Shown here: positions 1 to 64,000 of the stretch, piece by piece
How positions within the stretch are numbered: the first letter of the stretch is position 1
Layout of the letters: every line of letters starts with the position of its first letter
DNA from: a bacterium
GTDB lineage: Bacteria > Patescibacteriota > Dojkabacteria > SC72
Direction: 5' to 3'
Assembly: GCA_021108295.1 (NCBI GenBank)
Contig: JAIORF010000102.1
Location: 110,027-174,026 of the forward strand
Length of the DNA stretch: 64,000 nt
The notes under the pieces: model-generated
The model's database searches: none
Seen by the model: the letters and a program-made list of their open reading frames with translations, nothing else
What the model was told of the DNA's origin: nothing
Program-made: the position numbers and the translations under genes

Positions 1-200
1 TTGCGTTAGAGGAGTTTGGTATTCCTATGTATGATTTTACTCCTTTGCAGGTTAAGGATGCAGTTACAGGGTATGGGAGGGCGGATAAGAGGCAGGTGCA
101 GGAGAATGTAAAGAGGTTTTGTAAGTTAGAGAGTATTCCTAAGCCTGATGATGTTGCAGATGCAATGGCAGTGGCTATAGCTACTAGTAGGTTGGTATAG
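1..200 (+). CDS. ruvC: Holliday junction resolvase RuvC, C-terminal fragment (gene begins upstream of window)
   Basis: Frame-3 translation [65 protein letters not shown]-stop matches the conserved RuvC C-terminus; ruvA-ruvB lie downstream. Confidence 0.8.
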
Positions 201-254
201 AAAAGTATTATAAGGTTTGGTATACTGGAGGAATAAGTTTAATAAATACACATT

Positions 255-770
255 ATGGCACCACATTATAGTGAATTTGATCAAAGCTCCCCAAAAGATC
301 TTCTTTTGCAACGTCATGGGAAAGCAGTAGAATCTCTTGGAGAAATATGTGCAATGGAGAGTCTTGTTTCTGAGCAAATTGCCGAAGCTTTGGAAGAAAA
401 CGATTTATTATCCCTTGATTTTGTATCTTCTGGTAGTCGAGTTTATCCAGTTTCATTAGCAGTAATGTTACTAGATGGCAGTGAGAAGGAGTTAGTTAAT
501 AACAATCCCTCTGTTGATGAATTGGAACTTCTGGAAAAGATAATGCAACTTCCATCCACAAAGTCGATGTATAAAGGCTTTCTGGGACGAATACATGAAA
601 ATGAACGAAGTGTTCTTTTCGAGTCTAAGGATTGTAGGTGGAAAGGAGATGCTTTTAGAATAGTTCCAATTATTGGGGAATCTATACCTCGAGAGCGAGC
701 TGAGGAAATCCTTAGTGTGATTTCAAGTTCAGAGGGAGAGATTATTAATTGGAGAGTTGGAGGGGAATAG
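255..770 (+). CDS. Hypothetical protein, paralog A of a tandem pair (MAPHYSEF N-terminus)
   Basis: 171-aa ORF. It shares N-terminal MAPHYSEF, EICAM, SLDF and V(M/I)LP(V/I)IG(D/E) motifs with the next ORF; no recognisable domain. Confidence 0.5.
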   Translation: MAPHYSEFDQSSPKDLLLQRHGKAVESLGEICAMESLVSEQIAEALEENDLLSLDFVSSGSRVYPVSLAVMLLDGSEKELVNNNPSVDELELLEKIMQLPSTKSMYKGFLGRIHENERSVLFESKDCRWKGDAFRIVPIIGESIPRERAEEILSVISSSEGEIINWRVGGE

Positions 771-798
771 ATAGAAATAAGTTTGTTATAGAGATATT

Positions 799-1281
799 AT
801 GGCACCACATTATAGTGAATTTAGAGAAAAGCTTACAGGTGAACAATGTTTAGAGAAGTCTCTTAACGAGATATGTGCTATGGATTATCTCACTTCCGAA
901 GACTTACAATCCAGAAACTTTATATCTCTTGATTTCCTTAGGGATAATGATGGAGAAATTCGTCCAGTTGCTTTGGCTTTGGGACCTAGATTTGAGGGAG
1001 ATCTTCCCGATGTTAATGAGATGAAGCAGACTCCTTTCTTCAATCTCTATGTAAGCAGTGTTTATTGTGTTTTTTTAAATAGAGTGAAGAATAAGGACGC
1101 GAAGATTTTTGAGAAGATTAGTAAATATCCATATATATATTGGTATCCTGCTGGGCAGGATGTTGTGATGTTACCTGTTATTGGTGATCCCGTAAGCGAA
1201 GAACAAGTTGAAAAAATGTTTGAATTAGCTCCAGATACAGATACTCAAATATATGATTATGATTTCAGTGGAGTGTTTTAG
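799..1281 (+). CDS. Hypothetical protein, paralog B of the tandem pair
   Basis: 160-aa ORF. First 27 nt around the start codon are identical to paralog A (252-278 vs 796-822); otherwise diverged. Confidence 0.5.
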   Translation: MAPHYSEFREKLTGEQCLEKSLNEICAMDYLTSEDLQSRNFISLDFLRDNDGEIRPVALALGPRFEGDLPDVNEMKQTPFFNLYVSSVYCVFLNRVKNKDAKIFEKISKYPYIYWYPAGQDVVMLPVIGDPVSEEQVEKMFELAPDTDTQIYDYDFSGVF

Positions 1282-1326
1282 CTCTTAGAAATCTTTTACC
1301 ATATATGATATATTATAGGTATACAT

Positions 1327-1911
1327 ATGATCTCATACATACAGGGTAAAGTACTCAAAACATACATAGGTAAGCAATCCTATATCGATATCCTCATATC
1401 CAGTGGGGTAGGGTATAGGGTTTTTGTTCCTACTAACACTAAAGTTTTGCCAGTTAAGAGCGATATTAAAATATATACAAGTTTCCAGGTTAGACAAGAC
1501 AATCAGACCCTCTATGGCTTTGAGAAAGAGAGCGATAGGGACTTCTTTGAACAGTTGATAGGGGTATCTGGTATAGGTCCTAGAATAGGATTAGCCATAC
1601 TCTCTACATACCCTCAGGAAGAGTTGGAGGGTATCATCTTAGAAGGTGATTCTCGTAAGTTAAGTAAAGTGTCTGGTCTTGGTCTTAAAGGCTCTCAAAA
1701 GATTATATTAGAACTTAGGGGTAAGATAGATTTCAAGGATGAGGATAAGCAGAGTATAGAGAGTAAGCGTATTAGGGAGTTTAAGGATGCTATGAGAGCC
1801 TTAGGTTTTAGTGGAGAGTCTCTTAAGTTATACGTTAAGAAAGCAGAGAAGATTCTTGATAATGAGATGTTGGAGATAGAGGAGTTGCTTAAAAAAGTTT
1901 TGTCACAGTAG
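1327..1911 (+). CDS. ruvA: Holliday junction DNA helicase subunit RuvA
   Basis: 194 aa. N-terminal OB-fold region IQGKV, HhH repeats (GVSGIGPRIGLAIL; VSGLGLKGSQKII), C-terminal RuvB-binding domain; immediately precedes ruvB. Confidence 0.9.
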   Translation: MISYIQGKVLKTYIGKQSYIDILISSGVGYRVFVPTNTKVLPVKSDIKIYTSFQVRQDNQTLYGFEKESDRDFFEQLIGVSGIGPRIGLAILSTYPQEELEGIILEGDSRKLSKVSGLGLKGSQKIILELRGKIDFKDEDKQSIESKRIREFKDAMRALGFSGESLKLYVKKAEKILDNEMLEIEELLKKVLSQ

Positions 1912-1913
1912 TA

Positions 1914-2942
1914 ATGATTAAATCTAGTAAAAAAACTGAAGAGAAGAATAGGGGGAAGAATAGTAAGGTGGTTGCTAGTGCTGGATTGACAGATTCAGAA
2001 CAAAAGATTAGGCCATCTAGGTTTGATGATATTGTAGGTAGGGGACAGGAGAAAGAGACTATTAAGATGATGGTTGGTTCTGCTAAGAAGAGGAGGGAAG
2101 TAGTAGATCATATATTGTTCTATGGTCCTCCAGGATTGGGTAAGACTACGTTTGCAATGGCTATTGCCAATGAGATAGGTTCTTCTATTAGAATTACCTC
2201 TGGTCCTGCTATAGAGCGTCAGGGAGACTTGGCTGCTATACTCACTGGTCTTAAACCTAATGATGTTCTTTTCATTGATGAGATACATAGATTGTCTCCT
2301 ACTGTAGAGGAGATATTGTATCCTGCTATGGAAGATAGAGCATTGGATATCATTATGGGTAAAGGTCCATCTGCTAAAACCATTAGGTTAAACTTAGAGC
2401 CTTTTACATTGATTGGTGCTACTACTCAAATTGGTAAGATTAGTCCTCCTATGAGGGATAGGTTTGGTTTAGTACAAAGGTTAGATTTCTTTGAGCATGA
2501 GGATATGAATAGGATTATCAAAAGAGCTTGTAAGTTGTGGGGTATTCAGATAGAGGAGAGTGCTTTGGAGTTGCTTTCTATGTGTTCAAGAGGTACTGCT
2601 AGGATTGGTCTTAGGTTACTTCGAAGAGTACGGGATTATGCGCAGGACAAGGATAGGGATGTTGTTACATTAGAGATAGTACAGAGGACTTTTGAGTTAC
2701 TCGGTATTGATGAGATGGGGTTAGAGGGTATTGATAGGCAGATATTGGAATTAATACTAAACAGTTTTGGTGGTGGTCCTGTAGGTTTGTCTACATTGGC
2801 TGCCTCTTTGTCTGAAGATGAGGGTACTTTGGCAGAGGTTCACGAGCCGTATCTTATGAAGTGTGGCTTTATTAAACGTACTAATCGTGGTAGGGTATTA
2901 ACGGAGAAGGGAATTAGGTATATTAGTCAGCTATATGGATAA
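1914..2942 (+). CDS. ruvB: Holliday junction DNA helicase RuvB (AAA+)
   Basis: Walker A GPPGLGKTT, Walker B LFIDEIHRL, sensor and winged-helix C-terminus; conserved RFDDIVGQ-like N-terminus. Confidence 0.95.
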   Translation: MIKSSKKTEEKNRGKNSKVVASAGLTDSEQKIRPSRFDDIVGRGQEKETIKMMVGSAKKRREVVDHILFYGPPGLGKTTFAMAIANEIGSSIRITSGPAIERQGDLAAILTGLKPNDVLFIDEIHRLSPTVEEILYPAMEDRALDIIMGKGPSAKTIRLNLEPFTLIGATTQIGKISPPMRDRFGLVQRLDFFEHEDMNRIIKRACKLWGIQIEESALELLSMCSRGTARIGLRLLRRVRDYAQDKDRDVVTLEIVQRTFELLGIDEMGLEGIDRQILELILNSFGGGPVGLSTLAASLSEDEGTLAEVHEPYLMKCGFIKRTNRGRVLTEKGIRYISQLYG

Positions 2943-3753
2943 TATTGTTACTCAGAACACAGGAGAGGATAGTGTAAAGAGGTTAAAAATTATACTTCTT
3001 TCTTTTGTTTTGTCATTTTCCCTATTTTTTACTAAGATATTTGCTCAGGAATCTTCGTTACTCATGATCTATGTAGTAGGGGGTATATATTTCTTTGTCT
3101 CTGTGATTGGCTTATTGTGGGCTTTTAATTATAAGGTGAAGATTAGATCTTTAATTTATATCTTGCAGGGAGGTTTGTTTGTGTTTAGTGAGGTTCTTTT
3201 TGTGTTGGTGTTTTTCTTCCAGCAGTTTGATCGTATATATGAAGGTGTTTTGCTTTTCATTCTACTCTGTTTTATTTGGGTGATTACCTATGTTTGTTTC
3301 TTGATGGTAAATGTTTTTAATGTTGCTTTGTATAAGAGTTTGCCTTTGTTGCAGGTTGCTCAGACTGCTTCGTACATCCTTTCTTTGTTGATGATTTATT
3401 TCTTTACATTTTCTATTCTTACTAGTGGTTTCCCTTTGTATGTGATGTTTCCATTATTATTCATATTATATTTGTTTATATTGTTTATGCAGTTTAACGA
3501 ATTGGATATGGAGAAGGGTATTATATGGCGTAGGGTGATTTTGCTTTCGTTGATTAATATGTTTACAATTATCCCGTTTATATTTATAGGTTCAACTCAT
3601 GAGATTGTCGCTATAGTACCGACAGTAGGGGGTTTTGTTGGTGGTGGGCTGCTAAATCTTAGTGGGCAAAAGGATGTTAAGTGGCAGGTGTTTGGTTACA
3701 ATGTGATATTGCTAATTGCCATTGTTCTTGCAGTTTATTTTTGTTGGTTCTAA
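2935..3753 (+). CDS. Hypothetical polytopic membrane protein
   Basis: 272 aa with about 8 hydrophobic helices rich in F/L/I; overlaps ruvB stop by 8 nt. Confidence 0.5.
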   Translation: MDNIVTQNTGEDSVKRLKIILLSFVLSFSLFFTKIFAQESSLLMIYVVGGIYFFVSVIGLLWAFNYKVKIRSLIYILQGGLFVFSEVLFVLVFFFQQFDRIYEGVLLFILLCFIWVITYVCFLMVNVFNVALYKSLPLLQVAQTASYILSLLMIYFFTFSILTSGFPLYVMFPLLFILYLFILFMQFNELDMEKGIIWRRVILLSLINMFTIIPFIFIGSTHEIVAIVPTVGGFVGGGLLNLSGQKDVKWQVFGYNVILLIAIVLAVYFCWF

Positions 3754-3803
3754 TTTTTGTAGTATATATTCGAGAGTAGGGGTAGGGGTAATGTTACGAT
3801 TCT

Positions 3804-3843
3804 GTCCTATAGTGTGGGATGTCCTATAGTTTCACGGTGTGGA
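3804..3843. repeat. Direct repeat GTCCTATAGT(n)GTGTGGAT x2 in a long convergent intergenic region
   Basis: gtcctatagt at 3804-3813 and 3821-3830, each followed by gtgtgg(g)at; seen directly in the sequence. Confidence 0.3.
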
Positions 3844-4293
3844 TAAGTGAGTGCCAATACTCTATCAGTATGGTATCGAAGTATATTGGTTTGAGTTGTA
3901 GTGAACATCATCATCTGTGAGTGTGTGTAGATCTGTATACATCTGAGGAGAGGTGGTACTACTCTGTATCAGATATGTATGTATTTCTTCGTTGTATATA
4001 CCGAGTATAATCACGGTTATATGCGACTGGGTGTATATAATGTTTTAAACTTGGGGTTTCTTATATATTTTGTATTGTAGATATTTTAATTTGTTTTTTA
4101 TAATCTGTCTTCCAACTTCGATACTTCTTCTATTCATTTGTGTATGTTATTTATCTCTCTCGTCTTTTTCTTCTAAGACCCCCTACTCTGGGTATAGATT
4201 TTATGAAAGAGAGGGTTATTTATAGGGAGTATGGAAGAAAGCGCTTTACTAAAGGATAAACAGCACCAAGGCTCTGAGGGCGATTCTAAAGGT

Positions 4294-4328
4294 ACTTAGG
4301 TCTAGGGGCAGTATGAATAGACCTAAGT
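4294..4328 (-). terminator. Hairpin terminator (possibly bidirectional) just downstream of the 4330..4740 gene
   Basis: 11-bp perfect stem ACTTAGGTCTA / TAGACCTAAGT with a 13-nt loop, starting 1 nt after the minus-strand stop codon; T-rich on the plus-strand side. Confidence 0.45.
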
Positions 4329-4329
4329 T

Positions 4330-4740
4330 TTATTCTGGAGTTTGTGTTATGGATTTGTAAGTGTCAGATTGTTGTGCTTTTTCTACGAGTGCAATTGCTT
4401 CTGGATCTCCTTGTTTGTATTTTTCAAGTAGGTCTTTGGATTCGGTAATTGTATTTTTTATTTCTTCAATATATTGTAGAAACATTTTTTTGAGTTCTTC
4501 TAATGCGTTGTCTCCATAAACAGTAACGGAAATTTCTTTGAGAATGGTTTCGTAGTGTTCAGTTGATTTTGCATTTTGTAATCTTTGGTGTAGGGCTTGT
4601 AGTTCATGGTCAGAGGTTGTCTGTGCAAGTTCCTGAAGCATTATATCTACAATTTCTTCAGAGATTGTGTTGAAGAGTTCGTTTGAGGTTTTTTCATCTA
4701 AACCTAATTCTTTGATTTTTGTAATAATTTCTTTGTACAT
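4330..4740 (-). CDS. Hypothetical all-helical cytoplasmic protein
   Basis: 136-aa ORF 11 nt downstream of the 4751..6415 gene, so likely co-transcribed; charged and helical, no domain recognised. Confidence 0.5.
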   Translation of the reverse strand: MYKEIITKIKELGLDEKTSNELFNTISEEIVDIMLQELAQTTSDHELQALHQRLQNAKSTEHYETILKEISVTVYGDNALEELKKMFLQYIEEIKNTITESKDLLEKYKQGDPEAIALVEKAQQSDTYKSITQTPE

Positions 4741-4750
4741 GGGAGATGAG

Positions 4751-6415
4751 TTAATTTAAACTTAAGGTATCAAAAACTGTCCGAGCAGCAACTTCTGGTG
4801 ATACTCCATTAGATACAACATTCCACAGGTTTTGAGTAAATACATTACCTGCTTGTTGACCTTGTAGCATAGCTTGGTCAACACCGAGGTTTTGTAGAGC
4901 TTCTACAAAGGTTTTCTGTAAAGCTCCATGACTTCCTCCAATATTTCCCATTGCAAGATCTTTGCCTTGCCATCCAAGGCTACTTGGTTCCCATCCATAG
5001 TCAGAGGCTTTTAACCATTGTCCTTCAAAGAGATTTGTAGGGGTAGTAGGTGATTCTATAATTGGTGGTTGTGAGACTTCAGTTAGAGGTGTTTCAGGAG
5101 TTAAATTTGGTCTTTCTGGTGGTGTTGGATCTATATTAGATGTAGTTTCGAGCATATTAAAAATGTTTTTTATGGCAGAGCCGATACCGTATCCAGTTGC
5201 TCCACCAATTAATACTGCAGAGGTCTCCCCTAGTCTATCGGACCACCATTTTCTTCTTTCAATTTGTTTGTTGAGTTGTTCTAGCTGTTCTGTGGTCATA
5301 TTTCTTCTGTCTGTGAGGTTTATATCCTTTGTTTTGGTTCTAATTCTTTCTTCCATGTGTTTTAGGTTTTTCCCTGCAAAGCGTCCACCGATTGTAATTC
5401 CTATGACTGCAGCTATTGATAGGGGTGGTGTGGCAATGGCGACTCCACCTGCAGTGACTCCTGCAACTATTTTGATAATCTTTTCTTTTCGTGTTCTCTT
5501 TTGTTGAGATTCTTGTTCTTTTTGATTGAGTGTTGTTTGGAGATTTTCTCTTTCTAGGAGGAGGTTTAAGTAATGGAGTTTCTCACTGTCAGGTATGGTT
5601 CTTTCATCGTTATATTCACGGAGGGCTGTTTTAGCTTCTAGTGCTTCAATAGATTGGTTTAGTTCAACTAATCTCTGAGTGTCTGTTGGTATTGGTTTTT
5701 CTTCAGGTTGAGTTGTAGGAGTTACTATCTTTTGAGGTTCTGGTGTGGTTGGTGTAGGAGTTACATTGTTTTCGTCTTTAAGAGTTTTGAGTTCTTCCCG
5801 AATCTTTCCTCTTCTATTCTCAATTGCTCTTAACTCAGCTTTTAATTCTATTTCTTTTGGTGTTTCTGTTTGCACAGGAGGTTTTGCTTTTGCTTCTGTG
5901 TCATTGTCTGTGATGCTTTTAAAGCGATCAATTGGTGGTCTCGTATTTGCAGGTACCCAAGCACTTTGGCTTTCTGGTGTTGGGCCTGGCCCCATTATCT
6001 TTGGAGGGTTTCCATCACTTGATGGAATGGTTGGTGTAGGAGGAGCTGTTGGAGTTGTGTTGTCACGAGCTGCAATCCTTTCCAGAGCTATTGCTTTGCG
6101 AGCTTGAAGTTCTTCTGATAGAGCTTGTTTTTGTTTTGGTGTTAGTAATTGCTTATCTGTAGTTTCTGTGATTGGAATATCTGTTGGTTGAGTAGTAGTT
6201 GTAGGAATGACTTCTCGAAATGGTTTGACTTCATCTTCTGGCTTTGGTTGTGGAGTATGTGGAGTATGGTCTCCCCAGCCTTTTTTAATATGTTGAGGTA
6301 TAGCACTGTAGTCTCCTGTTATATTTCCTTCAGCAGGTGGGTTATCAGTAACAGATGGAGGGGTACTTAAGGGGGCTTCCTGTGGCATACCGCTTTGTAA
6401 ATTATCAGTGTTCAT
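4751..6415 (-). CDS. Pro/Thr-rich membrane protein with coiled-coil segments and Gly-zipper-like transmembrane helices
   Basis: 554 aa. Long PT-rich low-complexity N-terminal region with coiled-coil heptads, two Gly-rich hydrophobic segments (IVAGVTAGGVAIATPPLSIAAVIGITIGG; SAVLIGGATGYGIGSAI) and a ~150-aa C-terminal domain. Confidence 0.5.
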   Translation of the reverse strand: MNTDNLQSGMPQEAPLSTPPSVTDNPPAEGNITGDYSAIPQHIKKGWGDHTPHTPQPKPEDEVKPFREVIPTTTTQPTDIPITETTDKQLLTPKQKQALSEELQARKAIALERIAARDNTTPTAPPTPTIPSSDGNPPKIMGPGPTPESQSAWVPANTRPPIDRFKSITDNDTEAKAKPPVQTETPKEIELKAELRAIENRRGKIREELKTLKDENNVTPTPTTPEPQKIVTPTTQPEEKPIPTDTQRLVELNQSIEALEAKTALREYNDERTIPDSEKLHYLNLLLERENLQTTLNQKEQESQQKRTRKEKIIKIVAGVTAGGVAIATPPLSIAAVIGITIGGRFAGKNLKHMEERIRTKTKDINLTDRRNMTTEQLEQLNKQIERRKWWSDRLGETSAVLIGGATGYGIGSAIKNIFNMLETTSNIDPTPPERPNLTPETPLTEVSQPPIIESPTTPTNLFEGQWLKASDYGWEPSSLGWQGKDLAMGNIGGSHGALQKTFVEALQNLGVDQAMLQGQQAGNVFTQNLWNVVSNGVSPEVAARTVFDTLSLN

Positions 6416-6488
6416 ATTGATGTTAGACAGATTAGAATAGATACTAATATATAATCTAATGTTTAAAGATTAATGTCAATATGAAAAT

Positions 6489-9400
6489 GTGTGTATTTTT
6501 GTTAAAATGTTCATACATATGAAGCAATTTCTTAAAAAGAACTGGGGTAAGATATTATTAGCTACAATATTAGTTGTAATTTTAAGCCTATCCTTCAAAG
6601 TAGGATATTCATATATATCTAATGATAACTATTCTCCCGATCTCAATCCATTGTTAACTATTGAGAGAAGTATAATCTCTCCTGCATGGAGAAGTTATAG
6701 AGGACTTGGTTTTGCATCTGAAAGTGAACAAACAGATGTATTTAGATCTGTCTTTTACTATGTCACAGACATATTTCTACCTACATGGTCTCTTAGTCAG
6801 ATATTTGCCCTACTCTGTTTTGGTGTAGGGAGTTGGTTTACTGGTTTACTTGCATCTAATCTTGTTAGGGATTTTAGTAAAGAGAAATATTCAGAGTTAG
6901 CATTTTTACTTAGTGGGATCTTTTACATTACAACTCTCTGGACTGTATGGGTGTACTATTTAAATATGTTTCCATATATTTCACAGTTTGGGTTTCTACC
7001 GTTGCTAGTATGGAGTATTTATAGGTTGGTTAAAGATTTTAATTGGAAGAATGCATTAATTACGTTCTTTTGCAGTATTGTATTTACTTCTACATGTGTA
7101 ATTGCAACTTTGTTTGTAGTAGATGTTGTGGTTATATTTTTTCTTACATTAACTTTTGCTATATTTCATACAAAAGGTCTTAAAGAAATATTTAAGAAAG
7201 TATTTCTTACAATGTTATTGTTTGTATGTACACAATTGTTTTGGATATTGCCTTTTGTACACTATACAGTGAATGTAAGTGGAGATATTGTGGATTCTTA
7301 TGTTAACAGGAGTATTACTACTAGTGTTATTGATTTGGAACATGAAGCTTTAGATTCAATCGACTCTGCTCGAATGTATACGAGGATATTGGAAACTACA
7401 GATGATATGGTGGGAGAGAAGTATCTTTTCCCTGATGCTGAGGAGTATATGGTGTATGACTTCTATAAGTTTGTGGCATTAATCCCTGCGATATTGGGGG
7501 TCATAGGGATAGTATTCTCGATTGTAAAGAAAAGGTGGAAACTCTTACTACTTAGTATTCTTACAGTTGGTTCATGGTTTATCATAAAGAATCTTAATCA
7601 ACCTCTAGGGGAGACATATAGTCTTTTGCAAGAGTATGTCCCGTTATTCAAACAGGTATTTAGATGGCCTTCTTCGAAGATTGGGCAGATATATGTCTTC
7701 TCCTTATCACTAATTGCTCCGTTTGGTTTTGTGTATCTACTGGAATTCTTAACTTCTGTTTTGAAAAGGAAGGTATTAAAAGTTTCTCTTTGGGTAGTTT
7801 CAACACTGATGTTAATAACAATGCTTCTTTACTTCTCATCATATATGTTTGTAGGAGACCTTTTTGTAGAAAGATCAATTGTAGTCATTCCTGAAGAATA
7901 TTATCACTTAGAGCAATATCTAAATGAAAATGATAATAAAGGGAGGATCTTGTATCTTCCGACTGCAAATAGTAGTTACTTTAGGGAGTATGATTGGGGT
8001 TTTATTGGGTCTGGCTTTCTCCACTATATAGTTCCTAACCCTTTGATAGATATGTCTTTGGCAATTGGATCTAATGCTGGAGAAGAAGCGATGCGACAAT
8101 TAAAAGACTTCGAACTATCGCACGATGTAGAAAGTCTTGAAAGATTTCTTGAACAATATGATACGAAATATGTACTGATAGATAGAAACCTTGTAAAGGG
8201 TAGATACGGGCATGAATTAGATTGGACAATATCGAATATTCTTGCAGAAAGGTTAGATCTTGTTTGGAATGACTCAGATATATATCTTTATAAAACAGCA
8301 AAAGTGGAGGAAAGATTAACAGAATCTATGTCTCCTGAACTTAATACATTTACTAGAGAGGTTACTGTGTCCCCTACCCTTACACCTCTTAATATGCAGA
8401 TTAAGAATTGGAAGATAGAAGAGAATGAAATAGTTGGAACCTTTATACACGAAGGTCAAAATGTCTATCAATTACTAACAAATGGCGATATTGATATTTA
8501 CTCTTTACCGAGTAGTCTTGTATTGGAAGATAATCACATAATTGTTAAACCAGCTATACCTACTATAAACGATATCTCAACAGGTATTAGTAAAACCTTT
8601 GATAATGTCGACTATGATTACTATATGGTTGGAGAAAAAGTTTTTACAAAGAGTCAACTAGAAATAGGAGTTTCGGTGGACATACAATATACGGAATTAA
8701 TACAAATATATGGTGTTAGAGAAGGCGATTGGAATACAGATAATATGACCTCACATATTGCTTCAAATGGTAAAGCAGGAAATTGTTCTGGGACAGAGTT
8801 TGAAGAAGATATCTCTATACAGTTACAAGGACAGGCTTCAGGGTTCTCTGTTTCAGGTGATTCTGAACTTCCGTGTATATATTCTAGTATAGATTTGTTT
8901 GAAAGTGGTGTAGCCAAGATAGAACTTAATTGGGAAAATATTACAGAAAACACATATGTTGGATACTGTTTGTACTCTCAGCAATATGAGAAATGTGTAA
9001 ACGAAGAGAAATATATATATTCAGAGGATCAACTAGGACAAGAAGAGATCCTACTTCCATACAGGTTAAATAAAAGTGATGATTTGACACTTACAATATA
9101 TGTTTACTCTCCTACGCTAGATGATGTAGAAACAATATTTAGAAATATACAGATTAGTATTCTCTCAAATCTCGAAAGGATTTCAGTCTCTTCATATAAG
9201 GAGACCTTATACAAAGCAGGTATTCTCTTGGAGAATACCAAGGAGTACACATTGAGTATTCCTGTGATATATGGAGATAGTAGTTACATATACTTTTCCT
9301 CTACGAAAGAGAATATGATATGGAAGATGAATGATGCTCAAGACGGTGGGGAACTTAAGGTAGAATGGAATAATGGAATAAGTCAGACTGTACAGGGACA

Positions 9401-10064
9401 GTATTTAAATCAATATACTACCCTTTTCAATACTAAGGGTTTGGATAGATATCTTTGGTATTGGTCTGGACAAAATATTAGTAATATTCCATCTACACTC
9501 TGTTTAACTTATGCGAGTGATGACAAGTGTTGGGTAGAGGATATGTTTTTTGATAATGAAAAGGGTTCTAACTTAAACTTCTTTAGGAGTATTGGTAATA
9601 AGAGATTAGATCTTTCATACAGAAGTGTGAGCTACGAGCAACTTTCACAAAACAAATTAGAGAACTTTGTAGTTATGAAATATCCAAGTGAATGGGAAGA
9701 TATTAAGTTTGTCCCTGAATCAAGTACAAGATTTGTAGAGTATGAAATGGATAGTGGAGGTTCGCAGAGTACAATATATTCTCTTCCAGAGCAGTTGCCT
9801 ACTAATTCTTTAATCACAATTCCACAATCATCTAGTAGTGGTTGGTTAGCAATTTCCTTTGGTAACAATATCCCTCATATCTTGAAAGATAGGGTTGTTG
9901 TAAATGGTTGGAAGCAGGGTTGGGATATATCTAATACTGATTACAACAATATATGGGTAATATACTATCCTAACCTTCTTGCATATCTTGGGTATACAAT
10001 ATTGGTTACAGAGTTTTTTGTAATACTTTTTAACTTAGTAAAGAGAAGAAATGGAAAAGAGTAA
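6489..10064 (+). CDS. Giant polytopic membrane protein, candidate GT-C-type glycosyltransferase (YfhO/GtrC/ArnT-like) with a large extracytoplasmic C-terminal domain
   Basis: 1191 aa. About 12-14 TM helices in the first ~460 aa, then a ~730-aa soluble domain. Stop overlaps the downstream GT2 gene by 14 nt; a second GT2 lies nearby. Family assignment is inference. Confidence 0.5.
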   Translation: MCIFVKMFIHMKQFLKKNWGKILLATILVVILSLSFKVGYSYISNDNYSPDLNPLLTIERSIISPAWRSYRGLGFASESEQTDVFRSVFYYVTDIFLPTWSLSQIFALLCFGVGSWFTGLLASNLVRDFSKEKYSELAFLLSGIFYITTLWTVWVYYLNMFPYISQFGFLPLLVWSIYRLVKDFNWKNALITFFCSIVFTSTCVIATLFVVDVVVIFFLTLTFAIFHTKGLKEIFKKVFLTMLLFVCTQLFWILPFVHYTVNVSGDIVDSYVNRSITTSVIDLEHEALDSIDSARMYTRILETTDDMVGEKYLFPDAEEYMVYDFYKFVALIPAILGVIGIVFSIVKKRWKLLLLSILTVGSWFIIKNLNQPLGETYSLLQEYVPLFKQVFRWPSSKIGQIYVFSLSLIAPFGFVYLLEFLTSVLKRKVLKVSLWVVSTLMLITMLLYFSSYMFVGDLFVERSIVVIPEEYYHLEQYLNENDNKGRILYLPTANSSYFREYDWGFIGSGFLHYIVPNPLIDMSLAIGSNAGEEAMRQLKDFELSHDVESLERFLEQYDTKYVLIDRNLVKGRYGHELDWTISNILAERLDLVWNDSDIYLYKTAKVEERLTESMSPELNTFTREVTVSPTLTPLNMQIKNWKIEENEIVGTFIHEGQNVYQLLTNGDIDIYSLPSSLVLEDNHIIVKPAIPTINDISTGISKTFDNVDYDYYMVGEKVFTKSQLEIGVSVDIQYTELIQIYGVREGDWNTDNMTSHIASNGKAGNCSGTEFEEDISIQLQGQASGFSVSGDSELPCIYSSIDLFESGVAKIELNWENITENTYVGYCLYSQQYEKCVNEEKYIYSEDQLGQEEILLPYRLNKSDDLTLTIYVYSPTLDDVETIFRNIQISILSNLERISVSSYKETLYKAGILLENTKEYTLSIPVIYGDSSYIYFSSTKENMIWKMNDAQDGGELKVEWNNGISQTVQGQYLNQYTTLFNTKGLDRYLWYWSGQNISNIPSTLCLTYASDDKCWVEDMFFDNEKGSNLNFFRSIGNKRLDLSYRSVSYEQLSQNKLENFVVMKYPSEWEDIKFVPESSTRFVEYEMDSGGSQSTIYSLPEQLPTNSLITIPQSSSSGWLAISFGNNIPHILKDRVVVNGWKQGWDISNTDYNNIWVIYYPNLLAYLGYTILVTEFFVILFNLVKRRNGKE

Positions 10065-10887
10065 ACCTTTGGTATCAATAGTTATACCTGTACATAATGG
10101 AGAGAAGTTTTTAAGGGAGGCAATAGAGAGTTGTCTTAATCAGGACCACCCTACTCTAGAGATAGTGGTAGTAGATGATAAGTCTACGGATAGTACATTA
10201 GAAATATTAAGGGAGTATGAGAGTAAGGATGAAAGAATTAGAGTTCTTTCTGTAGAGAAGCAGAATGGTTTGGGTAATGTAATAAATATAGGTATTAGAG
10301 CTTCTAAGGGTAAGTATATAGCTCGTATGGATGCAGATGATATTATGTATCCTTCTCGTATATCTAAGCAGGTAGAGTATCTAGAAAACAATCCTAGATG
10401 TGTAGCAGTGGGTGGTCAGATAGATATCATAGATGGGGAGGGTAAGATTACGGGTAAGAGAGAGTATGCGATAGAGGATAGGGATATAAAGAAGAATATG
10501 TTTCTTTTTCAACCTTTTGCACATCCTGCAGTTATGTTAAGAAGAGATGCTGTAGAGAGTGTTGGTTTGTATCCAGAGGATATGTGGAAGGTAGAGGATG
10601 TTAAGTTCTTTTTCTTACTTAGTCAGGAGGGAGAGTTTCATAATCTCTCAGATACTGTTTTGAAATATCGTATGACTTTTAATACAGAGAGTCAGGGTAA
10701 GATGGTAGATCATTTTAGAAAGACTCATGAGATGAGGAAATGGGTTGTAGAGAATTTAGATATTAGGCCTACTTTTAGGGAGAGGGTTATATGGTTTTTA
10801 CAAAGAGGGATTGTTTTTTTTATTAGTTTTCTTCCTCCAAAATTGTTTATGAGGGTGTATGAGTTTGGTAGGTGGGTTATTAAGTAA
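10051..10887 (+). CDS. Family 2 glycosyltransferase (GT-A fold)
   Basis: VSIVIPVHNGEKFLREAIESCLNQ, DDKSTD and ARMDADD (DxD) motifs typical of GT2. Confidence 0.85.
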   Translation: MEKSKPLVSIVIPVHNGEKFLREAIESCLNQDHPTLEIVVVDDKSTDSTLEILREYESKDERIRVLSVEKQNGLGNVINIGIRASKGKYIARMDADDIMYPSRISKQVEYLENNPRCVAVGGQIDIIDGEGKITGKREYAIEDRDIKKNMFLFQPFAHPAVMLRRDAVESVGLYPEDMWKVEDVKFFFLLSQEGEFHNLSDTVLKYRMTFNTESQGKMVDHFRKTHEMRKWVVENLDIRPTFRERVIWFLQRGIVFFISFLPPKLFMRVYEFGRWVIK

Positions 10888-10888
10888 A

Positions 10889-10914
10889 AAAGAGATATCT
10901 TTCGATATCTCTTT
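10889..10914 (+). terminator. Rho-independent terminator hairpin after the GT2 gene
   Basis: AAAGAGATATC-TTTC-GATATCTCTTT perfect hairpin 2 nt after the stop, followed by a T-rich tract. Confidence 0.5.
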
Positions 10915-11068
10915 GTACATTATTTTCTTTTTTTAGTCTTTCGTCCTTAAGGACTCATCAGTAAGACAAATATAGTCTTAGAGACTCTAGCGTGTGGTGA
11001 TTTTTTGTGTTTTTACACACTAGGGTCTGTGAAAAAGTGGGGTAGCTTTGGTTAGTTGCTGGGTAGCA

Positions 11069-11644
11069 TTATTGATTTAAAAACCAAAGCTGGAAGCCCG
11101 CGGAGTCGTTGTCTGCTTGATAGGAAACTGTTATAACTTGATCCGCATAGATCATAGTTTCTTGTTGCGGATCCTCTCCATAGTTTCCTAAGTCCCATTC
11201 AACGTTGTCGACGAAAAGTTCACCTGCCGAGTTGTTGATCCATCCGTCTAGGGGCATGGTAAAGGAAATCGTTCCACCGTCGCGTTTCAGGTCTGCAAGA
11301 TTCTTGCTACCTGCGCGAACGAGGTTTCCATTCCACCAGCCGAGGGTGTCCATCTCCCTGTTGCTATCAAACACAATCGTGTATTCGCCGTACTCATCAA
11401 AATCAACAGAGTTTGTGATTTTATTAAGAACGGCAACGGATGTGTTTTCAGGCTGTCTGGGATTAGGAGTCGTTGCCACAGGGGCTACTTCAGGAACCGG
11501 CTGTGTAGCAATCGCTTCCGCAAAACGGTCGCGATCAGTCTTGAAGTCAATTGATGGCCAGGGTTTCCCCAGGAGCATCCAAATCATCAAGACAGTTAGT
11601 ACTATCAGTGTAACATTTTTTGTAATAACCCAAAAGTTTTTCAT
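11069..11644 (-). CDS. Hypothetical exported or membrane-anchored protein, compositionally atypical (about 48% GC)
   Basis: 191 aa. N-terminal hydrophobic anchor (TLIVLTVLMIWMLL), PT-rich linker. Local GC counted at ~45-51% against a ~36% background; uses GCG, CGA, ACG codons that are rare elsewhere in the window. Confidence 0.55.
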   Translation of the reverse strand: MKNFWVITKNVTLIVLTVLMIWMLLGKPWPSIDFKTDRDRFAEAIATQPVPEVAPVATTPNPRQPENTSVAVLNKITNSVDFDEYGEYTIVFDSNREMDTLGWWNGNLVRAGSKNLADLKRDGGTISFTMPLDGWINNSAGELFVDNVEWDLGNYGEDPQQETMIYADQVITVSYQADNDSAGFQLWFLNQ

Positions 11645-11986
11645 TTTTATCTCTCCTCATATAAGAATATATTTTTATTGTTGATATATTGCTACCCATT
11701 CAAACAACTAACACATAGTTAATTATCTAAATGGGTAACAAATATCTAATATGTCTTTTAAGGAGATATTTCACCACACGCTATTTTATCTAAATATATA
11801 AAGATATAAATCTATGTATATATATTTAGAAATTATTAAAGTTCTGAGTTCATAAGAACTCATGTATAAAGACTTACTATCTCTACGAATGAATACTTAT
11901 GGATGTTTATTGGGAAAATATGTTAAAGTGCAGTATTAACTATCTATTATATTATACTATAGGTTTGTGCCTGGTGTCAATCTCCC

Positions 11987-12745
11987 CTACTTTGAAAGAA
12001 CTAACCTATATACCCTCTTAGTAAAGAAAACCTTATCTCGAAGAGATAATCGTAATATATCTTTTAACATACCAACCTCGGCTCTAATGTTTGTAGAAGT
12101 ACTATCACTCCTATTCTTATTCAAAAAGAAAGGTGTAACCTCTACCTTAGCATTAAGCTTCCCAATCTCATTTAAGATATCGCTATCTATTGCAAAATCA
12201 TTTACTGAAAGAACAGGTAAGATACTTTTTATTAAATCTTTTTTGAAAAGCTTAAGACCACAACCAATATCAGTAACCTCTTTAGGAAGTTTTAGGAATA
12301 ATCTGTTTAATTCTACTAAAGCATTAGAAAGAATTAATCTTTCTAAAGATAGCTCTACATTAGAATTATTGTGAACCTTAGAAGGTATTACTGCTGAAAT
12401 ATTATCTTTCTTGATAGCTTTGATAGCGTAACCAAGTGTTCTTATGGCAATATCTGTATCTGCGTCTATAAAGCCAATTATATCTCCAGTAGCCCTCTTC
12501 ATACCATATCTAACAGCATATCCCTTACCTTTATTCTCTTTATATCCAAGAACAGTTACTTTCTTTAGTCTGTTCTTCTTAATATATTTCTCCAATATCT
12601 CCTTAGTACTATCAATATATCCATCTATGACAAAGATTAACTCAAAGTCTGAGTTCTTTCTTGTAAGATATCCATACAGTCTTTCTAACTGATCTAATAC
12701 CTCTCTTTCTTTTTTGTATGTTGGTATTACTAAAGATATTTTCAT
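11987..12745 (-). CDS. GT2 polyprenyl-phosphate glycosyltransferase (DPM1/GtrB/CsbB-like)
   Basis: MKISLVIPTYKKE, FVIDGYIDST and GFIDADTD motifs; ~250 aa size typical of dolichol-P/undecaprenyl-P sugar synthases. Confidence 0.8.
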   Translation of the reverse strand: MKISLVIPTYKKEREVLDQLERLYGYLTRKNSDFELIFVIDGYIDSTKEILEKYIKKNRLKKVTVLGYKENKGKGYAVRYGMKRATGDIIGFIDADTDIAIRTLGYAIKAIKKDNISAVIPSKVHNNSNVELSLERLILSNALVELNRLFLKLPKEVTDIGCGLKLFKKDLIKSILPVLSVNDFAIDSDILNEIGKLNAKVEVTPFFLNKNRSDSTSTNIRAEVGMLKDILRLSLRDKVFFTKRVYRLVLSK

Positions 12746-12779
12746 TGGTGTATAGGAAAATTTAGAACCTTAAAAAGCC

Positions 12780-13010
12780 CTACTTAGAGAGCTTTTCTTT
12801 TAAGGTTTTTGCTGTGCTTAATGTTGCTAATCCTAGTACAAAGAGTACCATTGCACTAATGTAGAAGATGCTTGTATTCTCAAGACCTGTTTGAATAGGT
12901 TTGTGAGGTGTATATGGTGTATAAACACTATATGCATCAGCAAGTACCATATCTGCATTTAAAGTGAAGATTGTAGCAACTAAAAGAGCGGATTTAATTA
13001 GTTTTTTCAT
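12780..13010 (-). CDS. Small secreted protein with a sorting-signal-like C-terminus (candidate minimal sortase substrate)
   Basis: 76 aa. Signal peptide MKKLIKSALLVATIFTLNADMVLA, ~25-aa mature part, then KPIQTG + hydrophobic helix + KTLKEKLSK tail. Lies directly downstream of the sortase gene on the same strand. Confidence 0.4.
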   Translation of the reverse strand: MKKLIKSALLVATIFTLNADMVLADAYSVYTPYTPHKPIQTGLENTSIFYISAMVLFVLGLATLSTAKTLKEKLSK

Positions 13011-13089
13011 CTTATTGATAATAAAATTAGATGAACAGTGAGATTATATCACTTAAGACCTCTTTTGTATACACTATGGGGTTGGTAAG

Positions 13090-13731
13090 CTACTCTACTC
13101 TATTTGCGTATCTAAATATTCTTTGAGTAGAATTGAAGTATTTACAGGTGTAAAGAATGAGATCTGCATCATAAGTTTTGATGAAAGTAGATTCATCCTC
13201 TGCAAATATTTCGTATTCATACTCTCTTTGTTCCCAGATAATTATTACACTATCCCCTATTCTAGTTTTTGGTAGATTAAAGAAGGAAAGAGTATTTCTA
13301 GTTGTAATATCCCAATATACATATCCAAATCTATGTGCAGCTAATATTGTTGGTAAGCTTCTGTCCTCAGGATTGCCATAATCCGAAGCCATCCAAGTAC
13401 CATTTCTTAAACTTGTCTCAGGATCATTGCTTTCCCCTATAGGGGAAAATACTTCTATGCGAGAGATGACGAGATGAGGCTCTTGTGGTAGTGATGCATT
13501 GAAATCTGGTAATACATTGTCTTTTTCATTTACCTCCACAGGCACTATTGGTTCCTCATAGATTTCCTCTTTGATATTATCTATCTCTGTGTCTGTAAGA
13601 TCAGGGTTGAGTCTGTAGAGAATGTATGGGGATACGGGGATCGCTATTAATATAAAAGCTAAGGCTAGGAATGAGAATCCCAATATTACATATATGTTAG
13701 ATAACTTCTTGATAAATATGTTCTTCTTCAT
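13090..13731 (-). CDS. Sortase family transpeptidase
   Basis: N-terminal TM anchor; catalytic His in LAAHR, catalytic Cys in LILYTC (TLxTC motif), conserved Arg in QRIFR. Confidence 0.7.
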   Translation of the reverse strand: MKKNIFIKKLSNIYVILGFSFLALAFILIAIPVSPYILYRLNPDLTDTEIDNIKEEIYEEPIVPVEVNEKDNVLPDFNASLPQEPHLVISRIEVFSPIGESNDPETSLRNGTWMASDYGNPEDRSLPTILAAHRFGYVYWDITTRNTLSFFNLPKTRIGDSVIIIWEQREYEYEIFAEDESTFIKTYDADLILYTCKYFNSTQRIFRYANRVE

Positions 13732-13748
13732 ACTTCTATCCTATCATA

Positions 13749-14555
13749 TTAATTCTTACTTCTTAAATATGTCTCTAGTATCATTCCACTACTCTTTTGC
13801 TCTAATGCATTACTCTTACCAATATATCTGTAATGCCAACTCTCGTAACTATACCCTGTTGTACTCTCGTATCCTTGAGGGTATCCAATTACAAAGCCAT
13901 AGAGATATGCATTCTCTACCAACCATCTACTAGCTTCGGTATTACCAAACTGACTACCTAGTGAATCACCTATTTCGTTTGAACTAAAATCTAGTGTAGT
14001 ACCTAACTGATGTTGACTATGACCTGCTCTAGCAGACACCTTGTCTGTACAAGATATGCAGTTGTTGTAGTAAGAAATCCAGTAGTTGTATGTACTCTCT
14101 TGGGTAGCATATGATCTGTATGCACTAACTACGCTTAAATCAATATCATCACTCTTAGAAGCATCAACTAGGTCTCTCAGATCATCAATGATGATACTTC
14201 TTAGGTAGTAATTCTCCCCTCTTCTAATACCACTGTTACTAGCCTTAACTAAATCATTGGGTTTGTATGTACTAGGTAATTGATACTTTTTGTTTACTAA
14301 AACTAACAGATCGTTACCATCTCTACTACACGCTACAATATCGCTTGGATATTCCCACCAGTTACCACTGGTAGAGGGAACAACAACCTCTTCAGGGTTT
14401 ATTTCCTCAGTACCTTTTTCTTCAACATCTATCACTTCATTTATCACAATCTTATTGTTGTCATCTATCTCCTCATCTTGTGGCAACTCTATGGTATTAA
14501 AGAGAGTTAAGATGGAGATGAGGAAGGATGTAATTAGGTTTAATATTTTGAACAT
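13749..14555 (-). CDS. D-alanyl-D-alanine carboxypeptidase, M15B/VanY family
   Basis: Signal/anchor N-terminus; SAYRSYATQ, HSQHQLGTTLDF (SxHxxGxAxD) and ESWHYRY (ExxH) zinc-peptidase motifs. Confidence 0.8.
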   Translation of the reverse strand: MFKILNLITSFLISILTLFNTIELPQDEEIDDNNKIVINEVIDVEEKGTEEINPEEVVVPSTSGNWWEYPSDIVACSRDGNDLLVLVNKKYQLPSTYKPNDLVKASNSGIRRGENYYLRSIIIDDLRDLVDASKSDDIDLSVVSAYRSYATQESTYNYWISYYNNCISCTDKVSARAGHSQHQLGTTLDFSSNEIGDSLGSQFGNTEASRWLVENAYLYGFVIGYPQGYESTTGYSYESWHYRYIGKSNALEQKSSGMILETYLRSKN

Positions 14556-14759
14556 GTTCTAATTATACCAAAGCTCTTGTTCAATAGTTTTTAAGTAAGC
14601 CTGGCATAGTGTCTTGATGTGGATTTTAGATTGGTAATCCAATACATAGTGCATACTTCATAGTATTCATTATAGAAGTCACACTTACCTCCTACTAAGT
14701 CAGGAAATATATTTTTAGATGTTTTAGAATGGAGTATATAAATTAAGAAGGAAAGGAAG

Positions 14760-14963
14760 ATGAATTTAAACAAGAGAGATATGAGAACAATAGAAGATCA
14801 GATAGAAGAATTGTCAAGTAAGATGATTAAGATGGAATTTAAGGTAACTCAAATTGATGAAGAGAAGGAATTTGATTATCAAAAAGTATTAGCTACGATT
14901 AAATATCTTTATAAATATTATGATGATATGAATAAGGATCGGTCTATTAAGATTACATCATAG
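14760..14963 (+). CDS. Small hypothetical coiled-coil protein
   Basis: 67-aa charged ORF, convergent with gyrA and overlapping its stop by 11 nt; weak support. Confidence 0.3.
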
Positions 14964-17685
14964 CTACTGTAGCTACCTTGTCGTTTTTATCAACATTCAT
15001 AATTTTTACTCCACTAGTTTGTCTCCCCTGTGTAGGTACTGCTTTAAGGAAAGATCTTATCACTTTTGATTTCTCAGAGATAATCACTAATTCTGACTCT
15101 CTTGGATTATCCAATATTCTTGCAGCTACTACATCGCCAGTTTTAGGAGTAACCTTGAATGTGAATATACCACTACCTGCTCTCTTTTGACTACCGTATT
15201 CCTTAAGCTCTGTCATCTTAGCAAATCCTTTCTGTGAGATAGTGAGTAATCTAAACTCTTCGCTTTTGATTATGCCCATACCTACTATATGGTCAGTTTT
15301 AGATTTAAACTTCATAGCAGTTACACCTTTAGCTGTTCTACCCATGGCTCGGACGTCAGATTCTTTAAATCTGATAGATTTACCCTCTGAAGTGATTAAG
15401 ATTACATCATTGTCTCCTGTAGTAGGTTTTACCCATGTTAGTTTATCACCGTCTGCAAGTGTAAGTGCAATGAGACCGTTTGTTCTAATATTGCTAAATT
15501 CTGAGATCTTAGTTTTTTTGATAACGCCGTTCTTTGTTACCATTGTAAAGAATTTGTTCTTCTTCTTATCGTCCCCATCTTTACCTTCCCCTACTCCACC
15601 TTTAGGATCTCTTGTTACAAATGAAGTGATTAGATCGTTTTGGTCCAGTGAAATGAGATTTACCAAAGGTAATCCCTTGGCAGTCCTGCCATATTCTGGA
15701 ATTTCAAATACCCTAAGTGTGTATACCTTCCCTTTATTGCTAAAGAGCATTAACTCATCAAGTGTGTTACAAAGTATTGCATGTTTTACGAAATCGCCTT
15801 CCTTGTTGTTTCCTCCTCTGACTCCCTTCCCACCTCTCTTCTGAGATCTGTATGAATCGGGATCAACCCTTTTGATATATCCAGAGTTTGTGATTGTCAC
15901 GAGGGTGTCTTCAGAAGCTACCATGTCCTCTTCGTTGATTTCTCCTATCTTCCCTTTGACAACTTTGGATTTTCTTTCGTCACCGAATTTTTCTTTGATA
16001 AGTTGTAGGTCTGTATCTACGACTTCAAGTATTTTATCTTCACTTTCAAGTATTGCATTATATTCTTTAATTTTCTTCTCAAGATCTTTGTATTCATTTT
16101 GCAATTTAAGTTTCTCAAGTGCAGCTAATCGTCTAAGTTGCATATCAAGTATGGCTTGTGCCTGTACTTCTGTAAATTTGAACTTGTCGATAAGGTTAGT
16201 TTTTGCACTATCTTGTGTCTTGGATTGACGGATAGTGGCTATAATCTCGTCGAGTACATCTAGAGCTTTGAGTAAGCCTTCTAGAATATGTCCTCGATAT
16301 CTTGACTCTGCAAGATTATACTCATATCTTCTAATGGTTATCGTAATTCTGAAAGAGAGGAATAGTTCTAGCATTCTCTTTAAAGAGAGAGTCTTTGGTT
16401 CGTTCTTAACGAGTGCAATCATATTTGCATTGAACGCTTTCTGCATCTCGGTATATTTATACAGTTTGTTGAGTACAGCCTTCGGTTGTGCATCTCTTTT
16501 GAGTATGACGACAACTCGAATACCATCTTTATTGGATTCATCCCTTATATCAGCGATACCTTCGATCCTTTTATCCTTAACCAAGTCAGCGATTTTTTCA
16601 ATCATATGGGCTTTGTTAACTTGGTAAGGGATTTCTGTAATGATTATATGGAATCTATTCTTATCGCCTTCGATGATACTAGCTTTTGCTCTTTGTAAAA
16701 TTCTACCTCTTCCTGTAGCGTAAGCATTGAGTATCTCTTTTTGGTCGTATATTGTTCCACCGGTTGGGAAATCGGGTCCGGGAATTATCTCAATTAGTTC
16801 AGTAGGATTAATTTCTGATTTGAAATCTGGGTATACCACTTCATCTGTATCTTTCAACCTTTTTTCTATAGCTTGTATATCTTCACTAAAGTCTATCTGT
16901 TTTGTGTCTACATAGTTTTCAAAGTAGTGCTCTGGTTTTGAATTAAGCGTTTGTGGAGTAGTTTCTTCTGCCTCTTTGGATTTCCTCAGTTCATTGTAAA
17001 TAGCTTTACCTTTCCATCTGTTTTTTCTCTTTATCATTTCCTGCAATGCGTCGATGAGTTCTGTGAGATTGTGAGGAGGGATTTGTGTAGCCATACCTAC
17101 GGCAATACCTTGCGAACCGTTGGATAGCAGGTTTGGAAAGAGTGCTGGTAATACGGTTGGTTCAAGTCTTGTACCATCGTAGTTAACATTGTATGTGACA
17201 GTACCTTTATTTAAGTCTTTGAGAAGTTCGGGAGCTATTTTGGAGAGTTTTGCTTCTGTGTATCTCATTGCAGCTGGAGGATCGCCATCAATAGAGCCGA
17301 AGTTCCCTTGTCCATGTACTAGTGTGTATCTCATGGAGAATGGTTGTGCCAGTTTTACCATTGTTGGGTAAACTACTCCCTCACCGTGAGGATGGTAGTT
17401 CCCAGAGGTGTCTCCTGCGATCTTTGCAGATTTCCTAAAGTGGGCACTTGGCATTAAGCCTAGGTCGTTCATTGCTACTAAGATTCTTCTTTGTGAAGGT
17501 TTGAGGCCATCTCTGACTTCTGGGAGTGCACGAGAGACGATGACAGACATAGAGTAATCTATGAAGTTGGACTTCATTTCATCTACAATGCTTCTTGGAG
17601 CAATATCTCCTGGTTTGAATGTAGCATTGAAGTCTGTATCCCCATTATCTTCTACCGTCGTTGTGTTTTTTATTTCTTCTGGCAT
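14953..17685 (-). CDS. gyrA: DNA gyrase subunit A
   Basis: [17 protein letters not shown], active-site region [10 protein letters not shown], GyrA-box-like C-terminal repeats; ~50-aa extra segment between TELIDAL and GPDFPTGG. Confidence 0.95.
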
Positions 17686-17694
17686 AAATATTTA

Positions 17695-19626
<1,932 letters not shown>

Positions 19627-19688
19627 TTATCTAGTTGCAATATATATCTATATTTTACTTCTTTTTGGGTCAAATGTTAAGAGGTAAG

Positions 19689-20399
19689 TTAACCTAATTC
19701 TTGTATCTGTAAGTACAAATTCTCAAGTAACAATCTTCTATTTCCATTCGCGTTTATCCGTTTTTTAGTAGTGATTACTAAATCAATTTTTTCTGTAATC
19801 GTTCTGATATTGACACATTCCTTTATACTCTTTCTGAAAGAATTATGCAAAGCCTGAAGGTATGAGTTTATATATTCTATACATTTAAGCTTGTCTTTTG
19901 CCAAGCTTTCAATCAATGCAAAAGATTTCACTAAGTCGCTATTTTCAAAATAGAAACTTTCTAGGTTGTCTGTGTCTTGAATGTTGTGTGTGGTTTTCGT
20001 GTAGAGTTTTTTGCCTCGAGAGATAATGGTTGGGAGTAGGTCTTTCTCACTACCAACGAGAAGTATATATGCTGTTTGCTCGGGGCTTTCTTCTAGCGTT
20101 TTTAGAAATGCATTTTGTGCTTGATGTGTGAGTTTCTTTGCATCTAGTATGACGGCTATTTGTACAGTCTCTTTGAAGGGTTTGTATCTCATTTCTTCTT
20201 GTAGGTCTTTTATTGCTTCTATACCTATGGAGTTTTGTTCTCGACCATCTACTATATGTATGTCGGGATTGATTTCTAGATTTGTGGATGTGACTTTCCT
20301 ATTCCATAGGGTTGATATGAGTGTGAGCATGTCGATATTCTCTAGATTGTGGTTTTGTGTTATGAGTAGGTATGTCATATGTTTATCATTATATACCAT
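19689..20399 (-). CDS. holB: DNA polymerase III delta-prime-like clamp-loader subunit (short)
   Basis: AQNAFLKTLEESPEQTAYILLVGSEKDLLPTIISRG matches clamp-loader box VII and the SRC motif; no Walker A, as expected for delta-prime. Confidence 0.55.
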   Translation of the reverse strand: MVYNDKHMTYLLITQNHNLENIDMLTLISTLWNRKVTSTNLEINPDIHIVDGREQNSIGIEAIKDLQEEMRYKPFKETVQIAVILDAKKLTHQAQNAFLKTLEESPEQTAYILLVGSEKDLLPTIISRGKKLYTKTTHNIQDTDNLESFYFENSDLVKSFALIESLAKDKLKCIEYINSYLQALHNSFRKSIKECVNIRTITEKIDLVITTKKRINANGNRRLLLENLYLQIQELG

Positions 20400-20457
20400 A
20401 TCCCAAGTTTTTTAATTTGTTGTTTAAATTTATGATATTACAGGGTTGGATAGTTGT

Positions 20458-20486
20458 TTGACTATCTACTATCTTTCCAATATTAT
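20458..20486 (+). promoter_or_regulatory. Candidate sigma70-type promoter for the pilus operon
   Basis: TTGACT - 17 nt - TATTAT, 31 nt upstream of the pilB start. Confidence 0.4.
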
Positions 20487-20516
20487 GTAGTTAAGAACTA
20501 AAATTAAAACTGCCCC

Positions 20517-22322
20517 ATGAGTAAAATTACACTTCTACAGTATTTAGAAAACAAGAAGATTATTAATTCAGCTGACGCTAATAAGGTGCGTGTTGAGAGG
20601 TCTCGCTCTCCAAAGAGTGAAGAGGCCATTATTCGAGAGCTTGGGGTTTTGGATAATGAGGCAATAGCTAGAGCAAAGGCTGAGATATTTGGTATACCAT
20701 ATATAGATTTGCGTAAGGTCCCAGTTCCCGAGAGTGTCATGGCAGAGGTGAATGTAGATAGTTTGCAGAAGTTTAATGCTGTACCGTTTGAAAGAGGTAG
20801 TGACTATGTGAAGATTGCAATGTTAGATCCTTTTGATGTACAGGCGACACAGGCATTACAACAGAAATATCCTTTTGGGACTAAAATACAGGTGCATATT
20901 ACAACCAAGGAGAGTATTAATTTTGTATTAGATCAGAGGGTTGGTGAATTGATGAGCTCAGAGGTTACAGATGCGCTAGAAGATGTGGAGTTACCAATTC
21001 AAGAGATTAGTGATGATCCTAGTCAGATTCTTTCGAGTGAGGAGTTGAGGAATGCTCCGGTTGCTAGGATTGTGAATGCCATATTGCAGTATGGGGTGAC
21101 TTCATCTTCTTCAGATATCCATATTGAGCCTATGGAGTTAAAGTTGAGGGTGAGATTTAGAATTAATGGTGTGATGACAGAACGCTTGGTGTTGCCCAAA
21201 AATCTTACAGCAGCTATTGCTTCTCGTATTAAAATATTGTCTAATTTAAAGATTGATGAGAAAAGATTGCCTCAGGATGGTAGGTTTCAGGTCAAAGTAG
21301 GTGGAAGTAAGGTGGATATTCGTGTTTCTGTGATGCCTACAATCTTTGGTGAGAAAGTAGTTATGCGTCTTTTAGAGTCTGATACTTCTGGAATCACTAT
21401 TGAAACGACGGGATTAAGAGGAAATGCGTACAAGGTTTTCTTGGATAGGATAAGGATAACGAATGGTATTGTACTTGTTACTGGTCCTACGGGTAGTGGA
21501 AAGACAAGAACTTTGGCGTGTGCTTTAATCAAGGTCAATGATCCTAAGGTGAATATCATGTCCTTGGAGAATCCTGTAGAAATACGTATCCCGGGTGTAA
21601 CTCAGATTCAGATTAAACCAGATATTGGATTGACTTTTGCGAATGCTCTTAGATCTGTACTTAGACAGGATCCTGATATCGTTATGGTCGGGGAGATAAG
21701 GGATAGGGAGACTGCTGAACTTGCTGTGCAAGCTTCATTGACTGGTCATTTAGTACTTTCTACTTTGCATACCAATAGTGCTGCTGCCGCTATACCTAGA
21801 CTTCTAGATATGGGCATTGAGCCATATCTTTTGGCTTCTACTATGCGTCTTGTTGTAGCTCAGAGATTGCCACGAAGGGTATGTAAGCACTGTATTGAAG
21901 CATATATTGCCAGTCCACAACTTGTGGAGGATATGGTGAGCCAATTCAAGAATATTCCTAGGTTTGATTTGGTTGGATATATTAACAAGGTAATAGCTTC
22001 TAAGAAACAAAAGGGTGAAGATGGGGCTTCTGTAATGCAGGAGGCGAAAATAGGACCAGATGGTAAGCCAGAGATATATCTTTACAAGGGTAAAGGTTGT
22101 GATAGGTGTGGGGGGAATGGGTATTCTGGAAGGATTGGTATATTTGAGGTGTTGGATGTTACTGAGAAAATAGGTAGAATGATAATGGATCAGTCTACTG
22201 CAGGAGAGATAGAGAAAGAAGCGAAGAGTATGGGGATGATGACTATGATGCAGGATGGGTATTTGAAATCTTTGGAAGGAATTACTACAATAGAGGAAGT
22301 AATGAGAGTGTCTAGGGAATAA
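20517..22322 (+). CDS. pilB: Type IV pilus assembly ATPase PilB (GspE family)
   Basis: N-terminal GspII_E domain, Walker A GPTGSGKTRTL, Asp box, His box, tetracysteine CKHC...CDRCGG zinc motif. Confidence 0.9.
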   Translation: MSKITLLQYLENKKIINSADANKVRVERSRSPKSEEAIIRELGVLDNEAIARAKAEIFGIPYIDLRKVPVPESVMAEVNVDSLQKFNAVPFERGSDYVKIAMLDPFDVQATQALQQKYPFGTKIQVHITTKESINFVLDQRVGELMSSEVTDALEDVELPIQEISDDPSQILSSEELRNAPVARIVNAILQYGVTSSSSDIHIEPMELKLRVRFRINGVMTERLVLPKNLTAAIASRIKILSNLKIDEKRLPQDGRFQVKVGGSKVDIRVSVMPTIFGEKVVMRLLESDTSGITIETTGLRGNAYKVFLDRIRITNGIVLVTGPTGSGKTRTLACALIKVNDPKVNIMSLENPVEIRIPGVTQIQIKPDIGLTFANALRSVLRQDPDIVMVGEIRDRETAELAVQASLTGHLVLSTLHTNSAAAAIPRLLDMGIEPYLLASTMRLVVAQRLPRRVCKHCIEAYIASPQLVEDMVSQFKNIPRFDLVGYINKVIASKKQKGEDGASVMQEAKIGPDGKPEIYLYKGKGCDRCGGNGYSGRIGIFEVLDVTEKIGRMIMDQSTAGEIEKEAKSMGMMTMMQDGYLKSLEGITTIEEVMRVSRE

Positions 22323-22349
22323 AATATTAATTACTTAAGTATAAAGGAA

Positions 22350-23756
22350 ATGGACAATACTGCTCAAAATGTTGGTGTGAATATTTCATATCCAAGTTTT
22401 AATAATGGGGCTAATACTACCCCTACTACTCCACTAGGGGGACCTGGTAGTGCTAATGGAGATTCTTTGAAGGATATTATTCCTGATGTGAAGAAGCCTA
22501 AGGCTGTGGAGCTCTCACCAGAGGAGAGCAATTTAGCAGAACCTACTGTGGAGCAGGATAATCGAGATGATAACTTTTTAATTCCACAGGAGAGTAAGGG
22601 GGATGTTGTTAATGACAAGAAGGAGGAAGTGAATCTGTCTGTACCAGAGACTGACGATCTCCCAGAGGAAAATATTGGTACGAATGTTGTGGGTAAGAGC
22701 AAGATGACTCAACTACTTGAGCATACAATTGAAAAAGGAGCTTCTGATTTACATATCTCTGTTGGGTATCCTCCAATTATACGTGTTGATGGGAAATTGC
22801 AAGAGATAAGTGATCAGATAATAGATCCTGTTGAGGCTGAGGAATTAATTCTCTCTCTTATTACTGATAACAAAAAAGAGTTGTTGGAAGTGAATAGAGA
22901 GATTGATTTTGCGTATAGCCATCAGGCTAAGTATGCTGGTAGATTCAGGGTTAACGCCTTCTATTCTATGAAGAGCCTTTCTGCTGCCTTCCGTCTTATT
23001 CCAACTAGGGTTAGAACTATAGAGGAGTTGAAATTACCACAGCTTTACCATCAATTCACACAACTTAAACAAGGGATGATACTTGTCACAGGTCCCACAG
23101 GACATGGTAAAAGTACAACATTAGCTGCAATGATAGAGGATATAAATAGAACTCGTTTTGCTCATATTGTTACCATAGAGGATCCAATAGAGTATCTTTT
23201 TGAGGGTAAGAAATCTCTAATAGACCAAAGAGAAATGGGACAGGATACTCATTCATGGCCTATTGCTCTTAAGAGTGCAATGAGGCAAGATCCGGATGTG
23301 ATACTTGTAGGAGAGATGAGAGATTACGAAACAATATCTGCTGCGATTACCTTGGCTGAAACAGGACACTTAGTATTTGCTACATTGCATACAAACAATG
23401 CGGCACAGAGTATAGATAGGATGATAGATGTCTTTCCAGAGGTACAGCAAGCACAGATAAGGGCACAATTATCAAACATTTTAGAAGCTGTTGTTGCTCA
23501 GAGGTTGATACCTCTTGATCATGGTGGAAGAATGGCTGTAGCAGAAATATTGATAGTGAACCCTGCAGTCAAGAATCTTATCCGCGAGGCAAAGACTCAT
23601 CAGGTTGACAATGTGATTAGAACAAGTTCAGATGTAGGTATGATTTCTTTAGAGAGATCACTAGTGCACTTAGTGAGGGAGGGTGTTATTAACATTAAAA
23701 CTGCTCAGGAGTTTGCTGTATATCCAGAAGAAGTAGCTAGATTATTAAAGTCATAA
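22350..23756 (+). CDS. pilT: Type IV pilus retraction ATPase PilT with a ~110-aa disordered N-terminal extension
   Basis: Walker A GPTGHGKSTT, PilT signature AVKNLIRE (AIRNLIRE), His box; N-terminal extension is low-complexity G/P/T/N/E-rich. Confidence 0.9.
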   Translation: MDNTAQNVGVNISYPSFNNGANTTPTTPLGGPGSANGDSLKDIIPDVKKPKAVELSPEESNLAEPTVEQDNRDDNFLIPQESKGDVVNDKKEEVNLSVPETDDLPEENIGTNVVGKSKMTQLLEHTIEKGASDLHISVGYPPIIRVDGKLQEISDQIIDPVEAEELILSLITDNKKELLEVNREIDFAYSHQAKYAGRFRVNAFYSMKSLSAAFRLIPTRVRTIEELKLPQLYHQFTQLKQGMILVTGPTGHGKSTTLAAMIEDINRTRFAHIVTIEDPIEYLFEGKKSLIDQREMGQDTHSWPIALKSAMRQDPDVILVGEMRDYETISAAITLAETGHLVFATLHTNNAAQSIDRMIDVFPEVQQAQIRAQLSNILEAVVAQRLIPLDHGGRMAVAEILIVNPAVKNLIREAKTHQVDNVIRTSSDVGMISLERSLVHLVREGVINIKTAQEFAVYPEEVARLLKS

Positions 23757-23760
23757 ATAT

Positions 23761-24993
23761 ATGAAGAAATTTAAATATTGGGCAAGAACACCAGATGGCA
23801 AAGAGGTTAAGGGTAGTTTAAATGCTAGAGACTTGAATGCTGTCTCTGAGATATTGCATGAGAGGGGGCTTGTAATTGTGAAAGTTAAGGACTCTTTTAG
23901 TCTTGATATGAAGAGGTTAACGGAGGTTAATATAGGGGGTGTACCTCTCAAAGAAAAAGTTGTATTTATGAGGCAGATGGCTACTATGGTGTCTGCAGGA
24001 TTAGCCATCACAAGGGCATTGGAAATAATGGAGCAGCAGATTGAGAACCCCCTTTTTCGAAGGGTAATATCCAATGTTAAGGTTGATATAGAATCCGGTA
24101 AGAGTTTGTCAGATGCGTTTAGAGCTCAGCAAGATATCTTTGATGATGTGACACTAAATCTTGTAGAGGCTGGTGAGTCTAGTGGTAAGTTGGATGTGGT
24201 TCTTGTGAAATTAGCGATAGAGTTAGAAGAGAAAAAGTCTTTGAATGCTAAGTTGAAGTCAGCATTGATTTATCCGATGATTATGCTTCTTGTTATTGTT
24301 GCTGTTGTGATACTTCTTATGTTTGTACTTGTTCCTGCGATGTCAGACATTTACGAGGAGTTTAATGCTACTCTCCCATGGACTACGACGGTACTTATTA
24401 ATGTAAGTGCTTTTGTTACCGATTATTGGTGGATTATCTTTATGGTTCTTGGTGTTGCTGTCATTGGTGGTAAAGCATATTTTGATACTCCTAAGGGAAA
24501 GAGGGTAATGGATAAGATAGTTATCAATATCCCTATTGTAAAGGATGTTGTGACCAAGATGCAGGTTGCTCAGTGTACAAGGATTTTGTCTCTCTTACTT
24601 TCTAGTGGTCTATCTATTGTTCGTGCATTAGAACTTACTGCAAATTCTTTATCGAATTCTCTGTTCAGGGATGTCTTACTAGATGCCAAAGATGATGTGG
24701 AGAAAGGAGGGTCCTTAACCCTTCCTATGTCTCGGAGTCAGTACTACCCTCTTCTTGTGAGTAGTATGATTGCTGTAGGTGAAGAGACAGGTAATTTGGA
24801 TGTCGTATTGGAAAAGATAGCACAGTATTACAAGGAGGAAGTTGATGAGGCTACGGGGAATCTTTCTTCCATACTTGAGCCTGTTTTCCTTGTTCTAATG
24901 GGAGTTACTATTGGTTTTATTGCTATGGCTGTATATATGCCTATGTTTCAATTAACAGAGGTGATGACTCAGTTGACAGTATGGTTGGTTTAA
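23761..24993 (+). CDS. pilC: Type IV pilus platform protein PilC (GspF family)
   Basis: Two GspF repeats, three TM segments, 410 aa; follows pilT by 5 nt. Confidence 0.9.
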   Translation: MKKFKYWARTPDGKEVKGSLNARDLNAVSEILHERGLVIVKVKDSFSLDMKRLTEVNIGGVPLKEKVVFMRQMATMVSAGLAITRALEIMEQQIENPLFRRVISNVKVDIESGKSLSDAFRAQQDIFDDVTLNLVEAGESSGKLDVVLVKLAIELEEKKSLNAKLKSALIYPMIMLLVIVAVVILLMFVLVPAMSDIYEEFNATLPWTTTVLINVSAFVTDYWWIIFMVLGVAVIGGKAYFDTPKGKRVMDKIVINIPIVKDVVTKMQVAQCTRILSLLLSSGLSIVRALELTANSLSNSLFRDVLLDAKDDVEKGGSLTLPMSRSQYYPLLVSSMIAVGEETGNLDVVLEKIAQYYKEEVDEATGNLSSILEPVFLVLMGVTIGFIAMAVYMPMFQLTEVMTQLTVWLV

Positions 24994-25039
24994 TGTAATT
25001 TTGTATTAGGGAATATATAAATTATTTTTATTTAAGACA

Positions 25040-25597
25040 ATGAGAAAGAGTTTTAAAGCTTTTACACTTGTTGAGATGCTTATCGTCATGGGAATTATCA
25101 TAATCCTTATGGCTGTCGGTATTGCAAGTGGTAGAGCAGCATTGAGAAATGCAAATAAGATTGAGCATCAGAATGCTGCAGAGCAGATTTATCAAGCTAT
25201 GCAGGGTTACTATGCCGATAATAGAGAGTATCCAGCTGAGGCTACACCTGCAGTTTTACTAGCAGCAGATGGAGATCTTGATGAATATGTAGATGAATTT
25301 GATGGTGGTAGTGCAGCTACATATGCATATCTAGTAGATTCAACACAGCAAGAGTTCTTGGTATGTACGACCATTGGTGGTGCTGGTGATGTAGCACATC
25401 TTGGTATTTACTGTACAGGAAATGGTCTTTCTAGTGATTTAATTACTGGAACACCTACTACAAAATTCTCTGAGTATGTAGCATCTCCAACGGATTATGA
25501 TGATGTCAGGGTTTTATTTGTAGATGCAAATGCTATAGATTGGGACTCTGAGGGAGATTGGGGAACTACAAGGACTGATATTGCAGCTGTAGAGTAA
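25040..25597 (+). CDS. Major type IV pilin (class III signal peptide)
   Basis: MRKSFKA|FTLVEMLIVMGIIIIL: short basic leader, F at +1, E at +5, hydrophobic alpha1 helix. Ala at -1 instead of the canonical Gly. Strong terminator follows. Confidence 0.8.
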   Translation: MRKSFKAFTLVEMLIVMGIIIILMAVGIASGRAALRNANKIEHQNAAEQIYQAMQGYYADNREYPAEATPAVLLAADGDLDEYVDEFDGGSAATYAYLVDSTQQEFLVCTTIGGAGDVAHLGIYCTGNGLSSDLITGTPTTKFSEYVASPTDYDDVRVLFVDANAIDWDSEGDWGTTRTDIAAVE

Positions 25598-25620
25598 CCC
25601 GTTATTTTGTTAGAGATATC

Positions 25621-25642
25621 ACTCCCCTCTTTTGAGGGGAGT
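25621..25642 (+). terminator. Strong rho-independent terminator after the major pilin gene
   Basis: ACTCCCCTC-TTTT-GAGGGGAGT (9-bp GC-rich stem) followed by TTTGGTTATT. Confidence 0.7.
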
Positions 25643-25724
25643 TTGGTTATTACTACGAGCTATTGATGCGAAAAACGAATTAGGTTATCATTAAATACAA
25701 AATATATTTTATTATACAAAGTAA

Positions 25725-26621
25725 ATGAAAAAGAAAATTGTTCTAATAGTGCTTTCGATTGTTTTTGTAATACTACTTATAGCCTCTGTCCTATTTATTA
25801 CTAGGTACACATCTAGTGCAGATAAATATGCTTCCCTTATGAAGCTCTGTTTATCCAGTCAAGATGCTGGTGTCACAACTACCTCGTGTAAAGGGTTTGT
25901 AAAGTCGGTATCGGAAGAAGATTCTGCAAATCCATGCTTTGACTTACTTCTTATTACAGGAGAAGGAGAGTATGAGGAACATACAATGTGTGTGGAGGAC
26001 TCTATAGTGGAGTGGACCAATCCTTATGATGATTACACTAGTCTTATACCAGTGAATATAGATGTAAGTTATAAACAATTCTTGTCCTTAGATATCCTCT
26101 TTAGTGAGAGAGTAAAGATATCTCTTTTGGATGACGAAGAGACGTTTGCCTTTCTTGATAGTGATAATATAGTCGAGGAGAATTCTTCCTTATTTGCTAA
26201 CATCCGTATTCAAGAGAATGAGGCCATTATGGATAAAGGATATTATATGACGGGGAAAAGCGGTTCTGGTGTCTCTGATAATCTTGTGTTTATTCAAGTT
26301 GCAATAAGAGAGATTTTGATAGATGGTTCCGAGATGACTTTTCATCTAGTTAGTTCTATTGATGGCAAGAGGGTTATGTTTGAGGTAAATACAGAGGTTT
26401 TTGAGTATATGCAAGCAGTAGATTATGAGCAAGTAGTAACAGATATTACAGTATTAAATACTTCTGTCTTAGATGTTGAAGAGACCTACGATGTAGTATT
26501 TGTTATCAATCCTAATATTTTTGAATTGGAGGAGTTTATAGAATCAATGTTGTCCATTGATCAAGAGGGACCCTTTGTTATGGAGGGTTTGGAACTTATT
26601 CTGATGATGGCAAACTTTTAG
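25725..26621 (+). CDS. Hypothetical membrane-anchored protein in the pilus locus
   Basis: 298 aa, N-terminal signal-anchor IVLIVLSIVFVILLIASVLFI, acidic extracytoplasmic domain. Confidence 0.45.
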   Translation: MKKKIVLIVLSIVFVILLIASVLFITRYTSSADKYASLMKLCLSSQDAGVTTTSCKGFVKSVSEEDSANPCFDLLLITGEGEYEEHTMCVEDSIVEWTNPYDDYTSLIPVNIDVSYKQFLSLDILFSERVKISLLDDEETFAFLDSDNIVEENSSLFANIRIQENEAIMDKGYYMTGKSGSGVSDNLVFIQVAIREILIDGSEMTFHLVSSIDGKRVMFEVNTEVFEYMQAVDYEQVVTDITVLNTSVLDVEETYDVVFVINPNIFELEEFIESMLSIDQEGPFVMEGLELILMMANF

Positions 26622-26660
26622 GATCCTGCTTGTTTATAGATAAATTCATAGACATCATAT

Positions 26661-28487
26661 ATGTCCAACCCTGAGATAGGAGAGAGTAGTACTTTACAAG
26701 GAGGTTTAGATCCTAACCATTTTGGATTTAAGCCAAAAGCTCGGGATAGTCACGAGATTAGGACTCTTCCTAAAGGAGTTAAACCAGCAATATCAGCAGC
26801 AGTTTTAGCTGCAATAATGACGTCATCTGGAATAGTTGCTTGTACATCTAAAGAAAGCTCTGCTGCTCCAGTAGAACCAACTCCTACGGAACAGTATAAT
26901 CCAACTTTAGTAATGGAAACTCTTCCTGATCCTACAGATGTTGGAGCAACTTTTACCCCAGTCCCACCACCTACTCTAGAGCCTACTGAAGTAATAGAAA
27001 AAGAAGTCGACTTTTTGGGAATGATGGAAGGTCTTGAGGTAGTATCTAGAGAGGAAGTAAGCAGTGTTTATGAAACAATTCAAGGGACAACGGTTTTTGA
27101 GATCCCAGTTACAGAAGGAAAGAGAAGCTTTGTAGATAGCTCAAGAGCAGTATCTATGTATGAGATGGGAGCAGGAATACTTCTTCCAGGGTCTGAGGTA
27201 GTAACAATGGTAGATGGACAAGGTGTAGAAATTAAAATGGTCATTGTGGAAGATATTTTAACATCTGGTGATAACAAATCAATCTTAGTTCTAGTTGTAA
27301 AGGATAAGGAAGGAGAGCTCTTCACTACAGAGCAAGAGGATAGTGGAGCCTTAGTTACTGGAGTAATTCCTAACTTTAGAGAATATACTCCTGAGCAGGT
27401 TGAAACTTTATCCCAATCTTTAGAGAAGTTTAGGGAATATCAGGAACAAATGGGAGCATTTAGGAATGGAGCTAAATATCCTTACAGTCTTGTATTTGGA
27501 GAGGGAGAGAATGAGGTGATATCTTTTCTTGGAGAGATGATGAAAAGGTTGAATGAAAGCGATTCTACAGAACCGGACTTTATTGCAAAATTTGATGAAT
27601 ATGTAAACTCTCGGCTTACTTTGACAGAAGATGGTGCTCTGATAGTTACTTTTCTTCAAGAGGATACATTGCTCCAAAGTGACTTATCAGATCTTTCTGT
27701 AGGAGGGTTTCCTCCCCAAGAGTCCCCGTCAAGTAAGGGAATGACTTTAGAAGAAGAGGAAATGGTAGAGAGTTTAGTAAATTTGTCAGGAATGGGAGTT
27801 TTTCTTAATGACCCAAAGCAGAAAGAACAAGTGTTGGAGTTTGTAAAGTTTAGAGATGCTCTGAATGGTTCTAATGGGAGTGTAGAGGGATTAGGAAAGA
27901 TAAATACAGATAATGAGAATATGAATAATGCAATGGAGTTTCTAGCAAATTTTGTTGAGCAAGGTGGTGAGTGGAACTCAATAGCTTTAGCATACGCTTT
28001 AAGAATAGCATTTCCAGATTTAGGAGTCCCCAAGCTTGGTGATAAGCCACAAGGGACTGTTGTAGAAGTTTTTAGAGATAATAGTGATCCTCGGCTTAGT
28101 GAGGGTATTCCAATTATGATAGATGTGATGAATTTAGGGTATGACTTTCCACAGTTAGCAATTATCCCAACTCTTTATGGTGGATCAATAGCCTTGGGGC
28201 CTCCAGAAGATTTATATCCTAAATTGGATAGTGGAAGTATTATTTTTCGTAAAAATATAGAGATTAAGGAGAATCCAGAAATGGATAAATTACAAGTAGT
28301 TCTTGCTAAAAGTGTGGCAAGTGATGGGAGTATCTCCTATCTTATTGTCGAGCTTGACGAAGAAGGAAAAATGATAGTATATACAAGCCAAGATAATAAG
28401 GATGAGTTGATTGCAAATAAGCAGTGGGTTATAAAGGATGGATATAGTGGACCTAACATTTTCCCTTCTTCACCACCAGGGGGATAA
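26661..28487 (+). CDS. Hypothetical secreted protein or lipoprotein in the pilus locus
   Basis: 608 aa. Hydrophobic segment ending in a lipobox-like IVAC after a long n-region, PT-rich linker, large soluble domain. Confidence 0.5.
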   Translation: MSNPEIGESSTLQGGLDPNHFGFKPKARDSHEIRTLPKGVKPAISAAVLAAIMTSSGIVACTSKESSAAPVEPTPTEQYNPTLVMETLPDPTDVGATFTPVPPPTLEPTEVIEKEVDFLGMMEGLEVVSREEVSSVYETIQGTTVFEIPVTEGKRSFVDSSRAVSMYEMGAGILLPGSEVVTMVDGQGVEIKMVIVEDILTSGDNKSILVLVVKDKEGELFTTEQEDSGALVTGVIPNFREYTPEQVETLSQSLEKFREYQEQMGAFRNGAKYPYSLVFGEGENEVISFLGEMMKRLNESDSTEPDFIAKFDEYVNSRLTLTEDGALIVTFLQEDTLLQSDLSDLSVGGFPPQESPSSKGMTLEEEEMVESLVNLSGMGVFLNDPKQKEQVLEFVKFRDALNGSNGSVEGLGKINTDNENMNNAMEFLANFVEQGGEWNSIALAYALRIAFPDLGVPKLGDKPQGTVVEVFRDNSDPRLSEGIPIMIDVMNLGYDFPQLAIIPTLYGGSIALGPPEDLYPKLDSGSIIFRKNIEIKENPEMDKLQVVLAKSVASDGSISYLIVELDEEGKMIVYTSQDNKDELIANKQWVIKDGYSGPNIFPSSPPGG

Positions 28488-28598
28488 TGAAATTAGAATT
28501 ATTGAATAGAAACTTTATTATTAACTCCAAACCCTTGATGATAAGAAAGAATTAGTTTATTATTAAGTAGAAACTATATTCTAATAATTTAGTAACAA

Positions 28599-31223
28599 AT
28601 GAAAAAGAAAACTGTCTTAGCTATATTTATCGTTTTGTCAAGTTTAGTCTTAGGAAGTTTCATCTTTAAGAGTGATGTTTCTGCATATGACTGTAGGGCT
28701 ATGGGGATGCAATGTCAGGCACCTCATGGAAGTTTTACAAGAAATGTTTGGCAGTGGTATAGAACATTCTACTGCTACAAGCAGACGTGGAGGGTTTATT
28801 ATCGATGTTATGGTAACGATAGAAATTGTACAGGAGGTCATTACTATTATCGAACTTCGGCAGATTGCTGGGCGAAACGTCGTATCAGATTCGCTGGTTG
28901 TTGTGAGGAGATTTCTTGTACCCCCGGCTGTACCCCTCCTGCCTGTCCCTCAGGGACCTCTGCTTCAGGCACAGGAGACTTGTATACCCCTCGTCCTAGT
29001 TGTAGAGACGATTGTGGAGATAGACACTATCGTAATTGTTGGTATGACTGTACAGACCCTACCTGCCAAGAACTTAACTCAGAACTGTATGATGTATGTC
29101 CTGGAGGACAAACCTGTGGAGGTCCTGTCACTATCACCTACACCGACTCAGTAGCCTGTGGAGGAGCTACGCATAGCAAACAATGTGTATTCGTAAGAAA
29201 TAGTCGTCCAGTTAGTACAGACCTCACTATTTACTACGGAGACTTTGGTACAGTCCAAGGAACCCATACTAGCCAATCACCATGGTTTAATAAGATTGTG
29301 AAAAGCCTCTCTGCACAAGAACTAGAAGGTGGAGTAGACCGAATACTAGGATTCACATCTACAGAATACTCCGGAAGTAGCCTTAACAACCCAATCAAAA
29401 TACGAGCAGAATACCAAGATGCCGACGGTTCTAACGATATTGTAGCCATCTATGTATGGTGGTCTGAAAGTGAGACAGTAGATTTCATTACCCCAGATAG
29501 AATAGCGGCTGCCTCTGAAGGCCTCTCTTCTCAATCGGAAAGTGAAGACTCTTGGGGCTTTATGCTAAGACGTGTGGGAGGAAGTTGGACTACAGTATAC
29601 TCACCATATATCAGTAGTACTGATGCAGCTTGGGTTGAAATAGGGTATGTAGGAGGAGGTTCGTCTCCTTCCTCTATTCTCTCTCCTTCTGGCGAAGAAA
29701 TGGCTGTTCTCCATAATGTTGAGGTTACTGATATCTCTGGAGGTAGAGTAGAAATAGAACTCTTACTAGAATTCGTAAACTCGGGGACTAGTCCAGCAAT
29801 AGCTGAAGGAGAATACAAGATATGGAACTTTGCTAATGATGTAGACGGGTTCTTACCGTTTGAAAGTGATCCAGATATAGAAGATGTGATAGTGGATAAC
29901 GACCTTTGGGAAGATAGTACAATGGATTGGAATCTTGATTTAGAAGAACCAAGTATTTGGGCAGAAACTATATCCGAAGTAAGTGACGGAGTTCTAGCTC
30001 TTGATTTTAATGTGTCTGATATAGATAACTTCGGACTCTCCTATGTACGCATAGATGCGTGTAGGACGGGAGGAAGTACTACTGATGTCCTTACACCTAC
30101 ACTTAACGGTGTTCCTGGTAGTTCTTACACCATGCCAACCTGTGATGCATGTTCCTCTTTCTCTGGTATAGATATAACGAGTGATCTAGATCTCTTAGGA
30201 GGCGATGGAACAATCCTTAGTTCTACTACTCATACATACTCCCCAATGACCTTAAGAGTAGCGCTAAATTCTAACGAAAACGGAGCTATAACCTTCTGGA
30301 TAACAGCAATGGATATGGCAGGTAACTACCAACAATCCACAATAATTTACGAACTAGGAAAATGGATGATAGCTACGGATGGTTTTGTGTACGGAACCGA
30401 CGGAGTAAGTGCAAATACGAGGAATATAGCAGATGGTGTATGGAATGCTCCTTCTGAATTGTTTAATTATAACTTTGATGAACCAACCGCAGATTTAACA
30501 GATTTGGTCCTTTTGGGAGGTCATAATAATACGGCAAGCTTCTTGGGTATGTTAGTGAAATACAATGAGAACAATTCTTTTAAAGTTGCTCACTTCCCTG
30601 GAGTCTATATTAATTCTCCTTATACAGAACTTTTAGCAGCTTACAATGCTAAAACAGAGAATCTCTTGCTAGATTACGATGAAATTAGTGATACAAGTAT
30701 TAGTGGTAATCTTACCAGTCTTTTTGGTGCAGTTCATGACTACTATATAGTGAATAATAGTGGGGATACAACCATAAGCTCTAGCTTTGTATGTGATGGA
30801 CAAGGATTGATAATGGTAGATGGTGATATAACTATCACACCCGATGTTGTAAATAGTACGGCTTTGGATGCATGTATAGTGCTTGCTTCGGGAGATATAA
30901 TAATCGAGGATGGTAGTAATAAGACTGATTCTGGTGCGTTTGGGTATGATTTACTCCACGCGTTCCTCATTGCTAACGGAGAGATAATTATAGACGCTGA
31001 CGCTCACAATGATGGTTTACTGGTAGAAGGGGGTTTGGTAGCTTTTACGCCAAATACTGCTAGTGGGGCTATAGTAAACAACAGAGAAATGGATGTAGCT
31101 ACCTCTAATATTTATCCAATATTAGCAGTGAACAACAATGCTAAGTATGGATTACTAAGTAAAGTTCTCTTTGGTTCTCAAATAGATGTGTTTAAGCTTG
31201 AGATTGGGTTTAAGCCTTACTAG
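28599..31223 (+). CDS. Large secreted Cys-rich protein (candidate pilus-associated adhesin or tip protein)
   Basis: 874 aa. Signal peptide, then ~170 aa with more than 25 cysteines and locally elevated GC, then a long beta-rich region with GDI(T/I)I repeats near the C-terminus. Confidence 0.55.
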   Translation: MKKKTVLAIFIVLSSLVLGSFIFKSDVSAYDCRAMGMQCQAPHGSFTRNVWQWYRTFYCYKQTWRVYYRCYGNDRNCTGGHYYYRTSADCWAKRRIRFAGCCEEISCTPGCTPPACPSGTSASGTGDLYTPRPSCRDDCGDRHYRNCWYDCTDPTCQELNSELYDVCPGGQTCGGPVTITYTDSVACGGATHSKQCVFVRNSRPVSTDLTIYYGDFGTVQGTHTSQSPWFNKIVKSLSAQELEGGVDRILGFTSTEYSGSSLNNPIKIRAEYQDADGSNDIVAIYVWWSESETVDFITPDRIAAASEGLSSQSESEDSWGFMLRRVGGSWTTVYSPYISSTDAAWVEIGYVGGGSSPSSILSPSGEEMAVLHNVEVTDISGGRVEIELLLEFVNSGTSPAIAEGEYKIWNFANDVDGFLPFESDPDIEDVIVDNDLWEDSTMDWNLDLEEPSIWAETISEVSDGVLALDFNVSDIDNFGLSYVRIDACRTGGSTTDVLTPTLNGVPGSSYTMPTCDACSSFSGIDITSDLDLLGGDGTILSSTTHTYSPMTLRVALNSNENGAITFWITAMDMAGNYQQSTIIYELGKWMIATDGFVYGTDGVSANTRNIADGVWNAPSELFNYNFDEPTADLTDLVLLGGHNNTASFLGMLVKYNENNSFKVAHFPGVYINSPYTELLAAYNAKTENLLLDYDEISDTSISGNLTSLFGAVHDYYIVNNSGDTTISSSFVCDGQGLIMVDGDITITPDVVNSTALDACIVLASGDIIIEDGSNKTDSGAFGYDLLHAFLIANGEIIIDADAHNDGLLVEGGLVAFTPNTASGAIVNNREMDVATSNIYPILAVNNNAKYGLLSKVLFGSQIDVFKLEIGFKPY

Positions 31224-31234
31224 TTTGCAGTGGT

Positions 31235-32050
31235 TTGATATATAATGGACATATGCAGATTATCTTAATCATATTCGCCTTTTTAGTAGGTATTGTATCT
31301 GCTAGTTTTCTTAATGCTTTGATGTATAGGTTGGATAAAGAATATAAGTATCCAAACATATTTGTTAAACCTTCTCATTGTGAGAAGTGTAATAAACAAT
31401 TAAAGAGTTATGATCTTGTTCCTATCTTGTCATACATCTTTTCTAGAGGTAAATGTAGTAAGTGTGGGTCTAAGATTACAGTCTACTATCCGATATCCGA
31501 GTTGATACTGGGTATTTCTTTTGCATTATTCTTTTTGAATGGTGTGTCATGGTTTATGTATTTTGTTTTAATCTTTCTCTTCTGTCTCTGCTATTTTGAT
31601 TATATTTATAAAGCTATACCCCAAGTCCCTACTCTACTATTTAATGTGTTGGGTATAATGTATGTGATAGTATTATCTGTTGTTGCGAAAGAGTTGGTAC
31701 TAAATGCTCTTCTCTCAGGGATATTGCTCTTGTCTGGTATGTGCATATTGCTAATTGTAATGTACGGAATTAAGGGTTTTACTATTAAAGATGGTCTAGA
31801 AGGATTAGGTAGTGGTGATTTCCTCATTCTTTTTGGTTTAAGTATGCTTTTGTCTATAGAACAGTTTTGGGTGATGTTCTGGATATCAATTCTACTTGCA
31901 CTACTCTTCTTTATACCGAGTTCCATATTAGGAAAGATGAATTTGAAATCCTCTCTTCCACTTCTACCTTTCTTTACTTTGGGATATATCGTAGTGGTAG
32001 TGTATGGTGAGAGTATATTTGAATATGTAGAGGGTGTGTTGATGATGTAG
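31235..32050 (+). CDS. pilD: Prepilin peptidase PilD (A24 family)
   Basis: N-terminal CEKC...CSKCG zinc-finger-like motif, 6-8 TM helices, catalytic Asp motifs FDYIYKAIP and GSGDFLILFG. Confidence 0.85.
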   Translation: MIYNGHMQIILIIFAFLVGIVSASFLNALMYRLDKEYKYPNIFVKPSHCEKCNKQLKSYDLVPILSYIFSRGKCSKCGSKITVYYPISELILGISFALFFLNGVSWFMYFVLIFLFCLCYFDYIYKAIPQVPTLLFNVLGIMYVIVLSVVAKELVLNALLSGILLLSGMCILLIVMYGIKGFTIKDGLEGLGSGDFLILFGLSMLLSIEQFWVMFWISILLALLFFIPSSILGKMNLKSSLPLLPFFTLGYIVVVVYGESIFEYVEGVLMM

Positions 32051-32112
32051 AGGGTTTACTAGGAGGTATTGATGACAAAAGGTATTTCGGCTATTATAGA
32101 GAGTGAAGTAAA

Positions 32113-32787
32113 TTGATTTACTGCCTAATGGAAAAGATAAGAGCGTATACATTAATGGAAATGTTAATTGTTATGACCATTATGGTGATTCTTCTCTCCG
32201 TTGGTATTTATTCATATGCCTCTTTTGCAAAGACTACTCAGTTTAATCAAGATGTGGCAGATATCCAAAATGATGTATTAATTATGCAAAGAGCTGCTAT
32301 GCTCTTTGAGAAAGATCCTGATGAATATTGGTTGTACGGTATTGGAATTGATTTTGAGGATCTTAGTAGTGGTGACGGGAAATATTCTTTTTTTAAGTGG
32401 TGTTCGGAGTATCCTGATTTCGGTGGTGTGAGGACTAAGAGTGAGTATCCTAATTACGATCCAGCCTATTCGTTTAGTGAGACTAACGGGAATATTCCAA
32501 CAGGTATATCTGAAGGGACTTGTAATGGCGCAATGAAGTTGGTTAAGTTGTCTGGATATGGTGTAGGGAATTTAAATCTGGATGAGGATGTATCTATTGC
32601 AAATGGTAGGTTTCTTCTTTTTGAAGCTGTGTCTGGTAGAGCTTTTATCTATGATTCTAGTGGTGTTTTGGTAAATGATGCAAATATTGAGATTACTTTG
32701 GATAAGAGGGTTGGTGATATACATGTGTTAGTTATTAAAAATTTAACAGGTAGAATTGAATTAATTAATATAGGGGATGATGAATAA
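32113..32787 (+). CDS. Minor pilin / pseudopilin
   Basis: (M)EKIRA|YTLMEMLIVMTIMVILL prepilin N-terminus with E at +5 and Ala at -1. Confidence 0.7.
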   Translation: MIYCLMEKIRAYTLMEMLIVMTIMVILLSVGIYSYASFAKTTQFNQDVADIQNDVLIMQRAAMLFEKDPDEYWLYGIGIDFEDLSSGDGKYSFFKWCSEYPDFGGVRTKSEYPNYDPAYSFSETNGNIPTGISEGTCNGAMKLVKLSGYGVGNLNLDEDVSIANGRFLLFEAVSGRAFIYDSSGVLVNDANIEITLDKRVGDIHVLVIKNLTGRIELINIGDDE

Positions 32788-33346
32788 AAGAATAAAAGCT
32801 TTGGGTTTTGTAGAAGTTATGATTGCTATAGTGGTAGTTGGTATTGTGTCTGCTGTTTTTCTTACCATTTCTGCTAGAGCAATGAAGGCTCTTGTACAAA
32901 CAGAAAGATTGGAATATATGTCTAGGATTGCTACGGATGGTGCCAATATTGCACAAGAGGTAGCTAATCAACAAAAGGCAGCATTAACTGGCGAGGGTCC
33001 TTACTTCCCCTCAGAGGCTATTGATGTAGGACGCTGTTTTATTCCGTTTAGAGAAGAGAGTGGAGAAAATGTGTTTTACTACTTCTTACGTGAGGAGGGA
33101 GGTATGGAGGGGCAGTTCATTTCAATTCTTAATGGTGATGATACGGAGACACGAGACCTTTTTATAGAAAATGGTGCAGATACACATGAAGACTATTTTC
33201 TTGTGATGTGTATTCAGTCTATGGATGCTACAGGTACTAGATGGGCTAATGTCGAGTTTAGGGTGGGTGATGTAAAGTTGGCTGGTGTACGAACTACGGA
33301 TAGTGATCTTAAAGATTTTAAATATTATGCCATTATTGATTTATGA
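32777..33346 (+). CDS. Minor pilin / pseudopilin
   Basis: MMNKRIKA|LGFVEVMIAIVVVGIV prepilin-like N-terminus (E at +5 if cleaved after KA). Confidence 0.6.
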   Translation: MMNKRIKALGFVEVMIAIVVVGIVSAVFLTISARAMKALVQTERLEYMSRIATDGANIAQEVANQQKAALTGEGPYFPSEAIDVGRCFIPFREESGENVFYYFLREEGGMEGQFISILNGDDTETRDLFIENGADTHEDYFLVMCIQSMDATGTRWANVEFRVGDVKLAGVRTTDSDLKDFKYYAIIDL

Positions 33347-34038
33347 AGAACTTTTTTAAAGCTTTTAGTTTGGTAGAGATGATAATTACGTTAGGTATTC
33401 TTTCTATAGTTATGCTTATAGCTACACAAACTCTTGTCACTATTGTTAGAGTTTCTTCTATTTCCAAATACAAAACGGTTACTAAGAATGAAATAGGGTT
33501 TTCCATGGAGTTAATAGATAGGTTGTTGTCGAATTCTAGTGTCGCTGATGTTTATGTGTATGATACTATTAATGCAAGACAGTATGATCCAGAGGCTGAA
33601 GCTATAGTAGAGGTTGATCCAGGGACTTATAATTTAGATGAGATATATAGTATAGAATTAGCCCCTGGGATTACTGGTAACGAAATACATGTTAGACCGT
33701 ATGGGTATGATATCTGGGCTTGCATAGCTCTTTTTATGGATGTAGACAATAGTAAGGGATATCTTGTGAAAAGAACAATGGGAAGTTTTGCTGATGGTCA
33801 TAAGTCTTGTTTTGATACAGGTGTTTCTCTTTCAGATCCCCTACTCGTTTTGGTGTCTGATGAGGTAATGGTTAATGAGTTTAAGGTGTCATATACTCAG
33901 AGTTCTTCTAACAACAACATCTTTTATGTAGATCTTGAGATGGAGCCTATATATTGGGTGGGTGGTAGTCATGCTGCTATAGGGAAGACTGTTTTTAGAC
34001 AGGCTGTAATTACAACTCAGGGTTTGACGTGGTATTAA
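33343..34038 (+). CDS. Minor pilin / pseudopilin
   Basis: MKNFFKA|FSLVEMIITLGILSIV prepilin N-terminus; overlaps the previous gene by 4 nt. Confidence 0.7.
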   Translation: MKNFFKAFSLVEMIITLGILSIVMLIATQTLVTIVRVSSISKYKTVTKNEIGFSMELIDRLLSNSSVADVYVYDTINARQYDPEAEAIVEVDPGTYNLDEIYSIELAPGITGNEIHVRPYGYDIWACIALFMDVDNSKGYLVKRTMGSFADGHKSCFDTGVSLSDPLLVLVSDEVMVNEFKVSYTQSSSNNNIFYVDLEMEPIYWVGGSHAAIGKTVFRQAVITTQGLTWY

Positions 34039-34042
34039 TTTA

Positions 34043-34987
34043 TTGTTAAATTATTGTATGATGAAAAAATATTACAAGGGACAGGCGTTAGCGATAGTTA
34101 TGGTGGTTTTAGTGGTTGCATCTATTATTGGTGTATCACTTTTCTCTAGGATAAGTAAGGATAAGGAGTCGGCGATTAATCAGCAGGACTCTGCTTTGGC
34201 AGAGGAGCAGTCTGATGGTATATTGGATATTTTTGTGGGTGCCGATGTTATAGCTTTGGAAACTAAAATAAGGGAAGGTGTGGGACCGTTTGAGAGTATC
34301 TCTAGTTCAGAGTTCGCCTCTTTTATTACTGATATTGGTGGAGATCCCGATGCATTACCTGATGAGGATGTAGGATGTCAGGAGGAGAGTTCAAGCATAT
34401 TGGTTACTGTTGGGCAGAGTGATGATGATGATTTTGTAGAAGTACAGCATGGTAGTGTGAGAGTTTATAGTTTAGATGGTGCTACGGTAGTAGCTCCATG
34501 TCTTCTAACTTGGAGATTTAGACCTGTAGATGAATCAGTTGCTTTCCTTGTTGCGTATATTATGAATGATGGGAGTGTTGTCACACAATCTGAAGAACAC
34601 TATTGTGTCACTTCAGATGGTTCTGCTTGTACTACAATTGAGAATGTAGAATATCTTAGTAGTTTTCTAAATACCGGAGATATGGCATCAGTTGGAGTTA
34701 TGGATGCTGATGGTGCTTATCCTAGGACTATTGATCTTGTTGCTAGGTTTGCAGCTGATGTGATAGAGATTCGTGTTATTCCTATTGCTGGTACATTGGC
34801 TGTGGCTGATTCGTTGAATGATGTGACCTGTATTGATAGGGAGTTTAGGTCTATTAAAGTTCGTTCGGAGGTTAATTGCAATGGTTCTTATAGGGGGAAG
34901 GAGATGCTTTTACCAGGTTCTGGTAATCTTGGTTATTCTCCTCTTTTTGATTATGCTATTTATGATAATGGTTTATTTCAACCTTAA
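34043..34987 (+). CDS. Pilin-like protein lacking Glu5 (PilX/ComGG-like candidate)
   Basis: MMKKYYKG|QALAIVMVVLVVASIIG hydrophobic N-terminus without E at +5. Confidence 0.4.
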   Translation: MLNYCMMKKYYKGQALAIVMVVLVVASIIGVSLFSRISKDKESAINQQDSALAEEQSDGILDIFVGADVIALETKIREGVGPFESISSSEFASFITDIGGDPDALPDEDVGCQEESSSILVTVGQSDDDDFVEVQHGSVRVYSLDGATVVAPCLLTWRFRPVDESVAFLVAYIMNDGSVVTQSEEHYCVTSDGSACTTIENVEYLSSFLNTGDMASVGVMDADGAYPRTIDLVARFAADVIEIRVIPIAGTLAVADSLNDVTCIDREFRSIKVRSEVNCNGSYRGKEMLLPGSGNLGYSPLFDYAIYDNGLFQP

Positions 34988-35007
34988 GGTATTTATTCTT
35001 TAGTAAT

Positions 35008-35391
35008 ATGGATAATAAAAAAACAATATTAATTATCGAAGACGAAAAGGTTTTGTTAGGGTCGTACTCAGAGGCTTTGGAGTCTAAAGGGTATTCTGTA
35101 TTAAAGGCCTTGGATGGTTACAAGGGGTTGGATATAATAGCGGAGAATATTGGTAAGATTAGTTTGATCCTTCTCGACCTTATGATGCCAGGTGTAGATG
35201 GTTTAGAAGTTCTTAGAACTATCAAGGATGATAAAGATAAGTATGGTAGTGTTCCCATTATTGCTCTTACCAACATGACATCAGAGAAGGTTATTAAGGA
35301 TGCTTTTGATTTGGGTGCGACATCATATTTAGTGAAAACGGACTTGGATTATGAGGGGTTAATAAAAGAGGTTAATAAATTCTTGGGTTAG
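35008..35391 (+). CDS. Stand-alone CheY-like response regulator receiver
   Basis: ILIIEDE, DLMMPGVDG (phospho-acceptor Asp), T and K positions conserved; 127 aa, no output domain. Confidence 0.8.
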   Translation: MDNKKTILIIEDEKVLLGSYSEALESKGYSVLKALDGYKGLDIIAENIGKISLILLDLMMPGVDGLEVLRTIKDDKDKYGSVPIIALTNMTSEKVIKDAFDLGATSYLVKTDLDYEGLIKEVNKFLG

Positions 35392-35449
35392 GTTCCCAAT
35401 CTTACGAGTTTCTGCTAATATGTAGATAATAATTTAAACTGTCTTAGCA

Positions 35450-36481
35450 ATGGCTAAACTGCCTGACCATGTAGGTGTTGATTTCGGTACACACTCAGTG
35501 AAAGCTGTCGAGCTTAAAGATATCACTACCCCTACTCCACAACTGGTTAATTTTGGAAGCCAAACAACTCCACAGGGTGTTATCAACAGTGAGGATAAAA
35601 ATGATCAGAAGAAATTATCTGAGGTGCTCAAGAAGCTCTATGGAGATAGTAAGATTAAGAACAAATCTGTAGTAGTTGCATTGCCTGAGTTTTCTGTATT
35701 TACTCGATTTCTAGAATTCCCTGGAGTAAAAAAAGAAGAGCTAGAAGATGCAGTTTTCTATGAAGCTAAACAATATATTCCAGTACCAATAGATGAGGTG
35801 AGAATGAGTTATGTAACCATTGGTTTTAATGAAGCTAAGAATGCTCCTCGTGTACTTCTTGTAGCTGCTCCTCTCAAGATTATAGATATATACAGAGATA
35901 TATGTGAGATGGCAGCATTAGATGTAATTGCAATAGAAACAGAGTCTGTAGCATTAGGAAGAGCCATGTATAGAGCTACTAAACAAAAGCATGTTGTTAT
36001 GTTGGATTTTGGTGCGAATAGTACAGATATGAGCATAATGCTCGATGGATATCTAGTGTTCTCTCAGAGTATCTCTATTGGGTCCGATTCTTTGACACAG
36101 TCAATAATTAATAAGTTTAATTTTGAGTATAAGCAGGCTGAGGAATACAAACGTAACTATGGAGTTGTAAAGAATGTCCTTGAAGGGAAAATATATCAAG
36201 TACTCTCCCCTATTCTGGAATCTATAATGCTTGAAGTAAGAAGAGGTATAGAGTTTTATAAAAACAAAACACTTGCACCTGCACCTACAAACTTTCTTCT
36301 TACTGGAGACGGTGCATTGCTTCCAGGTTTGTCGGAGTACATATCTTTTGCCTTAAATGTAAATGCTTCTATAGCTAACCCTTGGATGAACATTGTAGTG
36401 GATCAAAAATTTAAAGACATTATTTCCAAGAGTGGGCCTTCTTACTCTGTAGCAATTGGATTAGCACTTAAAGATGAATAA
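35450..36481 (+). CDS. pilM: Type IV pilus assembly protein PilM (actin-like ATPase fold)
   Basis: VGVDFGTHSVKAVEL N-terminal phosphate-1 motif, ~340 aa. Confidence 0.85.
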   Translation: MAKLPDHVGVDFGTHSVKAVELKDITTPTPQLVNFGSQTTPQGVINSEDKNDQKKLSEVLKKLYGDSKIKNKSVVVALPEFSVFTRFLEFPGVKKEELEDAVFYEAKQYIPVPIDEVRMSYVTIGFNEAKNAPRVLLVAAPLKIIDIYRDICEMAALDVIAIETESVALGRAMYRATKQKHVVMLDFGANSTDMSIMLDGYLVFSQSISIGSDSLTQSIINKFNFEYKQAEEYKRNYGVVKNVLEGKIYQVLSPILESIMLEVRRGIEFYKNKTLAPAPTNFLLTGDGALLPGLSEYISFALNVNASIANPWMNIVVDQKFKDIISKSGPSYSVAIGLALKDE

Positions 36482-37241
36482 TAATGAGGAGAAACAAAAT
36501 ATTGAGGTAGAGAAAAAGCAGAAGAAATCTTTTCTGTCTAATTTTGTTGAGATAGAGTCTAAAGAGAAGGTTGTTATTGAAACCAAGAATATAGCTCGTC
36601 AGGAGAAAGAAGTTAAAAAGATTAAGATAAAAGCTGAGATTGATGATGAATCACAACTCTCTGACCAAGAGAAACTACTGCTTCATACTGGTGCTGGTGT
36701 AAATCTAATACCAAAGAAATCAAAGGCTGAGGTTGTAAAAGCTAAGAAGAAGTTTTCTTTCAATGTTTCTTCTATGGTAAGTTTACTTTTGTTGGTAGTC
36801 CTTTCTTTGAGTGTTGTACTGTTTAATATTGTATCTAAGCAACAGCTGAATAGTGCAACAGAAGATTTGTTCCAGAAAGAGAGTGAGTTGGAGGTATATG
36901 GTGATATGATATTGTCAAATAATGAGATACTTGAGAGGATAGATCTTTATAAGCATTTAGAACAAGGAGTGTTTTCTCCAAAGGAAATAGTGGTATATGT
37001 TATGACAATAGTTGATAGAAGTGGCAGTATTGTTATCAGAACTTTTGATATTGGAAATGATTTGGGCTTTGAAATGAGTGGTAGTACTTCTGATTTGGCT
37101 GTAGTTGCCAAATTGTGGTATTTGTTAGGTATTGATGAAAATATTGATAATATTAATCTAGAATCTGTAGGGAAGAGTGATAAAGGGGCTTCGTTTTCGT
37201 TTAAGGGTCAACTAAATACATCTAACTTTATAGGGGATTAA
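36474..37241 (+). CDS. pilN: PilN-like bitopic protein
   Basis: Long charged N-terminal region, single TM (VSLLLLVVLSLSVVLFNIV), coiled coil, periplasmic domain; overlaps pilM by 8 nt. Confidence 0.55.
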   Translation: MNNNEEKQNIEVEKKQKKSFLSNFVEIESKEKVVIETKNIARQEKEVKKIKIKAEIDDESQLSDQEKLLLHTGAGVNLIPKKSKAEVVKAKKKFSFNVSSMVSLLLLVVLSLSVVLFNIVSKQQLNSATEDLFQKESELEVYGDMILSNNEILERIDLYKHLEQGVFSPKEIVVYVMTIVDRSGSIVIRTFDIGNDLGFEMSGSTSDLAVVAKLWYLLGIDENIDNINLESVGKSDKGASFSFKGQLNTSNFIGD

Positions 37242-37961
37242 ATGTCCATTGGTATTTCTAAGAACAATTTGGATAATAGAAAGGTTGGTAAGAAGCTAGC
37301 TACTATTAGTAAGAGGTCTAAGAAGAGTCAATTAGAGTTATCTGATTTGGTTATTCCGTTATCTTCTTTTGTAATATTAGTACTTCTTACATTCTTTGTG
37401 TTTATACCCATGGTTGAAACGGCAAATGAGAGTAGAGCTGAGTTAAAAGAAGTACAAGAAAAGTTGACAGCATTAAATACATTGGAGAGTAAGTTAGGAG
37501 AGATGAATGAGACTTCATTGTTGGAAGATTTGGTAATGGTCAAAACGATTATACCAAAGGTTTTACAAGTTTCAAGTTTTGTTTATTACATTGATACTCT
37601 TGCGATGAGTAAAGATTTGGTGACGAGAGAGATAAGTGCGGGGGATGTTAATATTGGAGGTGATCCTACTGAGTCCAAGACAAGTCAGGGTGTAAGTGGT
37701 CCGCTTTCCTACTCTGGTAGGTACGAGGATGTTCTAGATTTCTTGGAAGAGATGCAGGGGTATTCTCCATATTTAGTTACATTAAGAAACATTTCGTTGA
37801 CAGGAGGAGAAGAGAATTGGTCTGTGAGTTTTGATTTAGTTGGTTACTATATTCCAGAGGAGAGTAAGAAGTTGGATCTTTATGTGCCATTTACGCCATA
37901 TACTTCTTTTTCGGATATTATAGATAGTTTTTCACTTAGAGTAAGTAAGCTGGATGAATAG
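37242..37961 (+). CDS. pilO: PilO-like bitopic protein
   Basis: Single TM (FVILVLLTFFVFIPMV) followed by a coiled coil; starts 1 nt after pilN. Confidence 0.5.
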   Translation: MSIGISKNNLDNRKVGKKLATISKRSKKSQLELSDLVIPLSSFVILVLLTFFVFIPMVETANESRAELKEVQEKLTALNTLESKLGEMNETSLLEDLVMVKTIIPKVLQVSSFVYYIDTLAMSKDLVTREISAGDVNIGGDPTESKTSQGVSGPLSYSGRYEDVLDFLEEMQGYSPYLVTLRNISLTGGEENWSVSFDLVGYYIPEESKKLDLYVPFTPYTSFSDIIDSFSLRVSKLDE

Positions 37962-37978
37962 AAAGAGCAAAGATAAAA

Positions 37979-38001
37979 AAGCAACCACATTGTGGTTGCT
38001 T
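37979..38001 (-). terminator. Rho-independent terminator (bidirectional) between pilO and the rpsP-KH operon
   Basis: AAGCAACCAC-ATT-GTGGTTGCTT stem-loop; on the minus strand it is followed by TTTTTTATCTTT, 38 nt downstream of the KH gene stop. Confidence 0.65.
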
Positions 38002-38038
38002 TATACATTACTAATATGGATTCCTATATTAATAGGTT

Positions 38039-38335
38039 TTATAAATCGTCTGTAGAAATCTCTTCCATTTTACTTTCATCATCACTTGGTCTACGATCAT
38101 CTTTTAGCATAACTTTCACTCGTCTGTCATTTCTAATAGCGCTAATTGTTATGATATCTCTAATGGAGTTAATAGTTCTACCTTTCCTACCAATTACTAC
38201 ACCTTTGTCTGTTTCTGCAACTTCGATTGAGAGTATTGTTAAGCCAGGGAAGTCTACACTTTCTTTTTCTTCAACAGTAACATCGTCAGGGTTGTTCACT
38301 ATCGATTTGATTATGTGTTCTAGTAGTTCTTTCAT
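38039..38335 (-). CDS. KH-domain RNA-binding protein (YlqC/UPF0109-like)
   Basis: VVIGRKGRTINSIRDI GxxG KH motif; conserved position downstream of rpsP. Confidence 0.75.
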   Translation of the reverse strand: MKELLEHIIKSIVNNPDDVTVEEKESVDFPGLTILSIEVAETDKGVVIGRKGRTINSIRDIITISAIRNDRRVKVMLKDDRRPSDDESKMEEISTDDL

Positions 38336-38434
38336 TATCCTTAAGTAAATAATTTTAAATAGTGTATCAGATACACTTACATTATCTTATATCGGAGGGG
38401 AAATAAAATCAATACAGAAATTTACTTGAGTAAA

Positions 38435-38740
38435 TTACTCTTTTTTGTCCTTCTTAGCGCCTTTTGTGGTATTTGGTTTGGTAGAACCTCTTTTAAGAGA
38501 TTTTATTAATCCAAGTTTAACAAGGTAGTGTTTAACAGTATCTGTTGGTTGAGCTCCTTTAGATAACCACTTTTTTGCTTTAGCTTCATCTATATCAAAT
38601 GTTGAGGGACTTGTTCTAGGGTTGTAGTAACCAATTTCTTCAACGGTTCTGCCATCTCTTGGCTTAGCTGATTCCATCACTACTATTCTGTAATGTGGTT
38701 GTCCTTTTCTTCCTGTTCTTTTAAGTCTTATTTTTAGCAT
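38435..38740 (-). CDS. rpsP: 30S ribosomal protein S16
   Basis: [21 protein letters not shown]... canonical S16 N-terminus. Confidence 0.95.
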
Positions 38741-38766
38741 AACGATGAGATTTTAACAGATGAAAG

Positions 38767-39483
38767 TTATTTATTCAAGTCCTTTTCCATATATTCTAGC
38801 CCTTTTGATGCTGCTTCTTCTTCCGCTTTTTGTTTACTACTACCTCTCCCCTCGCCTATGACTTTATTTCCTAGTTTGACAGCTACTATGAATTCTCGGT
38901 CATGATCAGGGCCTATTTCTTTGATTACTTTGTATATAGGAGTGATTTTGTATTGAGATTGTGCAACCTCTTGTATTTTTGTTTTACTGTCAATATCTGA
39001 TCTGCTCTTCACGATTTCTGGGATCTTTGTAATTAGAATGCGATTAACCAACTCTTTACATTTCTCGTATCCTTGATCTATGTATATTGCACCAAGTACA
39101 GCTTCGAAGGTATTTGCAAGTAAGTAGTCTTTGTTTTCACCTCCAGATTCCTTTTCCCCTTTTGCCATTCTTAGGTATTTACCGTAGCCTAACTCTCTAG
39201 AGGCTATTGCTAGACTCTCTGTACGGACTATGGCTGATCGGAAACTTGTTAGTTCTCCTTCAGGTCTGTCAGAATATTCTTTGTAAAGGTGGTCTGAGAC
39301 AATTAGTTCTAGTACAGCGTCTCCCAAGAATTCCAGTCTCTCGTTGTGAGTTTTTTCCTGTCTATGTTCGTTTAGGTAAGATCTGTGAGTAAGTGCAGTT
39401 TTAAGTAGTGAGATATCGTTGAATTTTATACCTATTTTCTTTGCAAGACTATTTATCATTTTTGTTCTCCTTGTGGTTTTCAT
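38767..39483 (-). CDS. rnc: Ribonuclease III
   Basis: RNase III signature [15 protein letters not shown] and C-terminal dsRBD. Confidence 0.9.
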
Positions 39484-39898
39484 ATATTGCTCCTAGTACT
39501 CCATTTACAAATCTTCCATTTACCTCTTCTCCAAATTCTTTCGCTAATTCTATTGCTTCGTCAATGGCGACTTTAGGTGGTGTTGTTTTCCCTACGAAGC
39601 CTTCAAATATTGCAATTCTTAGTACTTGTATATCTACGAGTTTCATCTGTTCTATTGGCCATTGTGGTGCATATTGAGTGATGAGTTCGTCTATTGGCTT
39701 CCTATTCTCATTAACGCCTTTTACAATTGAGTCAACCATTTTCAAGAGATATTTATCTATTTCATCTATGTCAGCTAATTGTTCAGAGTTAAATTCTGAG
39801 ATGTTTGGATTAATATTTGTTTTATTAAAGTCGTGTGCAAAAAGCCGCTGTAAGGCTATCTGTCTTGAGAGATGTCTAGGGTCAGTTGCTCTTTTCAT
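39449..39898 (-). CDS. nusB: Transcription antitermination factor NusB
   Basis: [14 protein letters not shown]-terminal region and all-helical NusB fold length (149 aa). Confidence 0.85.
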
Positions 39899-39914
39899 GT
39901 ATTCTTTTTAAAAA

Positions 39915-40091
39915 CTATTTACTTTTCTTTGAAGTTCTTGCGTAGTAACCACAGTATGCACATTCGAAATGTGGTTTTTTGGCATGTCCACACTTAGGGC
40001 ATTTGTTTGTAGCTATACTTTTAAGTCCGTCTTGGGCTCTTCTTCTATTTTTTCTTCCTTTAGAAATCCTTCTTTTTGGTAATGCTGCCAT
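39915..40091 (-). CDS. rpmF: 50S ribosomal protein L32
   Basis: Not in the ORF track (58 aa). Minus-strand translation MAALPKRRISKGRKNRRRAQDGLKSIATNKCPKCGHAKKPHFECAYCGYYARTSKKSK with the CxxC...CxxC zinc ribbon typical of L32. Confidence 0.8.
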   Translation of the reverse strand: MAALPKRRISKGRKNRRRAQDGLKSIATNKCPKCGHAKKPHFECAYCGYYARTSKKSK

Positions 40092-40152
40092 TTCGTTTAT
40101 TTGTTATGTTAATCTTTGTGATTATATATAATTAATGGGGTTTATTCAATAT

Positions 40153-42867
40153 TTATATTATCCAACTGTCCTTTATACTAATTTCATCACCACTTTTTAG
40201 GTTTCCTTCTAGTATTTCTTGTGCGATTTTCCCTTCTATTTGATCTTGTATATATCTTTTGAGTGGTCTTGCACCCATACCAGGTATATTGGATTTGTCA
40301 GAGATGAGCATTGGTATCTGATCTGACCATTGGAGTATATATCCTTTCTTCCCTAATCTTTTGGATAGTTGAGTTAGTAGTAGGATGGTGATTTTACTTA
40401 GGTTTTCTAGACTGTGTGGTTGGAATACGATTACCTTATCAAATCTATTGAGTAGCTCTGGTCTAATACTGTGTTGTAATTCTATTAGTGCTTTACTCTT
40501 TGCTTCTTCCCAGAGGGAATTACTCTGCTGTAATGTTTCTAGGAGTGTGAGACTACCAATGTTGCTTGTACATATGATTATGGTATTTGTGAAATCTACA
40601 GTTTCTCCACTATTACTAGTTAGTCTTCCTTCGTCAAAGATTTGTAAGAAGAGATCCAATATTTGAGGGTGAGCTTTCTCGATTTCGTCAAAGAGGACTA
40701 CAGTGTATGGGTTGCTTTTTATCTGGTCTATTAGTGAGATAGAGCTTTTACCAAATTCTGGGGTAGTACTTCCTAAGAATTTCTCAATGCTTTTTATATC
40801 TTGGTATTCAGACATGTCGATTCTAATCATTTTCTTGTCTTCTCCAAAGAATTCTTCGCATACAACCTTGCTGATATGTGTTTTACCAACACCAGTTGGT
40901 CCCATGAAGAGGAATGTCCCTATGGGTTTGTTTGGATCCCTTATATCTGTTCTAGCTCGTCTAAGAGCGTCTACAATGGTGAGAATTGCTTCGTCTTGCC
41001 CTACTACTTTACTCTTGATGTTTTCTTCGAGTTTCATAAGGTTTGTACTTTCTTCTGCAGATATTGGTGTAATATTTATATTCTTTTGTAGAGAGATAGC
41101 TTTTGCTACATGCTCTGAGGTTAGTAATTTTATTTGGTTAGCTTGAGCCCAAGAGCATGCTGACTCTATTGTCGCTACTGCACTACTAGGTAGTTTCTTT
41201 TCTTTAATATATCTTTGAGCTAATTCTACAGCAGATATTAGGGCTGGGAAGGTGATGTAACATCCGAAGTTCTTTTCTAGTATTTCAATCTTAGTCTCAA
41301 GGATGTAGAGTGCATCGTCTAGTGATATTTCTGCTACTTCTATATTGGTGAAGGTTTGTCTTAGGGATTCGTTGTTGTAGAAATATTTCTTGTAATCCGA
41401 GTGATTGACAGTTCCCACTATTGGGAATTTGCTATCTAGTATGTATGGTAGGAGTATGCCTGCAATTGAGTGTCCTGATTCTTGTGCTTTGGTTGGCATT
41501 AGTTCTTGCATCTCATCGATGAAGAGGATTACATCTCCTGCTTGTGCTAATTCGTTCATGGCTTTTGCTATGAGTTCTTCCATGTTTTGTCCTGGTTTAG
41601 ATGCGTGTGCAATGAGGGCGTTTATATCTAGTTTGATTATTCTCTTGTCCTTAATCTGTAGTGGTACATCTCCTCTATTTATTCTTTGTGCTACCCCGAG
41701 TATGAGGCTGGATTTTCCTGTACCCGGCTCTCCTATTAGGAGTGCGTGTTTGTTATTTACTTTACCTAGTATAGATACTAGTGCTTCTATTTCTAGGTCG
41801 TGTCCTATTCCAAAGACATCTCTTGTCTTGGCAATTTGTTCTGTAATATTTGTACTGAAGTGGTTAAGTATGAATGTGTATCCATATATCCATTGTTCTG
41901 CAATCCCTCCTTTTTTGTAGTAAGCGACATTAGGGTTGAAAATGTTTGTAGCAAGGTTTCTCTTTCTTAGTCTTGCATTGTATCTTACAATTTCTCTTAG
42001 TATATCTAGGCTACTGTTGTTTGCCTGTAGAAATTTTTGTAGTGTTGGAAATACTTTAGTTAGTGCTAGAAAGAGGTGCTCGGGTCTCACTATTTGAGAC
42101 TCTGTGAGTAGTGCTTCTTCTACAGCGTAGAGGAGTATACTTCTAAGAGAGGTTGCTGGGTATGTTGGTAGTGTTTCTGGGTTGATTTTGTTTTCGTTTA
42201 GTTCTCCTGCATCTATTTGTATATCTGCTCTTTTAAGTATCTCTTTTATATTGGGTACATTTAATAGTGTGATGAATGTGGAGTGAATAGAGAATTGATT
42301 CTTTTGTGTATTGTCACATACCAGATTGAGTGTATCATCATTAATGTACTTAATTGCGTCTAGGTTGCTGTAGTGGTTAAATTTGAATCCTACTGTTTTT
42401 ACTTCTTCATATTCTTTTTGTGGAATTATTTCAGTTTTGGGTAATCTAATTGGATGGCTTCTATCTTTGTAGTAGTCGTGCCAGAGTGCAAGGACGCTGA
42501 GGATTGATATTCCAAAGAGAAGATTTGCTATTGAACTGTTAAAGAAGTTTTTGAGTATTAAGATGTCGTCTAGTACACCTAGGAATTGGAGCATGTAACC
42601 TAGTGCTACTATTAGGCCTGGTATGAGGAGGGCATTTGATATTGTTCTTCTGGTATTTTCGAATTTAGCGGTTCTAAGAGAGTTGGTGATTACATTGCTT
42701 ATTTGTGGTGTGGATATTGTGAAGTAGTGGTTTCTAGTTACCAGAAACATTGCGTCTAACTCTTTTGTGAGTATTGGTAGCTCTTTTTCTATGACACCGT
42801 AGGAGTTATTGTCTCTTGAGTGATATCCTAGTATTGTTCTGTTTTGCCATCCGTAGTCTATTGCCAT
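40153..42867 (-). CDS. Membrane-anchored double-AAA+ Clp-family ATPase (ClpA/ClpC-like D1+D2, no M-domain)
   Basis: Two TM helices at residues ~75-125, Clp_N-like repeat, D1 Walker A GEPGTGKSS / Walker B ILFIDEM, D2 Walker A GPTGVGKTH / VVLFDEIEKAHP, sensor-2 GARPLKR; 904 aa. Confidence 0.8.
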   Translation of the reverse strand: MAIDYGWQNRTILGYHSRDNNSYGVIEKELPILTKELDAMFLVTRNHYFTISTPQISNVITNSLRTAKFENTRRTISNALLIPGLIVALGYMLQFLGVLDDILILKNFFNSSIANLLFGISILSVLALWHDYYKDRSHPIRLPKTEIIPQKEYEEVKTVGFKFNHYSNLDAIKYINDDTLNLVCDNTQKNQFSIHSTFITLLNVPNIKEILKRADIQIDAGELNENKINPETLPTYPATSLRSILLYAVEEALLTESQIVRPEHLFLALTKVFPTLQKFLQANNSSLDILREIVRYNARLRKRNLATNIFNPNVAYYKKGGIAEQWIYGYTFILNHFSTNITEQIAKTRDVFGIGHDLEIEALVSILGKVNNKHALLIGEPGTGKSSLILGVAQRINRGDVPLQIKDKRIIKLDINALIAHASKPGQNMEELIAKAMNELAQAGDVILFIDEMQELMPTKAQESGHSIAGILLPYILDSKFPIVGTVNHSDYKKYFYNNESLRQTFTNIEVAEISLDDALYILETKIEILEKNFGCYITFPALISAVELAQRYIKEKKLPSSAVATIESACSWAQANQIKLLTSEHVAKAISLQKNINITPISAEESTNLMKLEENIKSKVVGQDEAILTIVDALRRARTDIRDPNKPIGTFLFMGPTGVGKTHISKVVCEEFFGEDKKMIRIDMSEYQDIKSIEKFLGSTTPEFGKSSISLIDQIKSNPYTVVLFDEIEKAHPQILDLFLQIFDEGRLTSNSGETVDFTNTIIICTSNIGSLTLLETLQQSNSLWEEAKSKALIELQHSIRPELLNRFDKVIVFQPHSLENLSKITILLLTQLSKRLGKKGYILQWSDQIPMLISDKSNIPGMGARPLKRYIQDQIEGKIAQEILEGNLKSGDEISIKDSWII

Positions 42868-42872
42868 TTCAT

Positions 42873-43274
42873 TTATACAAAAAATGATCTAAGGGTAAAT
42901 ATTATGGTGGTTGGTGGGAGTAGTAGCCAGAAGAAGAGAAAGAGGGTGTATGTGAGTGTGATTATTATGAGAATCGTTATTGCAATTGGTAGGTAGAGTG
43001 TTTTAGAGAGTATTCCTACAATATATCCTATGAGGTTTTTGTCTCTGTGCCACGGTAGGAAGAAGTTCCTTGTTAGTAGGCTTAGTGAGAGGTTGTCATC
43101 TAGTACAATGATGAGTCTTTTAAGCGTTCTTAGGTGCCATATTGGCATTTGTATGTACCACCATTTGAGGAAGTTGTTTAGGAAAGTTAGCAAAATCTCA
43201 AAGTATGAATTTACTTTGGTCTCGTTGAGTAATTGTTGACCCGAGTTATCGAGTAGTAAGTTTTTAGATTCCAT
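42873..43274 (-). CDS. Small membrane protein, upstream partner of the Clp-like ATPase
   Basis: 133 aa with a C-terminal hydrophobic region; 5 nt upstream of the ATPase gene on the same strand. Confidence 0.4.
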   Translation of the reverse strand: MESKNLLLDNSGQQLLNETKVNSYFEILLTFLNNFLKWWYIQMPIWHLRTLKRLIIVLDDNLSLSLLTRNFFLPWHRDKNLIGYIVGILSKTLYLPIAITILIIITLTYTLFLFFWLLLPPTTIIFTLRSFFV

Positions 43275-43358
43275 AGTTGACAGTGGATATATTATATATG
43301 AAATTGGGGTTAATGGTAAGGAGAGGGTGTGTCCTATATATTTTTGATATAATGTGGA

Positions 43359-44330
43359 ATGAATGTTTATGAGAGGATAATAAAAGAGAAGAGTTGTATT
43401 TATGCTTTAGCTCCTATGGAGGATATTACGGATTCTGTATTTAGGCAAATGTTGTGTGATATTGGTAAGCCGGATATGTTCTTTACCGAGTTTATGAGTA
43501 CAGATGGGTATATGTCTAAGGGTAGAGAGAATGTAATGCATAGATTGGAGTTTAGAGATATAGAGAGGCCTATTATAGTGCAATTGTGGGGTAATACTCC
43601 TGAGAATTATGCTAATACAGTGAAGAATATTGTGAATCTTAAGCCTGATGGTATTGATATTAATATTGGCTGTAGTGTTAAGAATGTTTTGAGGAGTGGT
43701 CATTGTTCTGCATTAATTAAAGAGCCAGAGTTAGTTAAGGACATTATTGAGGCTGTGAAGAGTAAGGCTGGTGATATTCCTGTTAGTGTTAAGACTAGGT
43801 TAGGTTACGATTCCATTATCACAGATTCTTGGTTTAATTTTTTACTTGAACAGAATCTTGATCTTATTACAGTGCATGGGAGGATATCGAAGGATGGTTA
43901 CAATATTCCTGCTAATTGGGATGAGATTGGTAAGGTGGTTAAGTTAAGAGATGTGGTTTCCCCTACTACCGTTATATTGGGGAATGGAGATATTTCTAGT
44001 TTAGATATGGCAGATGAGTATGTTTCTAAGTATGGTGTAGATGGCGTAATGGTTGGAAGGGGTATAGTCAACAATCCGTGGTTATTTAGTAGGAGGGGGG
44101 ATATAGACGAGAAGGAGCGTTTAGAGGTGTTAAAGAAGCACTTAGAGCTTTTTAAGGGTACTTGGGAGGGGGTTAAGAGTTATAATAGTCAGAAGAAGTA
44201 TGTAAAGATGTATATTAGTGGTTTTGAAGGGGTTAGTGAGTTAAGACAGAGGTTGATGGAGTGTGAGGAGGTGGATAGGGCTTTGGAGATTGTAGAGGGA
44301 TATATAGAAGAATCTGCTATTTCTCCTTGA
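43359..44330 (+). CDS. dus: tRNA-dihydrouridine synthase
   Basis: LAPMEDITDSVFRQM, FMN-binding TIM barrel motifs, catalytic Cys in NIGCS. Confidence 0.85.
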   Translation: MNVYERIIKEKSCIYALAPMEDITDSVFRQMLCDIGKPDMFFTEFMSTDGYMSKGRENVMHRLEFRDIERPIIVQLWGNTPENYANTVKNIVNLKPDGIDINIGCSVKNVLRSGHCSALIKEPELVKDIIEAVKSKAGDIPVSVKTRLGYDSIITDSWFNFLLEQNLDLITVHGRISKDGYNIPANWDEIGKVVKLRDVVSPTTVILGNGDISSLDMADEYVSKYGVDGVMVGRGIVNNPWLFSRRGDIDEKERLEVLKKHLELFKGTWEGVKSYNSQKKYVKMYISGFEGVSELRQRLMECEEVDRALEIVEGYIEESAISP

Positions 44331-45198
44331 GTTTCAGTTTGGTGAACTTATCTTTGGTGTCTGTTCTCTTCTCTATGGTCTGTCCTGTGTATTTTGGTAG
44401 TGTGAATGTAAAGGTAGTACCCTCCCCTAGTTTGCTATCTACATGTATCTTCCCTCCCATTTTCTCTATTAGATTGAATGTGACATAGAGGCCCAGTCCT
44501 GTTCCTTCTGGTTTTACAATGTTAAAGTCCTCACAGTTTTTTGATTCTGTATAGTTACCTACTCTAAAGAACTTGGTTCCTAGAGCTGATACGTTTTCTT
44601 TGCTCATACCTCTTCCTGTGTCTGTTATGGATATTTGAATGAAATCATTCTTTTCTTCTGTTTTTATTGTTACATTTCCTTGGTGTGTATATTTAATTGC
44701 GTTGTCTATTAGGTTATTAAGTATTTCTACAACTCTGGCGTGATCAGCGTATATGTATGTGGAGTTTGGAGAGAGTTTTGTTATTAGTTGTAGTTTTTTG
44801 TGTTTTGCTTTTGCTTCGTGTGTATGTAAGGCCATCTCTATTTGTTGTAAGAGATTTACTTTCTCATAGTTCAGTTCGATTTTGTCTCCTTCTAGTTTAG
44901 CGCTACTGAGTAGTGTATTAATGAGTTTTATTTCTGTTTCGACTGCGTCTTTAATACGTGCGAGATATTTAGCGGAGTTCTTATTGTTTTTTGTAGAGGA
45001 GTTGCAGAGAAGGTCTAGGTTTAGTTTTATTATAGACATTGGGGTTCTTAGTTCATGTCCCATGATATCTATCATATCTCTTTCTTTCTGCCTTTCTTTT
45101 TCGAGTTTGTTAAGTTGTTGTTCAAGTTTGTAAATTTGTGTAGAGATTTGTTGTTTGGTCATACTTTTATTAATAAACTTATTCTCTATTATATACAA
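44317..45198 (-). CDS. Cytoplasmic sensor histidine kinase (HisKA + HATPase_c)
   Basis: H-box MGHELRTPM, N-box NLIDNAIKYT, G-boxes DTGRGM and GTGLGL; coiled-coil N-terminus, no TM. Confidence 0.8.
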   Translation of the reverse strand: MYIIENKFINKSMTKQQISTQIYKLEQQLNKLEKERQKERDMIDIMGHELRTPMSIIKLNLDLLCNSSTKNNKNSAKYLARIKDAVETEIKLINTLLSSAKLEGDKIELNYEKVNLLQQIEMALHTHEAKAKHKKLQLITKLSPNSTYIYADHARVVEILNNLIDNAIKYTHQGNVTIKTEEKNDFIQISITDTGRGMSKENVSALGTKFFRVGNYTESKNCEDFNIVKPEGTGLGLYVTFNLIEKMGGKIHVDSKLGEGTTFTFTLPKYTGQTIEKRTDTKDKFTKLKLKEK

Positions 45199-45330
45199 AG
45201 GTGTCTGTGAACAGAATAGGTGTGTTTATATTTTATCAGCTGGTATAGGAATTGCAAATGTTTGGTATATCATTTTCATTTTTTTAGAATCTGTAGCATA
45301 ATGTAGGAATAACTTTTTAGTTACATCCTT

Positions 45331-46581
45331 ATGAAAATTGCCAAGATATTTGCTCAGGAGGTTTTAGACTCAAGAGGTAATCCTACTGTTGAGTGTAGTG
45401 TTGTATTGGAGAATGATATTAAAGCATCTGCCATAGTGCCTAGTGGTGCTTCTACGGGTACATATGAGGCTGTGGAGTTAAGGGATGGGGATATGGATAG
45501 ATACTTAGGTAAGGGTGTTCTTAAAGCTATTGAGAATGTAAATACAAAGATAGCAGAGGTTGTAGTTGGTATGGATGTAGAGGATCAGAGGGAGATAGAT
45601 CAAGCTATGATAGCTTTGGATGGGAGTAGTGATAAGTCTAATCTTGGTGCTAATGCAATTCTTTCTGTATCTATGGCTTGTGTGAGGGCTGCTTCCCTAT
45701 CTCAAGGTATACCAATGTATGAGTATGTAGCTACTTTGTTTGGTAATAGTACAGATGAGTATGAGATGCCAGTACCAATGATTAATGTTTTAAATGGTGG
45801 TAGGCATGCTAATGGTGCTTCTGATATTCAGGAGTATATGTTTATGCCAGTTGGTGCATCTAATATTGAGGAGGCTGTAAGGTGGGGTTCTGAGTGTTTC
45901 CATCACTTGGGTAATATTTTAAAGGAGATGGATTTTAGTACTACAGTTGGTGATGAGGGTGGTTATGCTCCTTCTTTGGGTAGTAATGAGAAGCCTTTGG
46001 AGTTAATGGTTCAGGCTATTAAGAAGGCTAATCTTAAAGCTGGTGAGGATATGTGTATTGGTATTGATGCTGCGGCTAATGAGTTTTTTGAGGAGGGTAA
46101 GTATGAGCTTAAGGCAGATAGTATGAGTTTGAGTAGTGAGGAGTTGTGTAGTATGTATATGGAGTGGGTAGAGAGGTATCCTTTAATTTTGATAGAGGAT
46201 GGTTTTGGAGAGGATGACTGGGATGGTTTTGTACTTTTAGAGAAGAGGTTGGGAGAGAGGATTATGAATGTGGGTGATGATTTGTATGTGACTAGTATTG
46301 AGAGATTAGAGAGGGGTATTAAGGAAGAGGCTACTAATTCCATTCTTATTAAGCTTAATCAGATAGGGAGTGTTACTGAGACAATAGAGGTGATGAAGAG
46401 GGCTAGTGAGGTTGGTATGAAGTGTATGGTTTCTCATAGGTCTGGGGAAACAGAGGATACTTTTCTTGCTGATTTTGTAGTTGGTGCTGGTACAGGTTTT
46501 ATTAAAACAGGTTCTATGAGTAGGAGTGAGAGGGTTGGGAAGTATAATAGGTTGATGAGGATAGAGAGGGAGTTAGGTTAG
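45331..46581 (+). CDS. eno: Enolase
   Basis: MKIAKIFAQEVLDSRGNPTVE... and the enolase signature region. Confidence 0.95.
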   Translation: MKIAKIFAQEVLDSRGNPTVECSVVLENDIKASAIVPSGASTGTYEAVELRDGDMDRYLGKGVLKAIENVNTKIAEVVVGMDVEDQREIDQAMIALDGSSDKSNLGANAILSVSMACVRAASLSQGIPMYEYVATLFGNSTDEYEMPVPMINVLNGGRHANGASDIQEYMFMPVGASNIEEAVRWGSECFHHLGNILKEMDFSTTVGDEGGYAPSLGSNEKPLELMVQAIKKANLKAGEDMCIGIDAAANEFFEEGKYELKADSMSLSSEELCSMYMEWVERYPLILIEDGFGEDDWDGFVLLEKRLGERIMNVGDDLYVTSIERLERGIKEEATNSILIKLNQIGSVTETIEVMKRASEVGMKCMVSHRSGETEDTFLADFVVGAGTGFIKTGSMSRSERVGKYNRLMRIERELG

Positions 46582-47778
46582 GTCAATTTTGTCCCTAGCA
46601 GAAGTTGTTAAAGAATTATAAGTTTCTGGGAAGTTGTTTTGTAGATATACGAGGAATTGGTATGTAGTAGTTATTAGTGTGACGATGTCTCTTTCTACAG
46701 CTTTTGTCATAGGAATCTCTGAGGTTAGTTCTGCTTTGTTAGTCATGTAAGATATCTTTGCTAAGTAAGTAATTGCAATATTAGTCATTCTGTCAAAGGT
46801 TAGTTGAAAGAGTTTTTGTGTACCGAGTTCTAGTTGCTGACTCATAAAGTCTTCGCCGAAGAATCCTATGTGTTGTTGCTCAGCCAAAAGGTTTTGAACC
46901 CTTTTCTTCATTATATCTGTTGTAGCATTAGTTAATATGGAATGTGCAGCTTCTCGAACTTGTTCGTTTTGGGAGAGGTTAAGTAGTAAGAGGGCTTGTG
47001 AGTAAAAGAATATCTTGTCGTCTACCATTTGTTGAACTAGTGGGTTGAGCCCTTCGTGGAAGCGAACAGCATTAGATAATGAGGAGGGGCTTACTTGCAT
47101 ACGTTCGGCAAAGTCAGCTTGGGTTGCATCAGGATTGTTTTCAATGAACATTTGCCATAGATTATAGAAGACAGTCGCTTTTTCTGTCGAAGTCATTGGG
47201 ATATGGAGATTTTCATCCATTTTTATTCTTAGTTGTTGTTCAGGAGTCATTTCGTAAAGAAAGAGTTTAATAAGGATGGGTGCTTGCCAATTTGAAATAT
47301 GTGCGATACCTCTTCTTCTATGATCTCCAGCTTGTACTCTTATTTTTCCATTTGGTCCAAGGTCAGCAATACATGGGTTGAGTTGTTCGTTAGTAATTAT
47401 ATTCTCTCCTAGTTCAATGGCGTGGTCCATATTAAGTGGTCTAATATTGTTTGTTGGGAGGGTTTGGTTTACGGGTAGGGATATGATTACCCAATCTTGA
47501 TCTTCCATGGTACCAATTATTTCTATTTGCTCTTCTTGAAGGAGTTCTTCGTATGTTAATACGGTATTTGGAGGGGTTTCTGTAAGAATTCTAAAATTCT
47601 CTATTGTTAATTGTTTCAGTACTAATAAGTCTCCTGTTTGTGTAATTTCTCTCAGATTTCTTATATTGATGTCTGTAGTGAGGTCAGGGTGATGAACTGT
47701 TACAACCCTTTGTATTCTTTCGCTCTTGTTCTGATTCTTCATAAGAGCAATGATAAACGAATAGAAGCCTATTGGCAA
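46573..47778 (-). CDS. ParB/Spo0J-like protein (ParB N-terminal domain + HTH), orphan with no adjacent parA
   Basis: GKIRVQAGDHRRRGIAH resembles the ParB GERRxRA box; HTH TQADFAERMQVSPSSLSNAVRF; ~100-aa N-terminal extension. Confidence 0.45.
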   Translation of the reverse strand: MPIGFYSFIIALMKNQNKSERIQRVVTVHHPDLTTDINIRNLREITQTGDLLVLKQLTIENFRILTETPPNTVLTYEELLQEEQIEIIGTMEDQDWVIISLPVNQTLPTNNIRPLNMDHAIELGENIITNEQLNPCIADLGPNGKIRVQAGDHRRRGIAHISNWQAPILIKLFLYEMTPEQQLRIKMDENLHIPMTSTEKATVFYNLWQMFIENNPDATQADFAERMQVSPSSLSNAVRFHEGLNPLVQQMVDDKIFFYSQALLLLNLSQNEQVREAAHSILTNATTDIMKKRVQNLLAEQQHIGFFGEDFMSQQLELGTQKLFQLTFDRMTNIAITYLAKISYMTNKAELTSEIPMTKAVERDIVTLITTTYQFLVYLQNNFPETYNSLTTSARDKIDLT

Positions 47779-47781
47779 GTA

Positions 47782-48210
47782 CTATAAGGCTAATCTTTTG
47801 AGGAGTTTTGTATCACCGTAGTGATGATTGTCGTTCTCCTCCCCTTCTTTCTTATACAATATGACTTCTGCTTGTGGTCTTATATCTTGTATTAAAACTT
47901 TTAATTCTTCATATCCAATTTGTGGATCATGGGGTTTTTGTATAAAGGTTATATCTATATCTAATATCTCCTCCTCTATCGCTTTAAGTGCTACTATAAG
48001 TTCCTATGCTTTTAGCAATAACAATGTATTCTTCTTTTGGTAAGTCTCATAATTTCTGTAGTTCTACATCAAAGGATATTTCTTCTTCTGTATCCCAATG
48101 GTTGTAGTGTATTACTTCTTTAGGGAGATCAAATTCATTAGAGAGATTATTTATCCAATCTTTATTTGATATTGCGTTTCCAGGAAGGAAGAGGTATGTC
48201 ATAGATGATT
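47782..48210 (-). pseudogene. Candidate disrupted gene (two collinear ORF fragments separated by a stop and a frame change)
   Basis: Minus-strand fragments MTYLFLPGNAISNKDW...ELQKL-stop and ELIVALKAIEEEILDID...KLLKRLAL-stop lie in different frames with no ATG for the second. Confidence 0.3.
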
Positions 48211-48284
48211 ATATGGTATTTGTAGTTAAGAGTTCAATATTTGAAGAATCTGGAAGAATTTGCAGAAGCAAGGTATAATAAAAC

Positions 48285-48404
48285 ATGATGAATAGTAGAA
48301 AGAAAATAAAAATCACAAGAAAACAAAAAAGAAATGTAGATAAAGCCTTCAAAAGGGCTATGAAGCAGTATAAACCTGCTCTTATTAAACTCGGTAATGC
48401 CTAA
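48285..48404 (+). CDS. Small basic ORF overlapping the Doc start (candidate antitoxin or regulator)
   Basis: 39 aa MMNSRKKIKITRKQKRNVDKAFKRAMKQYKPALIKLGNA. Its stop overlaps the doc ATG by 8 nt (ATGCCTAA), an arrangement typical of antitoxin-toxin pairs. Confidence 0.3.
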   Translation: MMNSRKKIKITRKQKRNVDKAFKRAMKQYKPALIKLGNA

Positions 48405-48831
48405 AGATTTAGTAAGACGAATTACTCTTGAAGAAGTCGAATATCTTTGTTTTCAATTAGTTGATGAAGTTTTTCCAGATTCAGAACCAATACCAGTATT
48501 TGAGACAAGATTTGAAGGGGTTTTAGAAAGTTCAATTACCCAACCATTTCAGCAAATAGCAGGAAAGGATTTATATCCATCATTCGTGCAAAAATCATCG
48601 AGCCTCTTTTATCTGTGTATAAAGAACCATCCGTTTGAGAATGGTAATAAAAGAGTTGCTGTTCTTGTTCTGTTGATCTTTTTGATTAATAATAATAAAT
48701 GGTTAGAATGTACAAATACGGAATTGTACGAATTGGCTGTTTATATAGCAAAAAGCAAGACACAGGAAATGCAAAGGATTCTTGCTTATATTAAAATCTT
48801 TCTATTAAATCACATTAAAGATGAAAATTAA
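48397..48831 (+). CDS. doc: Doc (death-on-curing) / Fic-family toxin-like protein
   Basis: HPFENGNKRVA matches the Doc variant of the Fic motif HxFx(D/N)(A/G)NKR. Confidence 0.75.
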   Translation: MPKDLVRRITLEEVEYLCFQLVDEVFPDSEPIPVFETRFEGVLESSITQPFQQIAGKDLYPSFVQKSSSLFYLCIKNHPFENGNKRVAVLVLLIFLINNNKWLECTNTELYELAVYIAKSKTQEMQRILAYIKIFLLNHIKDEN

Positions 48832-49579
48832 TAACAAAGAAGTTTTTAAAAATATTCAAGCTTATCTCAATCTAGATATCTATGGTAAAAAAGTTGTATG
48901 TCCCTACTCTATCAATTTTGTTGAAAATGAATTTCTAGGATTAATGAGAATGGTAGGAATAGAGGAGGAAAAGATCAAGGAAGTTCATGAGTTATACAAA
49001 AGCAATGAGGCTATATATGGTTGGTATAGGGGTAAGGGAACCGCTAAGGAGATATCTTCTGCTACAAAGGAGATAGCAAAGAAGAGAAACTTTAATTTAG
49101 AGTCTTCATCACCAGAAGGTATTGTTGAATTTATGAGATTAGTAGATTTAGGTATTGATTGTAGTGGGTATGTTTTTAATGTTTTGTTAGAAAGTGTTGA
49201 GGAGAAGGATGTGTTTTTAAAATCTTTGAACTGGTTAGATGAGAAGATGATTGTTTCTAGAGCTAGTGTTGATATTTTTTGTGGTAGGGCTTCAGAGGTT
49301 GTAAATATTAATGATCTAAAGAGTTTAGATTTGATGATAATTAAGTCTAGGTATACTGGGGAGAATAGTCATATAGCGATATTAATTGAGAATGATGGGA
49401 AGATGTATATATCTCAATCTTCTGTATCTACAATACCTAATGGTGTTAGGTTAGATAGTTTTGAGGTAAGGGATAATAAGCCTGTATTTGGTTTTGAGTA
49501 TGAGTTGGGTACGTCTATACAAGACATGTGTGAGATGGGGTTAGTAGAGTTTAGGAGATTGAAGTATATGTTAGTTTAG
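48821..49579 (+). CDS. NlpC/P60-like papain-fold cysteine peptidase (no signal peptide)
   Basis: GIDCSGYVFNV (catalytic Cys motif DCSGfV) and downstream SHIAILI (catalytic His); overlaps the doc stop by 11 nt. Confidence 0.5.
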   Translation: MKINNKEVFKNIQAYLNLDIYGKKVVCPYSINFVENEFLGLMRMVGIEEEKIKEVHELYKSNEAIYGWYRGKGTAKEISSATKEIAKKRNFNLESSSPEGIVEFMRLVDLGIDCSGYVFNVLLESVEEKDVFLKSLNWLDEKMIVSRASVDIFCGRASEVVNINDLKSLDLMIIKSRYTGENSHIAILIENDGKMYISQSSVSTIPNGVRLDSFEVRDNKPVFGFEYELGTSIQDMCEMGLVEFRRLKYMLV

Positions 49580-49619
49580 GGTATAAAATAGTAGTAGTTT
49601 AATTGTTATTAAAGGTAGA

Positions 49620-50114
49620 ATGGCAAAACCAACTAAGTATGCTCCCCATATTTGTACAGTAGTCACTATATTAGCTGTTATAGGGATTGTGATAGGTCTT
49701 TTAACTCATGAGACTCTTGTCATAGTTATTCTTCTTTTACCTGCGGCAATCTATGAGGTGTATAGGACAGAGGGAAAGTCTACTAAGGCATCTTCATATC
49801 TTTTGTTAGGGGTGTTAATAGCTGAGATCTTACTTCTTTTGTTTAAGATAGATATTAATCTTGCTGATTATTTTGGTGTAGATTCGAAAGATATAGGTGG
49901 GTATGTTGTTCCATTGGGAGATATAAAGATAGTGGGATCATCTCTTATGGCAATTCTTTCAGTAATTCTTTTCTTAAAGACTCATGGTAAATATACTAAG
50001 TGGTTGGCAGTAACAATTTTTATTACTTCTTTTGGAATAATATATTCTATAGATCCAGATGTTTTTAGAGAGTTGTTTAAGTATGCAGTAGAGCAAGGAG
50101 TAGATAAGATTTAG
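49620..50114 (+). CDS. Hypothetical 4-TM membrane protein
   Basis: 164 aa with four hydrophobic helices. Confidence 0.45.
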   Translation: MAKPTKYAPHICTVVTILAVIGIVIGLLTHETLVIVILLLPAAIYEVYRTEGKSTKASSYLLLGVLIAEILLLLFKIDINLADYFGVDSKDIGGYVVPLGDIKIVGSSLMAILSVILFLKTHGKYTKWLAVTIFITSFGIIYSIDPDVFRELFKYAVEQGVDKI

Positions 50115-50132
50115 TTGTGTGTAAATAGTCTT

Positions 50133-50582
50133 CTATTTATATTGTTCTGATGTTAAATATCCCTTAAGAACAGAGATGTCGTCCTCTAGGATATGAATAA
50201 ACATATGCTTTATGTTACAGTTTTTCTTATATATTAAGTCCCCCACTTTGTATATGCTCCAATTACAAAAAGATGTCGTATATTTATGATTTATATCAAT
50301 ACTTTCATAACCGTTTATAGGAAAATATAAGGGGAAGTTTTCTATACCATCTTTCTCAATATGTCCTTTGTTAAATCTATTAACCCCCTTTGTTTCAAAT
50401 ACTGATTTCTTGTTTGCTTTAGCAATACCTAAGATCAAGTCATAATTGCCTGTTTCTATCTTCTTTTTAAAAATATGTATGTCCTTCTTAAAATTCTTAA
50501 ATACAAAGATCTCTTTAGATAATGACTTTAATTCTTCTTGCCAAGGAAAAGTCCTGAAGGTATAGATTAAGATGTTCTTCAT
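50133..50582 (-). CDS. Pyroglutamyl-peptidase I (C15)-like protein, short
   Basis: ILIYTFRTFPW (VLVTGFEPF-like), VFETKGVN (catalytic Glu region), SFCNWSIY (GxxCN catalytic Cys), HMFIHI (catalytic His). Confidence 0.45.
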   Translation of the reverse strand: MKNILIYTFRTFPWQEELKSLSKEIFVFKNFKKDIHIFKKKIETGNYDLILGIAKANKKSVFETKGVNRFNKGHIEKDGIENFPLYFPINGYESIDINHKYTTSFCNWSIYKVGDLIYKKNCNIKHMFIHILEDDISVLKGYLTSEQYK

Positions 50583-50656
50583 AATCTAAGTATATATGAA
50601 ATTGACGGAATGGTGGATGATCTTATTAAGATATGGAGCAAAAAGTTTGTTGAAGA

Positions 50657-51634
50657 TTAGCCCTTCCAAGATTTAAATTCTCTCCCTATCCTTTTCATAC
50701 TATAAAACTTCCCTTTATTATCAGTAGGCTTCTTCAATATCCCCTTGCATACCGATTCTATTGGACAATTTGTGTTCTTCTCTCCATTACCCTTACTACA
50801 ACCTTGGCTACCAATTAGCCATAAAGATTCAGAGATTTCTTTCATATTCCAACCAAATTCCCTGCTTAATTCCTGAAATAAAGGAAGGAGAATCTTATAT
50901 GATAAATTGTGGGAGTGGATTTCATCTCCTATCTCTACAATTCCTGTCTGAATGGCAATTCTTGATAATTGGAAATCTATTGGAAGGCCAAAATCATTTA
51001 ACCCTTCTAAATCATAGAGATTATATCTACCAACCCATTGGAGATATAATGCTGCAAGTTTTGGTCCTAATCTATGGAATTCTTTCTGAGCTCTTTTTGC
51101 TCTTGGTGCTACATACAATGCTTTCCATACCTCTTCTGCATTATTATTATGTTTTATAAAGAAGTTTCTTATATCGCCATCATAATTTCGTGTGAGTATT
51201 GAACAGTTGTGATACCAGCTGTTTAAGCTGTTTTTCTGGTATCCTAAGGGTCTTAAATATTCTAGACAAGCTTCGAGGGTGTCGTCTTCTCCATTTCTTA
51301 GAACTTCTTCAGGAGAGAATATCCAAGAATGGCTTTCGAAGAGATAAGAATTCTTAAGAAGTCTATCAAAGAAGACAGAGGTTCTTGTGCTGTATATTGT
51401 TGTAGAGAGTAGTAGTAGACTGTTCAGTAAATATTTGTCATTTACGTCTTTTTCTATTAGAAAGTTTATGTAACTTTCTTCTGGCTGATTTTTGTCTTTG
51501 AAGAATTTACTTTCGGGATTGTTATATTCGGCGAGTGCAAGTTGAATAACTTCTATTGCTCTCTCTTCGTTCACGATACAATTAAGTTCGTTGTTGATAG
51601 GTTCTTTTTCAGACATTACACTAGGATTCGACAT
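50657..51634 (-). CDS. HhH-GPD superfamily DNA glycosylase-like protein
   Basis: HhH element HRLGPKLAALYLQWVG followed by an LPIDFQLSRIAIQTGIV Asp loop; C-terminal Cys cluster CSKGNGEKNTNCPIESVC (3 Cys). Confidence 0.4.
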   Translation of the reverse strand: MSNPSVMSEKEPINNELNCIVNEERAIEVIQLALAEYNNPESKFFKDKNQPEESYINFLIEKDVNDKYLLNSLLLLSTTIYSTRTSVFFDRLLKNSYLFESHSWIFSPEEVLRNGEDDTLEACLEYLRPLGYQKNSLNSWYHNCSILTRNYDGDIRNFFIKHNNNAEEVWKALYVAPRAKRAQKEFHRLGPKLAALYLQWVGRYNLYDLEGLNDFGLPIDFQLSRIAIQTGIVEIGDEIHSHNLSYKILLPLFQELSREFGWNMKEISESLWLIGSQGCSKGNGEKNTNCPIESVCKGILKKPTDNKGKFYSMKRIGREFKSWKG

Positions 51635-51796
51635 CTTGTAGTATATGACTATATTGTGTGAATGGCAATATATGGAGAGAATGGTGGGCGATATTAAATA
51701 GCATGGAACTTAAGAAGAGAATGACATTTCTCTTAGATTTCTAAATGTCTTTTAGATTTGTTGAATTTGTAGTTGGGAATACACTACTAGTTTTGC

Positions 51797-52795
51797 TTGA
51801 CAGATCTCATTGTTATAGGTTATTATCCCTCCATGGCTGAATCTGAGACTAAATCTGAAGAAGGATTATCAAGGGGAGAATTTCTCAAAGTACTAGGTGT
51901 AACAGCTACTGCTGCACTCGTAGGTGGCTGCGTAGCCGATATGGACTTACCTTCTACTTCTACAACTCCATCACCTTTTCCTCCAACCGAGACACCGCCA
52001 CCAGTGACTCCAACCCCCACACCAACTGAAACATTAGCTCCATCTGAAACGCCTGATGTATGGGAATTGTCACTTTCTCAGCGGATTGAATTAATGAAAG
52101 ACCTCGAGTTTTATTCAGATTTACACGATGGAAATACTAGGAAAATTCTTACGTTTCAATTGGATAAGGAGGAGTACCTAGGACACCCTACTAGAATACT
52201 TGATCATGACAACTGCTGTGGAGAGGCAACTTTAGCTACTATTATAAAGATGTGCGAGTATTTAAATACGTCTAAAGTTCCAGATATTACCATTGCTGAT
52301 ATTCATATCGCACTTGAAGGGAAGACCTTCACAGATATAAGGGGTTACACTGCCAAATATATTGTCTGGAATGATGCAATGTATTTTGTTGGACTTCCCG
52401 ATGCTCTGAAGACCTTAGCCCCAGAGCTCATTTCGAAAACTGAGTTTTTGACGCCCGACTATGGTGCCAGATATCCAAGAATTGTTCCCCAGTCGGAATG
52501 GCCTGATATGCTTTCAAGAGCACAAGCTCTTTGTGAAGATGGTGGATTTGTAATAATTGGTGGTATGAAATATCGTGCTGGCCATATTATGCTTGGCACG
52601 GATATTAAAGAAGACGGTACGGCCATAATAGTGGAGCCACGTTGTAGAATAGCCCAAAGAGTCCTTCTTAAAGACTATTTTGAAGAGTGGGTGGACTATA
52701 GGGCTGCATCCCTGGGGAGACAACCTGCGCTTCTACATATGTTTGGTATTACCCCGAAACTGAATGTTCCAGTTAAGCCTGGATTACAAAGATAA
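51797..52795 (+). CDS. Lipoprotein with PT-rich linker and C39-like cysteine peptidase domain
   Basis: Twin-Arg-like SRGEFLK + LVGGC lipobox, PT linker, DHDNCCGEATLATII (C39-like DCGxAxL) and RAGHIML. Confidence 0.45.
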   Translation: MTDLIVIGYYPSMAESETKSEEGLSRGEFLKVLGVTATAALVGGCVADMDLPSTSTTPSPFPPTETPPPVTPTPTPTETLAPSETPDVWELSLSQRIELMKDLEFYSDLHDGNTRKILTFQLDKEEYLGHPTRILDHDNCCGEATLATIIKMCEYLNTSKVPDITIADIHIALEGKTFTDIRGYTAKYIVWNDAMYFVGLPDALKTLAPELISKTEFLTPDYGARYPRIVPQSEWPDMLSRAQALCEDGGFVIIGGMKYRAGHIMLGTDIKEDGTAIIVEPRCRIAQRVLLKDYFEEWVDYRAASLGRQPALLHMFGITPKLNVPVKPGLQR

Positions 52796-52897
52796 GTTCT
52801 ATCTTCAAGTATTTCAGTCTTTGATAATCCTTTGTAGCGCTATCTGTGGAGGAGGACGTAGTCAGTGTTAGCCTAATTTCCGCTTAAGTTTTCAAAA

Positions 52898-52974
52898 TGG
52901 TGGGCGATACGGGACTCGAACCTGTGACCTCCACAATGTCAATGTGACGCTCTAACCAGCTGAGCTAATCGCCC
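52898..52974 (-). tRNA. tRNA-Val (anticodon GAC), CCA encoded
   Basis: Reverse complement folds as a cloverleaf: acceptor GGGCGAU/AUCGCCC, D-arm GCUC-AGCUGGUUA-GAGC, anticodon loop UUGACAU, T-loop UUCGAGU, discriminator A + CCA. Confidence 0.85.
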
Positions 52975-52988
52975 CTAAACAAAATATT

Positions 52989-53567
52989 CTATCTCTTTCT
53001 AATAACCTTGTCTATTAAACCATAAGCCTTAGCCTCTTTTGCAGTAAAATACTTATCCCTATCAGCATCCCTCTCTATCTGAGCAACACTCTGCCCTGTA
53101 CCCTTCGCTAAAATCTTGTTTAATGCACCCTTAAGCTTAAGAATCTCCTCTGCCTCTATCGCTATATCAGAAGCCTGCCCCTCTACGCCACCCAAAGGCT
53201 GATGAATGAGGATCTTACTATTCGGAAGTGAAAAACGCTTACCCTTTGTACCAGATGTAAGAAGTATGGAGGCCATAGAAGCAGCCATACCAACTGCGAT
53301 AGTGGAAATATCACACTTAATGTAACTCATGGTATCCAAAATTGCTAAACCAGCAGAAATCTTACCCCCAGGAGAATTAATAAACATTTGGATATCCTCC
53401 TTCTCATTCTCCTTCTCTAAAAACAGTAACTGAGCTACTACAATATTAGCTAACTCATCACTGATAGTACCAGTTACGAATATAATTCTGTCTTTTAGTA
53501 ATCTAGAATAAAGATCGTAAGCTCTATCTCCATCTCTCTCCTTTTCAATTACTGTAGGTATTAACAT
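52989..53567 (-). CDS. clpP: ATP-dependent Clp protease proteolytic subunit
   Basis: [25 protein letters not shown]; catalytic Ser in GMAASMAS, His and Asp present. Confidence 0.95.
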
Positions 53568-53569
53568 TC

Positions 53570-54616
53570 CTATTTCTCCTCCTTATTTAAAAACTCCTTA
53601 CCAAGAGTATGAAGTATAAACTTCTTGAAAGCCTTCTCCTTCCTCTCTACCCTCTGTACATACTCCAACCACTGCTCATTATCAAATATAGATTGATCAA
53701 CATCAGGTTGAGTCTTCTTAATTACCTCTATTTTCTTATCAATATCCTCCTTCTCTACCTTAATATCTTTAGTATCTGCATACAAAGTTAGAAATACATC
53801 ACTTTCTAGAGCCTCTTTTGCATCCTTAAGCCATGCTTCCCTCATCTGCTCCATATCGATACCACTCTGTTTGATAAAATCCTCTACCTTGACACCCCTC
53901 TGTTGCATATCCTGTTCAAAAGCTTTCTCCCTTTCTTTTGCTTCAAACTCTATAGCAGCTTGTGGGACTTTGATATCAGAAAGATTAATAGCTTGCTTAA
54001 GTGCATTCTCCTGATAGCTCTGCATCAACATCTGCTCTTTTTGTGTAGTAAGAATTCTCTCTATTTCTTTTTTAAGATCCTCTAAACTCTTTATATCCTT
54101 TAACTCTAATTTCTTAGCAATCTCCTTTGCCCAACTATCACAAATACTCTTAGCCTTTGTCTCATTGTTGGTCTTAAGCTCTTTAATAGCTTGATCAACA
54201 TCCTTTTGCTCTATCTCTACTGTTTCTTTCTCAACCTTAACCTTCTTCATATTACCTAACTTAAACTTAGGCATAATTGTGGTTTCAACCTTGAATTCTA
54301 AATCATCCTTACCATCAAACTTAGGCAATTCTGAATATTTTGGAGGAGCAATTAGCTCTATCTTCTCTTTTTGAATTGCGGTATTGATATACATAGGAGC
54401 AAGTTTCTCAAAAGTATCAAACTGAAGCATAGACTTCATAGAAGGTTCAAGTAGGTCTGTAGGAACTTTCCCTTTTCTAAAACCCTTTACATTACTATCC
54501 TTAGTCTGATCTTTTAGTACTGCGTTGTATGACTTATCAAAACTCTCTCTTGGGACTGATATTGTAAGAACTATTGTATCCTCCCCCTTATCTTCTCTGG
54601 TGTACATATCTGACAT
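53570..54616 (-). CDS. tig: Trigger factor lacking a recognisable FKBP PPIase domain
   Basis: N-terminal ribosome-binding signature GFRKGKVP, helical C-terminal arms; 348 aa; upstream of clpP as usual. Confidence 0.75.
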
Positions 54617-54647
54617 ATTAACTTGTATTCAATTTAGACTATGAATT

Positions 54648-55358
54648 CTACGTTTTTTGGTACAATTTGTCCAGTTTCCCAATTACAACAAGTCTTTGGT
54701 GGGATGTCCAAAGAGGAGTACATGTAATTAGGGTTACTCTGTAATCAGAACTGTCTTGGATTACAGAAATGTCATTTTTCTCTACAATCTTAACTTCAGA
54801 TACAATGTAGTTGTACTCATTACCATCTTGATTGAAGAAAAGAGTATCCCCTTTCCTTACCTTGTCTAAGTTAAAGAAGGTGTCCTTTGCAGGAGGAATA
54901 AAGAGGTATCTATGGGAGATTATTACTACATTCCCTTTCTGTCCAGGATATTTAGAGGTTGGAAAGTGCCAGAAGCCTTTGTCTAATATGTTTGAATCGC
55001 TACCTTGGAAGATGTCTCCCTCTACATCTATAGACTCTATTTTAAGTGTTGTGTTTAATTCTTCCAAGATCAAATCTATATCCCCTACTTCATCGAGATA
55101 TTCTTCAATGCTTGTGTCTTCTACTAAGATTTGAGAATTACCCAAGATTTGTTCCTTTGTAGGAGCTACTGTTGTAAGTAGTGAAAAGTACATGTCGTAT
55201 GTATATCTTTTTATATCTATTCTCTTAAAAGTACCAATGAGTGTGTTGTAGTTTGGGAGGATTAGAAGGTATGAAATTGGTACGAAAAGTAGTAGCAAAA
55301 GAATTATTGTTATGAGATATCGGTAAATTTGTTTTATCATAGTAAGGTATTCTATCAA
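54648..55358 (-). CDS. Sortase family transpeptidase
   Basis: N-terminal TM anchor, catalytic His in VVIISHRY, catalytic Cys in VTLITCTP (TLxTC), Arg in QRLVV. Confidence 0.8.
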   Translation of the reverse strand: MIEYLTMIKQIYRYLITIILLLLLFVPISYLLILPNYNTLIGTFKRIDIKRYTYDMYFSLLTTVAPTKEQILGNSQILVEDTSIEEYLDEVGDIDLILEELNTTLKIESIDVEGDIFQGSDSNILDKGFWHFPTSKYPGQKGNVVIISHRYLFIPPAKDTFFNLDKVRKGDTLFFNQDGNEYNYIVSEVKIVEKNDISVIQDSSDYRVTLITCTPLWTSHQRLVVIGKLDKLYQKT

Positions 55359-55432
55359 TTATTTGAAAAGACTTGAACTGTTTTGCAAAATGGATTATTC
55401 TAGAGAAGTATATAAATTAAATTATAGGTTAG

Positions 55433-56389
55433 ATGGCTAAAAAGAAATCTACCAAAAAAGGTAATAATAGTGTGAATAAAGAAACAGGTAAAAGTATGAA
55501 GCAGAAGGTGCAGCTTATAGCTGCAAGTGGTAATGACAAAGCTTCAAGGATTGTAGGTACCATATTTATCGGTCTGGGTGTACTTCTTGTTGCTTTCGGT
55601 GTGTACTCATTCATTCAATTTAGATCAGATCCAGTATTTGAAGAAACTTTTGTCACTCCATCATTGGAATATGTAACGGAATTGACTAATGGTAGTGAGG
55701 TAATGGTTAAGGGTGAGGCTCTAGATTACGATAGTATTGCAATATTTGTTAATGATGAGAAGATAGATGAGGTTAAGGTTGTTGATGGTATATTTGAATA
55801 TACATATGAGGTTGAGGATGAGGGAGAGTTTGCAATATCAGTAGCAGGACTTAAAGGTTTTCCAATTAGGAAGATTAGTGTTAGAAGTGTAGAGTTTGTT
55901 GCAATTGTAGACAAGAGTGCTCCTAGTAGTGAAGAGGTAGAGCTTGTGTATGGTGGTGAGACTAACAGAGATTCTTTTAGGATGACTGGTAATGTAGAAC
56001 CTAATTCTACAGTTGAAATTAAGAGGGGTGTAGAGGTATATACTTCACTTGCAGATGGAGAGGGATATTTTGAAATATTAGATATTGTACTCGATGCTGG
56101 TAAGAATGTTTTCAGCATATCAGTTACTGATAGTGCTGGTAATATGACTACATTGGATGAGAAAGTAAGGGTTGAATATTCAGTTGATGGTAGTGTAAAT
56201 GGGAATGCAGTAGCAGATCAATACACAGAGGACAGTGGTAGGGCTGTAGCAGGTACTGGGGACACAATTCCACAGGCTGCAGGAGAGTTAGATATTCGAT
56301 TAGCAAGAACTTTGATGTTAGTTTTCGGATTAGCAGCTATCTTTGTATTTAGTGGTAGTTCTGTGTATGCTTTTTCGAAGAGAGAGTAA
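55433..56389 (+). CDS. Ig-like-domain surface protein with C-terminal sorting-signal-like tripartite tail
   Basis: N-terminal signal-anchor, Big-like beta domains, C-terminus ...TGDTIPQAAGE + TM helix + SKRE; divergent from the sortase gene. Confidence 0.5.
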   Translation: MAKKKSTKKGNNSVNKETGKSMKQKVQLIAASGNDKASRIVGTIFIGLGVLLVAFGVYSFIQFRSDPVFEETFVTPSLEYVTELTNGSEVMVKGEALDYDSIAIFVNDEKIDEVKVVDGIFEYTYEVEDEGEFAISVAGLKGFPIRKISVRSVEFVAIVDKSAPSSEEVELVYGGETNRDSFRMTGNVEPNSTVEIKRGVEVYTSLADGEGYFEILDIVLDAGKNVFSISVTDSAGNMTTLDEKVRVEYSVDGSVNGNAVADQYTEDSGRAVAGTGDTIPQAAGELDIRLARTLMLVFGLAAIFVFSGSSVYAFSKRE

Positions 56390-56418
56390 TCTTTAGATGC
56401 TAAAGGTTAGTTGTAACT

Positions 56419-56440
56419 GGGGAGTTTTTACTCCCCTTTT
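56419..56440 (+). terminator. Rho-independent terminator
   Basis: GGGGAGT-TTTT-ACTCCCC followed by TTTT. Confidence 0.6.
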
Positions 56441-56514
56441 ACTTGCATCTTTAAATATTAAACGCTAATATCTATTAACACTTTGTCCTAGTTAATTTAA
56501 CTGCCTAGCGTTGG

Positions 56515-59085
56515 ATGAGTAAATCACAAACAAAAAACCGTGTATACTTCTGGGAAGATTTTAGTGCAAAGAATTTGAGAGAAACTTCCGTAGGTAGAAA
56601 GGGGTTAAGTCTCTTCAAGCTTAAAGATATGGATATACCGGTACCTGAATTCTTCGTCATCTCCCCTACTGTGTTTAAGGATATGCTGTTTGAGAGTTTG
56701 GATAGGGATATAGACAAGCTAACGCACAAGGGTAGAAATCCTGAAGAAGATGAGATTGAAAAGAGTATACTTAAAACTAATCTTAAAGAAGACCTCATTG
56801 ATCAAATACGAACTGCATACACTCGAATATCTGGCTTTACAGACGCATGGGTATCCGTAAGATCTTCAGTAGTGTTCCCTTCTAAACCAGAAGTTTCCTT
56901 TAGTGGAGTTTTCTCTACAGAACTTAATGTTAGACATATGGATCAATTGATAGATGCTGTTAAGCATACCTATGCATCGGTATTCACAGATGATGTTGTC
57001 ATGTATTGTGCAAGAAAAGGAATTGATCTTTCAGAGGTTAAGCTAGCAGTTGTTGTACAAAGAATGGTACAGGCAGAGGTCTCAGGCGTGGTATTTACAG
57101 TAGATCCAATTACTCAAGACAAAACAAGGGTAAGTATAGAGGCTGTATATGGATTGGGAGATGTAATTGCTACAGGAGAGATTACTCCAGATACATATGT
57201 TCTTAACAAAAAGGATCTAACTACGATTGAAAAACATATATCTCCACAAGAGTGGATGAGAGTTAGAACAGTTGGTGTAGGTAAGAAGAAGAGCGCTGTA
57301 GAGAAGATTTCCATATCCCAAGCCTGGAGTCATAGGCAGAAGGTTGAGGAGAAGTATTTACAGGAAGTGTCAAAGATTGCATTGGTGATTGAGAACAAGT
57401 CAAGAGAGCATCAGAGTATAGAGTGGGTACAGGCTGGAGGTAGAATTTGGGTATTGCAAAGCAAGTCTTTAAGTGAGATGTTTATACAGCCAGAAGTAGT
57501 AGTAGTTAGGGAGGATAGGGATACTATAGGTGAGGTTGTGAATTCCTTTGTAGGTAGGTATAGGGATGTGGACAGTATAGAGGAGAAGGCTTTTGATGGT
57601 GCTAAGAAGTTAGTACAAAAGCAGAAACACGAGTTTGATGGTCATGTAGAAAAGCTAATTAATATTGCAAAGACTGTAGACAAGAATAGTAGTGAAACAG
57701 AGACAAGGGTACAAACAAGAGAAGATTTTTTACTCTCTGGAATAGGTGCTAGCTTTGGTACTGTGACAGGTAAAGTCTTGATTGTAGACGATGGAAGAAA
57801 AGAGATTAAGGTGACTAAAAATGATGTTCTTGTTATTAAATCCTACGCCTATGAAATGGAATCGATGATACTTAGTGCTGGTGCAGTTGTTACAGATACT
57901 GGGGGTCTAACTAGTGATATTGCTATCATTTGTCGAGAATTTAGAATCCCTGCTGTGGTTGGTGCAGTCAACGCTTCTAGTACTCTCAAACAGGGAGACT
58001 TAGTACGAGTTGATGGTAATGTCGGTAGTGTATACAAAGAAACAGACCCAAGTATTAGCAATGGTTTTAAGGAAGAAAAAGTACATCCAGTAGTTGCTGC
58101 TTACAGTGAGGAAAATCTTTCAGGTATTGATCTCTTGAATGAGAAGAAGAAAAAAGAGCCAAAGAGTGAAGAGAAAGAATTAGATGAGAGTATTCCAGTT
58201 GACTCTACTCTTTCCCCTAGTGCCACAAAGGTTTTTGTACAGCCTGTACTCAAGTTAGAAGAAATTAGAAAGTATGTGGGTAATTCTCATGGTATGGTGT
58301 TTGTTGATATGGATAGGATAATGATTGAACAGGGAAGACATCTTCTTGCCTATGTTGAAGATAAGAAATTTGTGGAGTATGCAAAATTAATCTCAGAAAA
58401 GATTTGTGAGTATGTAGATCTTTCTCAGGGTAATGAGGTTGTAGTAAGTATTGGTTCTAGCACAGTTGGAGAGTTTAGAGAGATTACTAAGGGTAAGTCT
58501 ATGGAGAAATCTGATATCCCTGATGACCAGTTTGGATTACAACACTATGTTTCTAATGGGGACTTGTTGAAACGTACCCTTAAGATTGTGAAAAGGGTGA
58601 GAGATGTTTACAAAAAGCGTAATGTAAGTCTTGCAGTACACGCCCCTATGAGTGGGGATCTTATGAGAGTATTTAAAAAGAATCTCTCAAGTGTTGGTCT
58701 TAGAAGAAGTTCTACTTTTAAAGTGTACGCTATTATTGATAATCCTGCAGAGGTAATATTAGTAGACGATATCATAGAGGCTAAGATAGATGGGGTAATC
58801 CTAAATATGCCAAGATTGGCAAGGCAGATGCAGGGCTTGGGTAGAGATGATGTGAAGGCTAAGTATTCCCTTTCTACCAATAGTATGCTTAAGATGGTAA
58901 GTAATGTGATAGATATTTTGAAACCATTCAAGGCAGTAGTTACGGTAATCTGTGAAGAGGACAAGCAACTTGTTAGTGAGTGTGTCAAAAATGGTGTATA
59001 TGGGATTAGTGTAAAGCCTGAAATTGTTAAAGATGTTCGTAAGCTTGTAGCAAAGGAAGAAGCAAAGTTGATTATGGGTAAGTAG
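56515..59085 (+). CDS. PEP-utilising enzyme family protein (PEP synthase / pyruvate,water dikinase-like) with phospho-His replaced by Asp
   Basis: N-terminal PPDK_N-like ATP-grasp region, mobile domain motif GGLTSDIAIICREFRIPAVVG (canonical GGxTSHAAIxARExGIPxVVG), C-terminal TIM-barrel-like region. Confidence 0.7.
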   Translation: MSKSQTKNRVYFWEDFSAKNLRETSVGRKGLSLFKLKDMDIPVPEFFVISPTVFKDMLFESLDRDIDKLTHKGRNPEEDEIEKSILKTNLKEDLIDQIRTAYTRISGFTDAWVSVRSSVVFPSKPEVSFSGVFSTELNVRHMDQLIDAVKHTYASVFTDDVVMYCARKGIDLSEVKLAVVVQRMVQAEVSGVVFTVDPITQDKTRVSIEAVYGLGDVIATGEITPDTYVLNKKDLTTIEKHISPQEWMRVRTVGVGKKKSAVEKISISQAWSHRQKVEEKYLQEVSKIALVIENKSREHQSIEWVQAGGRIWVLQSKSLSEMFIQPEVVVVREDRDTIGEVVNSFVGRYRDVDSIEEKAFDGAKKLVQKQKHEFDGHVEKLINIAKTVDKNSSETETRVQTREDFLLSGIGASFGTVTGKVLIVDDGRKEIKVTKNDVLVIKSYAYEMESMILSAGAVVTDTGGLTSDIAIICREFRIPAVVGAVNASSTLKQGDLVRVDGNVGSVYKETDPSISNGFKEEKVHPVVAAYSEENLSGIDLLNEKKKKEPKSEEKELDESIPVDSTLSPSATKVFVQPVLKLEEIRKYVGNSHGMVFVDMDRIMIEQGRHLLAYVEDKKFVEYAKLISEKICEYVDLSQGNEVVVSIGSSTVGEFREITKGKSMEKSDIPDDQFGLQHYVSNGDLLKRTLKIVKRVRDVYKKRNVSLAVHAPMSGDLMRVFKKNLSSVGLRRSSTFKVYAIIDNPAEVILVDDIIEAKIDGVILNMPRLARQMQGLGRDDVKAKYSLSTNSMLKMVSNVIDILKPFKAVVTVICEEDKQLVSECVKNGVYGISVKPEIVKDVRKLVAKEEAKLIMGK

Positions 59086-59112
59086 CTTTTTTCTATGATA
59101 TAATCCAGAACC

Positions 59113-61704
59113 ATGTCTACTATCAAACAGACTCCAATGATGGAGCAATATATGAAGTTTAAGAAGCAATATCCAGGTAAGGTTGTGCTGTTTAGAATGG
59201 GAGATTTCTTTGAGACTTTTGGTGATGATGCAAAGATTGCATCTAAGGTTTTAAATATCACACTTACTGCAAGAGATAAGAAGACTAACCCTACCCCACT
59301 TGCAGGATTCCCCCAAAAAGCGATTAATCAGTATTTACCAAAATTAATTAAGGCTGGATATTGTGTAGTGGTAGTTGATCAGCTTGAAGATCCTAAACTA
59401 GCAAAAGGTATTGTAAAGAGGGGGGTAACTAGAGTTGTAACTCCTGGTACGCTAGATGGAGAACAGGCTAATGATTTGAAAAATTCTTACTTAGCGGCCT
59501 TTTTTAGAGAGAAGAGCCTTTTGGGAGTATCACTGTGTGATATGTCCACTGGAGAGTTCTTGGTAATGCAATTACCTTTTGATAAGGAGAGTATTAACTC
59601 TGTTCTGTCTTCATACGATCCAGTTGAGGTTCTTTTGATTGATGGAAGTAAGGGGTTGGAGTTTGGGAATATTCCTGTACAGTTTGTTGATAAGGGGTTG
59701 AGGAATGTGAGTTTTACTAAGGAAATTGTAAAGAGCTTTTATGGAGTTAAAAGTCTTGAGTCCTTGGGGCTTGAAGAGGGGGCACAGTTAGTATCTGTAG
59801 GGATGATACTTAAATATATAGAGGATACCCAGTTGTGTAATCCTAAGCATATAGAGAAGCCAAGGGGTGTAAATATCAATGGTAAGATGATTTTGGATAA
59901 GCCAACTATTAGAAATCTTGAGTTGGTTTCCAATGCTTACGGTGGAGGTGTACAGGGTTCATTACTTTCAATTATTGATAAAACACAAACAAGAATGGGT
60001 AGTAGGTTGTTGTACCATTGGTTACTCAATCCTTTGATTGAAAAGGGTGCTATCAATGAAAGGTTGGATGTTGTTGATAGGTTTGTAAAAGATAGGGAGC
60101 TACTCAGTAGTGTAAGGGAAGAACTTTCCTCTGTGAGTGATATAGAGAGGATTGTTGGTAAGATTGGTTTGGGTAGGGTTAATGCTAGAGATTTTAATGC
60201 ACTTCAGACATCGTTGGATGCTACATTGAGAGTGAGTGAGTTATTGAAGGATAAGTATATCCCTCATATTAAGTTTCTTAAAGAAGTAGTAAAGAGTATA
60301 GATACTGCGATATCTGACAATCCACCTACTTTAATAACTGAGGGTGGTGTCGTTAAGGATGGGTATAACGCTGAGGTGGATGAATTGAGGGAGCTTTCAG
60401 GTAGTAGTAAGGGGTGGTTAAAGAAGTTTGAGGAGGAAGAGAAGAAGAAAACAGGTATTACTTCTCTCAAGATTGGTTTCAATAGGGTGTTTGGGTATTA
60501 CATTGAGGTAACGAAAACTCATCAGGAAAAAGTTCCAGATCGATATATTAGAAAACAGACGTTGGTTAATAGTGAACGGTATATTACGGAGGAGCTTAAA
60601 GAGAGAGAGGATATCATTCTCAATGCTCAGGAGAAGCTTTCAGAGTTAGAGTATAAGCTGTTCTGTAAATTTAGGGATGGTTTTGTTTCTAAGCTTAGTA
60701 ATTTACAAGAGGTGGGAAAGAAGGTTGCTAGGTTGGATGTGCTTTCTGGTTTTGCTAATCTCTCTATCACTTCCAACTATACTCGGCCTAAGATTTTTGA
60801 TTTGGGTGAAGATGAGGGGATTATTGATATTAAGAATGGTAGGCATCCAATCGTGGAGGGTTTACTGGATGAAGATTTTGTTTCTAATGATACAGTTTTG
60901 GATTTTGAGGGGAATAATATGTGTATACTTACTGGTCCTAATATGTCTGGTAAGTCTACATATATCAGGCAGGTTGCCACTATAATTTTGCTTGCTCAAA
61001 TTGGTTGTTTTGTGCCTGCTTCTAGTGCTTCTATATCAATAGTGGATAGGATATTTACTAGGGTTGGTGCTAGTGATGATCTTAGTCGTGGTAGGAGTAC
61101 TTTCATGGTAGAGATGGATGAGGCTGCTAATATTGTTAATAATGCGACTAAGTATAGTTTGGTTGTGCTTGATGAGGTTGGAAGGGGTACGAGTACTTAT
61201 GATGGTGTGAGTATTGCTTGGGCATTGGCTGAGTATTTAGTCACGGATATTAAGGCAAGGACTTTGTTTGCTACTCACTATCATGAGCTTCTTAAGCTTT
61301 CAGATAGGGTTCCGGATAGGATTAAGAATTTCAATGTGTTGGTAGAAGAGGATCTTGATGCGGGTACTGTTATATTTCTTAGAAAGATTGTTGAGGGTGG
61401 TACTGATCGTAGTTATGGTATTTATGTTGCTAAGATGGCAGGTTTACCAGAGAAGGTTGTGAATAGGGCAAATGAGATATTAGAGAGTTTTGAACAAGAA
61501 AAGATGTTTGGTAGTGAGAGTGAGTTAAGGGATTCTGATATATTGATGAGTAAGAAGAAAATGGTTGATAAGACAGTATTTCAGTATCCTCTTTTTACTG
61601 CTAAGGAGAGTGAGGTTGAGAGGGATATACAACAGTTAGATTTGGATAATATGACTCCTATGGAAGCTTTGGGGCAGATAATTGAGTGGAAGAAAGGGTT
61701 GTAA
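59113..61704 (+). CDS. mutS: DNA mismatch repair protein MutS
   Basis: Mismatch-binding N-terminus with GDFFETF-like motif, Walker A GPNMSGKST, ABC signature STFMVEM, HTH at C-terminus. Confidence 0.95.
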   Translation: MSTIKQTPMMEQYMKFKKQYPGKVVLFRMGDFFETFGDDAKIASKVLNITLTARDKKTNPTPLAGFPQKAINQYLPKLIKAGYCVVVVDQLEDPKLAKGIVKRGVTRVVTPGTLDGEQANDLKNSYLAAFFREKSLLGVSLCDMSTGEFLVMQLPFDKESINSVLSSYDPVEVLLIDGSKGLEFGNIPVQFVDKGLRNVSFTKEIVKSFYGVKSLESLGLEEGAQLVSVGMILKYIEDTQLCNPKHIEKPRGVNINGKMILDKPTIRNLELVSNAYGGGVQGSLLSIIDKTQTRMGSRLLYHWLLNPLIEKGAINERLDVVDRFVKDRELLSSVREELSSVSDIERIVGKIGLGRVNARDFNALQTSLDATLRVSELLKDKYIPHIKFLKEVVKSIDTAISDNPPTLITEGGVVKDGYNAEVDELRELSGSSKGWLKKFEEEEKKKTGITSLKIGFNRVFGYYIEVTKTHQEKVPDRYIRKQTLVNSERYITEELKEREDIILNAQEKLSELEYKLFCKFRDGFVSKLSNLQEVGKKVARLDVLSGFANLSITSNYTRPKIFDLGEDEGIIDIKNGRHPIVEGLLDEDFVSNDTVLDFEGNNMCILTGPNMSGKSTYIRQVATIILLAQIGCFVPASSASISIVDRIFTRVGASDDLSRGRSTFMVEMDEAANIVNNATKYSLVVLDEVGRGTSTYDGVSIAWALAEYLVTDIKARTLFATHYHELLKLSDRVPDRIKNFNVLVEEDLDAGTVIFLRKIVEGGTDRSYGIYVAKMAGLPEKVVNRANEILESFEQEKMFGSESELRDSDILMSKKKMVDKTVFQYPLFTAKESEVERDIQQLDLDNMTPMEALGQIIEWKKGL

Positions 61705-61708
61705 TCTT

Positions 61709-62413
61709 CTAATACTTAAGCTTATACCCTCCCCCATACTTACTATCTATTAATTCCCTCCCTGTACATAGTCTAATCTTCTCTCTTATTCTATGTACTA
61801 TTACTACAATATATTGTTTTGTGTATGTTTTACCAAATTTTGATTCAATGTAATGAATTATTTCCTCTTTAGAGAGAAACTTCCTTTTGATTAGGAGTTT
61901 TACTACACTAATCTCTGTAGGAGTAAGTGGGATAAATATATTGTTATACATCACCCTATCCATCTTCTTTTCATATCTTAAGAAGTTGTACTCATAAATA
62001 ATCTCATACTGAGTGGGAATGCAATGGACTAAATTCTTACACCTAAGTACTAGGTCTTCTGGGTTGAATGGCTTTTGTAGATAGTCATCACAACCATAAC
62101 TAAGAAGGATGTGTTTAAGATTAGTATTGTTTGGGATAATGGCTAAAATCTTTGTTCTAAGACGTTTATTCTTTAAGTGTTTTAAGAAACTTAGAAGCTG
62201 TTTGTTGACATTATCGGTATCTATACAGAGAAGATCTACATATCTGCTATTTACAATATTTGTTGCATTTGAGAGATTTGTAGAGGTAATTCGCCAAAGG
62301 TTTTCCTTCTTGAGAAAACATTGAGCAGTATTTGTTGTTTCAATGTTTACAACTAATACTCGCTTTTTGTTTATGTTTAGCGGGTTAATAAATAACTCTA
62401 AGGAGTATTGTAT
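61709..62413 (-). CDS. OmpR-family response regulator (atypical receiver + winged-helix) with non-ATG start; possible start-codon mutation or pseudogene
   Basis: Open frame continues upstream of the annotated 84-aa ORF: KKRVLVVNIE...DLLCIDTD...KILAII...GCDDYLQKPF (REC) + trans_reg_C VIVHRIREKI. No in-frame ATG; an ATA at 62411-62413 overlaps the hisS stop (TAATA), giving a 234-aa product. Confidence 0.5.
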   Translation of the reverse strand: MQYSLELFINPLNINKKRVLVVNIETTNTAQCFLKKENLWRITSTNLSNATNIVNSRYVDLLCIDTDNVNKQLLSFLKHLKNKRLRTKILAIIPNNTNLKHILLSYGCDDYLQKPFNPEDLVLRCKNLVHCIPTQYEIIYEYNFLRYEKKMDRVMYNNIFIPLTPTEISVVKLLIKRKFLSKEEIIHYIESKFGKTYTKQYIVVIVHRIREKIRLCTGRELIDSKYGGGYKLKY

Positions 62414-63717
62414 TAGATTTCTTTAATCTTTTGTATAGACTGGGATATCGTAATTACGGAACTGTCTCCACTATCCATATCTTTTAGTTGTACTTTATTC
62501 TGTTTTATTTCATCTTCTCCTAAGAAAATGACCCATCTTATACCCTTTCTGTTGGCCTCTTTAAGTTGTTTGTTGAGCTTAGTTGGTTCAAGACACATGA
62601 GTGTGTTGATTCCATTCTTTCTCAATTCTTGTGTAAGTTGAGTAGTTTTAATAAGAAGAGATTTATCCATTAGTGTTACATACACATCTGTATTACTTTT
62701 TGTATTAGGGAGTAAGTTGTAGGTACTTAGGTAGTCAGTCATTATTATATCCCCCCACCCTAGTCCAAATGCTGGAATCTTTTCCTCTCCGAATATGGTA
62801 AGTAAATCATCATATCTTCCACCACCAAACATAGCTCTTGGGTTTTTGCTACCTCCAATATCAAACATCTCAATAACTGTACCTGTGTAGTAATCTAGAC
62901 CTCTCATGATAGAGGGGTTAAACGCAATGTTTGTAATATCTAACCCTTTTGCTTTATCAAACAGTTCAAGTAATTGGTCGGCACCACTACACTTACCTTT
63001 AAGTAGTTCTAACTTAGAGAGATCCCAACTAAGGAAGTCTAAGACTTCTTCGAGTTGTTTGTTGTCCAATCCTATATCAGTTAGATATTCTTTAAAATCC
63101 TCTGCCTTCATCTTAGAAAAATTATCAATTGCTCTAGCAAGCTGTGGGATTAATTCATCAGAGAGTTTTAATATATCGGTAAACAGGTAGTCTAGTAAGT
63201 ATCTGTTATTAATTCTTAATTCAAAAGTGTCTTTAGGGGCATCAAATTCCTTCATTACATCCATGACATATTGTATTATCTCTAATTCAGCATCAATTGT
63301 ACTCATGCCAAGTAGATCGATATTGAGTTGGAAGAATTCTCTTCGCCTACCTCTTTGAGGTTTCTCATATCTATAGAATTTGCCAATATTAAACCATCTA
63401 AGTGGAAATGTAAGTTCCTTCTTCTTTGCAGCTATCATTCTAGCAAGTGAAGGAGTCATCTCTGGTCTGAGTGCAATCTCTCTTCCCCCTTTATCTGTAA
63501 AGTTGTAGAGTTGATTACTTATTTCTTCTCCAGATTTTGCTTTGTAAAGTTGAGCAGACTCAATTAGAGGGGTGTCATACTCCTCATATCCAAATCTTTT
63601 TGCTACCCTACTCCAGACATCGAAGATGTAATTTCTAATCATCATGTCCTTGGGATATGTATCAGTAGTTCCTTTGTATGGAGCTGTTGTTAGTTTGTTG
63701 TTTTTCATAGTGTCCAA
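62413..63717 (-). CDS. hisS: Histidyl-tRNA synthetase
   Basis: Class II aaRS motifs (ALRPEMTPSLARM, motif 2 and 3) and C-terminal anticodon-binding domain. Confidence 0.95.
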   Translation of the reverse strand: MDTMKNNKLTTAPYKGTTDTYPKDMMIRNYIFDVWSRVAKRFGYEEYDTPLIESAQLYKAKSGEEISNQLYNFTDKGGREIALRPEMTPSLARMIAAKKKELTFPLRWFNIGKFYRYEKPQRGRRREFFQLNIDLLGMSTIDAELEIIQYVMDVMKEFDAPKDTFELRINNRYLLDYLFTDILKLSDELIPQLARAIDNFSKMKAEDFKEYLTDIGLDNKQLEEVLDFLSWDLSKLELLKGKCSGADQLLELFDKAKGLDITNIAFNPSIMRGLDYYTGTVIEMFDIGGSKNPRAMFGGGRYDDLLTIFGEEKIPAFGLGWGDIIMTDYLSTYNLLPNTKSNTDVYVTLMDKSLLIKTTQLTQELRKNGINTLMCLEPTKLNKQLKEANRKGIRWVIFLGEDEIKQNKVQLKDMDSGDSSVITISQSIQKIKEI

Positions 63718-63794
63718 TTATATCACACTCGTAATTCTCTTTTGTTGAGATTTCCTCTTAAATCCATTATATTATATTGGTGTAATATTTTAGG

Positions 63795-64000
63795 GATACA
63801 AACTATGAAGTATAGTGTAGCTGTGTTATCAAAATCGAAACGGAGAAAAAGAAAAACATCGAGTACAAGGAGGAAGAAGTATGTGAGGGTGAGTAAGGTG
63901 GATAGGTTTAAAAGAATGAGTGGTAAGAAGTCTAGTAGGACAAAGGCTAGAAAGAAAACAGTCTTAGGAATAGATGTCACGAAGTTAAGGAAATTTTTCT
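63795..64000 (+). CDS. Highly basic hypothetical protein, N-terminal fragment (continues past window end)
   Basis: MKYSVAVLSKSKRRKRKTSSTRRKKYVRVSKVDRFKRMSGKK... K/R-rich; the opposing 63723..63980 ORF is hydrophobic low-complexity, as expected for the antisense of a Lys-rich gene. Confidence 0.3.

Follow-up and report, generated by a model that had tools for sequence, protein, structure and literature searches.

The gap between ruvC and ruvA in a Candidatus Dojkabacteria (CPR/Patescibacteria) MAG raises the question of why two neighbouring genes, divergent over most of their length, begin with the same 27 nucleotides. CPR/Patescibacteria genomes are small and contain many unannotated genes, and little is known about their strain-variable parts and the causes of that variation. 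The window analysed here, a stretch of 64,000 nucleotides whose host was identified through relatives of its RuvA, carries genes A and B in this gap (Table 1). As described in an earlier note on this DNA, both ORFs start with MAPHYSEF, and BLASTP bears them out as divergent tandem paralogs (29% identity, E 4e-16). We propose that A and B belong, as two of its units, to a variable and lineage-specific gene array that occupies the ruvC-ruvA gap in one Dojkabacteria clade.

Table 1 The ruvC-ruvA slot in the window and its content in related genomes. Positions are counted from the first nucleotide of the window, or of the contig for ORF W; primes mark A-type genes of other genomes.
Feature	Position	Strand	Description
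ruvC 3' end	1..200	+	Stop TAG at 198-200; last bases GGTATAG are the start of the long box
Long junction box	198..254	+	TAGAAA 198-203, 17 nt, TG-n-TATACT 218-226, GGAGG, AATAAGTTT 232-240, spacer 241-251, ATT
Crossover zone	241..263	+	Aligns to the start regions of both X and A' in L001
Identical tract, copy 1	252..278	+	ATT and the first 8 codons of gene A
Gene A	255..770	+	171 aa, acidic (pI 4.65), without signal peptide, orphan alpha/beta protein
Short A-B junction	768..798	+	Stop TAG, ATAGAAATAAGTTT, 11-nt spacer, ATT; without promoter-like part
Identical tract, copy 2	796..822	+	ATT and the first 8 codons of gene B
Gene B	799..1281	+	160 aa, acidic (pI 4.39), paralog of A
Native ruvA upstream region	1286..1326	+	TAGAAA-17-TATATT with TG; ATATGATATATTATAGGTATACAT; downstream border of the insertion slot
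ruvA	1327..1911	+	Pfam RuvA_N/HHH_5
ruvB	1914..2942	+	Pfam RuvB_N/RuvB_C
L001 slot (MAG GCA_021107795.1)			ruvC, long box, X (181 aa, GTG start), short junction, A', scar of B, ruvA
L018 slot			ruvC, long box, A'' (174 aa), short junction, Y (184 aa, X-like), second full long box, D
L019 slot			X-like gene, A''' (frameshifted), box, Z
L009 slot	48..521		ORF W, acidic, 157 aa, directly upstream of ruvA

The flanks of the gap are ordinary. The ruvC translation of the window has 89-89.8% amino acid identity to the RuvC (PF02075) of relative L001, and its 3' end is identical at every nucleotide (100%) to that of L006. In two other Dojkabacteria, ruvC stands directly before ruvA, with a spacer of approximately 45 nt in L010 (RuvA 75% identical) and 18 nt in L012 (RuvA 42% identical). 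The native region upstream of ruvA is conserved in the insert-free L010 as well as in L009 and L001, and its last approximately 28 nt, ATATGATATATTATAGGTA(TA)CAT, are shared by the window and the relatives compared. Because L010 and L012 join ruvC to ruvA and the ruvA upstream region is conserved, A and B occupy an insertion slot, and the ruvC-ruvA spacing of relatives thus agrees with the insertion into ruvC-ruvA-ruvB that had been suggested from the window.

The content of this slot changes between genomes (Table 1). Four independent arrays are available, two of them on short contigs of 1.3-1.8 kb. The A' gene of L001 is an ortholog of A (82% identical), and in the same genome B has been deleted, leaving a scar that keeps the upstream junction of B (GAATAGATAGAAATAAGTTT) and the last approximately 30 nt of its ORF. 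No ortholog of B outside the window's genome was found by protein homolog searches or in the slots of relatives. Gene D of L018 is truncated by the contig end. At 237-748 of L019, a JGI contig, a frameshift divides an A-type gene into an 88-aa part and a 93-aa ORF read in a different frame; the break is due to pseudogenisation of the unit or else to a sequencing error. L009 is a related Dojkabacteria genome (RuvA 78% identical) whose contig begins 47 nt before ORF W; W has no junction box and no detectable similarity to the A/B/X family, and neither W nor Z of L019 was accepted as a family member, since homology was not demonstrable (hhalign E 0.13-0.2). Contigs often break in or near the slot: L003 and L015 end at ruvA codon 45, L008 starts at ruvA codon 7, and L006 (96 nt into B), L009, L018 and L019 also end in or beside it. 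These contig ends, which come from MAG and Logan contigs, may reflect strain heterogeneity that breaks assemblies.

Selection on A differs from that on its neighbours. Compared with L001, dN/dS is 0.38 for A, against 0.04 for ruvA, 0.07 for ruvB and 0.14-0.15 for other flanking genes; purifying selection acts on A less strictly than on the adjacent genes, and the genes are real. Third-position GC content is also lower, at 0.25 and 0.28 in A and B (255-1278) versus 0.33-0.40 in the flanking genes (1327-3750). That A and B act as accessory factors of the Ruv resolvasome, or serve some other housekeeping function under co-regulation in the operon, would accord with their co-direction with yebC-ruvC-ruvA-ruvB and with the lack of a terminator-like site between B and ruvA. 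However, the genes are absent in the Dojkabacteria in which ruvC abuts ruvA (L010 and L012), slot content varies among close relatives with one copy frameshifted and one deleted, and the dN/dS of A is three to nine times that of the ruv genes, all of which leaves this reading highly improbable. A single, conserved housekeeping gene at this position, the case that the earlier note had set against its own proposal, is not what the relatives carry.

The proteins encoded by the complete units are acidic (pI 4.4-4.7), hydrophilic (GRAVY -0.2 to -0.5) and devoid of signal peptides, and they belong to no family that we could match. Searches of A and B against Pfam, NCBIfam, PADLOC and PHROGs gave no match, nor did Pfam for all family members together with Y, Z and W, so that the BLAST and HMM checks proposed earlier yield paralogy and no known family. 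A profile built from A and B returned only A, B and A' from 5.8e9 proteins, while word-indexed searches of 5.8e9 proteins returned these three and X; the only further real relatives, P0005 and P0007, came from a full HMMER search of 1.84e9 representatives. Two further hits, P0006 and P0008, were rejected as cadherin-repeat false positives that sum weak matches to a PVVIGS repeat. A search of JGI metagenome contigs with the box pattern and the A-type profile yielded no further arrays. A phage or plasmid origin was also rejected, as scans of viral contigs (protein profile and box pattern) and tblastn against phage genomes found no relatives.

The X/Y-type and A/B-type genes are nevertheless connected at the profile level. 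Their profiles align colinearly (hhalign E 8e-4) and share a C-terminal motif (h-P-V/I-V/I-G/I-E/D ... E/Q ... h-F/L). In an AF2 model of A (pLDDT 74, pTM 0.70), the N-terminus with MAPHYSEF is disordered, and the order that follows is helix-helix-hairpin-helix-helix-hairpin-helix-strand; X, modelled at low confidence (pLDDT 57.5), repeats this order of secondary structure. No PDB or fold match was found for the A model. A LAGLIDADG homing endonuclease was considered for its alpha-beta-beta-alpha-beta-beta-alpha order and weak Foldseek rows and was rejected for want of the motif helix, a basic DNA-binding surface and a structural match; YbjN and type III chaperone-like folds, which appeared as weak rows only, were likewise rejected. 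We suggest that each unit encodes a cytosolic alpha/beta protein of 160-185 aa, acidic in character, and that all belong to one fast-diverging orphan superfamily.

Against this divergence, the identity at the start of A and B stands out. Both copies of the tract read ATTATGGCACCACATTATAGTGAATTT, a sequence with only these two matches in 64 kb when up to three mismatches are allowed and with none expected from 100 shuffles, confirming the repeat that had been reported. With a repeat finder the match grows to 50 nt (229-278 and 773-822), 86% of them identical. The extension includes the shared sequence that had been noticed ahead of both ORFs: AATAAGTTT occurs at 232-240 and again at 776-784, each time 11 nt ahead of ATTATG. 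Beyond the first eight codons, the codon-aligned nucleotide identity of A and B falls to 0.48 and the third-position identity to 0.39, and the same codon is used at 17 of the 42 identical residues (40%). Given the same amino acids, the probability that all seven non-Met codons match is approximately 0.002-0.003, the codon usage of the window giving 0.003. Because such a codon match is improbable (p 0.003) and elsewhere a codon is shared at just 40% of identical residues, the 27-nt identity exceeds what the proteins conserve, and amino acid conservation alone does not explain it.

Part of the answer lies in a junction box, with the identical tract as its core, at which each unit would open, in a long or a short form. 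The long form can be written as TAGAAA-17-TGnTATACT, AATAAGTTT, approximately 11 variable nucleotides and ATT ATG GCA CCA. In the window, a promoter scan identified its TAGAAA and, after 17 nt, TATACT (221-226) with a preceding TG. Long boxes stand ahead of five units in four genomes (A of the window, X of L001, A'' and D of L018 and Z of L019); TAGAAA and TGnTATACT are constant in the five copies, the sole change within the latter being G to A at n. This composition fits an extended -10 promoter with a predicted transcript start near AATAAGTTT. The short junctions before B of the window, A' of L001, Y of L018 and A''' of L019 have no promoter-like part, so the modules look bicistronic, with a long box, a first gene, a short junction and a second gene. 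The ATATT-ATG-[G/T]C[A/T]-CCA start (M-A/S-P) is found in eight of ten unit starts across the four genomes, and within the 64-kb window only A and B have it. The 11-nt spacer between the two conserved blocks varies freely. The conserved 5' element envisaged in the earlier note is partly supported, by the shared start and by the long box ahead of five units; its form as a structured RNA is not.

That form would make the shared 5' segment a cis-regulatory RNA (a riboswitch, attenuator or thermosensor) or a small RNA gene. A weak hairpin, AUUAUGG/UUAUAGU, can be drawn around the start codon, and the TAT to CGT change in L001 preserves its pairing. Its arms, however, are not conserved in other units, Rfam gave no match at E up to 1, and structure prediction placed the folding of the A and B starts at the level of shuffled sequences (z of -0.27 and -0.38), with other units at +0.5 to +1.3. 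The only candidate stem of the long box (AGTAT/ATACT) changes without compensation. The structured-RNA reading is close to refuted.

Comparison of the window with L001 indicates that the box is also a place where units come and go. By blastn, window positions 6-263 correspond to L001 5186-5443 (the end of ruvC, the long box and the start of X), and positions 241-789 correspond to L001 5987-6535 (the start of A' onward). Both alignments cover 241-263, inside the box, which places there the junction for the presence or absence of X; the two genomes differ in X by a loss or a gain. Furthermore, the 45 nt that follow the ruvC stop (GAAAAGTATTATAAGGTTTGGTATACTGGAGGAATAAGTTT) are repeated within the arrays of L018 and L019. 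The long box occurs once in the window and, outside the arrays, nowhere in the window or the fetched loci. The repeated box carries the final bases of ruvC, GGTATAG, as expected from unequal crossing-over. Rearrangement is not confined to box-to-box events, because the loss of B in L001 used a microhomology junction: the start-codon region was joined to ATATGATTATG near the 3' end of B, and the 3' side offers microhomology (ATAT|ATG) and no second box.

Array content is also in conflict with the relatedness of the flanking ruvC gene. By ruvC, L018 is closer to the window strain (92.4% nucleotide and 95.5% amino acid identity) than L001 is (86.6% and 89.8%), whereas by unit L001 is the closer, A' being 82% identical to A and the first unit of L018 only 38%. 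The dS between A and its L001 ortholog is 0.25, against 0.55-0.72 for ruvA, ruvB and the adjacent 272-codon ORF (orf272), which hints at a more recent exchange of A, though the low GC3 of A may bias its dS and the difference is therefore not counted as evidence. Unit gain and loss at the box, duplicated boxes and the conflict with the flanks together back the gene conversion or cassette-like variation that had been raised as an explanation of the tract.

The alternative that weighs most on the 27 nucleotides themselves is that they are kept, without conversion, by purifying selection on the bases around the translation start. The constraint could be an unstructured mRNA 5' end that is leaderless or free of a Shine-Dalgarno sequence, or else a functional MAPHYSEF peptide. 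A Shine-Dalgarno-like motif precedes just five of the 51 window ORFs of at least 150 aa, and many window ORFs have a TGnTATAAT-like box that ends 6-13 nt before the ATG, for example ahead of the start codons at 43359, 59113, 31253, 14555(-), 63708(-) and 1327, which suggests that leaderless or very short-leader mRNAs are widespread in this Dojkabacteria genome. With so few Shine-Dalgarno motifs and TGnTATAAT so near the ATG, selection on a start of this kind is plausible for the first few codons. The recurrence of the M-A/S-P start agrees with it, as do the start regions, which fold no better or even worse than shuffles, and the A-type orthologs, which retain M-A-P-[HF]-x-[SD]-E-F. Past codon 3, however, the bases differ freely among X, Y, Z and D and are not conserved among the units of other genomes; the A-type gene of L019 has the synonymous GAG TTC for GAA TTT, and A' of L001 has CGT for TAT. 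Such variation means that constraint on all 27 bases is not general. The spacer is variable and the N-terminus is predicted to be disordered, and we judge selection alone an unlikely account.

A recent tract of gene conversion or unequal recombination, laid over a shorter selected start, fits the 27 nucleotides best. It is favoured because codon identity exceeds amino acid conservation and other units differ. The contrast between paralogs and orthologs can be seen in the tract itself: two of the 27 positions separate A from its ortholog A', and none separates A from B, although these paralogs are far more diverged. In the mechanism that we propose, the box would serve both as the expression start of a unit and as the homology for recombination; unequal homologous recombination between boxes would remove, add or swap units, short conversion tracts would homogenise unit starts, and the A/B identity would be one such tract atop a selected start region. 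The identity could also owe something to selection on the mRNA start, which counts against assigning it wholly to recombination. We are confident in the part of this explanation that concerns a variable array and its recombination; the whole, including a guess at protein function that is discussed below, we regard as probable.

A further alternative is a site-specific cassette system; the array would then resemble an integron or the Mycoplasma vsp, vpma and vsa systems, and the box would be an att or recombination site served by its own recombinase. In the Mycoplasma vsp, vpma, vlp and vsa families, genes share near-identical 5' untranslated regions and first codons and diverge over the rest, and the 5' part is the recombination substrate; they encode lipoproteins with signal peptides, occur in both orientations and undergo site-specific inversion by an adjacent recombinase. 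The array shares with them the conserved 5' region and first codons ahead of a divergent remainder. Unlike them, it has no signal peptide or lipobox cysteine (the proteins are soluble and begin with hydrophilic stretches, MAPHYSEF, MSPETGLG and MAPDIANI), all of its units are co-directional, and no recombinase lies nearby. Like integron cassettes, the units sit in a promoter-proximal insertion slot and are parted by repeats; unlike them, they come with neither IntI nor imperfect palindromes of the attC type, and their boxes, which have a promoter-like element of their own, stand on the 5' side.

The arrangement in L018, where a module lies between direct repeats of the approximately 45-nt long box, and the box between units of L019 are both compatible with a site-specific system. 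So are the repetitive intergenic sequences, which are a feature of the rAID-1 arrays of Bacteroidales described by Ross et al. (bioRxiv 10.1101/471110), where a tyrosine recombinase stands at the head. The rAID-1 arrays and the present one are alike in their small, diverse, co-directional genes, repetitive intergenic sequences and skewed composition. Nevertheless, no recombinase or integrase, including XerD-like or IntI tyrosine recombinases, lies within approximately 6 kb on either side of the array in L001, L006 or L020 or among the scanned ORFs of the window. The uniform orientation of the units also speaks against a site-specific system, as do the lack of a conserved inverted repeat in the box, where changes in the 5' arm are uncompensated, the inclusion of the last ruvC bases in the repeat, which unequal crossing-over predicts, and junctions that fall at no single fixed position. 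We consider such a system very unlikely.

The closest described system is found in the tandem esaG (DUF600) and tipC strings, type VII secretion immunity paralogs of Staphylococcus and Streptococcus whose genes are lost and multiplied by recombination through conserved nucleotide blocks, some of them at gene ends and between genes (Garrett et al. 2022, PMC9484751). As in those strings, the Dojkabacteria units are non-identical, co-directional small paralogs with variable bodies and similar nucleotide blocks at gene ends or between genes, and recombination through the blocks would lead to loss and expansion between close strains, with pseudogenised copies. The array differs in having no sequence or fold relation to DUF600 or TipC, and no adjacent polymorphic toxin (EsaD, TelC, LXG) or T7SS locus within approximately 6 kb. 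It is also tiny (2-3 or more units) and placed inside a DNA-repair operon of a CPR bacterium, its conserved block is mainly one 5' junction box with a promoter-like element, and its paralogs are far more diverged (29% identity, or related at the profile level only). The array thus resembles esaG/tipC and rAID-1 at the DNA level and departs from them in protein homology, adjacent toxins and recombinases.

The analogy with tandem strings of immunity genes is the reason for our guess at function, which is that the units are candidate neutralising or binding proteins in genetic or interbacterial conflict. We offer it tentatively, as a possibility with the odds against it. An immunity-like role is plausible from the architecture, small size and acidity of the units. 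No family of immunity proteins, defence proteins or toxins matches A or B. Genes for toxins, secretion systems or recombinases are absent within approximately 6 kb of the array, where the neighbours encode a pseudouridine synthase, a LytR_C protein, a DUF8128 ATPase, YebC, RuvC, RuvA, RuvB, a membrane protein and glycosyltransferases. No cognate toxin was recognised among the scanned ORFs of the window, which are housekeeping genes, among them gyrA/B, clpB, mutS and those for type IV pilus ATPases and enolase.

A more far-reaching reading, which we hold to be rather improbable, is an integrase-free cassette system in which orphan-fold units are swapped by homologous recombination after DNA uptake through portable boxes of approximately 55-70 nt and act as pairs of paralogs. 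The boxes may carry promoter, leader and first codons along with the unit. Distant paralogs may pair in this way, either A with B or an A-type with an X-type protein, and such heterodimers could, for instance, neutralise toxins or host factors.

Arrays of this architecture are already known; what is new here is the protein family, the phylum of the host and the place in the genome. We read the locus as a recombination-prone mini-array of a very narrowly distributed orphan family, with the 27-nt identity marking the recombining junction box. It is a compact, well-delimited hypervariable slot in a core operon, whose recombination substrate is readable from sequence, and it adds an orphan protein family with a confident-enough model and no known fold relative. 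The box sequence or the ruvC-ruvA gap could serve as a handle on conflict or host-interaction genes in Dojkabacteria. If the units are immunity factors, the rule that tandem immunity paralogs evolve by recombining through conserved blocks would extend to a new phylum; if they are integrase-free cassettes, ultra-small episymbiotic bacteria would possess a contingency locus of a new kind.

Several other features of the window were recorded in passing. A 272-aa multi-pass membrane ORF at 2935-3753 (+) overlaps the ruvB stop and is conserved in L001 (dN/dS 0.14). Pfam has no match for it, nor for a 554-aa Pro/Thr-rich ORF with a C-terminal hydrophobic region at 4751-6415 (-). The window and L020 (ERZ26872907) are 99.8% identical, the only differences being five changes to T at 2626-2675 in ruvB, where the window has four G and one A; this cluster looks like an assembly or sequencing artefact. 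Lastly, a gyrA-like ORF of 910 aa at 14953-17685 (-) matches Pfam DNA_topoisoIV in two stretches, the first covering residues 51-222, which suggests an insertion within its N-terminal domain.

Follow-up and report, generated by a model that had tools for sequence, protein, structure and literature searches.

Dedicated pairs of one sortase and one substrate are known, such as the class B sortase SrtB with IsdC, a protein with a folded NEAT domain and the sorting motif NPQTN. In actinomycetes, class E sortases anchor the long chaplins ChpA-C as well as small hydrophobic proteins through the motif LAXTG; chaplins are abundant structural surface components, which possess a folded, amyloid-forming domain of ~40 residues and occur as many paralogues. 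Sortase-dependent proteins of ~100 residues with an LPXTG motif constitute the EF2685/EF0750 family (NCBIfam NF053819, a 105-position model). SafA, a 52 aa protein with a single transmembrane (TM) helix, N-in/C-out topology and an exoplasmic FPW motif, is not a substrate; it protects the actinobacterial SrtA from signal peptidase (PMC9282373). The sortase classes have been reviewed (PMC8225981), and sortases are enriched in CPR/Patescibacteria (PMC6744442). Searches of the open-access literature turned up no paper describing a small partner or substrate of a CPR sortase, and none stating what CPR sortases anchor.

Here, we analysed a sortase and the tiny gene next to it within a stretch of 64,000 nucleotides of Dojkabacteria DNA (the window). 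The two ORFs of the original prediction were recovered at their coordinates on the same (minus) strand, and the locus comprises the following features:

11987..12745, minus strand: GT2 glycosyltransferase, polyprenyl-phosphate sugar transferase-like (Pfam Glycos_transf_2, 1.5e-23)
12780..13010 (stop codon included), minus strand: 76-aa precursor of the candidate mini-substrate (from ORF, homologues and linkage)
12783..12869, minus strand: hydrophobic helix IFYISAMVLFVLGLATLSTA and basic tail KTLKEKLSK, residues 48-76 (from sequence and model)
12885..12905, minus strand: HKPIQTG motif, residues 36-42 (from family-wide column counts)
12888..12938, minus strand: predicted mature cargo DAYSVYTPYTPHKPIQT, residues 25-41 (inferred extent, ending at the presumed cleavage-site Thr41)
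12939..13010, minus strand: Sec-type signal peptide, residues 1-24 (from alignment A1 and the -3/-1 rule)
13043..13071, minus strand: promoter-like site TATACA-17-TGATATAAT with a TG-extended TATAAT, in the gap between sortase and small gene
13067-13079: conserved CCATAGT box ahead of the promoter-like site
13090..13731, minus strand: divergent sortase of 213 aa (from ORF, homologues and fold), with a membrane helix at the N-terminus (2-41), then a linker modelled at low confidence, and a catalytic domain (~86-211) containing His133, Cys196 and Arg204/Arg207
13749..14555, minus strand: VanY/LdcB-like peptidoglycan carboxypeptidase whose N-terminal segment is hydrophobic (Pfam VanY, 1.1e-34)

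As in the SrtB-IsdC pair, a specialised sortase stands here beside its own candidate substrate with a non-LPXTG motif and a tripartite signal, and the Dojkabacteria enzyme likewise combines a membrane anchor at its N-terminus with a His/Cys/Arg triad. In contrast to that pair, no class model cut-off is reached, the motif reads H-x-P-[VI]-x-[TA]-G, there is linkage to a VanY-like carboxypeptidase gene, the host belongs to the Patescibacteria, and a cargo of ~17 residues takes the place of the folded NEAT domain of IsdC. The locus shares with the chaplins a short secreted protein paired with a sortase and a variant motif, but its cargo consists of 15-17 unstructured residues and its sortase reaches no class E cut-off. 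The EF2685/EF0750 family resembles it in the small size of the sortase-dependent proteins, and NF053819 was the most frequent sub-threshold NCBIfam match in the small-protein family (4 of 26 members, best E 0.026); however, these matches to an LPXTG family are insignificant, lie mostly in the signal-peptide region and constitute no evidence of homology.

The identity of the 13090..13731 product as a sortase, as called originally, rests on its fold, its catalytic triad and its homologues. The motifs ILAAHRFGY (His133), LILYTCK (Cys196) and RIFRYANR (Arg204/Arg207) contain the catalytic residues, which are invariant across 34 homologues with 44-77% identity (alignment A2). Most of 377 sortase homologues, including one at 77% identity, carry PF04203 in precomputed annotations. 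The window protein itself did not match the Pfam Sortase model at E<=0.01, and among the NCBIfam models it matched only class D (E 0.003, 17 bits), whereas 26 of its 34 relatives matched TIGR01076 (best E 1.4e-6). None of the 34 members reached the NCBIfam cut-offs of classes A-F and GN (140-166 bits), their best class-model matches of E ~1e-5 to 1e-6 lying far under them; the relatives in the lineages L086 and L087 gave no match, or one of E 0.009. Because the sortase profile yielded insignificant matches against PDB chain sequences, with spurious SYK kinase matches ranked top, we used a fold search. Using the AlphaFold2 model (pLDDT 87) as query, Foldseek returned sortases A/C/E as the top PDB matches with probability 1.00, at TM-scores (target) of 0.5-0.72 and ~20% identity. 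According to the model, the eight-stranded sortase beta-barrel fold is present. By these profile comparisons, the clade is unclassified and stands outside every curated sortase class.

The association between the two genes extends far beyond the window. Of 86 sources, 78 have a member of the small-protein family beside a sortase of this family, and in 77 of these the small gene lies on the same strand downstream of the sortase. Among the eight sources lacking an adjoining small gene, six have <1 kb of DNA past the sortase, and two of those six stop just past the promoter box of the small gene. In the distant lineages L085, L087 and L113 the orientation is divergent with the linkage kept; L113, a contig of ~1.5 kb, carries a frameshifted sortase beside the family member, and the L114 member lies on a ~1.5-kb contig too short to show its context. 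In most loci the VanY-like gene directly neighbours the sortase, in one order or the other, and the linkage between sortase and small gene survives the swap of VanY/sortase order. A single ORF in the metagenome-assembled genome L036 fuses Sortase and VanY. The NCBIfam LdcB/VanXY models match the VanY-like product beneath their cut-offs. The order of small gene and then GT2 recurs in about half of the sources, and the GT2 protein, a possible participant, gave weak ArnC/PgfS/AglJ-type matches in NCBIfam. The locus is a housekeeping one, with gyrB-gyrA next door, and is syntenic across ~80 species.

This genomic context also bears on whether the small ORF might be functionally unrelated to the sortase, for example a two-helix membrane protein such as a holin-like partner of VanY, or a generic membrane peptide that is syntenic by chance. 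A 76 aa protein with two hydrophobic segments and a basic C-terminus beside an M15/VanY-type neighbour does superficially resemble a class II holin-endolysin pair, and VanY has weak endolysin matches in PHROGs. Yet the small protein has no holin or lysis match in PHROGs, where its sole weak match is a family of unknown function, and synteny of a housekeeping locus in ~80 species argues against a prophage; on these two grounds the holin/endolysin reading was rejected. Furthermore, the first hydrophobic stretch spans just 11-14 residues with an A-x-A-type end, and in the distant lineages L086 and L087, which lack VanY, sortase and small gene remain together. We therefore consider a functionally unrelated ORF very improbable.

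The small protein has the layout MKKLIKSALLVATIFTLNADMVLA / DAYSVYTPYTPHKPIQT / GLENTS-IFYISAMVLFVLGLATLSTA-KTLKEKLSK, corresponding to the signal peptide, KPIQTG, 20-residue hydrophobic segment and Lys-rich tail described in the original prediction. Its Sec signal peptide, assigned by rule and coinciding with helix 2-18 of the structural model, consists of the n region MKKLIK, the h region SALLVATIFTL and the c region NADMVLA. In 28 close homologues (63-84% identity, alignment A1) Ala24 at position -1 is invariant and V22, L23 and D25 are conserved at >=90%; position -3 in the signal peptides of these small proteins is V, I or A. Reading the site by the -3/-1 rule, signal peptidase likely cuts after VLA24, or after ADA26. 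The predicted cargo between this site and Thr41 would thus comprise ~15-17 Tyr/Pro-rich residues, shorter than the ~25-residue mature segment first proposed. Y30, P35, H36, P38 and T41 are invariant among the same homologues. The motif sits 5 residues before the C-terminal helix, residues 48-67 (20) are hydrophobic, and residues 68-76 form the tail KTLKEKLSK. AlphaFold2 predicts helices at 2-18 and 47-75 (the latter with pLDDT >90) separated by coil at 19-46, leaving the cargo segment unstructured.

The C-terminal hydrophobic segment and basic tail are conserved in the family. The motif preceding them differs from LPXTG and its known variants: Pro stands at P4 instead of P3, V/I occupies P3, and only T-G is common, in agreement with the non-LPXTG tripartite signal that had been proposed. 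The window protein matched neither TIGR01167 nor PF00746. For TIGR01167, the best score in the family was 13.3 bits in one member vs the cut-off of 15.9, and 3 of 26 family members matched Gram_pos_anchor (best E 0.022).

Judging from the conservation in its 28 close homologues, as well as from its linkage, the 76-aa ORF is a real gene and more than a chance reading frame. An exhaustive HMMER profile search extended the family to 179 representatives of 50% identity clusters, of which every one of the 150 listed is small (49-172 aa); no Pfam or NCBIfam model matches any of these 150. Neither the window protein nor 26 relatives had a significant match in Pfam, NCBIfam or PHROGs; by these searches, the family is previously unannotated. 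Its motif H-x-P-[VI]-x-[TA]-G is followed by a hydrophobic residue, often by an acidic one, then by the TM helix and a K/R tail. Among 204 family sequences the motif columns contain H in 194, P in 183, V/I in 161, T in 156 plus A in 47, and G in 166. An acidic residue stands 2-3 positions past the motif Gly in most members, and the P1' Gly is replaced by A, S or D in ~19% of the 204. Conservation is focused on motif, TM helix and tail, and the cargo is variable: against an unchanging C-terminal module its length runs from ~10 to ~100 residues, with variants of ~10 residues, a Cys-loop of 30-45 residues, and a PT-rich stretch of ~100 residues. In L086 one sortase is accompanied by two paralogous small genes, and the 172-aa protein P0193 contains two complete modules.

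The exhaustive profile search found no larger protein with the C-terminal module among the matches listed, and a word-indexed search with a diverse alignment recovered it in proteins of 71-108 aa only. With no large protein carrying it among the matches listed, the module is no general sorting signal. The expectation that other proteins of the genome would share the C-terminal pattern was therefore disappointed, the pattern being confined to small proteins of one family; conservation of the small ORF in relatives, in contrast, was confirmed by the close homologues and the linkage. We do not take the single-family pattern as refuting a substrate, since dedicated sortase/substrate pairs are known and the window contains a second pair. 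This second, more canonical sortase adjoins an Ig-like protein, and one sortase with one neighbouring substrate is thus the local pattern. Orthologues set the register of the Ig-like C-terminus, which reads [IL]P.[AS][AGS]G[ED] followed by a TM helix and a K/R tail. By its sequence, this motif is LPXTG-like, different from that of the mini-substrate, and belongs to the second sortase. A scan of ~850 kb of Dojkabacteria DNA for signal peptides combined with C-terminal anchors returned only the Ig-like protein (55433-56389).

Within the divergent clade, residues +1 to +3 past the catalytic Cys of the sortase (beta7-beta8 loop) track positions P3/P2 of the motif, with the pairs CRMYN and PEDTG, CKFFN and PLPTG, CKYYN and PIPTG, and CKYFN and PI[QD]TG. 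The beta7-beta8 loop governs selectivity in class A sortases (PMC8361268), and the pairing counts in favour of a substrate. However, mutual information between sortase columns and the motif singled out the same clade-marker columns for every position and so adds nothing beyond these loop pairs; because the same columns co-vary with every motif position, the co-variation is confounded by phylogeny.

Sortase and small gene lie on the same strand, separated by a 79-bp gap with no terminator-like site. A -10-like hexamer TA[TA]AAT precedes the ATG of every one of 72 small genes analysed, in ~68 of them between -36 and -46, and a CCATAGTRT box precedes the small gene in most loci. By these recurring elements, a conserved, near-consensus predicted promoter belongs to the small gene itself. 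Co-transcription, as assumed in the original prediction, is consequently not needed and was not established. A separate near-consensus promoter would suit a product that has to outnumber the enzyme.

The conserved ectodomain could also belong to a sortase membrane partner that is never cleaved, i.e., an accessory factor or pseudo-substrate regulating or stabilising the enzyme in the manner of SafA, and binding via the ectodomain and TM helix. A very small membrane protein encoded directly downstream of a sortase and conserved throughout the lineage (78/86 sources), indeed phylum-wide, mirrors the SafA situation (PMC9282373). The whole short ectodomain (Y-x-P-Y-x-P-H) is conserved, well beyond a pentapeptide, as is a Gly within the TM helix; among the matches listed the motif occurs in no other protein, and P1' tolerates A, S and D. 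The conserved ectodomain is ambiguous, since a never-cleaved binding partner would show the same pattern. In contrast to SafA, however, the small protein combines a cleavable-looking signal peptide with a T-G motif, a C-terminal helix and a basic tail. Having two hydrophobic segments and a basic tail and no FPW, it was rejected as a member of the SafA type. Additionally, cargo length varies about ten-fold against a constant module, tandem paralogues exist in some lineages, the strong predicted promoter of its own does not suggest stoichiometric co-expression, and a T/A-G pair whose spacing to the helix is fixed resembles a cleavage site. An uncleaved partner therefore appears improbable to us.

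We assign a slightly better than even chance to the 76-aa protein being the dedicated substrate of the adjacent sortase, by which a short Tyr/Pro-rich peptide would be moved to peptidoglycan. Dojkabacteria cells thus probably attach a short, ribosomally made peptide to their wall, the cleavage step being predicted. The small gene would be transcribed from its own strong promoter, and the precursor exported by Sec, with signal peptidase I presumably cutting after VLA24. The C-terminal helix and Lys-rich tail would hold the product in the membrane and thereby present the extended H-K-P-I-Q-T/G-L-E segment to the membrane-anchored sortase. Cys196 may cut between Thr41 and Gly42, and the thioester may be resolved by the amine of a peptidoglycan precursor, the putative acceptor, leaving the ~17-residue Tyr/Pro-rich peptide DAYSVYTPYTPHKPIQT covalently displayed on the cell wall. 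The linked VanY/LdcB-like carboxypeptidase presumably acts on the same stem peptides. The central idea of the original prediction, a dedicated tiny substrate, is the best-supported reading in view of the deep conservation of linkage and module, with cleavage predicted; three of its details (co-transcription, the length of the mature segment and a pilin-like role) did not hold. A pilin subunit was rejected because the cargo has no conserved Lys (the only one, K37, is variable over 204 sequences: E 43, K 36, T 36, I 29), there is no folded or Ig-like (CnaA/CnaB) domain, and the sortase reaches no class C cut-off. Several points count against a substrate: the motif departs from LPXTG and the sorting-signal models stay below threshold, the module is confined to small proteins among the matches listed, the ectodomain is conserved as a whole, the loop co-variation is confounded, Asp at P1' is unusual for a sortase leaving group, and a wall-bound peptide of 17 residues has no obvious function.

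A related question is the fate of the product. The small protein may be a substrate whose 15-17-residue product is not anchored to the wall: hydrolysis could set it free to act as signal or effector, or it could be linked head-to-tail, cyclised via its N-terminal amine, or passed to another acceptor. The evidence for substrate status serves this possibility as well as wall anchoring, and the cargo is too small for a conventional surface protein. The near-invariance of Tyr33 (203/204) and His36 (194/204) is as expected of a bioactive peptide, and the C-x3-YG-x4-C loop found in many family members is typical of secreted mini-peptides. On the other hand, the conserved linkage to an extracytoplasmic VanY/LdcB-like enzyme and the one fusion point to stem peptides as the second reactant, and no receptor, kinase or export gene was consistently linked among the loci compared. 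We know of no natural sortase-released signalling peptide. We regard a non-anchored product as rather unlikely. Going beyond wall anchoring of the peptide, the sortase of Dojkabacteria and related Patescibacteria could, together with a VanY/LdcB-type enzyme, modify the wall in bulk by installing a highly expressed ribosomal peptide of 15-45 residues on peptidoglycan stem peptides, an extension that we consider doubtful. The conserved Tyr/Thr/His residues of the wall peptide might then be glycosylated by polyprenyl-phosphate GT2 and GT-C enzymes encoded nearby (window 6489-12745), or its free N-terminus could act as a cross-linking acceptor.

Defined here are an unclassified sortase clade, an unannotated family of small proteins and the candidate recognition motif H-x-P-[VI]-x-[TA]-G. 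A sortase of new specificity would serve sortase-mediated ligation. If cleaved and linked to the wall, the peptide would be the smallest natural sortase cargo by a wide margin, and would open a first way into the surface chemistry of these uncultured, probably episymbiotic, ultra-small bacteria. If the bulk modification is true, such a 'wall peptide' would represent a hitherto undescribed class of cell-wall component.

The locus lies in the genome of an uncultured member of the Patescibacteria, of the Candidatus Dojkabacteria (WS6) kind, whose close relatives carry the label Dojkabacteria. A 472-kb contig at NCBI encodes proteins identical to the sortase and small-protein pair (K8R14_03410 and K8R14_03405). 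The relevant features are:

19605..17695, minus strand, gyrB (ORF)
17685..14953, minus strand, gyrA (ORF)
14555..13749, minus strand, VanY/LdcB-like carboxypeptidase (Pfam VanY, 1.1e-34)
13731..13090, minus strand, sortase-like ORF, 213 aa
13010..12780, minus strand, small ORF, 76 aa
12745..11987, minus strand, GT2 glycosyltransferase (domain match)
11644..11069, minus strand, membrane-anchored hypothetical protein, 191 aa (ORF)

Across the loci of relatives, the common order is gyrA, VanY and sortase (in either order), small gene, GT2. The closest relative (L001/L002, 2545-3168) carries an AbiEii toxin-domain gene (PF08843) and a small upstream ORF between gyrA and VanY, an insertion absent from the window. 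Record titles of many metagenome-assembled genomes (MAGs) with the Dojkabacteria-type locus (among L010-L084) read “uncultured Candidatus Saccharibacteria”, “Pseudomonadales” or “Gammaproteobacteria”, which probably reflects mislabeling or mis-binning.

The ORF translations contain all the elements of the original prediction, i.e., LAAHR, LILYTC and a downstream Arg in the sortase, and KPIQTG, a hydrophobic helix and the KTLKEKLSK tail in the small protein. The window sortase had no match to Pfam Sortase at E<=0.01, its sole NCBIfam match, at 17 bits, was to a class D model, and a sequence profile found no significant match among PDB chains; most of its 377 homologs carry PF04203. In an alignment of 34 homologs with identity down to 44%, His133 (AAHRFGY), Cys196 (LILYTCK) and Arg204/Arg207 (RIFRY) were invariant. 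The AlphaFold2 model (pLDDT 87) starts with a long N-terminal helix, which a flexible linker joins to a beta-barrel domain; for this domain Foldseek returned structures of sortases from classes A, C and E with probability 1.00 at ~20% identity. Judged by predicted fold and catalytic residues, the enzyme is a sortase, as had been proposed; its clade is unclassified, since none of the 34 members reached the class A-F or GN cut-offs.

Its small neighbor is, by its conservation, a genuine gene. We found 28 close homologs with 63-84% identity, at least as well conserved as the sortase on shared contigs; Tyr30, Pro35, His36, Pro38, Thr41 and Gly42 are among the invariant positions, as is Ala24, the last residue of the predicted signal peptide. 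To survey linkage, 80 species-level genome loci encoding the sortase family and other sources (86 in total) were searched with the small-family profile. A member adjoins the sortase in 78 of the 86, on the same strand and downstream in 77, which bears out the expected conservation in relatives. Six of the eight remaining sources have <1 kb of DNA beyond the sortase, and two of these six (L013 and L042) stop just past the promoter box of the small gene. Distant family members, too, adjoin a sortase of the same clade, either downstream of it (L082, L084) or divergently oriented (L087, L113), and in one distant lineage (L086) two paralogous small genes follow one sortase (3462-3725 and 5001-5279). 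The possibility of a holin-like or unrelated membrane peptide is unlikely: phage context is absent at the locus, no holin family in PHROGs matched, and where VanY is missing the small gene still keeps with the sortase.

Searched exhaustively with HMMER (E<=0.001), 1.84 billion cluster representatives yielded a family of 179 members, matched by no model in Pfam, NCBIfam or PHROGs. Among the matches listed (150 of the 179), lengths were 49-172 aa, the alignment covered most of the length in nearly all, and no large protein with the module occurred; the C-terminal pattern, sought in other proteins as well, was found only in the small family. Counted over 204 family sequences, the conserved columns were Tyr33 (203), His36 (194), Pro38 (183), Val/Ile39 (161), Thr41 (156; Ala in 47), Gly42 (166; Ala 16, Ser 9, Asp 7) and a hydrophobic position 43 (196), often followed by an acidic residue, then a ~20-residue helix and a K/R tail. 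What precedes the motif differs: Dojkabacteria have ~10-17 residues rich in Tyr and Pro, other lineages 30-45 residues and a C-x3-YG-x4-C loop, and locus L079 ~100 residues rich in Pro and Thr. In the AlphaFold2 model of the window protein (helix 2-18, coil 19-46, helix 47-75), this cargo is unfolded. The suggestion of a pilin-like subunit found no support, as the cargo has neither a conserved lysine nor a folded domain and the sortase is not of class C. One family protein (P0193, 172 aa) is a tandem of two modules, both complete from signal peptide through cargo, motif and helix to the tail. In some variants Asp or Ala replaces the Gly after Thr (PVPTDFGD, PVKTDFVL, HVVVDTAVD; L054 5871-6125, L074 6760-6972, L079 6638-7177), and L058 and L059 have Tyr where His is otherwise conserved; as leaving-group residues for a sortase, such variants would be out of the ordinary.

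The pair had been described as co-transcribed. The shared strand and a 79-bp gap lacking any terminator-like site agree with this; the gap also holds TATACA, 17 nt and then TGATATAAT, a single match that means little because the scan gave fewer promoter-like sites than shuffles. However, all of the 72 small genes inspected have a TA[TA]AAT hexamer ahead of the ATG (between -36 and -46 in ~68 of them), generally preceded by a TTGAC-like or TAGAC-like -35 and a CCATAGT box, and these elements stay with the small gene where VanY stands between it and the sortase. The box, CCATAGT(R)T, sits just upstream of the -35 in many loci (window 13067-13079, minus strand). Such recurrence and mobility argue that the small gene has its own, probably strong, promoter, so that co-transcription is possible but not required. 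One clade, exemplified by L004, carries a second copy of the box (5003-5011 in L004) with its own TATAAT, just past the small gene and the hairpin GGGGAGAtttaTCTCCCC; the following ~340 nt, up to the next gene, contain no convincing ORF and may represent a long leader or else a small RNA.

Taken together, these features fit best with a dedicated sortase substrate. The protein has a signal peptide and a tripartite C-terminus; conservation centers on motif, helix and tail, against a ten-fold variation in the cargo; rearrangement and deep divergence have left the linkage to one sortase clade intact; paralogs exist; and the promoter suggests a product made in excess over the enzyme. In Actinobacteria, the 52-aa SafA, encoded directly after srtA, shields the sortase from signal peptidase (PMC9282373). 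Synteny and conservation of the entire ectodomain would also suit such an uncleaved accessory factor or pseudo-substrate here, yet topology, motif, cargo variability, paralogs and a separate promoter do not, and we consider it improbable.

As a dedicated substrate, the precursor would be exported by Sec, cut by signal peptidase after VLA24 and retained by its C-terminal anchor; the sortase would then attack between Thr41 and Gly42 and move DAYSVYTPYTPHKPIQT onto an amine of a peptidoglycan precursor. The loop residues just after Cys196 track the two motif positions preceding Thr (P3/P2), with CRMYN accompanying PEDTG, CKFFN PLPTG, CKYYN PIPTG and CKYFN PI[QD]TG, a signal confounded by phylogeny. 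This loop (beta7-beta8) is known to govern selectivity in class A sortases (PMC8361268). Peptidoglycan stem peptides are favored as acceptor because an extracytoplasmic VanY/LdcB-like carboxypeptidase is linked and once fused: in a single MAG, L036 402-1865 forms one 487-aa ORF with Sortase (residues 102-217) and VanY (residues 335-465) domains. The ORF may be a genuine fusion or may stem from misassembly; if real, it would tie the carboxypeptidase functionally to the sortase. A substrate whose peptide is instead released, cyclized or polymerized via its N-terminus is less likely, as the VanY linkage favors the wall.

The small gene is flanked by an envelope glycosylation cluster (window 6489-12745). 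It encodes a multi-pass GT-C protein of 1191 aa, weakly similar to AftD, and two GT2 enzymes that look like polyprenyl-phosphate sugar transferases, with weak matches to ArnC, PgfS and AglJ. It could constitute an extracytoplasmic glycosylation route, and a connection to the Tyr/Thr-rich peptide is speculation.

The window encodes a second pair:

55358..54648, minus strand, second, more canonical sortase, 236 aa (Pfam Sortase 93 bits, exceeding the TIGR01076 cut-off)
55433..56389, plus strand, Ig-like surface protein, 318 aa, its divergent neighbor

The Ig-like protein ends in TIPQAAGELD, a helix and SKRE. Both the adjacency and the tail ([IL]P.[AS][AGS]G[ED], helix, K/R residues) are kept in 18 metagenome loci; here, too, a sortase probably serves a substrate of its own, with an LPxAG-like motif. 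With two pairs, the genome would use one sortase per neighboring substrate and two different motifs, which makes it easier to see the product of the small gene as a substrate too; the lack of other H-x-P-x-x-T-G tails hence does not refute it.

Functionally, the divergent sortase and its small neighbor have their nearest counterparts in dedicated sortase/substrate pairs that use a variant motif (SrtB and IsdC, for instance), and in gene layout they resemble srtA-safA. They fall outside the LPXTG signal models, SafA, pilins and all curated sortase classes. Méheust et al. found a sortase family in more than half of CPR genomes, nearly ubiquitous in Microgenomates (PMC6744442); in the open-access literature we found no report on CPR sortase substrates or on the small family. 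The novelty lies in a sortase clade that fits no curated class, a new candidate motif and a conserved putative cargo of unusually small size, the key chemistry being predicted from sequence.

Follow-up and report, generated by a model that had tools for sequence, protein, structure and literature searches.

The window analysed here, a 64-kb stretch of DNA from an uncultured, monoderm member of Candidatus Dojkabacteria (WS6, Patescibacteria; candidate phyla radiation) with a G+C content of ~37%, carries the core of a T4aP-like pilus locus (Table 1). The gene order is pilB-pilT-pilC-pilA, followed further downstream by pilD, three minor pilin genes, a gene for a pilin-like protein that lacks the glutamate at position +5 from the cleavage site (Glu5), and pilM; the first three genes (20517..24993, + strand) adjoin the major pilin gene on its upstream side. 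Two small membrane-protein ORFs downstream of pilM probably encode PilN and PilO. With PilT, PilM, and probable PilN/O, and without a comGA-comGG operon, this is a retractile T4aP-like machine.

Table 1. Features of the pilus locus, with positions counted from the first letter of the window; slashes mark predicted cleavage sites, and profile matches are given as E-values or bit scores.
Feature	Position	Strand	Length (aa)	N-terminus	Profile matches and remarks
PilB assembly ATPase	20517-22322	+			T2SSE 3e-122, MshEN
PilT retraction ATPase	22350-23756	+			T2SSE 8e-49
PilC platform protein	23761-24993	+			T2SSF 3e-60
Major pilin	25040..25597	+	185	MRKSFKA/FTLVEML	Glu+5; predicted cleavage Ala7 (GCT, 25058-25060)/Phe8; PF07963 24.9 bits (above cut-off), TIGR02532 14.6 bits
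Prepilin peptidase PilD	31253..32050	+	265 (from ATG)		ORF opens at TTG 31235; homologues start at MQI
Minor pilin 1	32128..32787	+	219	MEKIRA/YTLMEML	Glu+5; predicted cleavage before Tyr; PF07963 20.6 bits, TIGR02532 20.1 bits
Minor pilin 2	32777..33346	+	189	MMNKRIKA/LGFVEVM	Glu+5; predicted cleavage before Leu; PF07963 17.4 bits (below cut-off), TIGR02532 no match
Minor pilin 3	33343..34038	+	231	MKNFFKA/FSLVEMI	Glu+5; predicted cleavage before Phe; PF07963 26.2 bits, TIGR02532 21.4 bits
Fifth pilin-like protein, Glu5-less, PilX_N-like	34061..34987	+			ORF opens at TTG 34043; PF14341 E=0.0098 (weak)
Single-domain response regulator	35008-35391				Response_reg 2.5e-21
PilM	35450..36481	+			PilM_2 3.9e-55

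A six-frame scan of the whole window, which looked for a short leader with basic residues ending in a tiny one, followed by Glu at +5 and a hydrophobic stretch, found exactly four class III prepilin N-termini, and all four have Ala at -1 (codons GCT, GCG, GCT, and GCT, in gene order). Their leaders are 6-8 residues long, counting the -1 Ala, and each contains Lys or Arg; Glu is at +5 in all four, and 13-16 of the next 16 residues are hydrophobic. The basic leader, tiny -1 residue, and Glu+5 within a hydrophobic tract of ~21 residues that describe a bacterial type IV prepilin (IPR012902) are thus present in every case, where "tiny" means Gly or Ala, as in PMC7212644; under the older "invariably Gly" rule (PMC4471445) the four prepilins would fail. 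Minor pilin 1 probably begins at ATG 32128, inside an ORF that opens at TTG 32113, a start supported by the orthologue at the most closely related locus (L001), which begins MEKVKA/YTLME. The start of the minor pilin 2 gene overlaps the end of the minor pilin 1 gene, and the minor pilin 3 gene has an ATGA overlap with the minor pilin 2 gene. PF07963 (N_methyl) matched all four pilins, two of them above its cut-off of 21.2 bits, and TIGR02532 (cut-off 16.3 bits) likewise placed two above. Changing the -1 Ala to Gly in silico raised the PF07963 score by only 3.4-3.9 bits (~3.7), which brings three of the four above the cut-off; this gain amounts to a roughly 12:1 preference for Gly and not to invariance.

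The earlier note had placed cleavage after Lys/Arg-Ala, and this predicted register is backed by the orthologues. One pair of orthologues, for example, reads MNRKYSG/FTLVEMLIVMGII and MRKSFKA/FTLVEMLIVMGII, with the same mature sequence after different leaders. For the major pilin, the 120 best homologues have 98 Ala, 21 Gly, and 1 Ser in the -1 column before near-identical mature N-termini; orthologues of minor pilin 2 read KA/LGFVE, KG/LGFVE, or KS/LGFVE, and those of minor pilin 3 KA/FSLVE or [KE]G/FSLVE. Because Dojkabacteria orthologues with identical mature N-termini place Gly, Ala, or Ser in one column, the cleavage register is fixed. The alternative that Ala is not the cleavage site, and that a different cut, a different start, or a lack of processing makes "Ala at -1" an annotation artefact, could draw on the two pilins under the PF07963 cut-off and the two that TIGR02532 scores under its cut-off or leaves unmatched. 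However, a stop codon bounds each prepilin ORF upstream, the leaders are 5-7 residues long, Glu+5 can be obtained in no other register, and the same motif in Streptococcus pneumoniae is experimentally cleaved after Ala (PMC3694846). Internal starts or downstream Gly residues that would create a G-1/E+5 register, the case that the earlier note had set against its own reading, were looked for in the four prepilin ORFs, and none was found. Together with the one-column alignment, these observations make an artefact very improbable.

The earlier claim that all recognisable prepilins here use Ala holds for the four canonical prepilins but not for the fifth, Glu5-less pilin-like ORF. Its N-terminus, MKKYYKG/QALAIVMVVLVV (KKYYKG/QALAIVM), has Gly (GGA) at the putative -1 position, and 16 orthologues follow the pattern [GA]/QA[LI]AI[IV]M, with Ala in L001, L002, L013, and L016 and Gly in the rest. 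The window therefore differs at this position from its closest relative, L001, whose PilD is 78% identical. This protein is a putative PilD substrate.

The distribution of the -1 residue follows lineage. Across the nine loci of the monophyletic subclade to which the window belongs, the 33 canonical pilins have 32 Ala, 1 Ser (in a pilin of L004), and no Gly. The other Dojkabacteria loci (L005-L023 and L032-L041) are syntenic and have the same four pilin families, the Glu5-less fifth, and near-identical mature N-termini, but their -1 residue is mostly Gly (78%) with scattered Ala and Ser (87 Gly, 18 Ala, 5 Ser; 22% non-Gly and about 16% Ala). Loci with distant PilDs have 128 Gly, 6 Ala, and 3 Ser (about 7% non-Gly and about 4% Ala). 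At these background Ala frequencies (about 4% or about 16%), the chance of four Ala in four pilins is at most 7e-4. Rare in the background and fixed in the subclade, the Ala is more than chance and is a lineage signature, as had been proposed. The leaders differ throughout, with [FI]-K-A in the subclade versus Y-[SKE]-G elsewhere. The first set of the genome scan contains 11 other Dojkabacteria loci that combine Gly with Ala or Ser pilins, and a second tally gives 13 mixed loci, the window and L022 included. Low G+C content was rejected as a compositional cause of the Ala residues, GGN and GCN codons being equal in G+C. Gene conversion among the pilin N-termini was likewise rejected: each pilin has a mature N-terminus of its own, which shows that the Ala codon was not copied from gene to gene. 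The evenness of the subclade is a counterpoint to tolerance: the complete fixation of Ala in 4-5 paralogous pilins across nine loci exceeds the uniformity expected if tolerance were purely neutral, and hints at a real change in the enzyme.

The peptidase encoded beside these pilins has the expected parts. PilD matches PF06750 (A24_N_bact, the four-Cys N-terminal domain; E=3.2e-26), and its PF01478 (Peptidase_A24) score of 23.9 bits lies just under the cut-off of 26.5, with most close homologues carrying a precomputed PF01478 match. An alignment of 30 homologues, which took in canonical PilDs from Victivallales, Anaerostipes, and Alteromonadaceae, has R26, C43, C46, C68, C71, D116, G186, G188, and D189 invariant. 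These include the two catalytic aspartates of an A24A peptidase, Asp116 and Asp189 (the latter in the GxGD motif G186-S-G188-D189), and the two Cys-x-x-Cys pairs of its N-terminal domain (C43/C46 and C68/C71), a domain linked to Zn-dependent methyltransferase activity (PMC3584216). All nine subclade PilDs share the motif K-E-G-[FL]-G-x-G-D-F-[LI] and an insertion of 6-11 residues just before GxGD, whereas other Dojkabacteria PilDs, 35-43% identical to that of the window, have K-K-P-F-G-x-G-D and no insertion. By its sequence, PilD appears to belong to the ordinary A24 peptidases, with the motif and the insertion before GxGD as features specific to its clade. A profile scan of about 20 kb around each PilD for a second prepilin peptidase found a single PilD at virtually all of the loci, the window included. 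PilD was modelled for comparison with solved structures such as FlaK, as the earlier note had suggested. The AF2 model is good (pLDDT 87, pTM 0.85) and places the insertion as a loop and short helix directly before the catalytic GxGD, where model confidence is lowest, but FlaK was the only relative found in the PDB, and its match is weak both by Foldseek (3s0x_A; probability 0.60, TM 0.35/0.40, E=1.6) and in a profile search of the PDB (E=0.21). No structure of a bacterial PilD came up in either search, the PDB searches made gave no substrate-bound structure, and the comparison says nothing about the S1 pocket.

Set against known systems, the locus shares pilB, pilT, pilC, pilD, pilM, and one major with several minor pilins with the canonical T4aP loci of Pseudomonas, Neisseria, and Clostridium. 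Its pilins, like theirs, have Glu+5 and a short leader, and its PilD is likewise of the bifunctional type, with two aspartates and a four-Cys domain. The locus differs from them in the -1 residue, which is Gly in canonical T4aP pilins (and in all the clostridial "pil" pilins listed from the PilFind training set), and in the peptidase, where canonical GxGD-[VI]-K-L is replaced by GxGD-F-L-I-L. The Com pilus of Streptococcus and Staphylococcus (ComGC-ComGG, with ComC/PilD) is also that of a monoderm, has Ala at -1 throughout its pilin set, and, like the window, ends its series with a pilin lacking Glu5 (ComGG, encoded last in its operon, there, the fifth pilin-like protein here; PMC7212644; PMC8727766), a resemblance that is functional only. 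The best NCBIfam matches of the window's major pilin, both sub-threshold, are ComGE and ComGC. However, Com pilins are about 100 aa long versus 185-231 aa here, the comGA-comGG operon lacks PilT and PilMNO, its hosts are Bacillota, and the ComGC/D/E/F equivalog HMMs score the window's pilins at 14-30 bits against cut-offs of 49-80 (for example, 25.9 versus 75). Given PilT, PilM, the long pilins, and these low scores, membership in the Com system was rejected.

The earlier note had regarded Gly as near-invariant in bacteria and Ala as characteristic of archaea. A 2015 review took this view, with Gly invariant in bacterial and Ala or Ser common in archaeal class III signals (PMC4471445), but it is overstated. 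Top-down mass spectrometry showed that ComGC of S. pneumoniae is cut after Ala15 and then carries an N-methyl group (PMC3694846); in S. sanguinis and S. pneumoniae, every ComG pilin has Ala as the last leader residue (PMC7212644; PMC8727766); PilFind allows [GAS] at -1 (PMC3244431); and the cost of Ala to the Pfam score is small. Ala at -1 is a known, tolerated variant that is not specific to archaea, and it marks no new kind of system. A class III system of archaeal type, or one gained by horizontal transfer, with FlaK/PibD-like processing has in its favour that Ala (or Ser) is accepted at -1 in the substrates of FlaK, PibD, and EppA, yet archaeal pilins often lack Glu5, which all four pilins here have, and archaeal peptidases lack the bacterial N-terminal domain that PilD retains. 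The machinery is PilB, PilT, PilC, and PilM, the close homologues are all from Dojkabacteria or Patescibacteria, and FlaK resembles PilD weakly in both sequence and fold. Domain content and homologue taxonomy thus refute a FlaK-PibD system, and we give this explanation next to no credence.

It is most probable that the four prepilins carry ordinary bacterial class III signals in which Ala takes the place of Gly as the tiny residue at -1, and that PilD tolerates tiny residues. From the sequences we infer cleavage, methylation, and enzyme preference as follows. The prepilins would be inserted in the membrane with a basic leader of 5-7 residues in the cytoplasm, and the locus's own PilD, a GxGD aspartyl protease of the A24 family, would cut between Ala-1 and Phe, Tyr, or Leu at +1 and probably N-methylate the new N-terminus, after which Glu+5 would be used in filament assembly. 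Ala would be accepted because a tiny side chain at -1 is all that prepilin peptidases require. Strom and Lory reportedly found in 1991 that some cleavage persisted in P. aeruginosa when Ala replaced Gly-1. Gly, Ala, and Ser interchange at -1 throughout Dojkabacteria, often beside one PilD, and the window's subclade has become fixed for Ala. This fixation may accompany a shift in PilD preference, which is possible in the subclade; a strict requirement for Ala is supported by nothing.

The earlier note read the four Ala residues as implying a PilD with altered specificity. Such a switch, in which the subclade PilD co-evolved with its substrates, now prefers or requires Ala over Gly, and was followed by all canonical pilins, is not demonstrated by that count, given the 11 other Dojkabacteria loci that mix -1 residues beside a single PilD. 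The altered S1 region would then be formed by the K-E-G-[FL]-G-x-G-D-F motif and the insertion, both common to the nine subclade PilDs, absent from other Dojkabacteria, and, for the insertion, directly adjacent to the catalytic GxGD in the model; the absence of Gly from the subclade compared with 22% non-Gly in sister lineages, and the change of whole leaders, also point in this direction. However, the fifth pilin-like gene of the window keeps Gly at a position that is Ala in its closest relative, Ser occurs in one pilin of the subclade, and sister lineages handle Gly, Ala, and Ser sets with one PilD. The residue two before GxGD is Pro (K-K-P-F-G) in Gly-dominant loci and Pro is absent where Ala and Ser are more frequent, but canonical PilDs that serve Gly pilins have Gly there, like the Ala clade; the motif is not simply tied to -1, and the pattern follows phylogeny, from which the PilD differences cannot be separated at all. 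Because single-PilD loci mix Gly with Ala or Ser and the window's fifth pilin-like protein keeps Gly, tolerance of tiny residues suffices without a switch, which we consider unlikely, though far less so than an artefact or an archaeal system. If a switch did occur, nature would have supplied, in the window PilD and the PilDs of Gly-dominant Dojkabacteria, whose substrates are otherwise the same, a contrast from which to map the S1 determinant of A24 prepilin peptidases.

Our literature search found no report on Dojkabacteria pili or on Ala at -1 in Patescibacteria. The locus adds a non-Bacillota, T4aP-like case to the evidence that prepilin processing needs only a tiny residue at -1, and corrects the view that Gly is invariant in bacteria. 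The graded rise of non-Gly residues (about 7%, 22%, and 100%), together with the PilD motif of the clade, gives comparative work on the specificity of prepilin peptidases an inexpensive starting point. For annotation, profiles based on "GFxxxE" under-call pilins here, with two of four below the PF07963 cut-off and two of four failing TIGR02532, and the pilus gene content of Patescibacteria may be underestimated as a result. Many homologues have no Pfam match.

The interval 25040-34038 lies within a type IV pilus locus, and a six-frame scan of the 64 kb for a tiny residue followed by four residues, Glu and a hydrophobic tract near a start codon returned just four N-termini, those of the major pilin and minor pilins 1-3. 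An earlier note had described all four as carrying Ala rather than Gly at -1, and the scan and the -1 codons show this to be correct as written; neither another start codon nor a Gly further downstream offers a second register with Glu at +5. The proposed cleavage after Lys/Arg-Ala is also supported by homologue alignment. The nearest homologues of PilD (the prepilin peptidase, family A24) are annotated as Candidatus Dojkabacteria, candidate division WS6 or Patescibacteria, and a profile built on 30 PilD homologues led to 27 loci in species-representative genomes and to metagenome loci, of which 80 of ~570 were used. Each of the four pilins has syntenic orthologues in these loci with almost identical mature N-termini, preceded by Gly (MNRKYSG/FTLVEMLIVMGII), Ala (MDRKYSA/FTLVEMLIVMGIL) or Ser (MKRNIKS/FTLVEMLIVMGII), and among the best 120 database homologues of the major pilin the -1 residue is Ala 98 times, Gly 21 times and Ser once. 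Because the canonical -1 Gly of the orthologues aligns exactly with the Ala of the window, cleavage would fall behind Ala, for which this shared column is the strongest available sequence evidence; the predicted mature pilin would begin FTLVEMLIVMGIIIILMAVGIASGR.

Features of the pilus locus and other genes discussed (window positions unless another PilD-bearing locus, L002 or L015, is named; a slash marks the predicted cleavage site)
Feature	Position	Strand	N-terminus	-1 codon
GyrA homologue (910 aa)	14953-17685	-		
pilB	20517-22322	+		
pilT	22350-23756	+		
pilC	23761-24993	+		
Major pilin	25040-25597	+	MRKSFKA/FTLVEML	GCT
298-aa ORF, no family match	25725-26621	+		
608-aa ORF, no family match	26661-28487	+		
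874-aa ORF, no family match	28599-31223	+		
pilD (ORF opens at TTG 31235; homologues begin at ATG 31253)	31235-32050	+		
Minor pilin 1	32128-32787	+	MEKIRA/YTLMEML	GCG
Minor pilin 2	32777-33346	+	MMNKRIKA/LGFVEVM	GCT
Minor pilin 3	33343-34038	+	MKNFFKA/FSLVEMI	GCT
Glu5-less pilin-like gene	34043-34987	+		
Response regulator	35008-35391			
pilM	35450-36481	+		
Member of the family of the 874-aa protein, L002	17985-20753			
Member of the family of the 874-aa protein, L015	16041-18608			

In a neighbour-joining PilD tree, the window forms one clade with L001-L004 and L028-L031, PilD-bearing loci of other genomes and metagenomes; L031 was assigned to it from its identity, its motif and its pilin leaders rather than from the tree. 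Counting canonical pilins near PilD, with metagenomes represented by 80 of ~570 loci, the nine loci of this subclade have 32 Ala, 1 Ser and 0 Gly at -1 (100% non-Gly), compared with 22% non-Gly in 30 other Dojkabacteria loci (Gly 87, Ala 18, Ser 5) and ~7% in 53 loci with a distant PilD of <35% identity (Gly 128, Ala 6, Ser 3). The last figure agrees with an independent estimate: with Gly substituted for Ala in silico, the four pilins gain 3.4-3.9 bits against the Pfam N_methyl profile, a Gly:Ala preference of ~12:1. Even at the Dojkabacteria rate, four Ala out of four would arise by chance with a probability of at most 7e-4. To judge from these sequences, the use of Ala is an inherited, fixed trait of the clade, which bears out the earlier suggestion of a lineage signature. 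The four mature N-termini differ, so the Ala codons were not copied from one pilin gene to another, and base composition is ruled out as a cause, GGN (Gly) and GCN (Ala) being equal in G+C. Outside the subclade, few or no Gly-1 pilins are found near PilD in L020, a Microgenomates-labelled MAG (S,A,A,S,A), L011 (A,G,A,A,G) and L067 (G,A,A); Gly at -1 has probably been lost on more than one occasion within the candidate phyla radiation.

The window PilD itself reads as an ordinary bacterial A24 peptidase. Its A24_N_bact domain is matched at E=3e-26; the four Cys, Asp116 and Gly186-x-Gly188-Asp189 are invariant across the 30 homologues; the Peptidase_A24 score (23.9 bits) is slightly below the 26.5 cut-off; and the AF2 model is confident (pLDDT 87, pTM 0.85). 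PDB matches included no bacterial PilD, the sole relative being FlaK, a weak match (profile E=0.21; Foldseek probability 0.60, TM 0.35-0.40). In all Dojkabacteria PilDs the GxGD is followed by [FIL]-L-[IV]-L (residues 186-193 of the window PilD), without the Lys two residues past Asp that most more distant PilDs carry (GxGD-[VI]-K-L).

That four Ala out of four imply a PilD of altered specificity, as had been proposed, is unproven; at most, preference may have shifted. A strict switch of the subclade PilD is at odds with the 11 other Dojkabacteria loci of the genome scan in which Gly pilins occur with Ala and/or Ser pilins (13 mixed loci in the fuller count, which includes the window and L022): with one PilD gene per locus in the profile scan, the PilDs of mixed loci must accept Gly, Ala and Ser. 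Within the subclade, too, one pilin (in L004) has Ser, and the fifth, Glu5-less pilin-like protein of the window reads KKYYKG/QALAIVM, with Gly. A shift of preference is possible, given that fixation is complete over four to five paralogues in nine loci and that all nine subclade PilDs share K-E-G-[FL]-G-x-G-D-F-[LI] with a 6-11-residue insertion directly before the catalytic GxGD, where other Dojkabacteria PilDs have K-K-P-F-G-x-G-D; in the AF2 model of the window PilD, confidence is lowest in this segment, where K-E-G-[FL] and the insertion fall at residues ~170-185. However, these PilD differences are fully confounded with phylogeny. Canonical Gly-serving PilDs likewise carry Gly two residues ahead of GxGD, so that no specificity determinant can be named. 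We consider it rather unlikely that the motif and insertion mark a real change in S1.

The contention that Ala at -1 is archaeal and Gly near-invariant in bacteria is overstated and out of date, as Ala leaders are known in bacterial ComG pilins. In S. sanguinis all five ComG pilin leaders, processed by ComC, end in Ala, and ComGG, the last encoded, is the sole ComG pilin without Glu5 (PMC8727766). The PilFind motif is [GAS]-x4-[DE], and the training-set entries listed with it include S. aureus com pilins (KAFSLIE, SAFTMIE, QAFTLIE) and a Listeria pilin (PAFTLLE), the clostridial 'pil' pilins listed there all having Gly (PMC3244431). The window resembles the competence (Com) pilus of monoderm Bacilli in that the whole pilin set has Ala at -1, the last member lacks Glu5 and the host is monoderm. 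However, identity with a Com system was rejected on account of its PilT and PilM, the length of its pilins and ComG equivalog scores far short of threshold. From its gene content and leaders, the locus would be best described as a T4aP-like Dojkabacteria locus using an Ala version of the class III signal that is already known; we found no paper describing Ala at -1 in Dojkabacteria or other Patescibacteria. The N-terminus of the fifth gene is conserved across orthologues as [GA]/QA[LI]AI[IV]M, with Ala in the closest relative, L001 (KKYYKA/QALAIVM), in place of the window's Gly and the same alternation elsewhere. Its last position and lack of Glu5 recall ComGG in the Com pili of streptococci and also those PilX proteins of Saccharibacteria for which no PilD signal is predicted (PMC11623550).

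Profiles centred on GFxxxE under-call such pilins, missing half of those here: PF07963 and TIGR02532 each pass two of the four, minor pilin 2 failing both, and many database homologues lack Pfam annotation or go by the name 'hypothetical protein'. Overlaps between the minor pilin genes (11 nt at 32777-32787; ATGA at 33343-33346) suggest translational coupling of the set. The 468-aa PilT has its ATPase domain from about residue 119, behind a low-complexity acidic/Pro-rich N-terminal extension. Two ORFs sit as insertions within the pilus operon, one of 298 aa with an N-terminal membrane helix and three homologues, all weak, the other of 608 aa without a Pfam match or a homologue among the 27 genome loci. 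The 874-aa protein, lying between the major pilin and pilD, is secreted, has a Sec signal peptide and is Cys-rich in its N-terminal region; Pfam gives no match. One or two members of its family lie downstream of the pilin genes in most pilus loci of Dojkabacteria, and it may be a pilus-associated adhesin. In the GyrA homologue, the match to the DNA_topoisoIV domain is split in two, which suggests an insertion inside the N-terminal domain.

Follow-up and report, generated by a model that had tools for sequence, protein, structure and literature searches.

Type IV pilus loci of Dojkabacteria encode an unannotated family of secreted beta-solenoid proteins that are candidate pilus-tip adhesins

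Introduction

An attached life on other cells is assumed for Patescibacteria (CPR), whose most conserved surface machines are type IV pili (T4P). We know of no account, outside one cultivated Saccharibacterium, of what the pilus tip contains or what determines host choice in these organisms. In the tip adhesins PilY1 and PilC, a beta-strand made up of the final ~10 residues completes the sheet of a minor pilin of the PilK/PilX/GspK type.

Tip adhesins of the PilY1/PilC type are large non-pilin or pilin-like proteins that are encoded with minor pilins and have a variable N-terminal part for adhesion and a conserved extreme C-terminus for docking; PilC/PilY1, MshQ, and CpaL dock through a terminal strand (PMC13533445). 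ComZ of Thermus thermophilus (PDB 6qvi), a proposed competence-pilus tip DNA receptor, is pilin-like, with an N-terminal helix, a GspK-like domain, and a beta-solenoid resembling that of ice-binding proteins (IBP), and binds DNA (PMC6561018). No DUF3494-type domain in pilus proteins other than ComZ was found in the literature. Among Patescibacteria, the candidate T4P tip adhesins PilX1 and PilX2 of Nanosynbacter lyticus TM7x, which have large accessory domains and are implicated in host binding, carry a jelly-roll or propeller fused in cis to a PilX pilin (PMC11623550). CPR bacteria depend on imported nucleotides, have T4P that are tied to competence genes, and lack PilQ (PMC6744442). Large, Cys-rich extracellular proteins of Peregrinibacteria are secreted, strain-variable, and have been proposed to act in attachment (PMC4736985).

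Here, we analyze a T4P locus of an uncultured Dojkabacteria bacterium, contained in a 64,000-nucleotide stretch of DNA (the window), in which three uncharacterized ORFs, referred to as A298, B608, and C874, lie between the genes for the major pilin and the prepilin peptidase.

Results and Discussion

Organization of the T4P locus

Coordinates and lengths of the three ORFs were exactly those of the initial annotation (Table 1). The surrounding T4P locus is complete. Genes for PilB, PilT, and PilC lie upstream of the pilin gene, whose product shares 91% identity with its counterpart in a sister metagenome-assembled genome (MAG), and PilD is followed by four minor pilins, a receiver protein, and PilM-N-O. 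The three smaller minor pilins matched GspH/ComGD, ComGE, and GspJ/PilV, all below threshold. N_methyl/TIGR02532 matches were present in all five true pilins encoded here, whereas A298, B608, and C874 showed neither an N_methyl or TIGR02532 match nor a class III signal motif (G/A↓F/M-x-x-x-E). Pfam and NCBIfam searches yielded no match for any of these three proteins.

A terminator-like hairpin sets the pilin transcript apart from A298, and two similar promoter-like elements precede A298 and C874, respectively. The first of these occurs as an identical element, in an identical place and with its spacer motif GAATTAG conserved, in the sister MAG (L002); the second is also kept there.

Table 1. 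Features of the T4P locus and of C874 (positions in the window).
Feature	Position	Strand	Remarks
Major pilin	25040..25597	+	185 aa; prepilin N-methylation motif; PF07963 N_methyl 1.4e-5, above cut-off
Terminator-like hairpin	25621..25642	+	3' of pilin gene; T-rich tail after a 9-bp stem with 6 G-C pairs; consensus scan
Promoter-like element, copy 1	25663..25694	+	TTGATG-N17-TATCAT, GAATTAG in spacer; 62 nt 5' of A298 ATG
A298 ORF	25725-26621	+	298 aa
B608 ORF	26661-28487	+	608 aa
Promoter-like element, copy 2	28535..28566	+	TTGATG-N17-TATTAT, spacer motif as in copy 1; 64 nt 5' of C874 ATG
C874 ORF	28599-31223	+	874 aa
C874 signal peptide (putative)	28599..28685	+	aa 1-29; KKK, hydrophobic core, VSA↓Y; read from sequence
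C874 Cys-rich module	28686..29198	+	aa 30-200; 20 Cys; pI 8.1; part that varies within the family
C874 central beta-sandwich (Ig/FnIII-like)	29346..30398	+	aa ~250-600; predicted all-beta, pLDDT mostly >90
C874 right-handed beta-solenoid	30666..31178	+	aa ~690-860; predicted, C-terminal; GDITI/GDIII/GEIII turns inside
C874 extreme C-terminal tail	31179..31220	+	QIDVFKLEIGFKPY, aa 861-874; candidate strand donated in trans
Prepilin peptidase PilD	31235..32050	+	PF06750 (A24_N_bact) 3.2e-26
Three minor pilins	32113..34038	+	224 / 189 / 231 aa; GspH/I/J-like order; N_methyl motifs
mp314	34043..34987	+	largest minor pilin, PilX/GspK-like; fourth in minor-pilin operon
PilM and PilN/PilO-like genes	35450..37961	+	PF11104 PilM_2 3.9e-55

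C874 belongs to a large, unannotated protein family

Exhaustive HMMER searches identified C874 as a member of an unannotated Patescibacteria family, found mainly in Dojkabacteria, that comprises at least 278 representative sequence clusters, of which 93 reach E ≤ 1e-30. Only these searches revealed the family; word-index homology searches returned 2, 2, and 4 matches. Literature searches yielded no earlier description of the family, and its clusters, for which no Pfam or NCBIfam model exists, represent concrete candidate host- or surface-recognition proteins of Dojkabacteria.

From the N- to the C-terminus, family members comprise a signal peptide, a variable Cys-rich module, Ig-like sandwiches, a beta-solenoid, and a near-invariant C-terminus. 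Conservation is seen in the core (residues ~250-874 of C874), while the number of Cys residues in the N-terminal module ranges from 0 to more than 70. Some longer members additionally carry vWA, LamG/pentaxin (lectin), discoidin, or Listeria-Bacteroides repeat modules, and one MAG harbors at least four copies. Breaks in the assemblies fall within the 5' half of the gene. In a few relatives, sub-threshold matches to Cthe_2159 and DUF7305 were detected. By description, C874 can be likened to the Cys-rich Peregrinibacteria proteins, which are larger, lack a defined C-terminal motif, and have no reported link to pili.

C874 itself starts with a putative Sec-type signal peptide, with predicted cleavage at ...VSA↓YDC; hydrophobic N-terminal leaders recur across the family. 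The initial annotation overstated the Cys content of the adjoining module (more than 25 in ~170 residues), as the figure of 25 applies to the whole of C874. Its observation of a higher GC content in this stretch was correct (0.467, versus 0.40 elsewhere in the gene and 0.366 in the window). GC content at codon positions 1 and 2 was elevated (0.526 versus 0.455), while GC3 (0.351) fell inside the range of neighboring genes (0.26-0.36). The excess is therefore attributed to the Cys/Gly/Pro/Arg content of the module, and horizontal acquisition of foreign DNA was rejected as its cause.

The previously noted GDI(T/I)I repeats near the C-terminus were recovered as GDITI, GDIII, and GEIII at residues 742, 765, and 794, respectively. 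Neither LPXTG, a PEP motif, nor a transmembrane segment was found at the C-terminus, which ends in GFKPY, and the tail was on these grounds rejected as a sortase or exosortase signal. It is also unlikely to be an outer-membrane beta-signal, for which its hydrophobic periodicity appears wrong.

Predicted structure of C874 and its similarity to ComZ

Confidence in the predicted structure of C874 was low at residues 23-110 and intermediate to high (pLDDT 72-92) at residues 110-220. When the central region was used in Foldseek searches, the Ig-like adhesins CfaB, Cnm, SdrE, ClfA, and SiiE and the HPI S-layer protein were matched with E-values of 3e-5 to 1e-3 and low TM-scores. A PDB sequence-profile search with the C874 family gave only a weak match, to the FnIII domain of Tie2, and a viral fold search gave generic FnIII/Ig matches only, with no sign of a phage origin.

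As the repeats had suggested, the C-terminal region was modeled as a right-handed, IBP-like beta-solenoid. Its fold matches included DUF3494/IBP-1 ice-binding proteins (3wp9, 7bwx, 6bg8, 5uyt), which are typified by a triangular right-handed solenoid and a flanking helix, at 11-18% identity, with no Pfam Ice_binding match; searched in isolation, the solenoid matched no Pfam family at E ≤ 10, PF11999 included. Since the genomic context gives no reason for ice binding, only the scaffold is considered to be shared with these proteins. None of the vWA domain, PilY1 propeller, or enzymatic fold that the initial annotation had proposed to look for was found in C874 by structural search. No Neisseria_PilC/PilY1 Pfam match was obtained either. 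vWA domains, present in PilY1/PilC-type proteins, do occur in some relatives of C874; the C-terminal seven-bladed beta-propeller of PilY1/PilC is absent from C874. The adhesin-like Ig sandwiches, together with the ComZ-type beta-solenoid, are consistent with the earlier reading of C874 as an adhesin.

ComZ was the closest pilus-related match of C874 in the structural search. The two proteins have the IBP-like beta-solenoid in common, but C874 has a predicted cleavable Sec signal and, in its model, no pilin-type helix-plus-sheet domain. In addition, C874 contains Ig-like and Cys-rich modules, is very acidic, and has no detectable sequence similarity to ComZ. It likewise differs from TM7x PilX1/PilX2 in being a separate, probably Sec-secreted polypeptide with another fold.

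The match to ComZ raises the question whether C874 is a DNA receptor on the tip of a competence pilus, with extracellular DNA rather than the surface of a host cell as its ligand. Such a function would suit the need of CPR for imported nucleotides and the link of their T4P to competence genes (PMC6744442), as well as the mildly basic Cys-rich module, the sole basic part of C874. However, mature C874 is strongly acidic (pI 4.19, net charge -67), its solenoid carries a charge of -19, and the family median pI is 4.6. Moreover, diverse surface ligands fit better than DNA with N-terminal modules that are hypervariable and multi-copy and that in some members include lectin, discoidin, or vWA domains. 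We therefore consider DNA an improbable ligand of C874.

An invariant C-terminal tail and a candidate receptor pilin

Every C874-like ORF in the examined loci ended in the motif E(V/I)GFKP(Y/F)-COOH, which occurred nowhere else in these loci. In a comparison of 85 family members, the final 12 residues of C874 were among the five most conserved 12-mers. The tail was modeled as coil in the C874 monomer, with a pLDDT of about 50 that may reflect model uncertainty only. Terminal strands of just this kind mediate the docking of PilC/PilY1, MshQ, and CpaL (PMC13533445).

A candidate receptor for this tail is mp314. Its matches to PilX_N (0.009) and GspK (0.18) were both sub-threshold; together with its lack of Glu5 and its position as the last gene in the H-I-J-K order, they point to a PilX/GspK-like pilin, the largest of the core minor pilins. 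A PDB profile search with mp314 returned nothing meaningful. Among homologs of mp314, a C-terminal FDYxI(Y/F) motif is invariant.

Linkage of C874-like genes to T4P genes

A check of co-occurrence across related genomes, suggested in the initial annotation, linked C874 and A298 to T4P genes. The three ORFs do not form a conserved trio; B608 is an orphan, and only the pair of A298 and C874 is conserved. In most of ~30 related loci, a C874-family gene adjoins T4P genes, and both in the window and in most of these loci it is encoded alongside the core minor pilins. The sister MAG has the gene arrangement of the window. More often, the C874-like gene lies directly 5' of PilM-N-O, as in L005, L007, L009, L010, L012, L015, L017, L020-L023, L036, and L038. 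Where contigs were long enough (L009, L012, L020), the complete order was PilC-pilin-PilD-pilin-four minor pilins-RR-partner-C874-like-PilMNO; L005, from its last two minor pilins on, agreed with this order.

The usual position directly 5' of pilMNO, near the place of pilP/pilQ in diderms, and the absence of PilQ from CPR (PMC6744442) would also be expected if C874 were a structural component of the pilus machine, such as a collar that spans the wall or S-layer and takes the place of the secretin in cells that lack an outer membrane. Machine parts are, however, normally single-copy and conserved throughout, in contrast to the multiple copies, hypervariable N-termini, and optional binding domains of the C874 family, which also occurs in stand-alone cassettes where a partner and a PilX-like pilin are its sole companions. 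A structural role of this kind is the least probable of the readings considered here.

In nine divergent cassettes (L027-L035), the gene next after the C874-like gene encodes an mp314-like pilin. The start of the pilin gene overlaps the stop of the C874-like gene in L027, L028, L031, and L035, for which boundaries were listed, and in L029 and L034 the two are separated by an 11-nt gap.

A298 and analogous upstream partners

A298 was initially described as signal-anchored; an N-terminal hydrophobic anchor was indeed found, and no prepilin motif was detected. A298 is an N-terminally membrane-anchored, acidic, extracytoplasmic protein and a conserved upstream partner of the C874 family, with homologs directly 5' of C874-like genes in L005, L008, L009, L019, L020, L026-L028, L031, and L034. 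Four Cys residues (C42, C55, C71, C89) as well as W97 and P109 are invariant in the A298 alignment. An AF2 model derived from a 4-sequence alignment was unusable (pLDDT 48.9). In all 17 readable cases, a gene for a membrane-anchored partner, either A298 or an unrelated analog, overlaps or abuts the 5' end of the C874-like gene.

This tight coupling is consistent with an alternative in which C874 and A298 are the two components of a cell-surface adhesin or of an S-layer-associated protein, anchored by the A298 transmembrane helix and co-regulated with the pilus, outside the filament. The match of the Ig-like domains to MSCRAMM-type adhesins and the Deinococcus HPI S-layer protein, the separation of A298 and C874 from the pilin gene by promoter-like elements of their own, and the location of some C874-like copies (L001, L006, L008, L019, L025) on short contigs that show no pilus gene are also compatible with it. 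On the other hand, the C874-like genes are placed consistently within the T4P operon and, in the cassettes, overlap the gene for a PilX/GspK-like pilin. C874 lacks both a signal for cell-wall sorting and a transmembrane segment at its C-terminus; MSCRAMM/LPXTG adhesins combine tandem DEv-IgG domains with a C-terminal LPXTG motif, whereas C874 ends in GFKPY. Furthermore, the upstream partners belong to at least five unrelated families, while the tail of C874 and the C-terminus of mp314 stay invariant. The tail is therefore unlikely to be a partner-binding element, and its invariance points to mp314, rather than the partner, as its receptor. An anchored adhesin outside the filament thus appears rather unlikely, though less so than a DNA receptor.

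A proposed role at the pilus tip

With modest confidence, we favor the interpretation that C874 is a secreted non-pilin, pilus-associated adhesin, an analog of PilY1/PilC, MshQ, CpaL, and ComZ that docks via strand donation. After export by Sec, C874 may be held at the membrane, in a cell without a periplasm, by A298, which would act as a tether or chaperone until C874 is captured by the tip complex. The conserved beta-solenoid would then sit atop the minor-pilin initiation complex, with the final ~10-14 residues (...KxE(V/I)GFKPY) entering mp314 as a beta-strand, while the variable Cys-rich module and the Ig-like domains would constitute the ligand-binding end. The adhesin would be carried outward on the tip of a retractile T4P, for which PilT is present. 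In such an arrangement, C874 and mp314 would together correspond to a ComZ split over two polypeptides.

The invariant terminal peptide yields a simple docking prediction which, if true, would mean that the recently described rule of beta-strand addition also holds in ultrasmall, monoderm-like bacteria. A ComZ-like solenoid on a separate polypeptide would, moreover, illustrate how fission or fusion of domains around the last pilin strand shapes the evolution of tip adhesins.

More speculatively, Dojkabacteria and related Patescibacteria may possess exchangeable three-gene tip cassettes, each encoding an anchored partner, a solenoid adhesin rich in Cys, and a PilX/GspK-like pilin, in which the adhesin is locked into the pilus tip by its invariant GFKPY strand as a trans-split ComZ. 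The hypervariable copies in each genome could then set which hosts or surfaces these ultrasmall episymbionts can grasp. If this tentative proposal is correct, beta-strand addition occurs in the CPR radiation and host-recognition determinants of an uncultured lineage have been identified.

B608, a lineage-specific protein

B608 interrupts the A298-C874 gene pair, members of which are elsewhere adjacent and usually overlap. Besides B608, the only homolog retrieved was a 340-aa version, in one sister MAG, from which residues ~132-335 are missing. B608 is probably a recent, lineage-specific insertion; if surface-tethered, it would have an accessory role at best. Homology of B608 to the "third component" proteins encoded beside other cassettes (L012_644, L006_565, L029_538) was rejected as unproven (hhalign probability 0.3; BLAST E = 0.13 only, over the transmembrane segment and linker).

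Judged from its sequence, B608 appears to be an acidic, membrane-tethered or lipoprotein-like protein that consists of a charged N-terminal extension, a hydrophobic segment, a Pro/Thr linker, and two domains. Its original description as lipoprotein-like was only partly sustained. The Pro/Thr-rich linker is present, and IVAC at residues 58-61 fits the lipobox [LVI][ASTVI][GAS]C, but its Cys lies as far as residue 61, behind a charged extension of 41 residues. This extension is conserved in the sister genome, where the lipobox reads IGAC.

Genomic Setting of the Pilus Locus

The window (GC 0.366) was a chromosomal segment that carried the housekeeping genes gyrA, gyrB, holB, ruvB, mutS, enolase and others, together with a complete type IV pilus (T4P) locus. 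The three ORFs that encode the secreted proteins A298, B608 and C874 were present as initially annotated. All relatives retrieved from genome collections were Candidatus Dojkabacteria or other Patescibacteria MAGs; their fetched loci are labelled by L numbers.

Coordinates of features in the window and in relative loci
Feature	Locus	Position	Description
T4P locus, complete	window	20517-37961	PilB, PilT, PilC, major pilin, A298, B608, C874, PilD, four minor pilins (in order 224, 189, 231, 314 aa), receiver, PilM, PilN/O-like
A298	window	25725-26621 (+)	298 aa
A298 equivalent	L016	842-1733	JGI contig Ga0255379_10110
B608	window	26661-28487 (+)	608 aa
B protein of sister MAG	L002	10001-11023	340 aa
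C874	window	28599-31223 (+)	874 aa
Region of assembly breaks	window	about 28599-29830	5' part of C874 gene
Tandem C874 paralogues	L001	261-5842	880 and 973 aa
Promoter-like element	window	25663-25694; 28535-28566	32 nt
Promoter-like element	L002	9011; 11071
Promoter-like element	L013	4378
'Third' proteins (540-640 aa)	L006	4500-6197
'Third' proteins (540-640 aa)	L012	6436-8370
'Third' proteins (540-640 aa)	L029	5596-7212
Orphan remnant	L010	about 6070-6162	36 codons; pilM at 6225
Receiver protein	window	35008-35391	127 aa
1191-aa protein	window	6489-10064

A strong terminator-like hairpin was located 3' of the pilin gene. One copy each of a promoter-like element (TTGATG-N8-GAATTAG-NTTATNATTAA; -35 TTGATG, 17-nt spacer, -10 TATYAT) preceded A298 and C874, 62-64 nt from the ATG, and both copies were kept at equivalent sites in the sister MAG, a sister genome (L002). 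The spacer motif GAATTAG is conserved and is possibly bound by a regulator. Ahead of pilM, the sister MAG had a weaker copy of the element, with 5 mismatches.

The stand-alone receiver-domain protein was a constant part of the pilus locus, with 61-80% identity across Dojkabacteria loci. In the window its gene separated the last minor pilin gene from pilM; in relatives it lay just before the C874-like gene and its upstream partner. The 1191-aa protein gave a weak, sub-threshold match to a GT-C/AftD-like arabinofuranosyltransferase N-domain; it is possibly a large membrane glycosyltransferase that matters for the cell envelope.

C874 Belongs to a Family of Acidic Solenoid Proteins

Pfam, NCBIfam and word-index searches with C874 matched almost nothing. 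Exhaustive HMMER searches yielded a family of 278 representative clusters (93 reaching E ≤ 1e-30), for which no earlier description was found in the searchable literature. Nearly all full-length members began with a hydrophobic leader, followed by a Cys-rich region that differed widely in length (up to >70 Cys), a conserved core of ~620 residues and a C-terminal tail, (K/R)YG.L...FG......K.E(V/I)GFKP(Y/F), whose last 12 residues were in the top five most conserved 12-residue stretches among 85 aligned members. Longer relatives contained inserted vWA, LamG/pentaxin, discoidin, Listeria-Bacteroides-repeat and glycine-rich domains, and one MAG encoded at least four C874-like copies.

The initial annotation overcounted the cysteines (>25 in a ~170-aa module): residues 30-200 of C874 contained 20 and the whole protein 25. 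The higher GC content reported for this stretch was confirmed (0.467). The rise was confined to codon positions 1 and 2, with ordinary GC3, which indicated a by-product of Cys/Gly/Pro/Arg content and led to rejection of foreign DNA as its source.

An AF2 model based on the family alignment (mean pLDDT 82, pTM 0.69; mostly >90 at residues 250-860) placed beta-sandwiches at residues ~250-600, for which Foldseek returned the Ig-like bacterial adhesins CfaB, Cnm, SdrE, ClfA, FnBPA and SiiE and the HPI S-layer protein. The beta-solenoid suspected from GDI(T/I)I repeats was recovered as a right-handed solenoid (residues ~690-860) containing GDITI/GDIII/GEIII turns, and the final 14 residues formed a coil (pLDDT about 50). 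An enzymatic fold, the outcome named beforehand as evidence against a tip-adhesin or DNA-receptor complex, did not appear in the model, and neither did a vWA fold or the propeller that defines PilY1/PilC.

Mature C874 was strongly acidic (pI 4.2, net charge -67; family median pI 4.6), which argues against DNA as ligand; only its Cys-rich module was mildly basic. A disulfide-rich extracellular module fits the enrichment of CPR genomes in MdbA-like disulfide oxidoreductases (PMC6744442).

In L001, two tandem paralogues occupied a 5.9-kb contig, one of which had an N-terminal module with Myxococcus-type CGNGxxExGExCD cysteine repeats, showing module swapping inside the family. Independent assemblies of the organism and its sister (L002, L003, L004, L040, L041, L043) repeatedly broke within the first 120-410 codons of the C874 gene, which suggests strain-level heterogeneity of the Cys-rich/N-terminal region within populations.

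C874-Like Genes Are Linked to Pilus Genes

Window pilus proteins were compared by tblastn with 39 fetched loci, several of them short contigs, and their ORFs were listed. The proposed co-occurrence of C874-like genes with T4P loci was borne out, in three linkage patterns. The sister MAG had the same arrangement as the window. Among other Dojkabacteria, the sufficiently long contigs L009, L012 and L020 showed the order PilC-pilin-PilD-pilin-mp224-mp189-mp231-mp314-RR-partner-C874-like (one or two copies)-PilM-N-O, in which mp denotes minor pilins by length and RR the receiver; L005 matched from mp231 onward. A C874-like gene lay directly upstream of PilM in L007, L010, L015, L017, L021-L023, L036 and L038. 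Nine more divergent loci (L027-L035) were stand-alone cassettes of partner, C874-like gene (1088-1322 aa) and mp314-like pilin; where ORFs were listed, the C874-like stop overlapped the pilin start or lay ≤11 nt away. The C-terminal FDYxI(Y/F) motif of mp314 and the adhesin tail were both invariant across both locus types.

In L010, an apparently disrupted C874-like gene (in pieces of 661 and 197 aa) and an ORF of 205 aa on the reverse strand were followed, just 5' of pilM, by an orphan remnant ending ...SQVEIFRLEIGFKPY. The remnant resembles the scar that replacement of a cassette, or an insertion, would leave at the conserved 3' end.

B608 Is Lineage-Specific

B608, identical to NCBI protein K8R14_03465, interrupts an otherwise contiguous A-C gene pair. 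It occurred only in the window and, without residues ~132-335, in the sister MAG; a conserved three-protein complex was thus not borne out, and B608 is treated as a lineage-specific accessory surface protein. It has a conserved charged N-extension of 41 residues, a hydrophobic segment that closes with the lipobox-like sequence IVAC, a Pro/Thr linker and then acidic domains. This layout implies a bitopic membrane protein or else a lipoprotein whose n-region is unusually long. The segment of about 205 residues absent from the sister protein weakly resembled the C-terminal domain (residues 190-233 versus 544-586), suggesting internal duplication in the window lineage.

Positionally analogous 'third' proteins in L006, L012 and L029, without detectable homology to B608, combined a large acidic, probably cytoplasmic N-terminal domain, a mid-protein transmembrane segment (in two of them ending ...AC(S/A)PIVSG) plus a C-terminal ectodomain. 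A signalling or anchoring function is possible.

A Candidate Tip Adhesin and Its Proposed Docking

Computational evidence supports placing the C874 family among T4P tip-associated adhesins. C874 is not a pilin and lacks the defining pilin domain of ComZ, a proposed pilus-tip DNA receptor. It shares a genomic niche, and plausibly a docking logic, with ComZ and PilY1/PilC. In TM7x, the one Patescibacterium that has been studied, the candidates for tip adhesin are PilX pilins to which jelly-roll or propeller domains are fused (PMC11623550), whereas C874, as a separate Sec-secreted solenoid adhesin, would represent a different solution.

Ellison et al. (PMC13533445) showed how PilC/PilY1 are docked: their last ~10 residues become an added strand of a PilK/GspK-type pilin in the tip initiation complex. 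The same addition is predicted for MshQ; CpaL was shown to depend on its terminal strand, which in the model joins the pilin-like domain of CpaL itself; and GspK supplies the strand in cis (PMC13533445). C874 combines a conserved unstructured terminal peptide, a ComZ-type solenoid just before it, genetic coupling to mp314 (a candidate PilX/GspK-like pilin without Glu5) and a variable modular N-terminal half. The simplest synthesis of these four features would be that a ComZ-like scaffold, divided over two polypeptides, performs a PilY1-like role. The locus encodes PilT, the retraction ATPase, so the pilus would exert a pull on the adhesin, which fits a buried strand anchor.

An N-terminally membrane-anchored ORF lay directly upstream (gap -17 to +1 nt) in 17/17 C874-like genes with readable upstream DNA. 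These partners fell into at least five families without BLAST links between them, A298 belonging to the commonest, in contrast to the invariant adhesin tail and mp314 motif. In the weakest step of the model, A298-type partners would act as membrane tethers or chaperones, because the cells have no periplasm to retain a secreted protein. In the metagenome contig L016, otherwise 100% identical to the window, codon 133/134 of A298 carried a one-base frame change that split the gene; a sequencing error, a phase-variable allele and a pseudogenised one are all possible causes.
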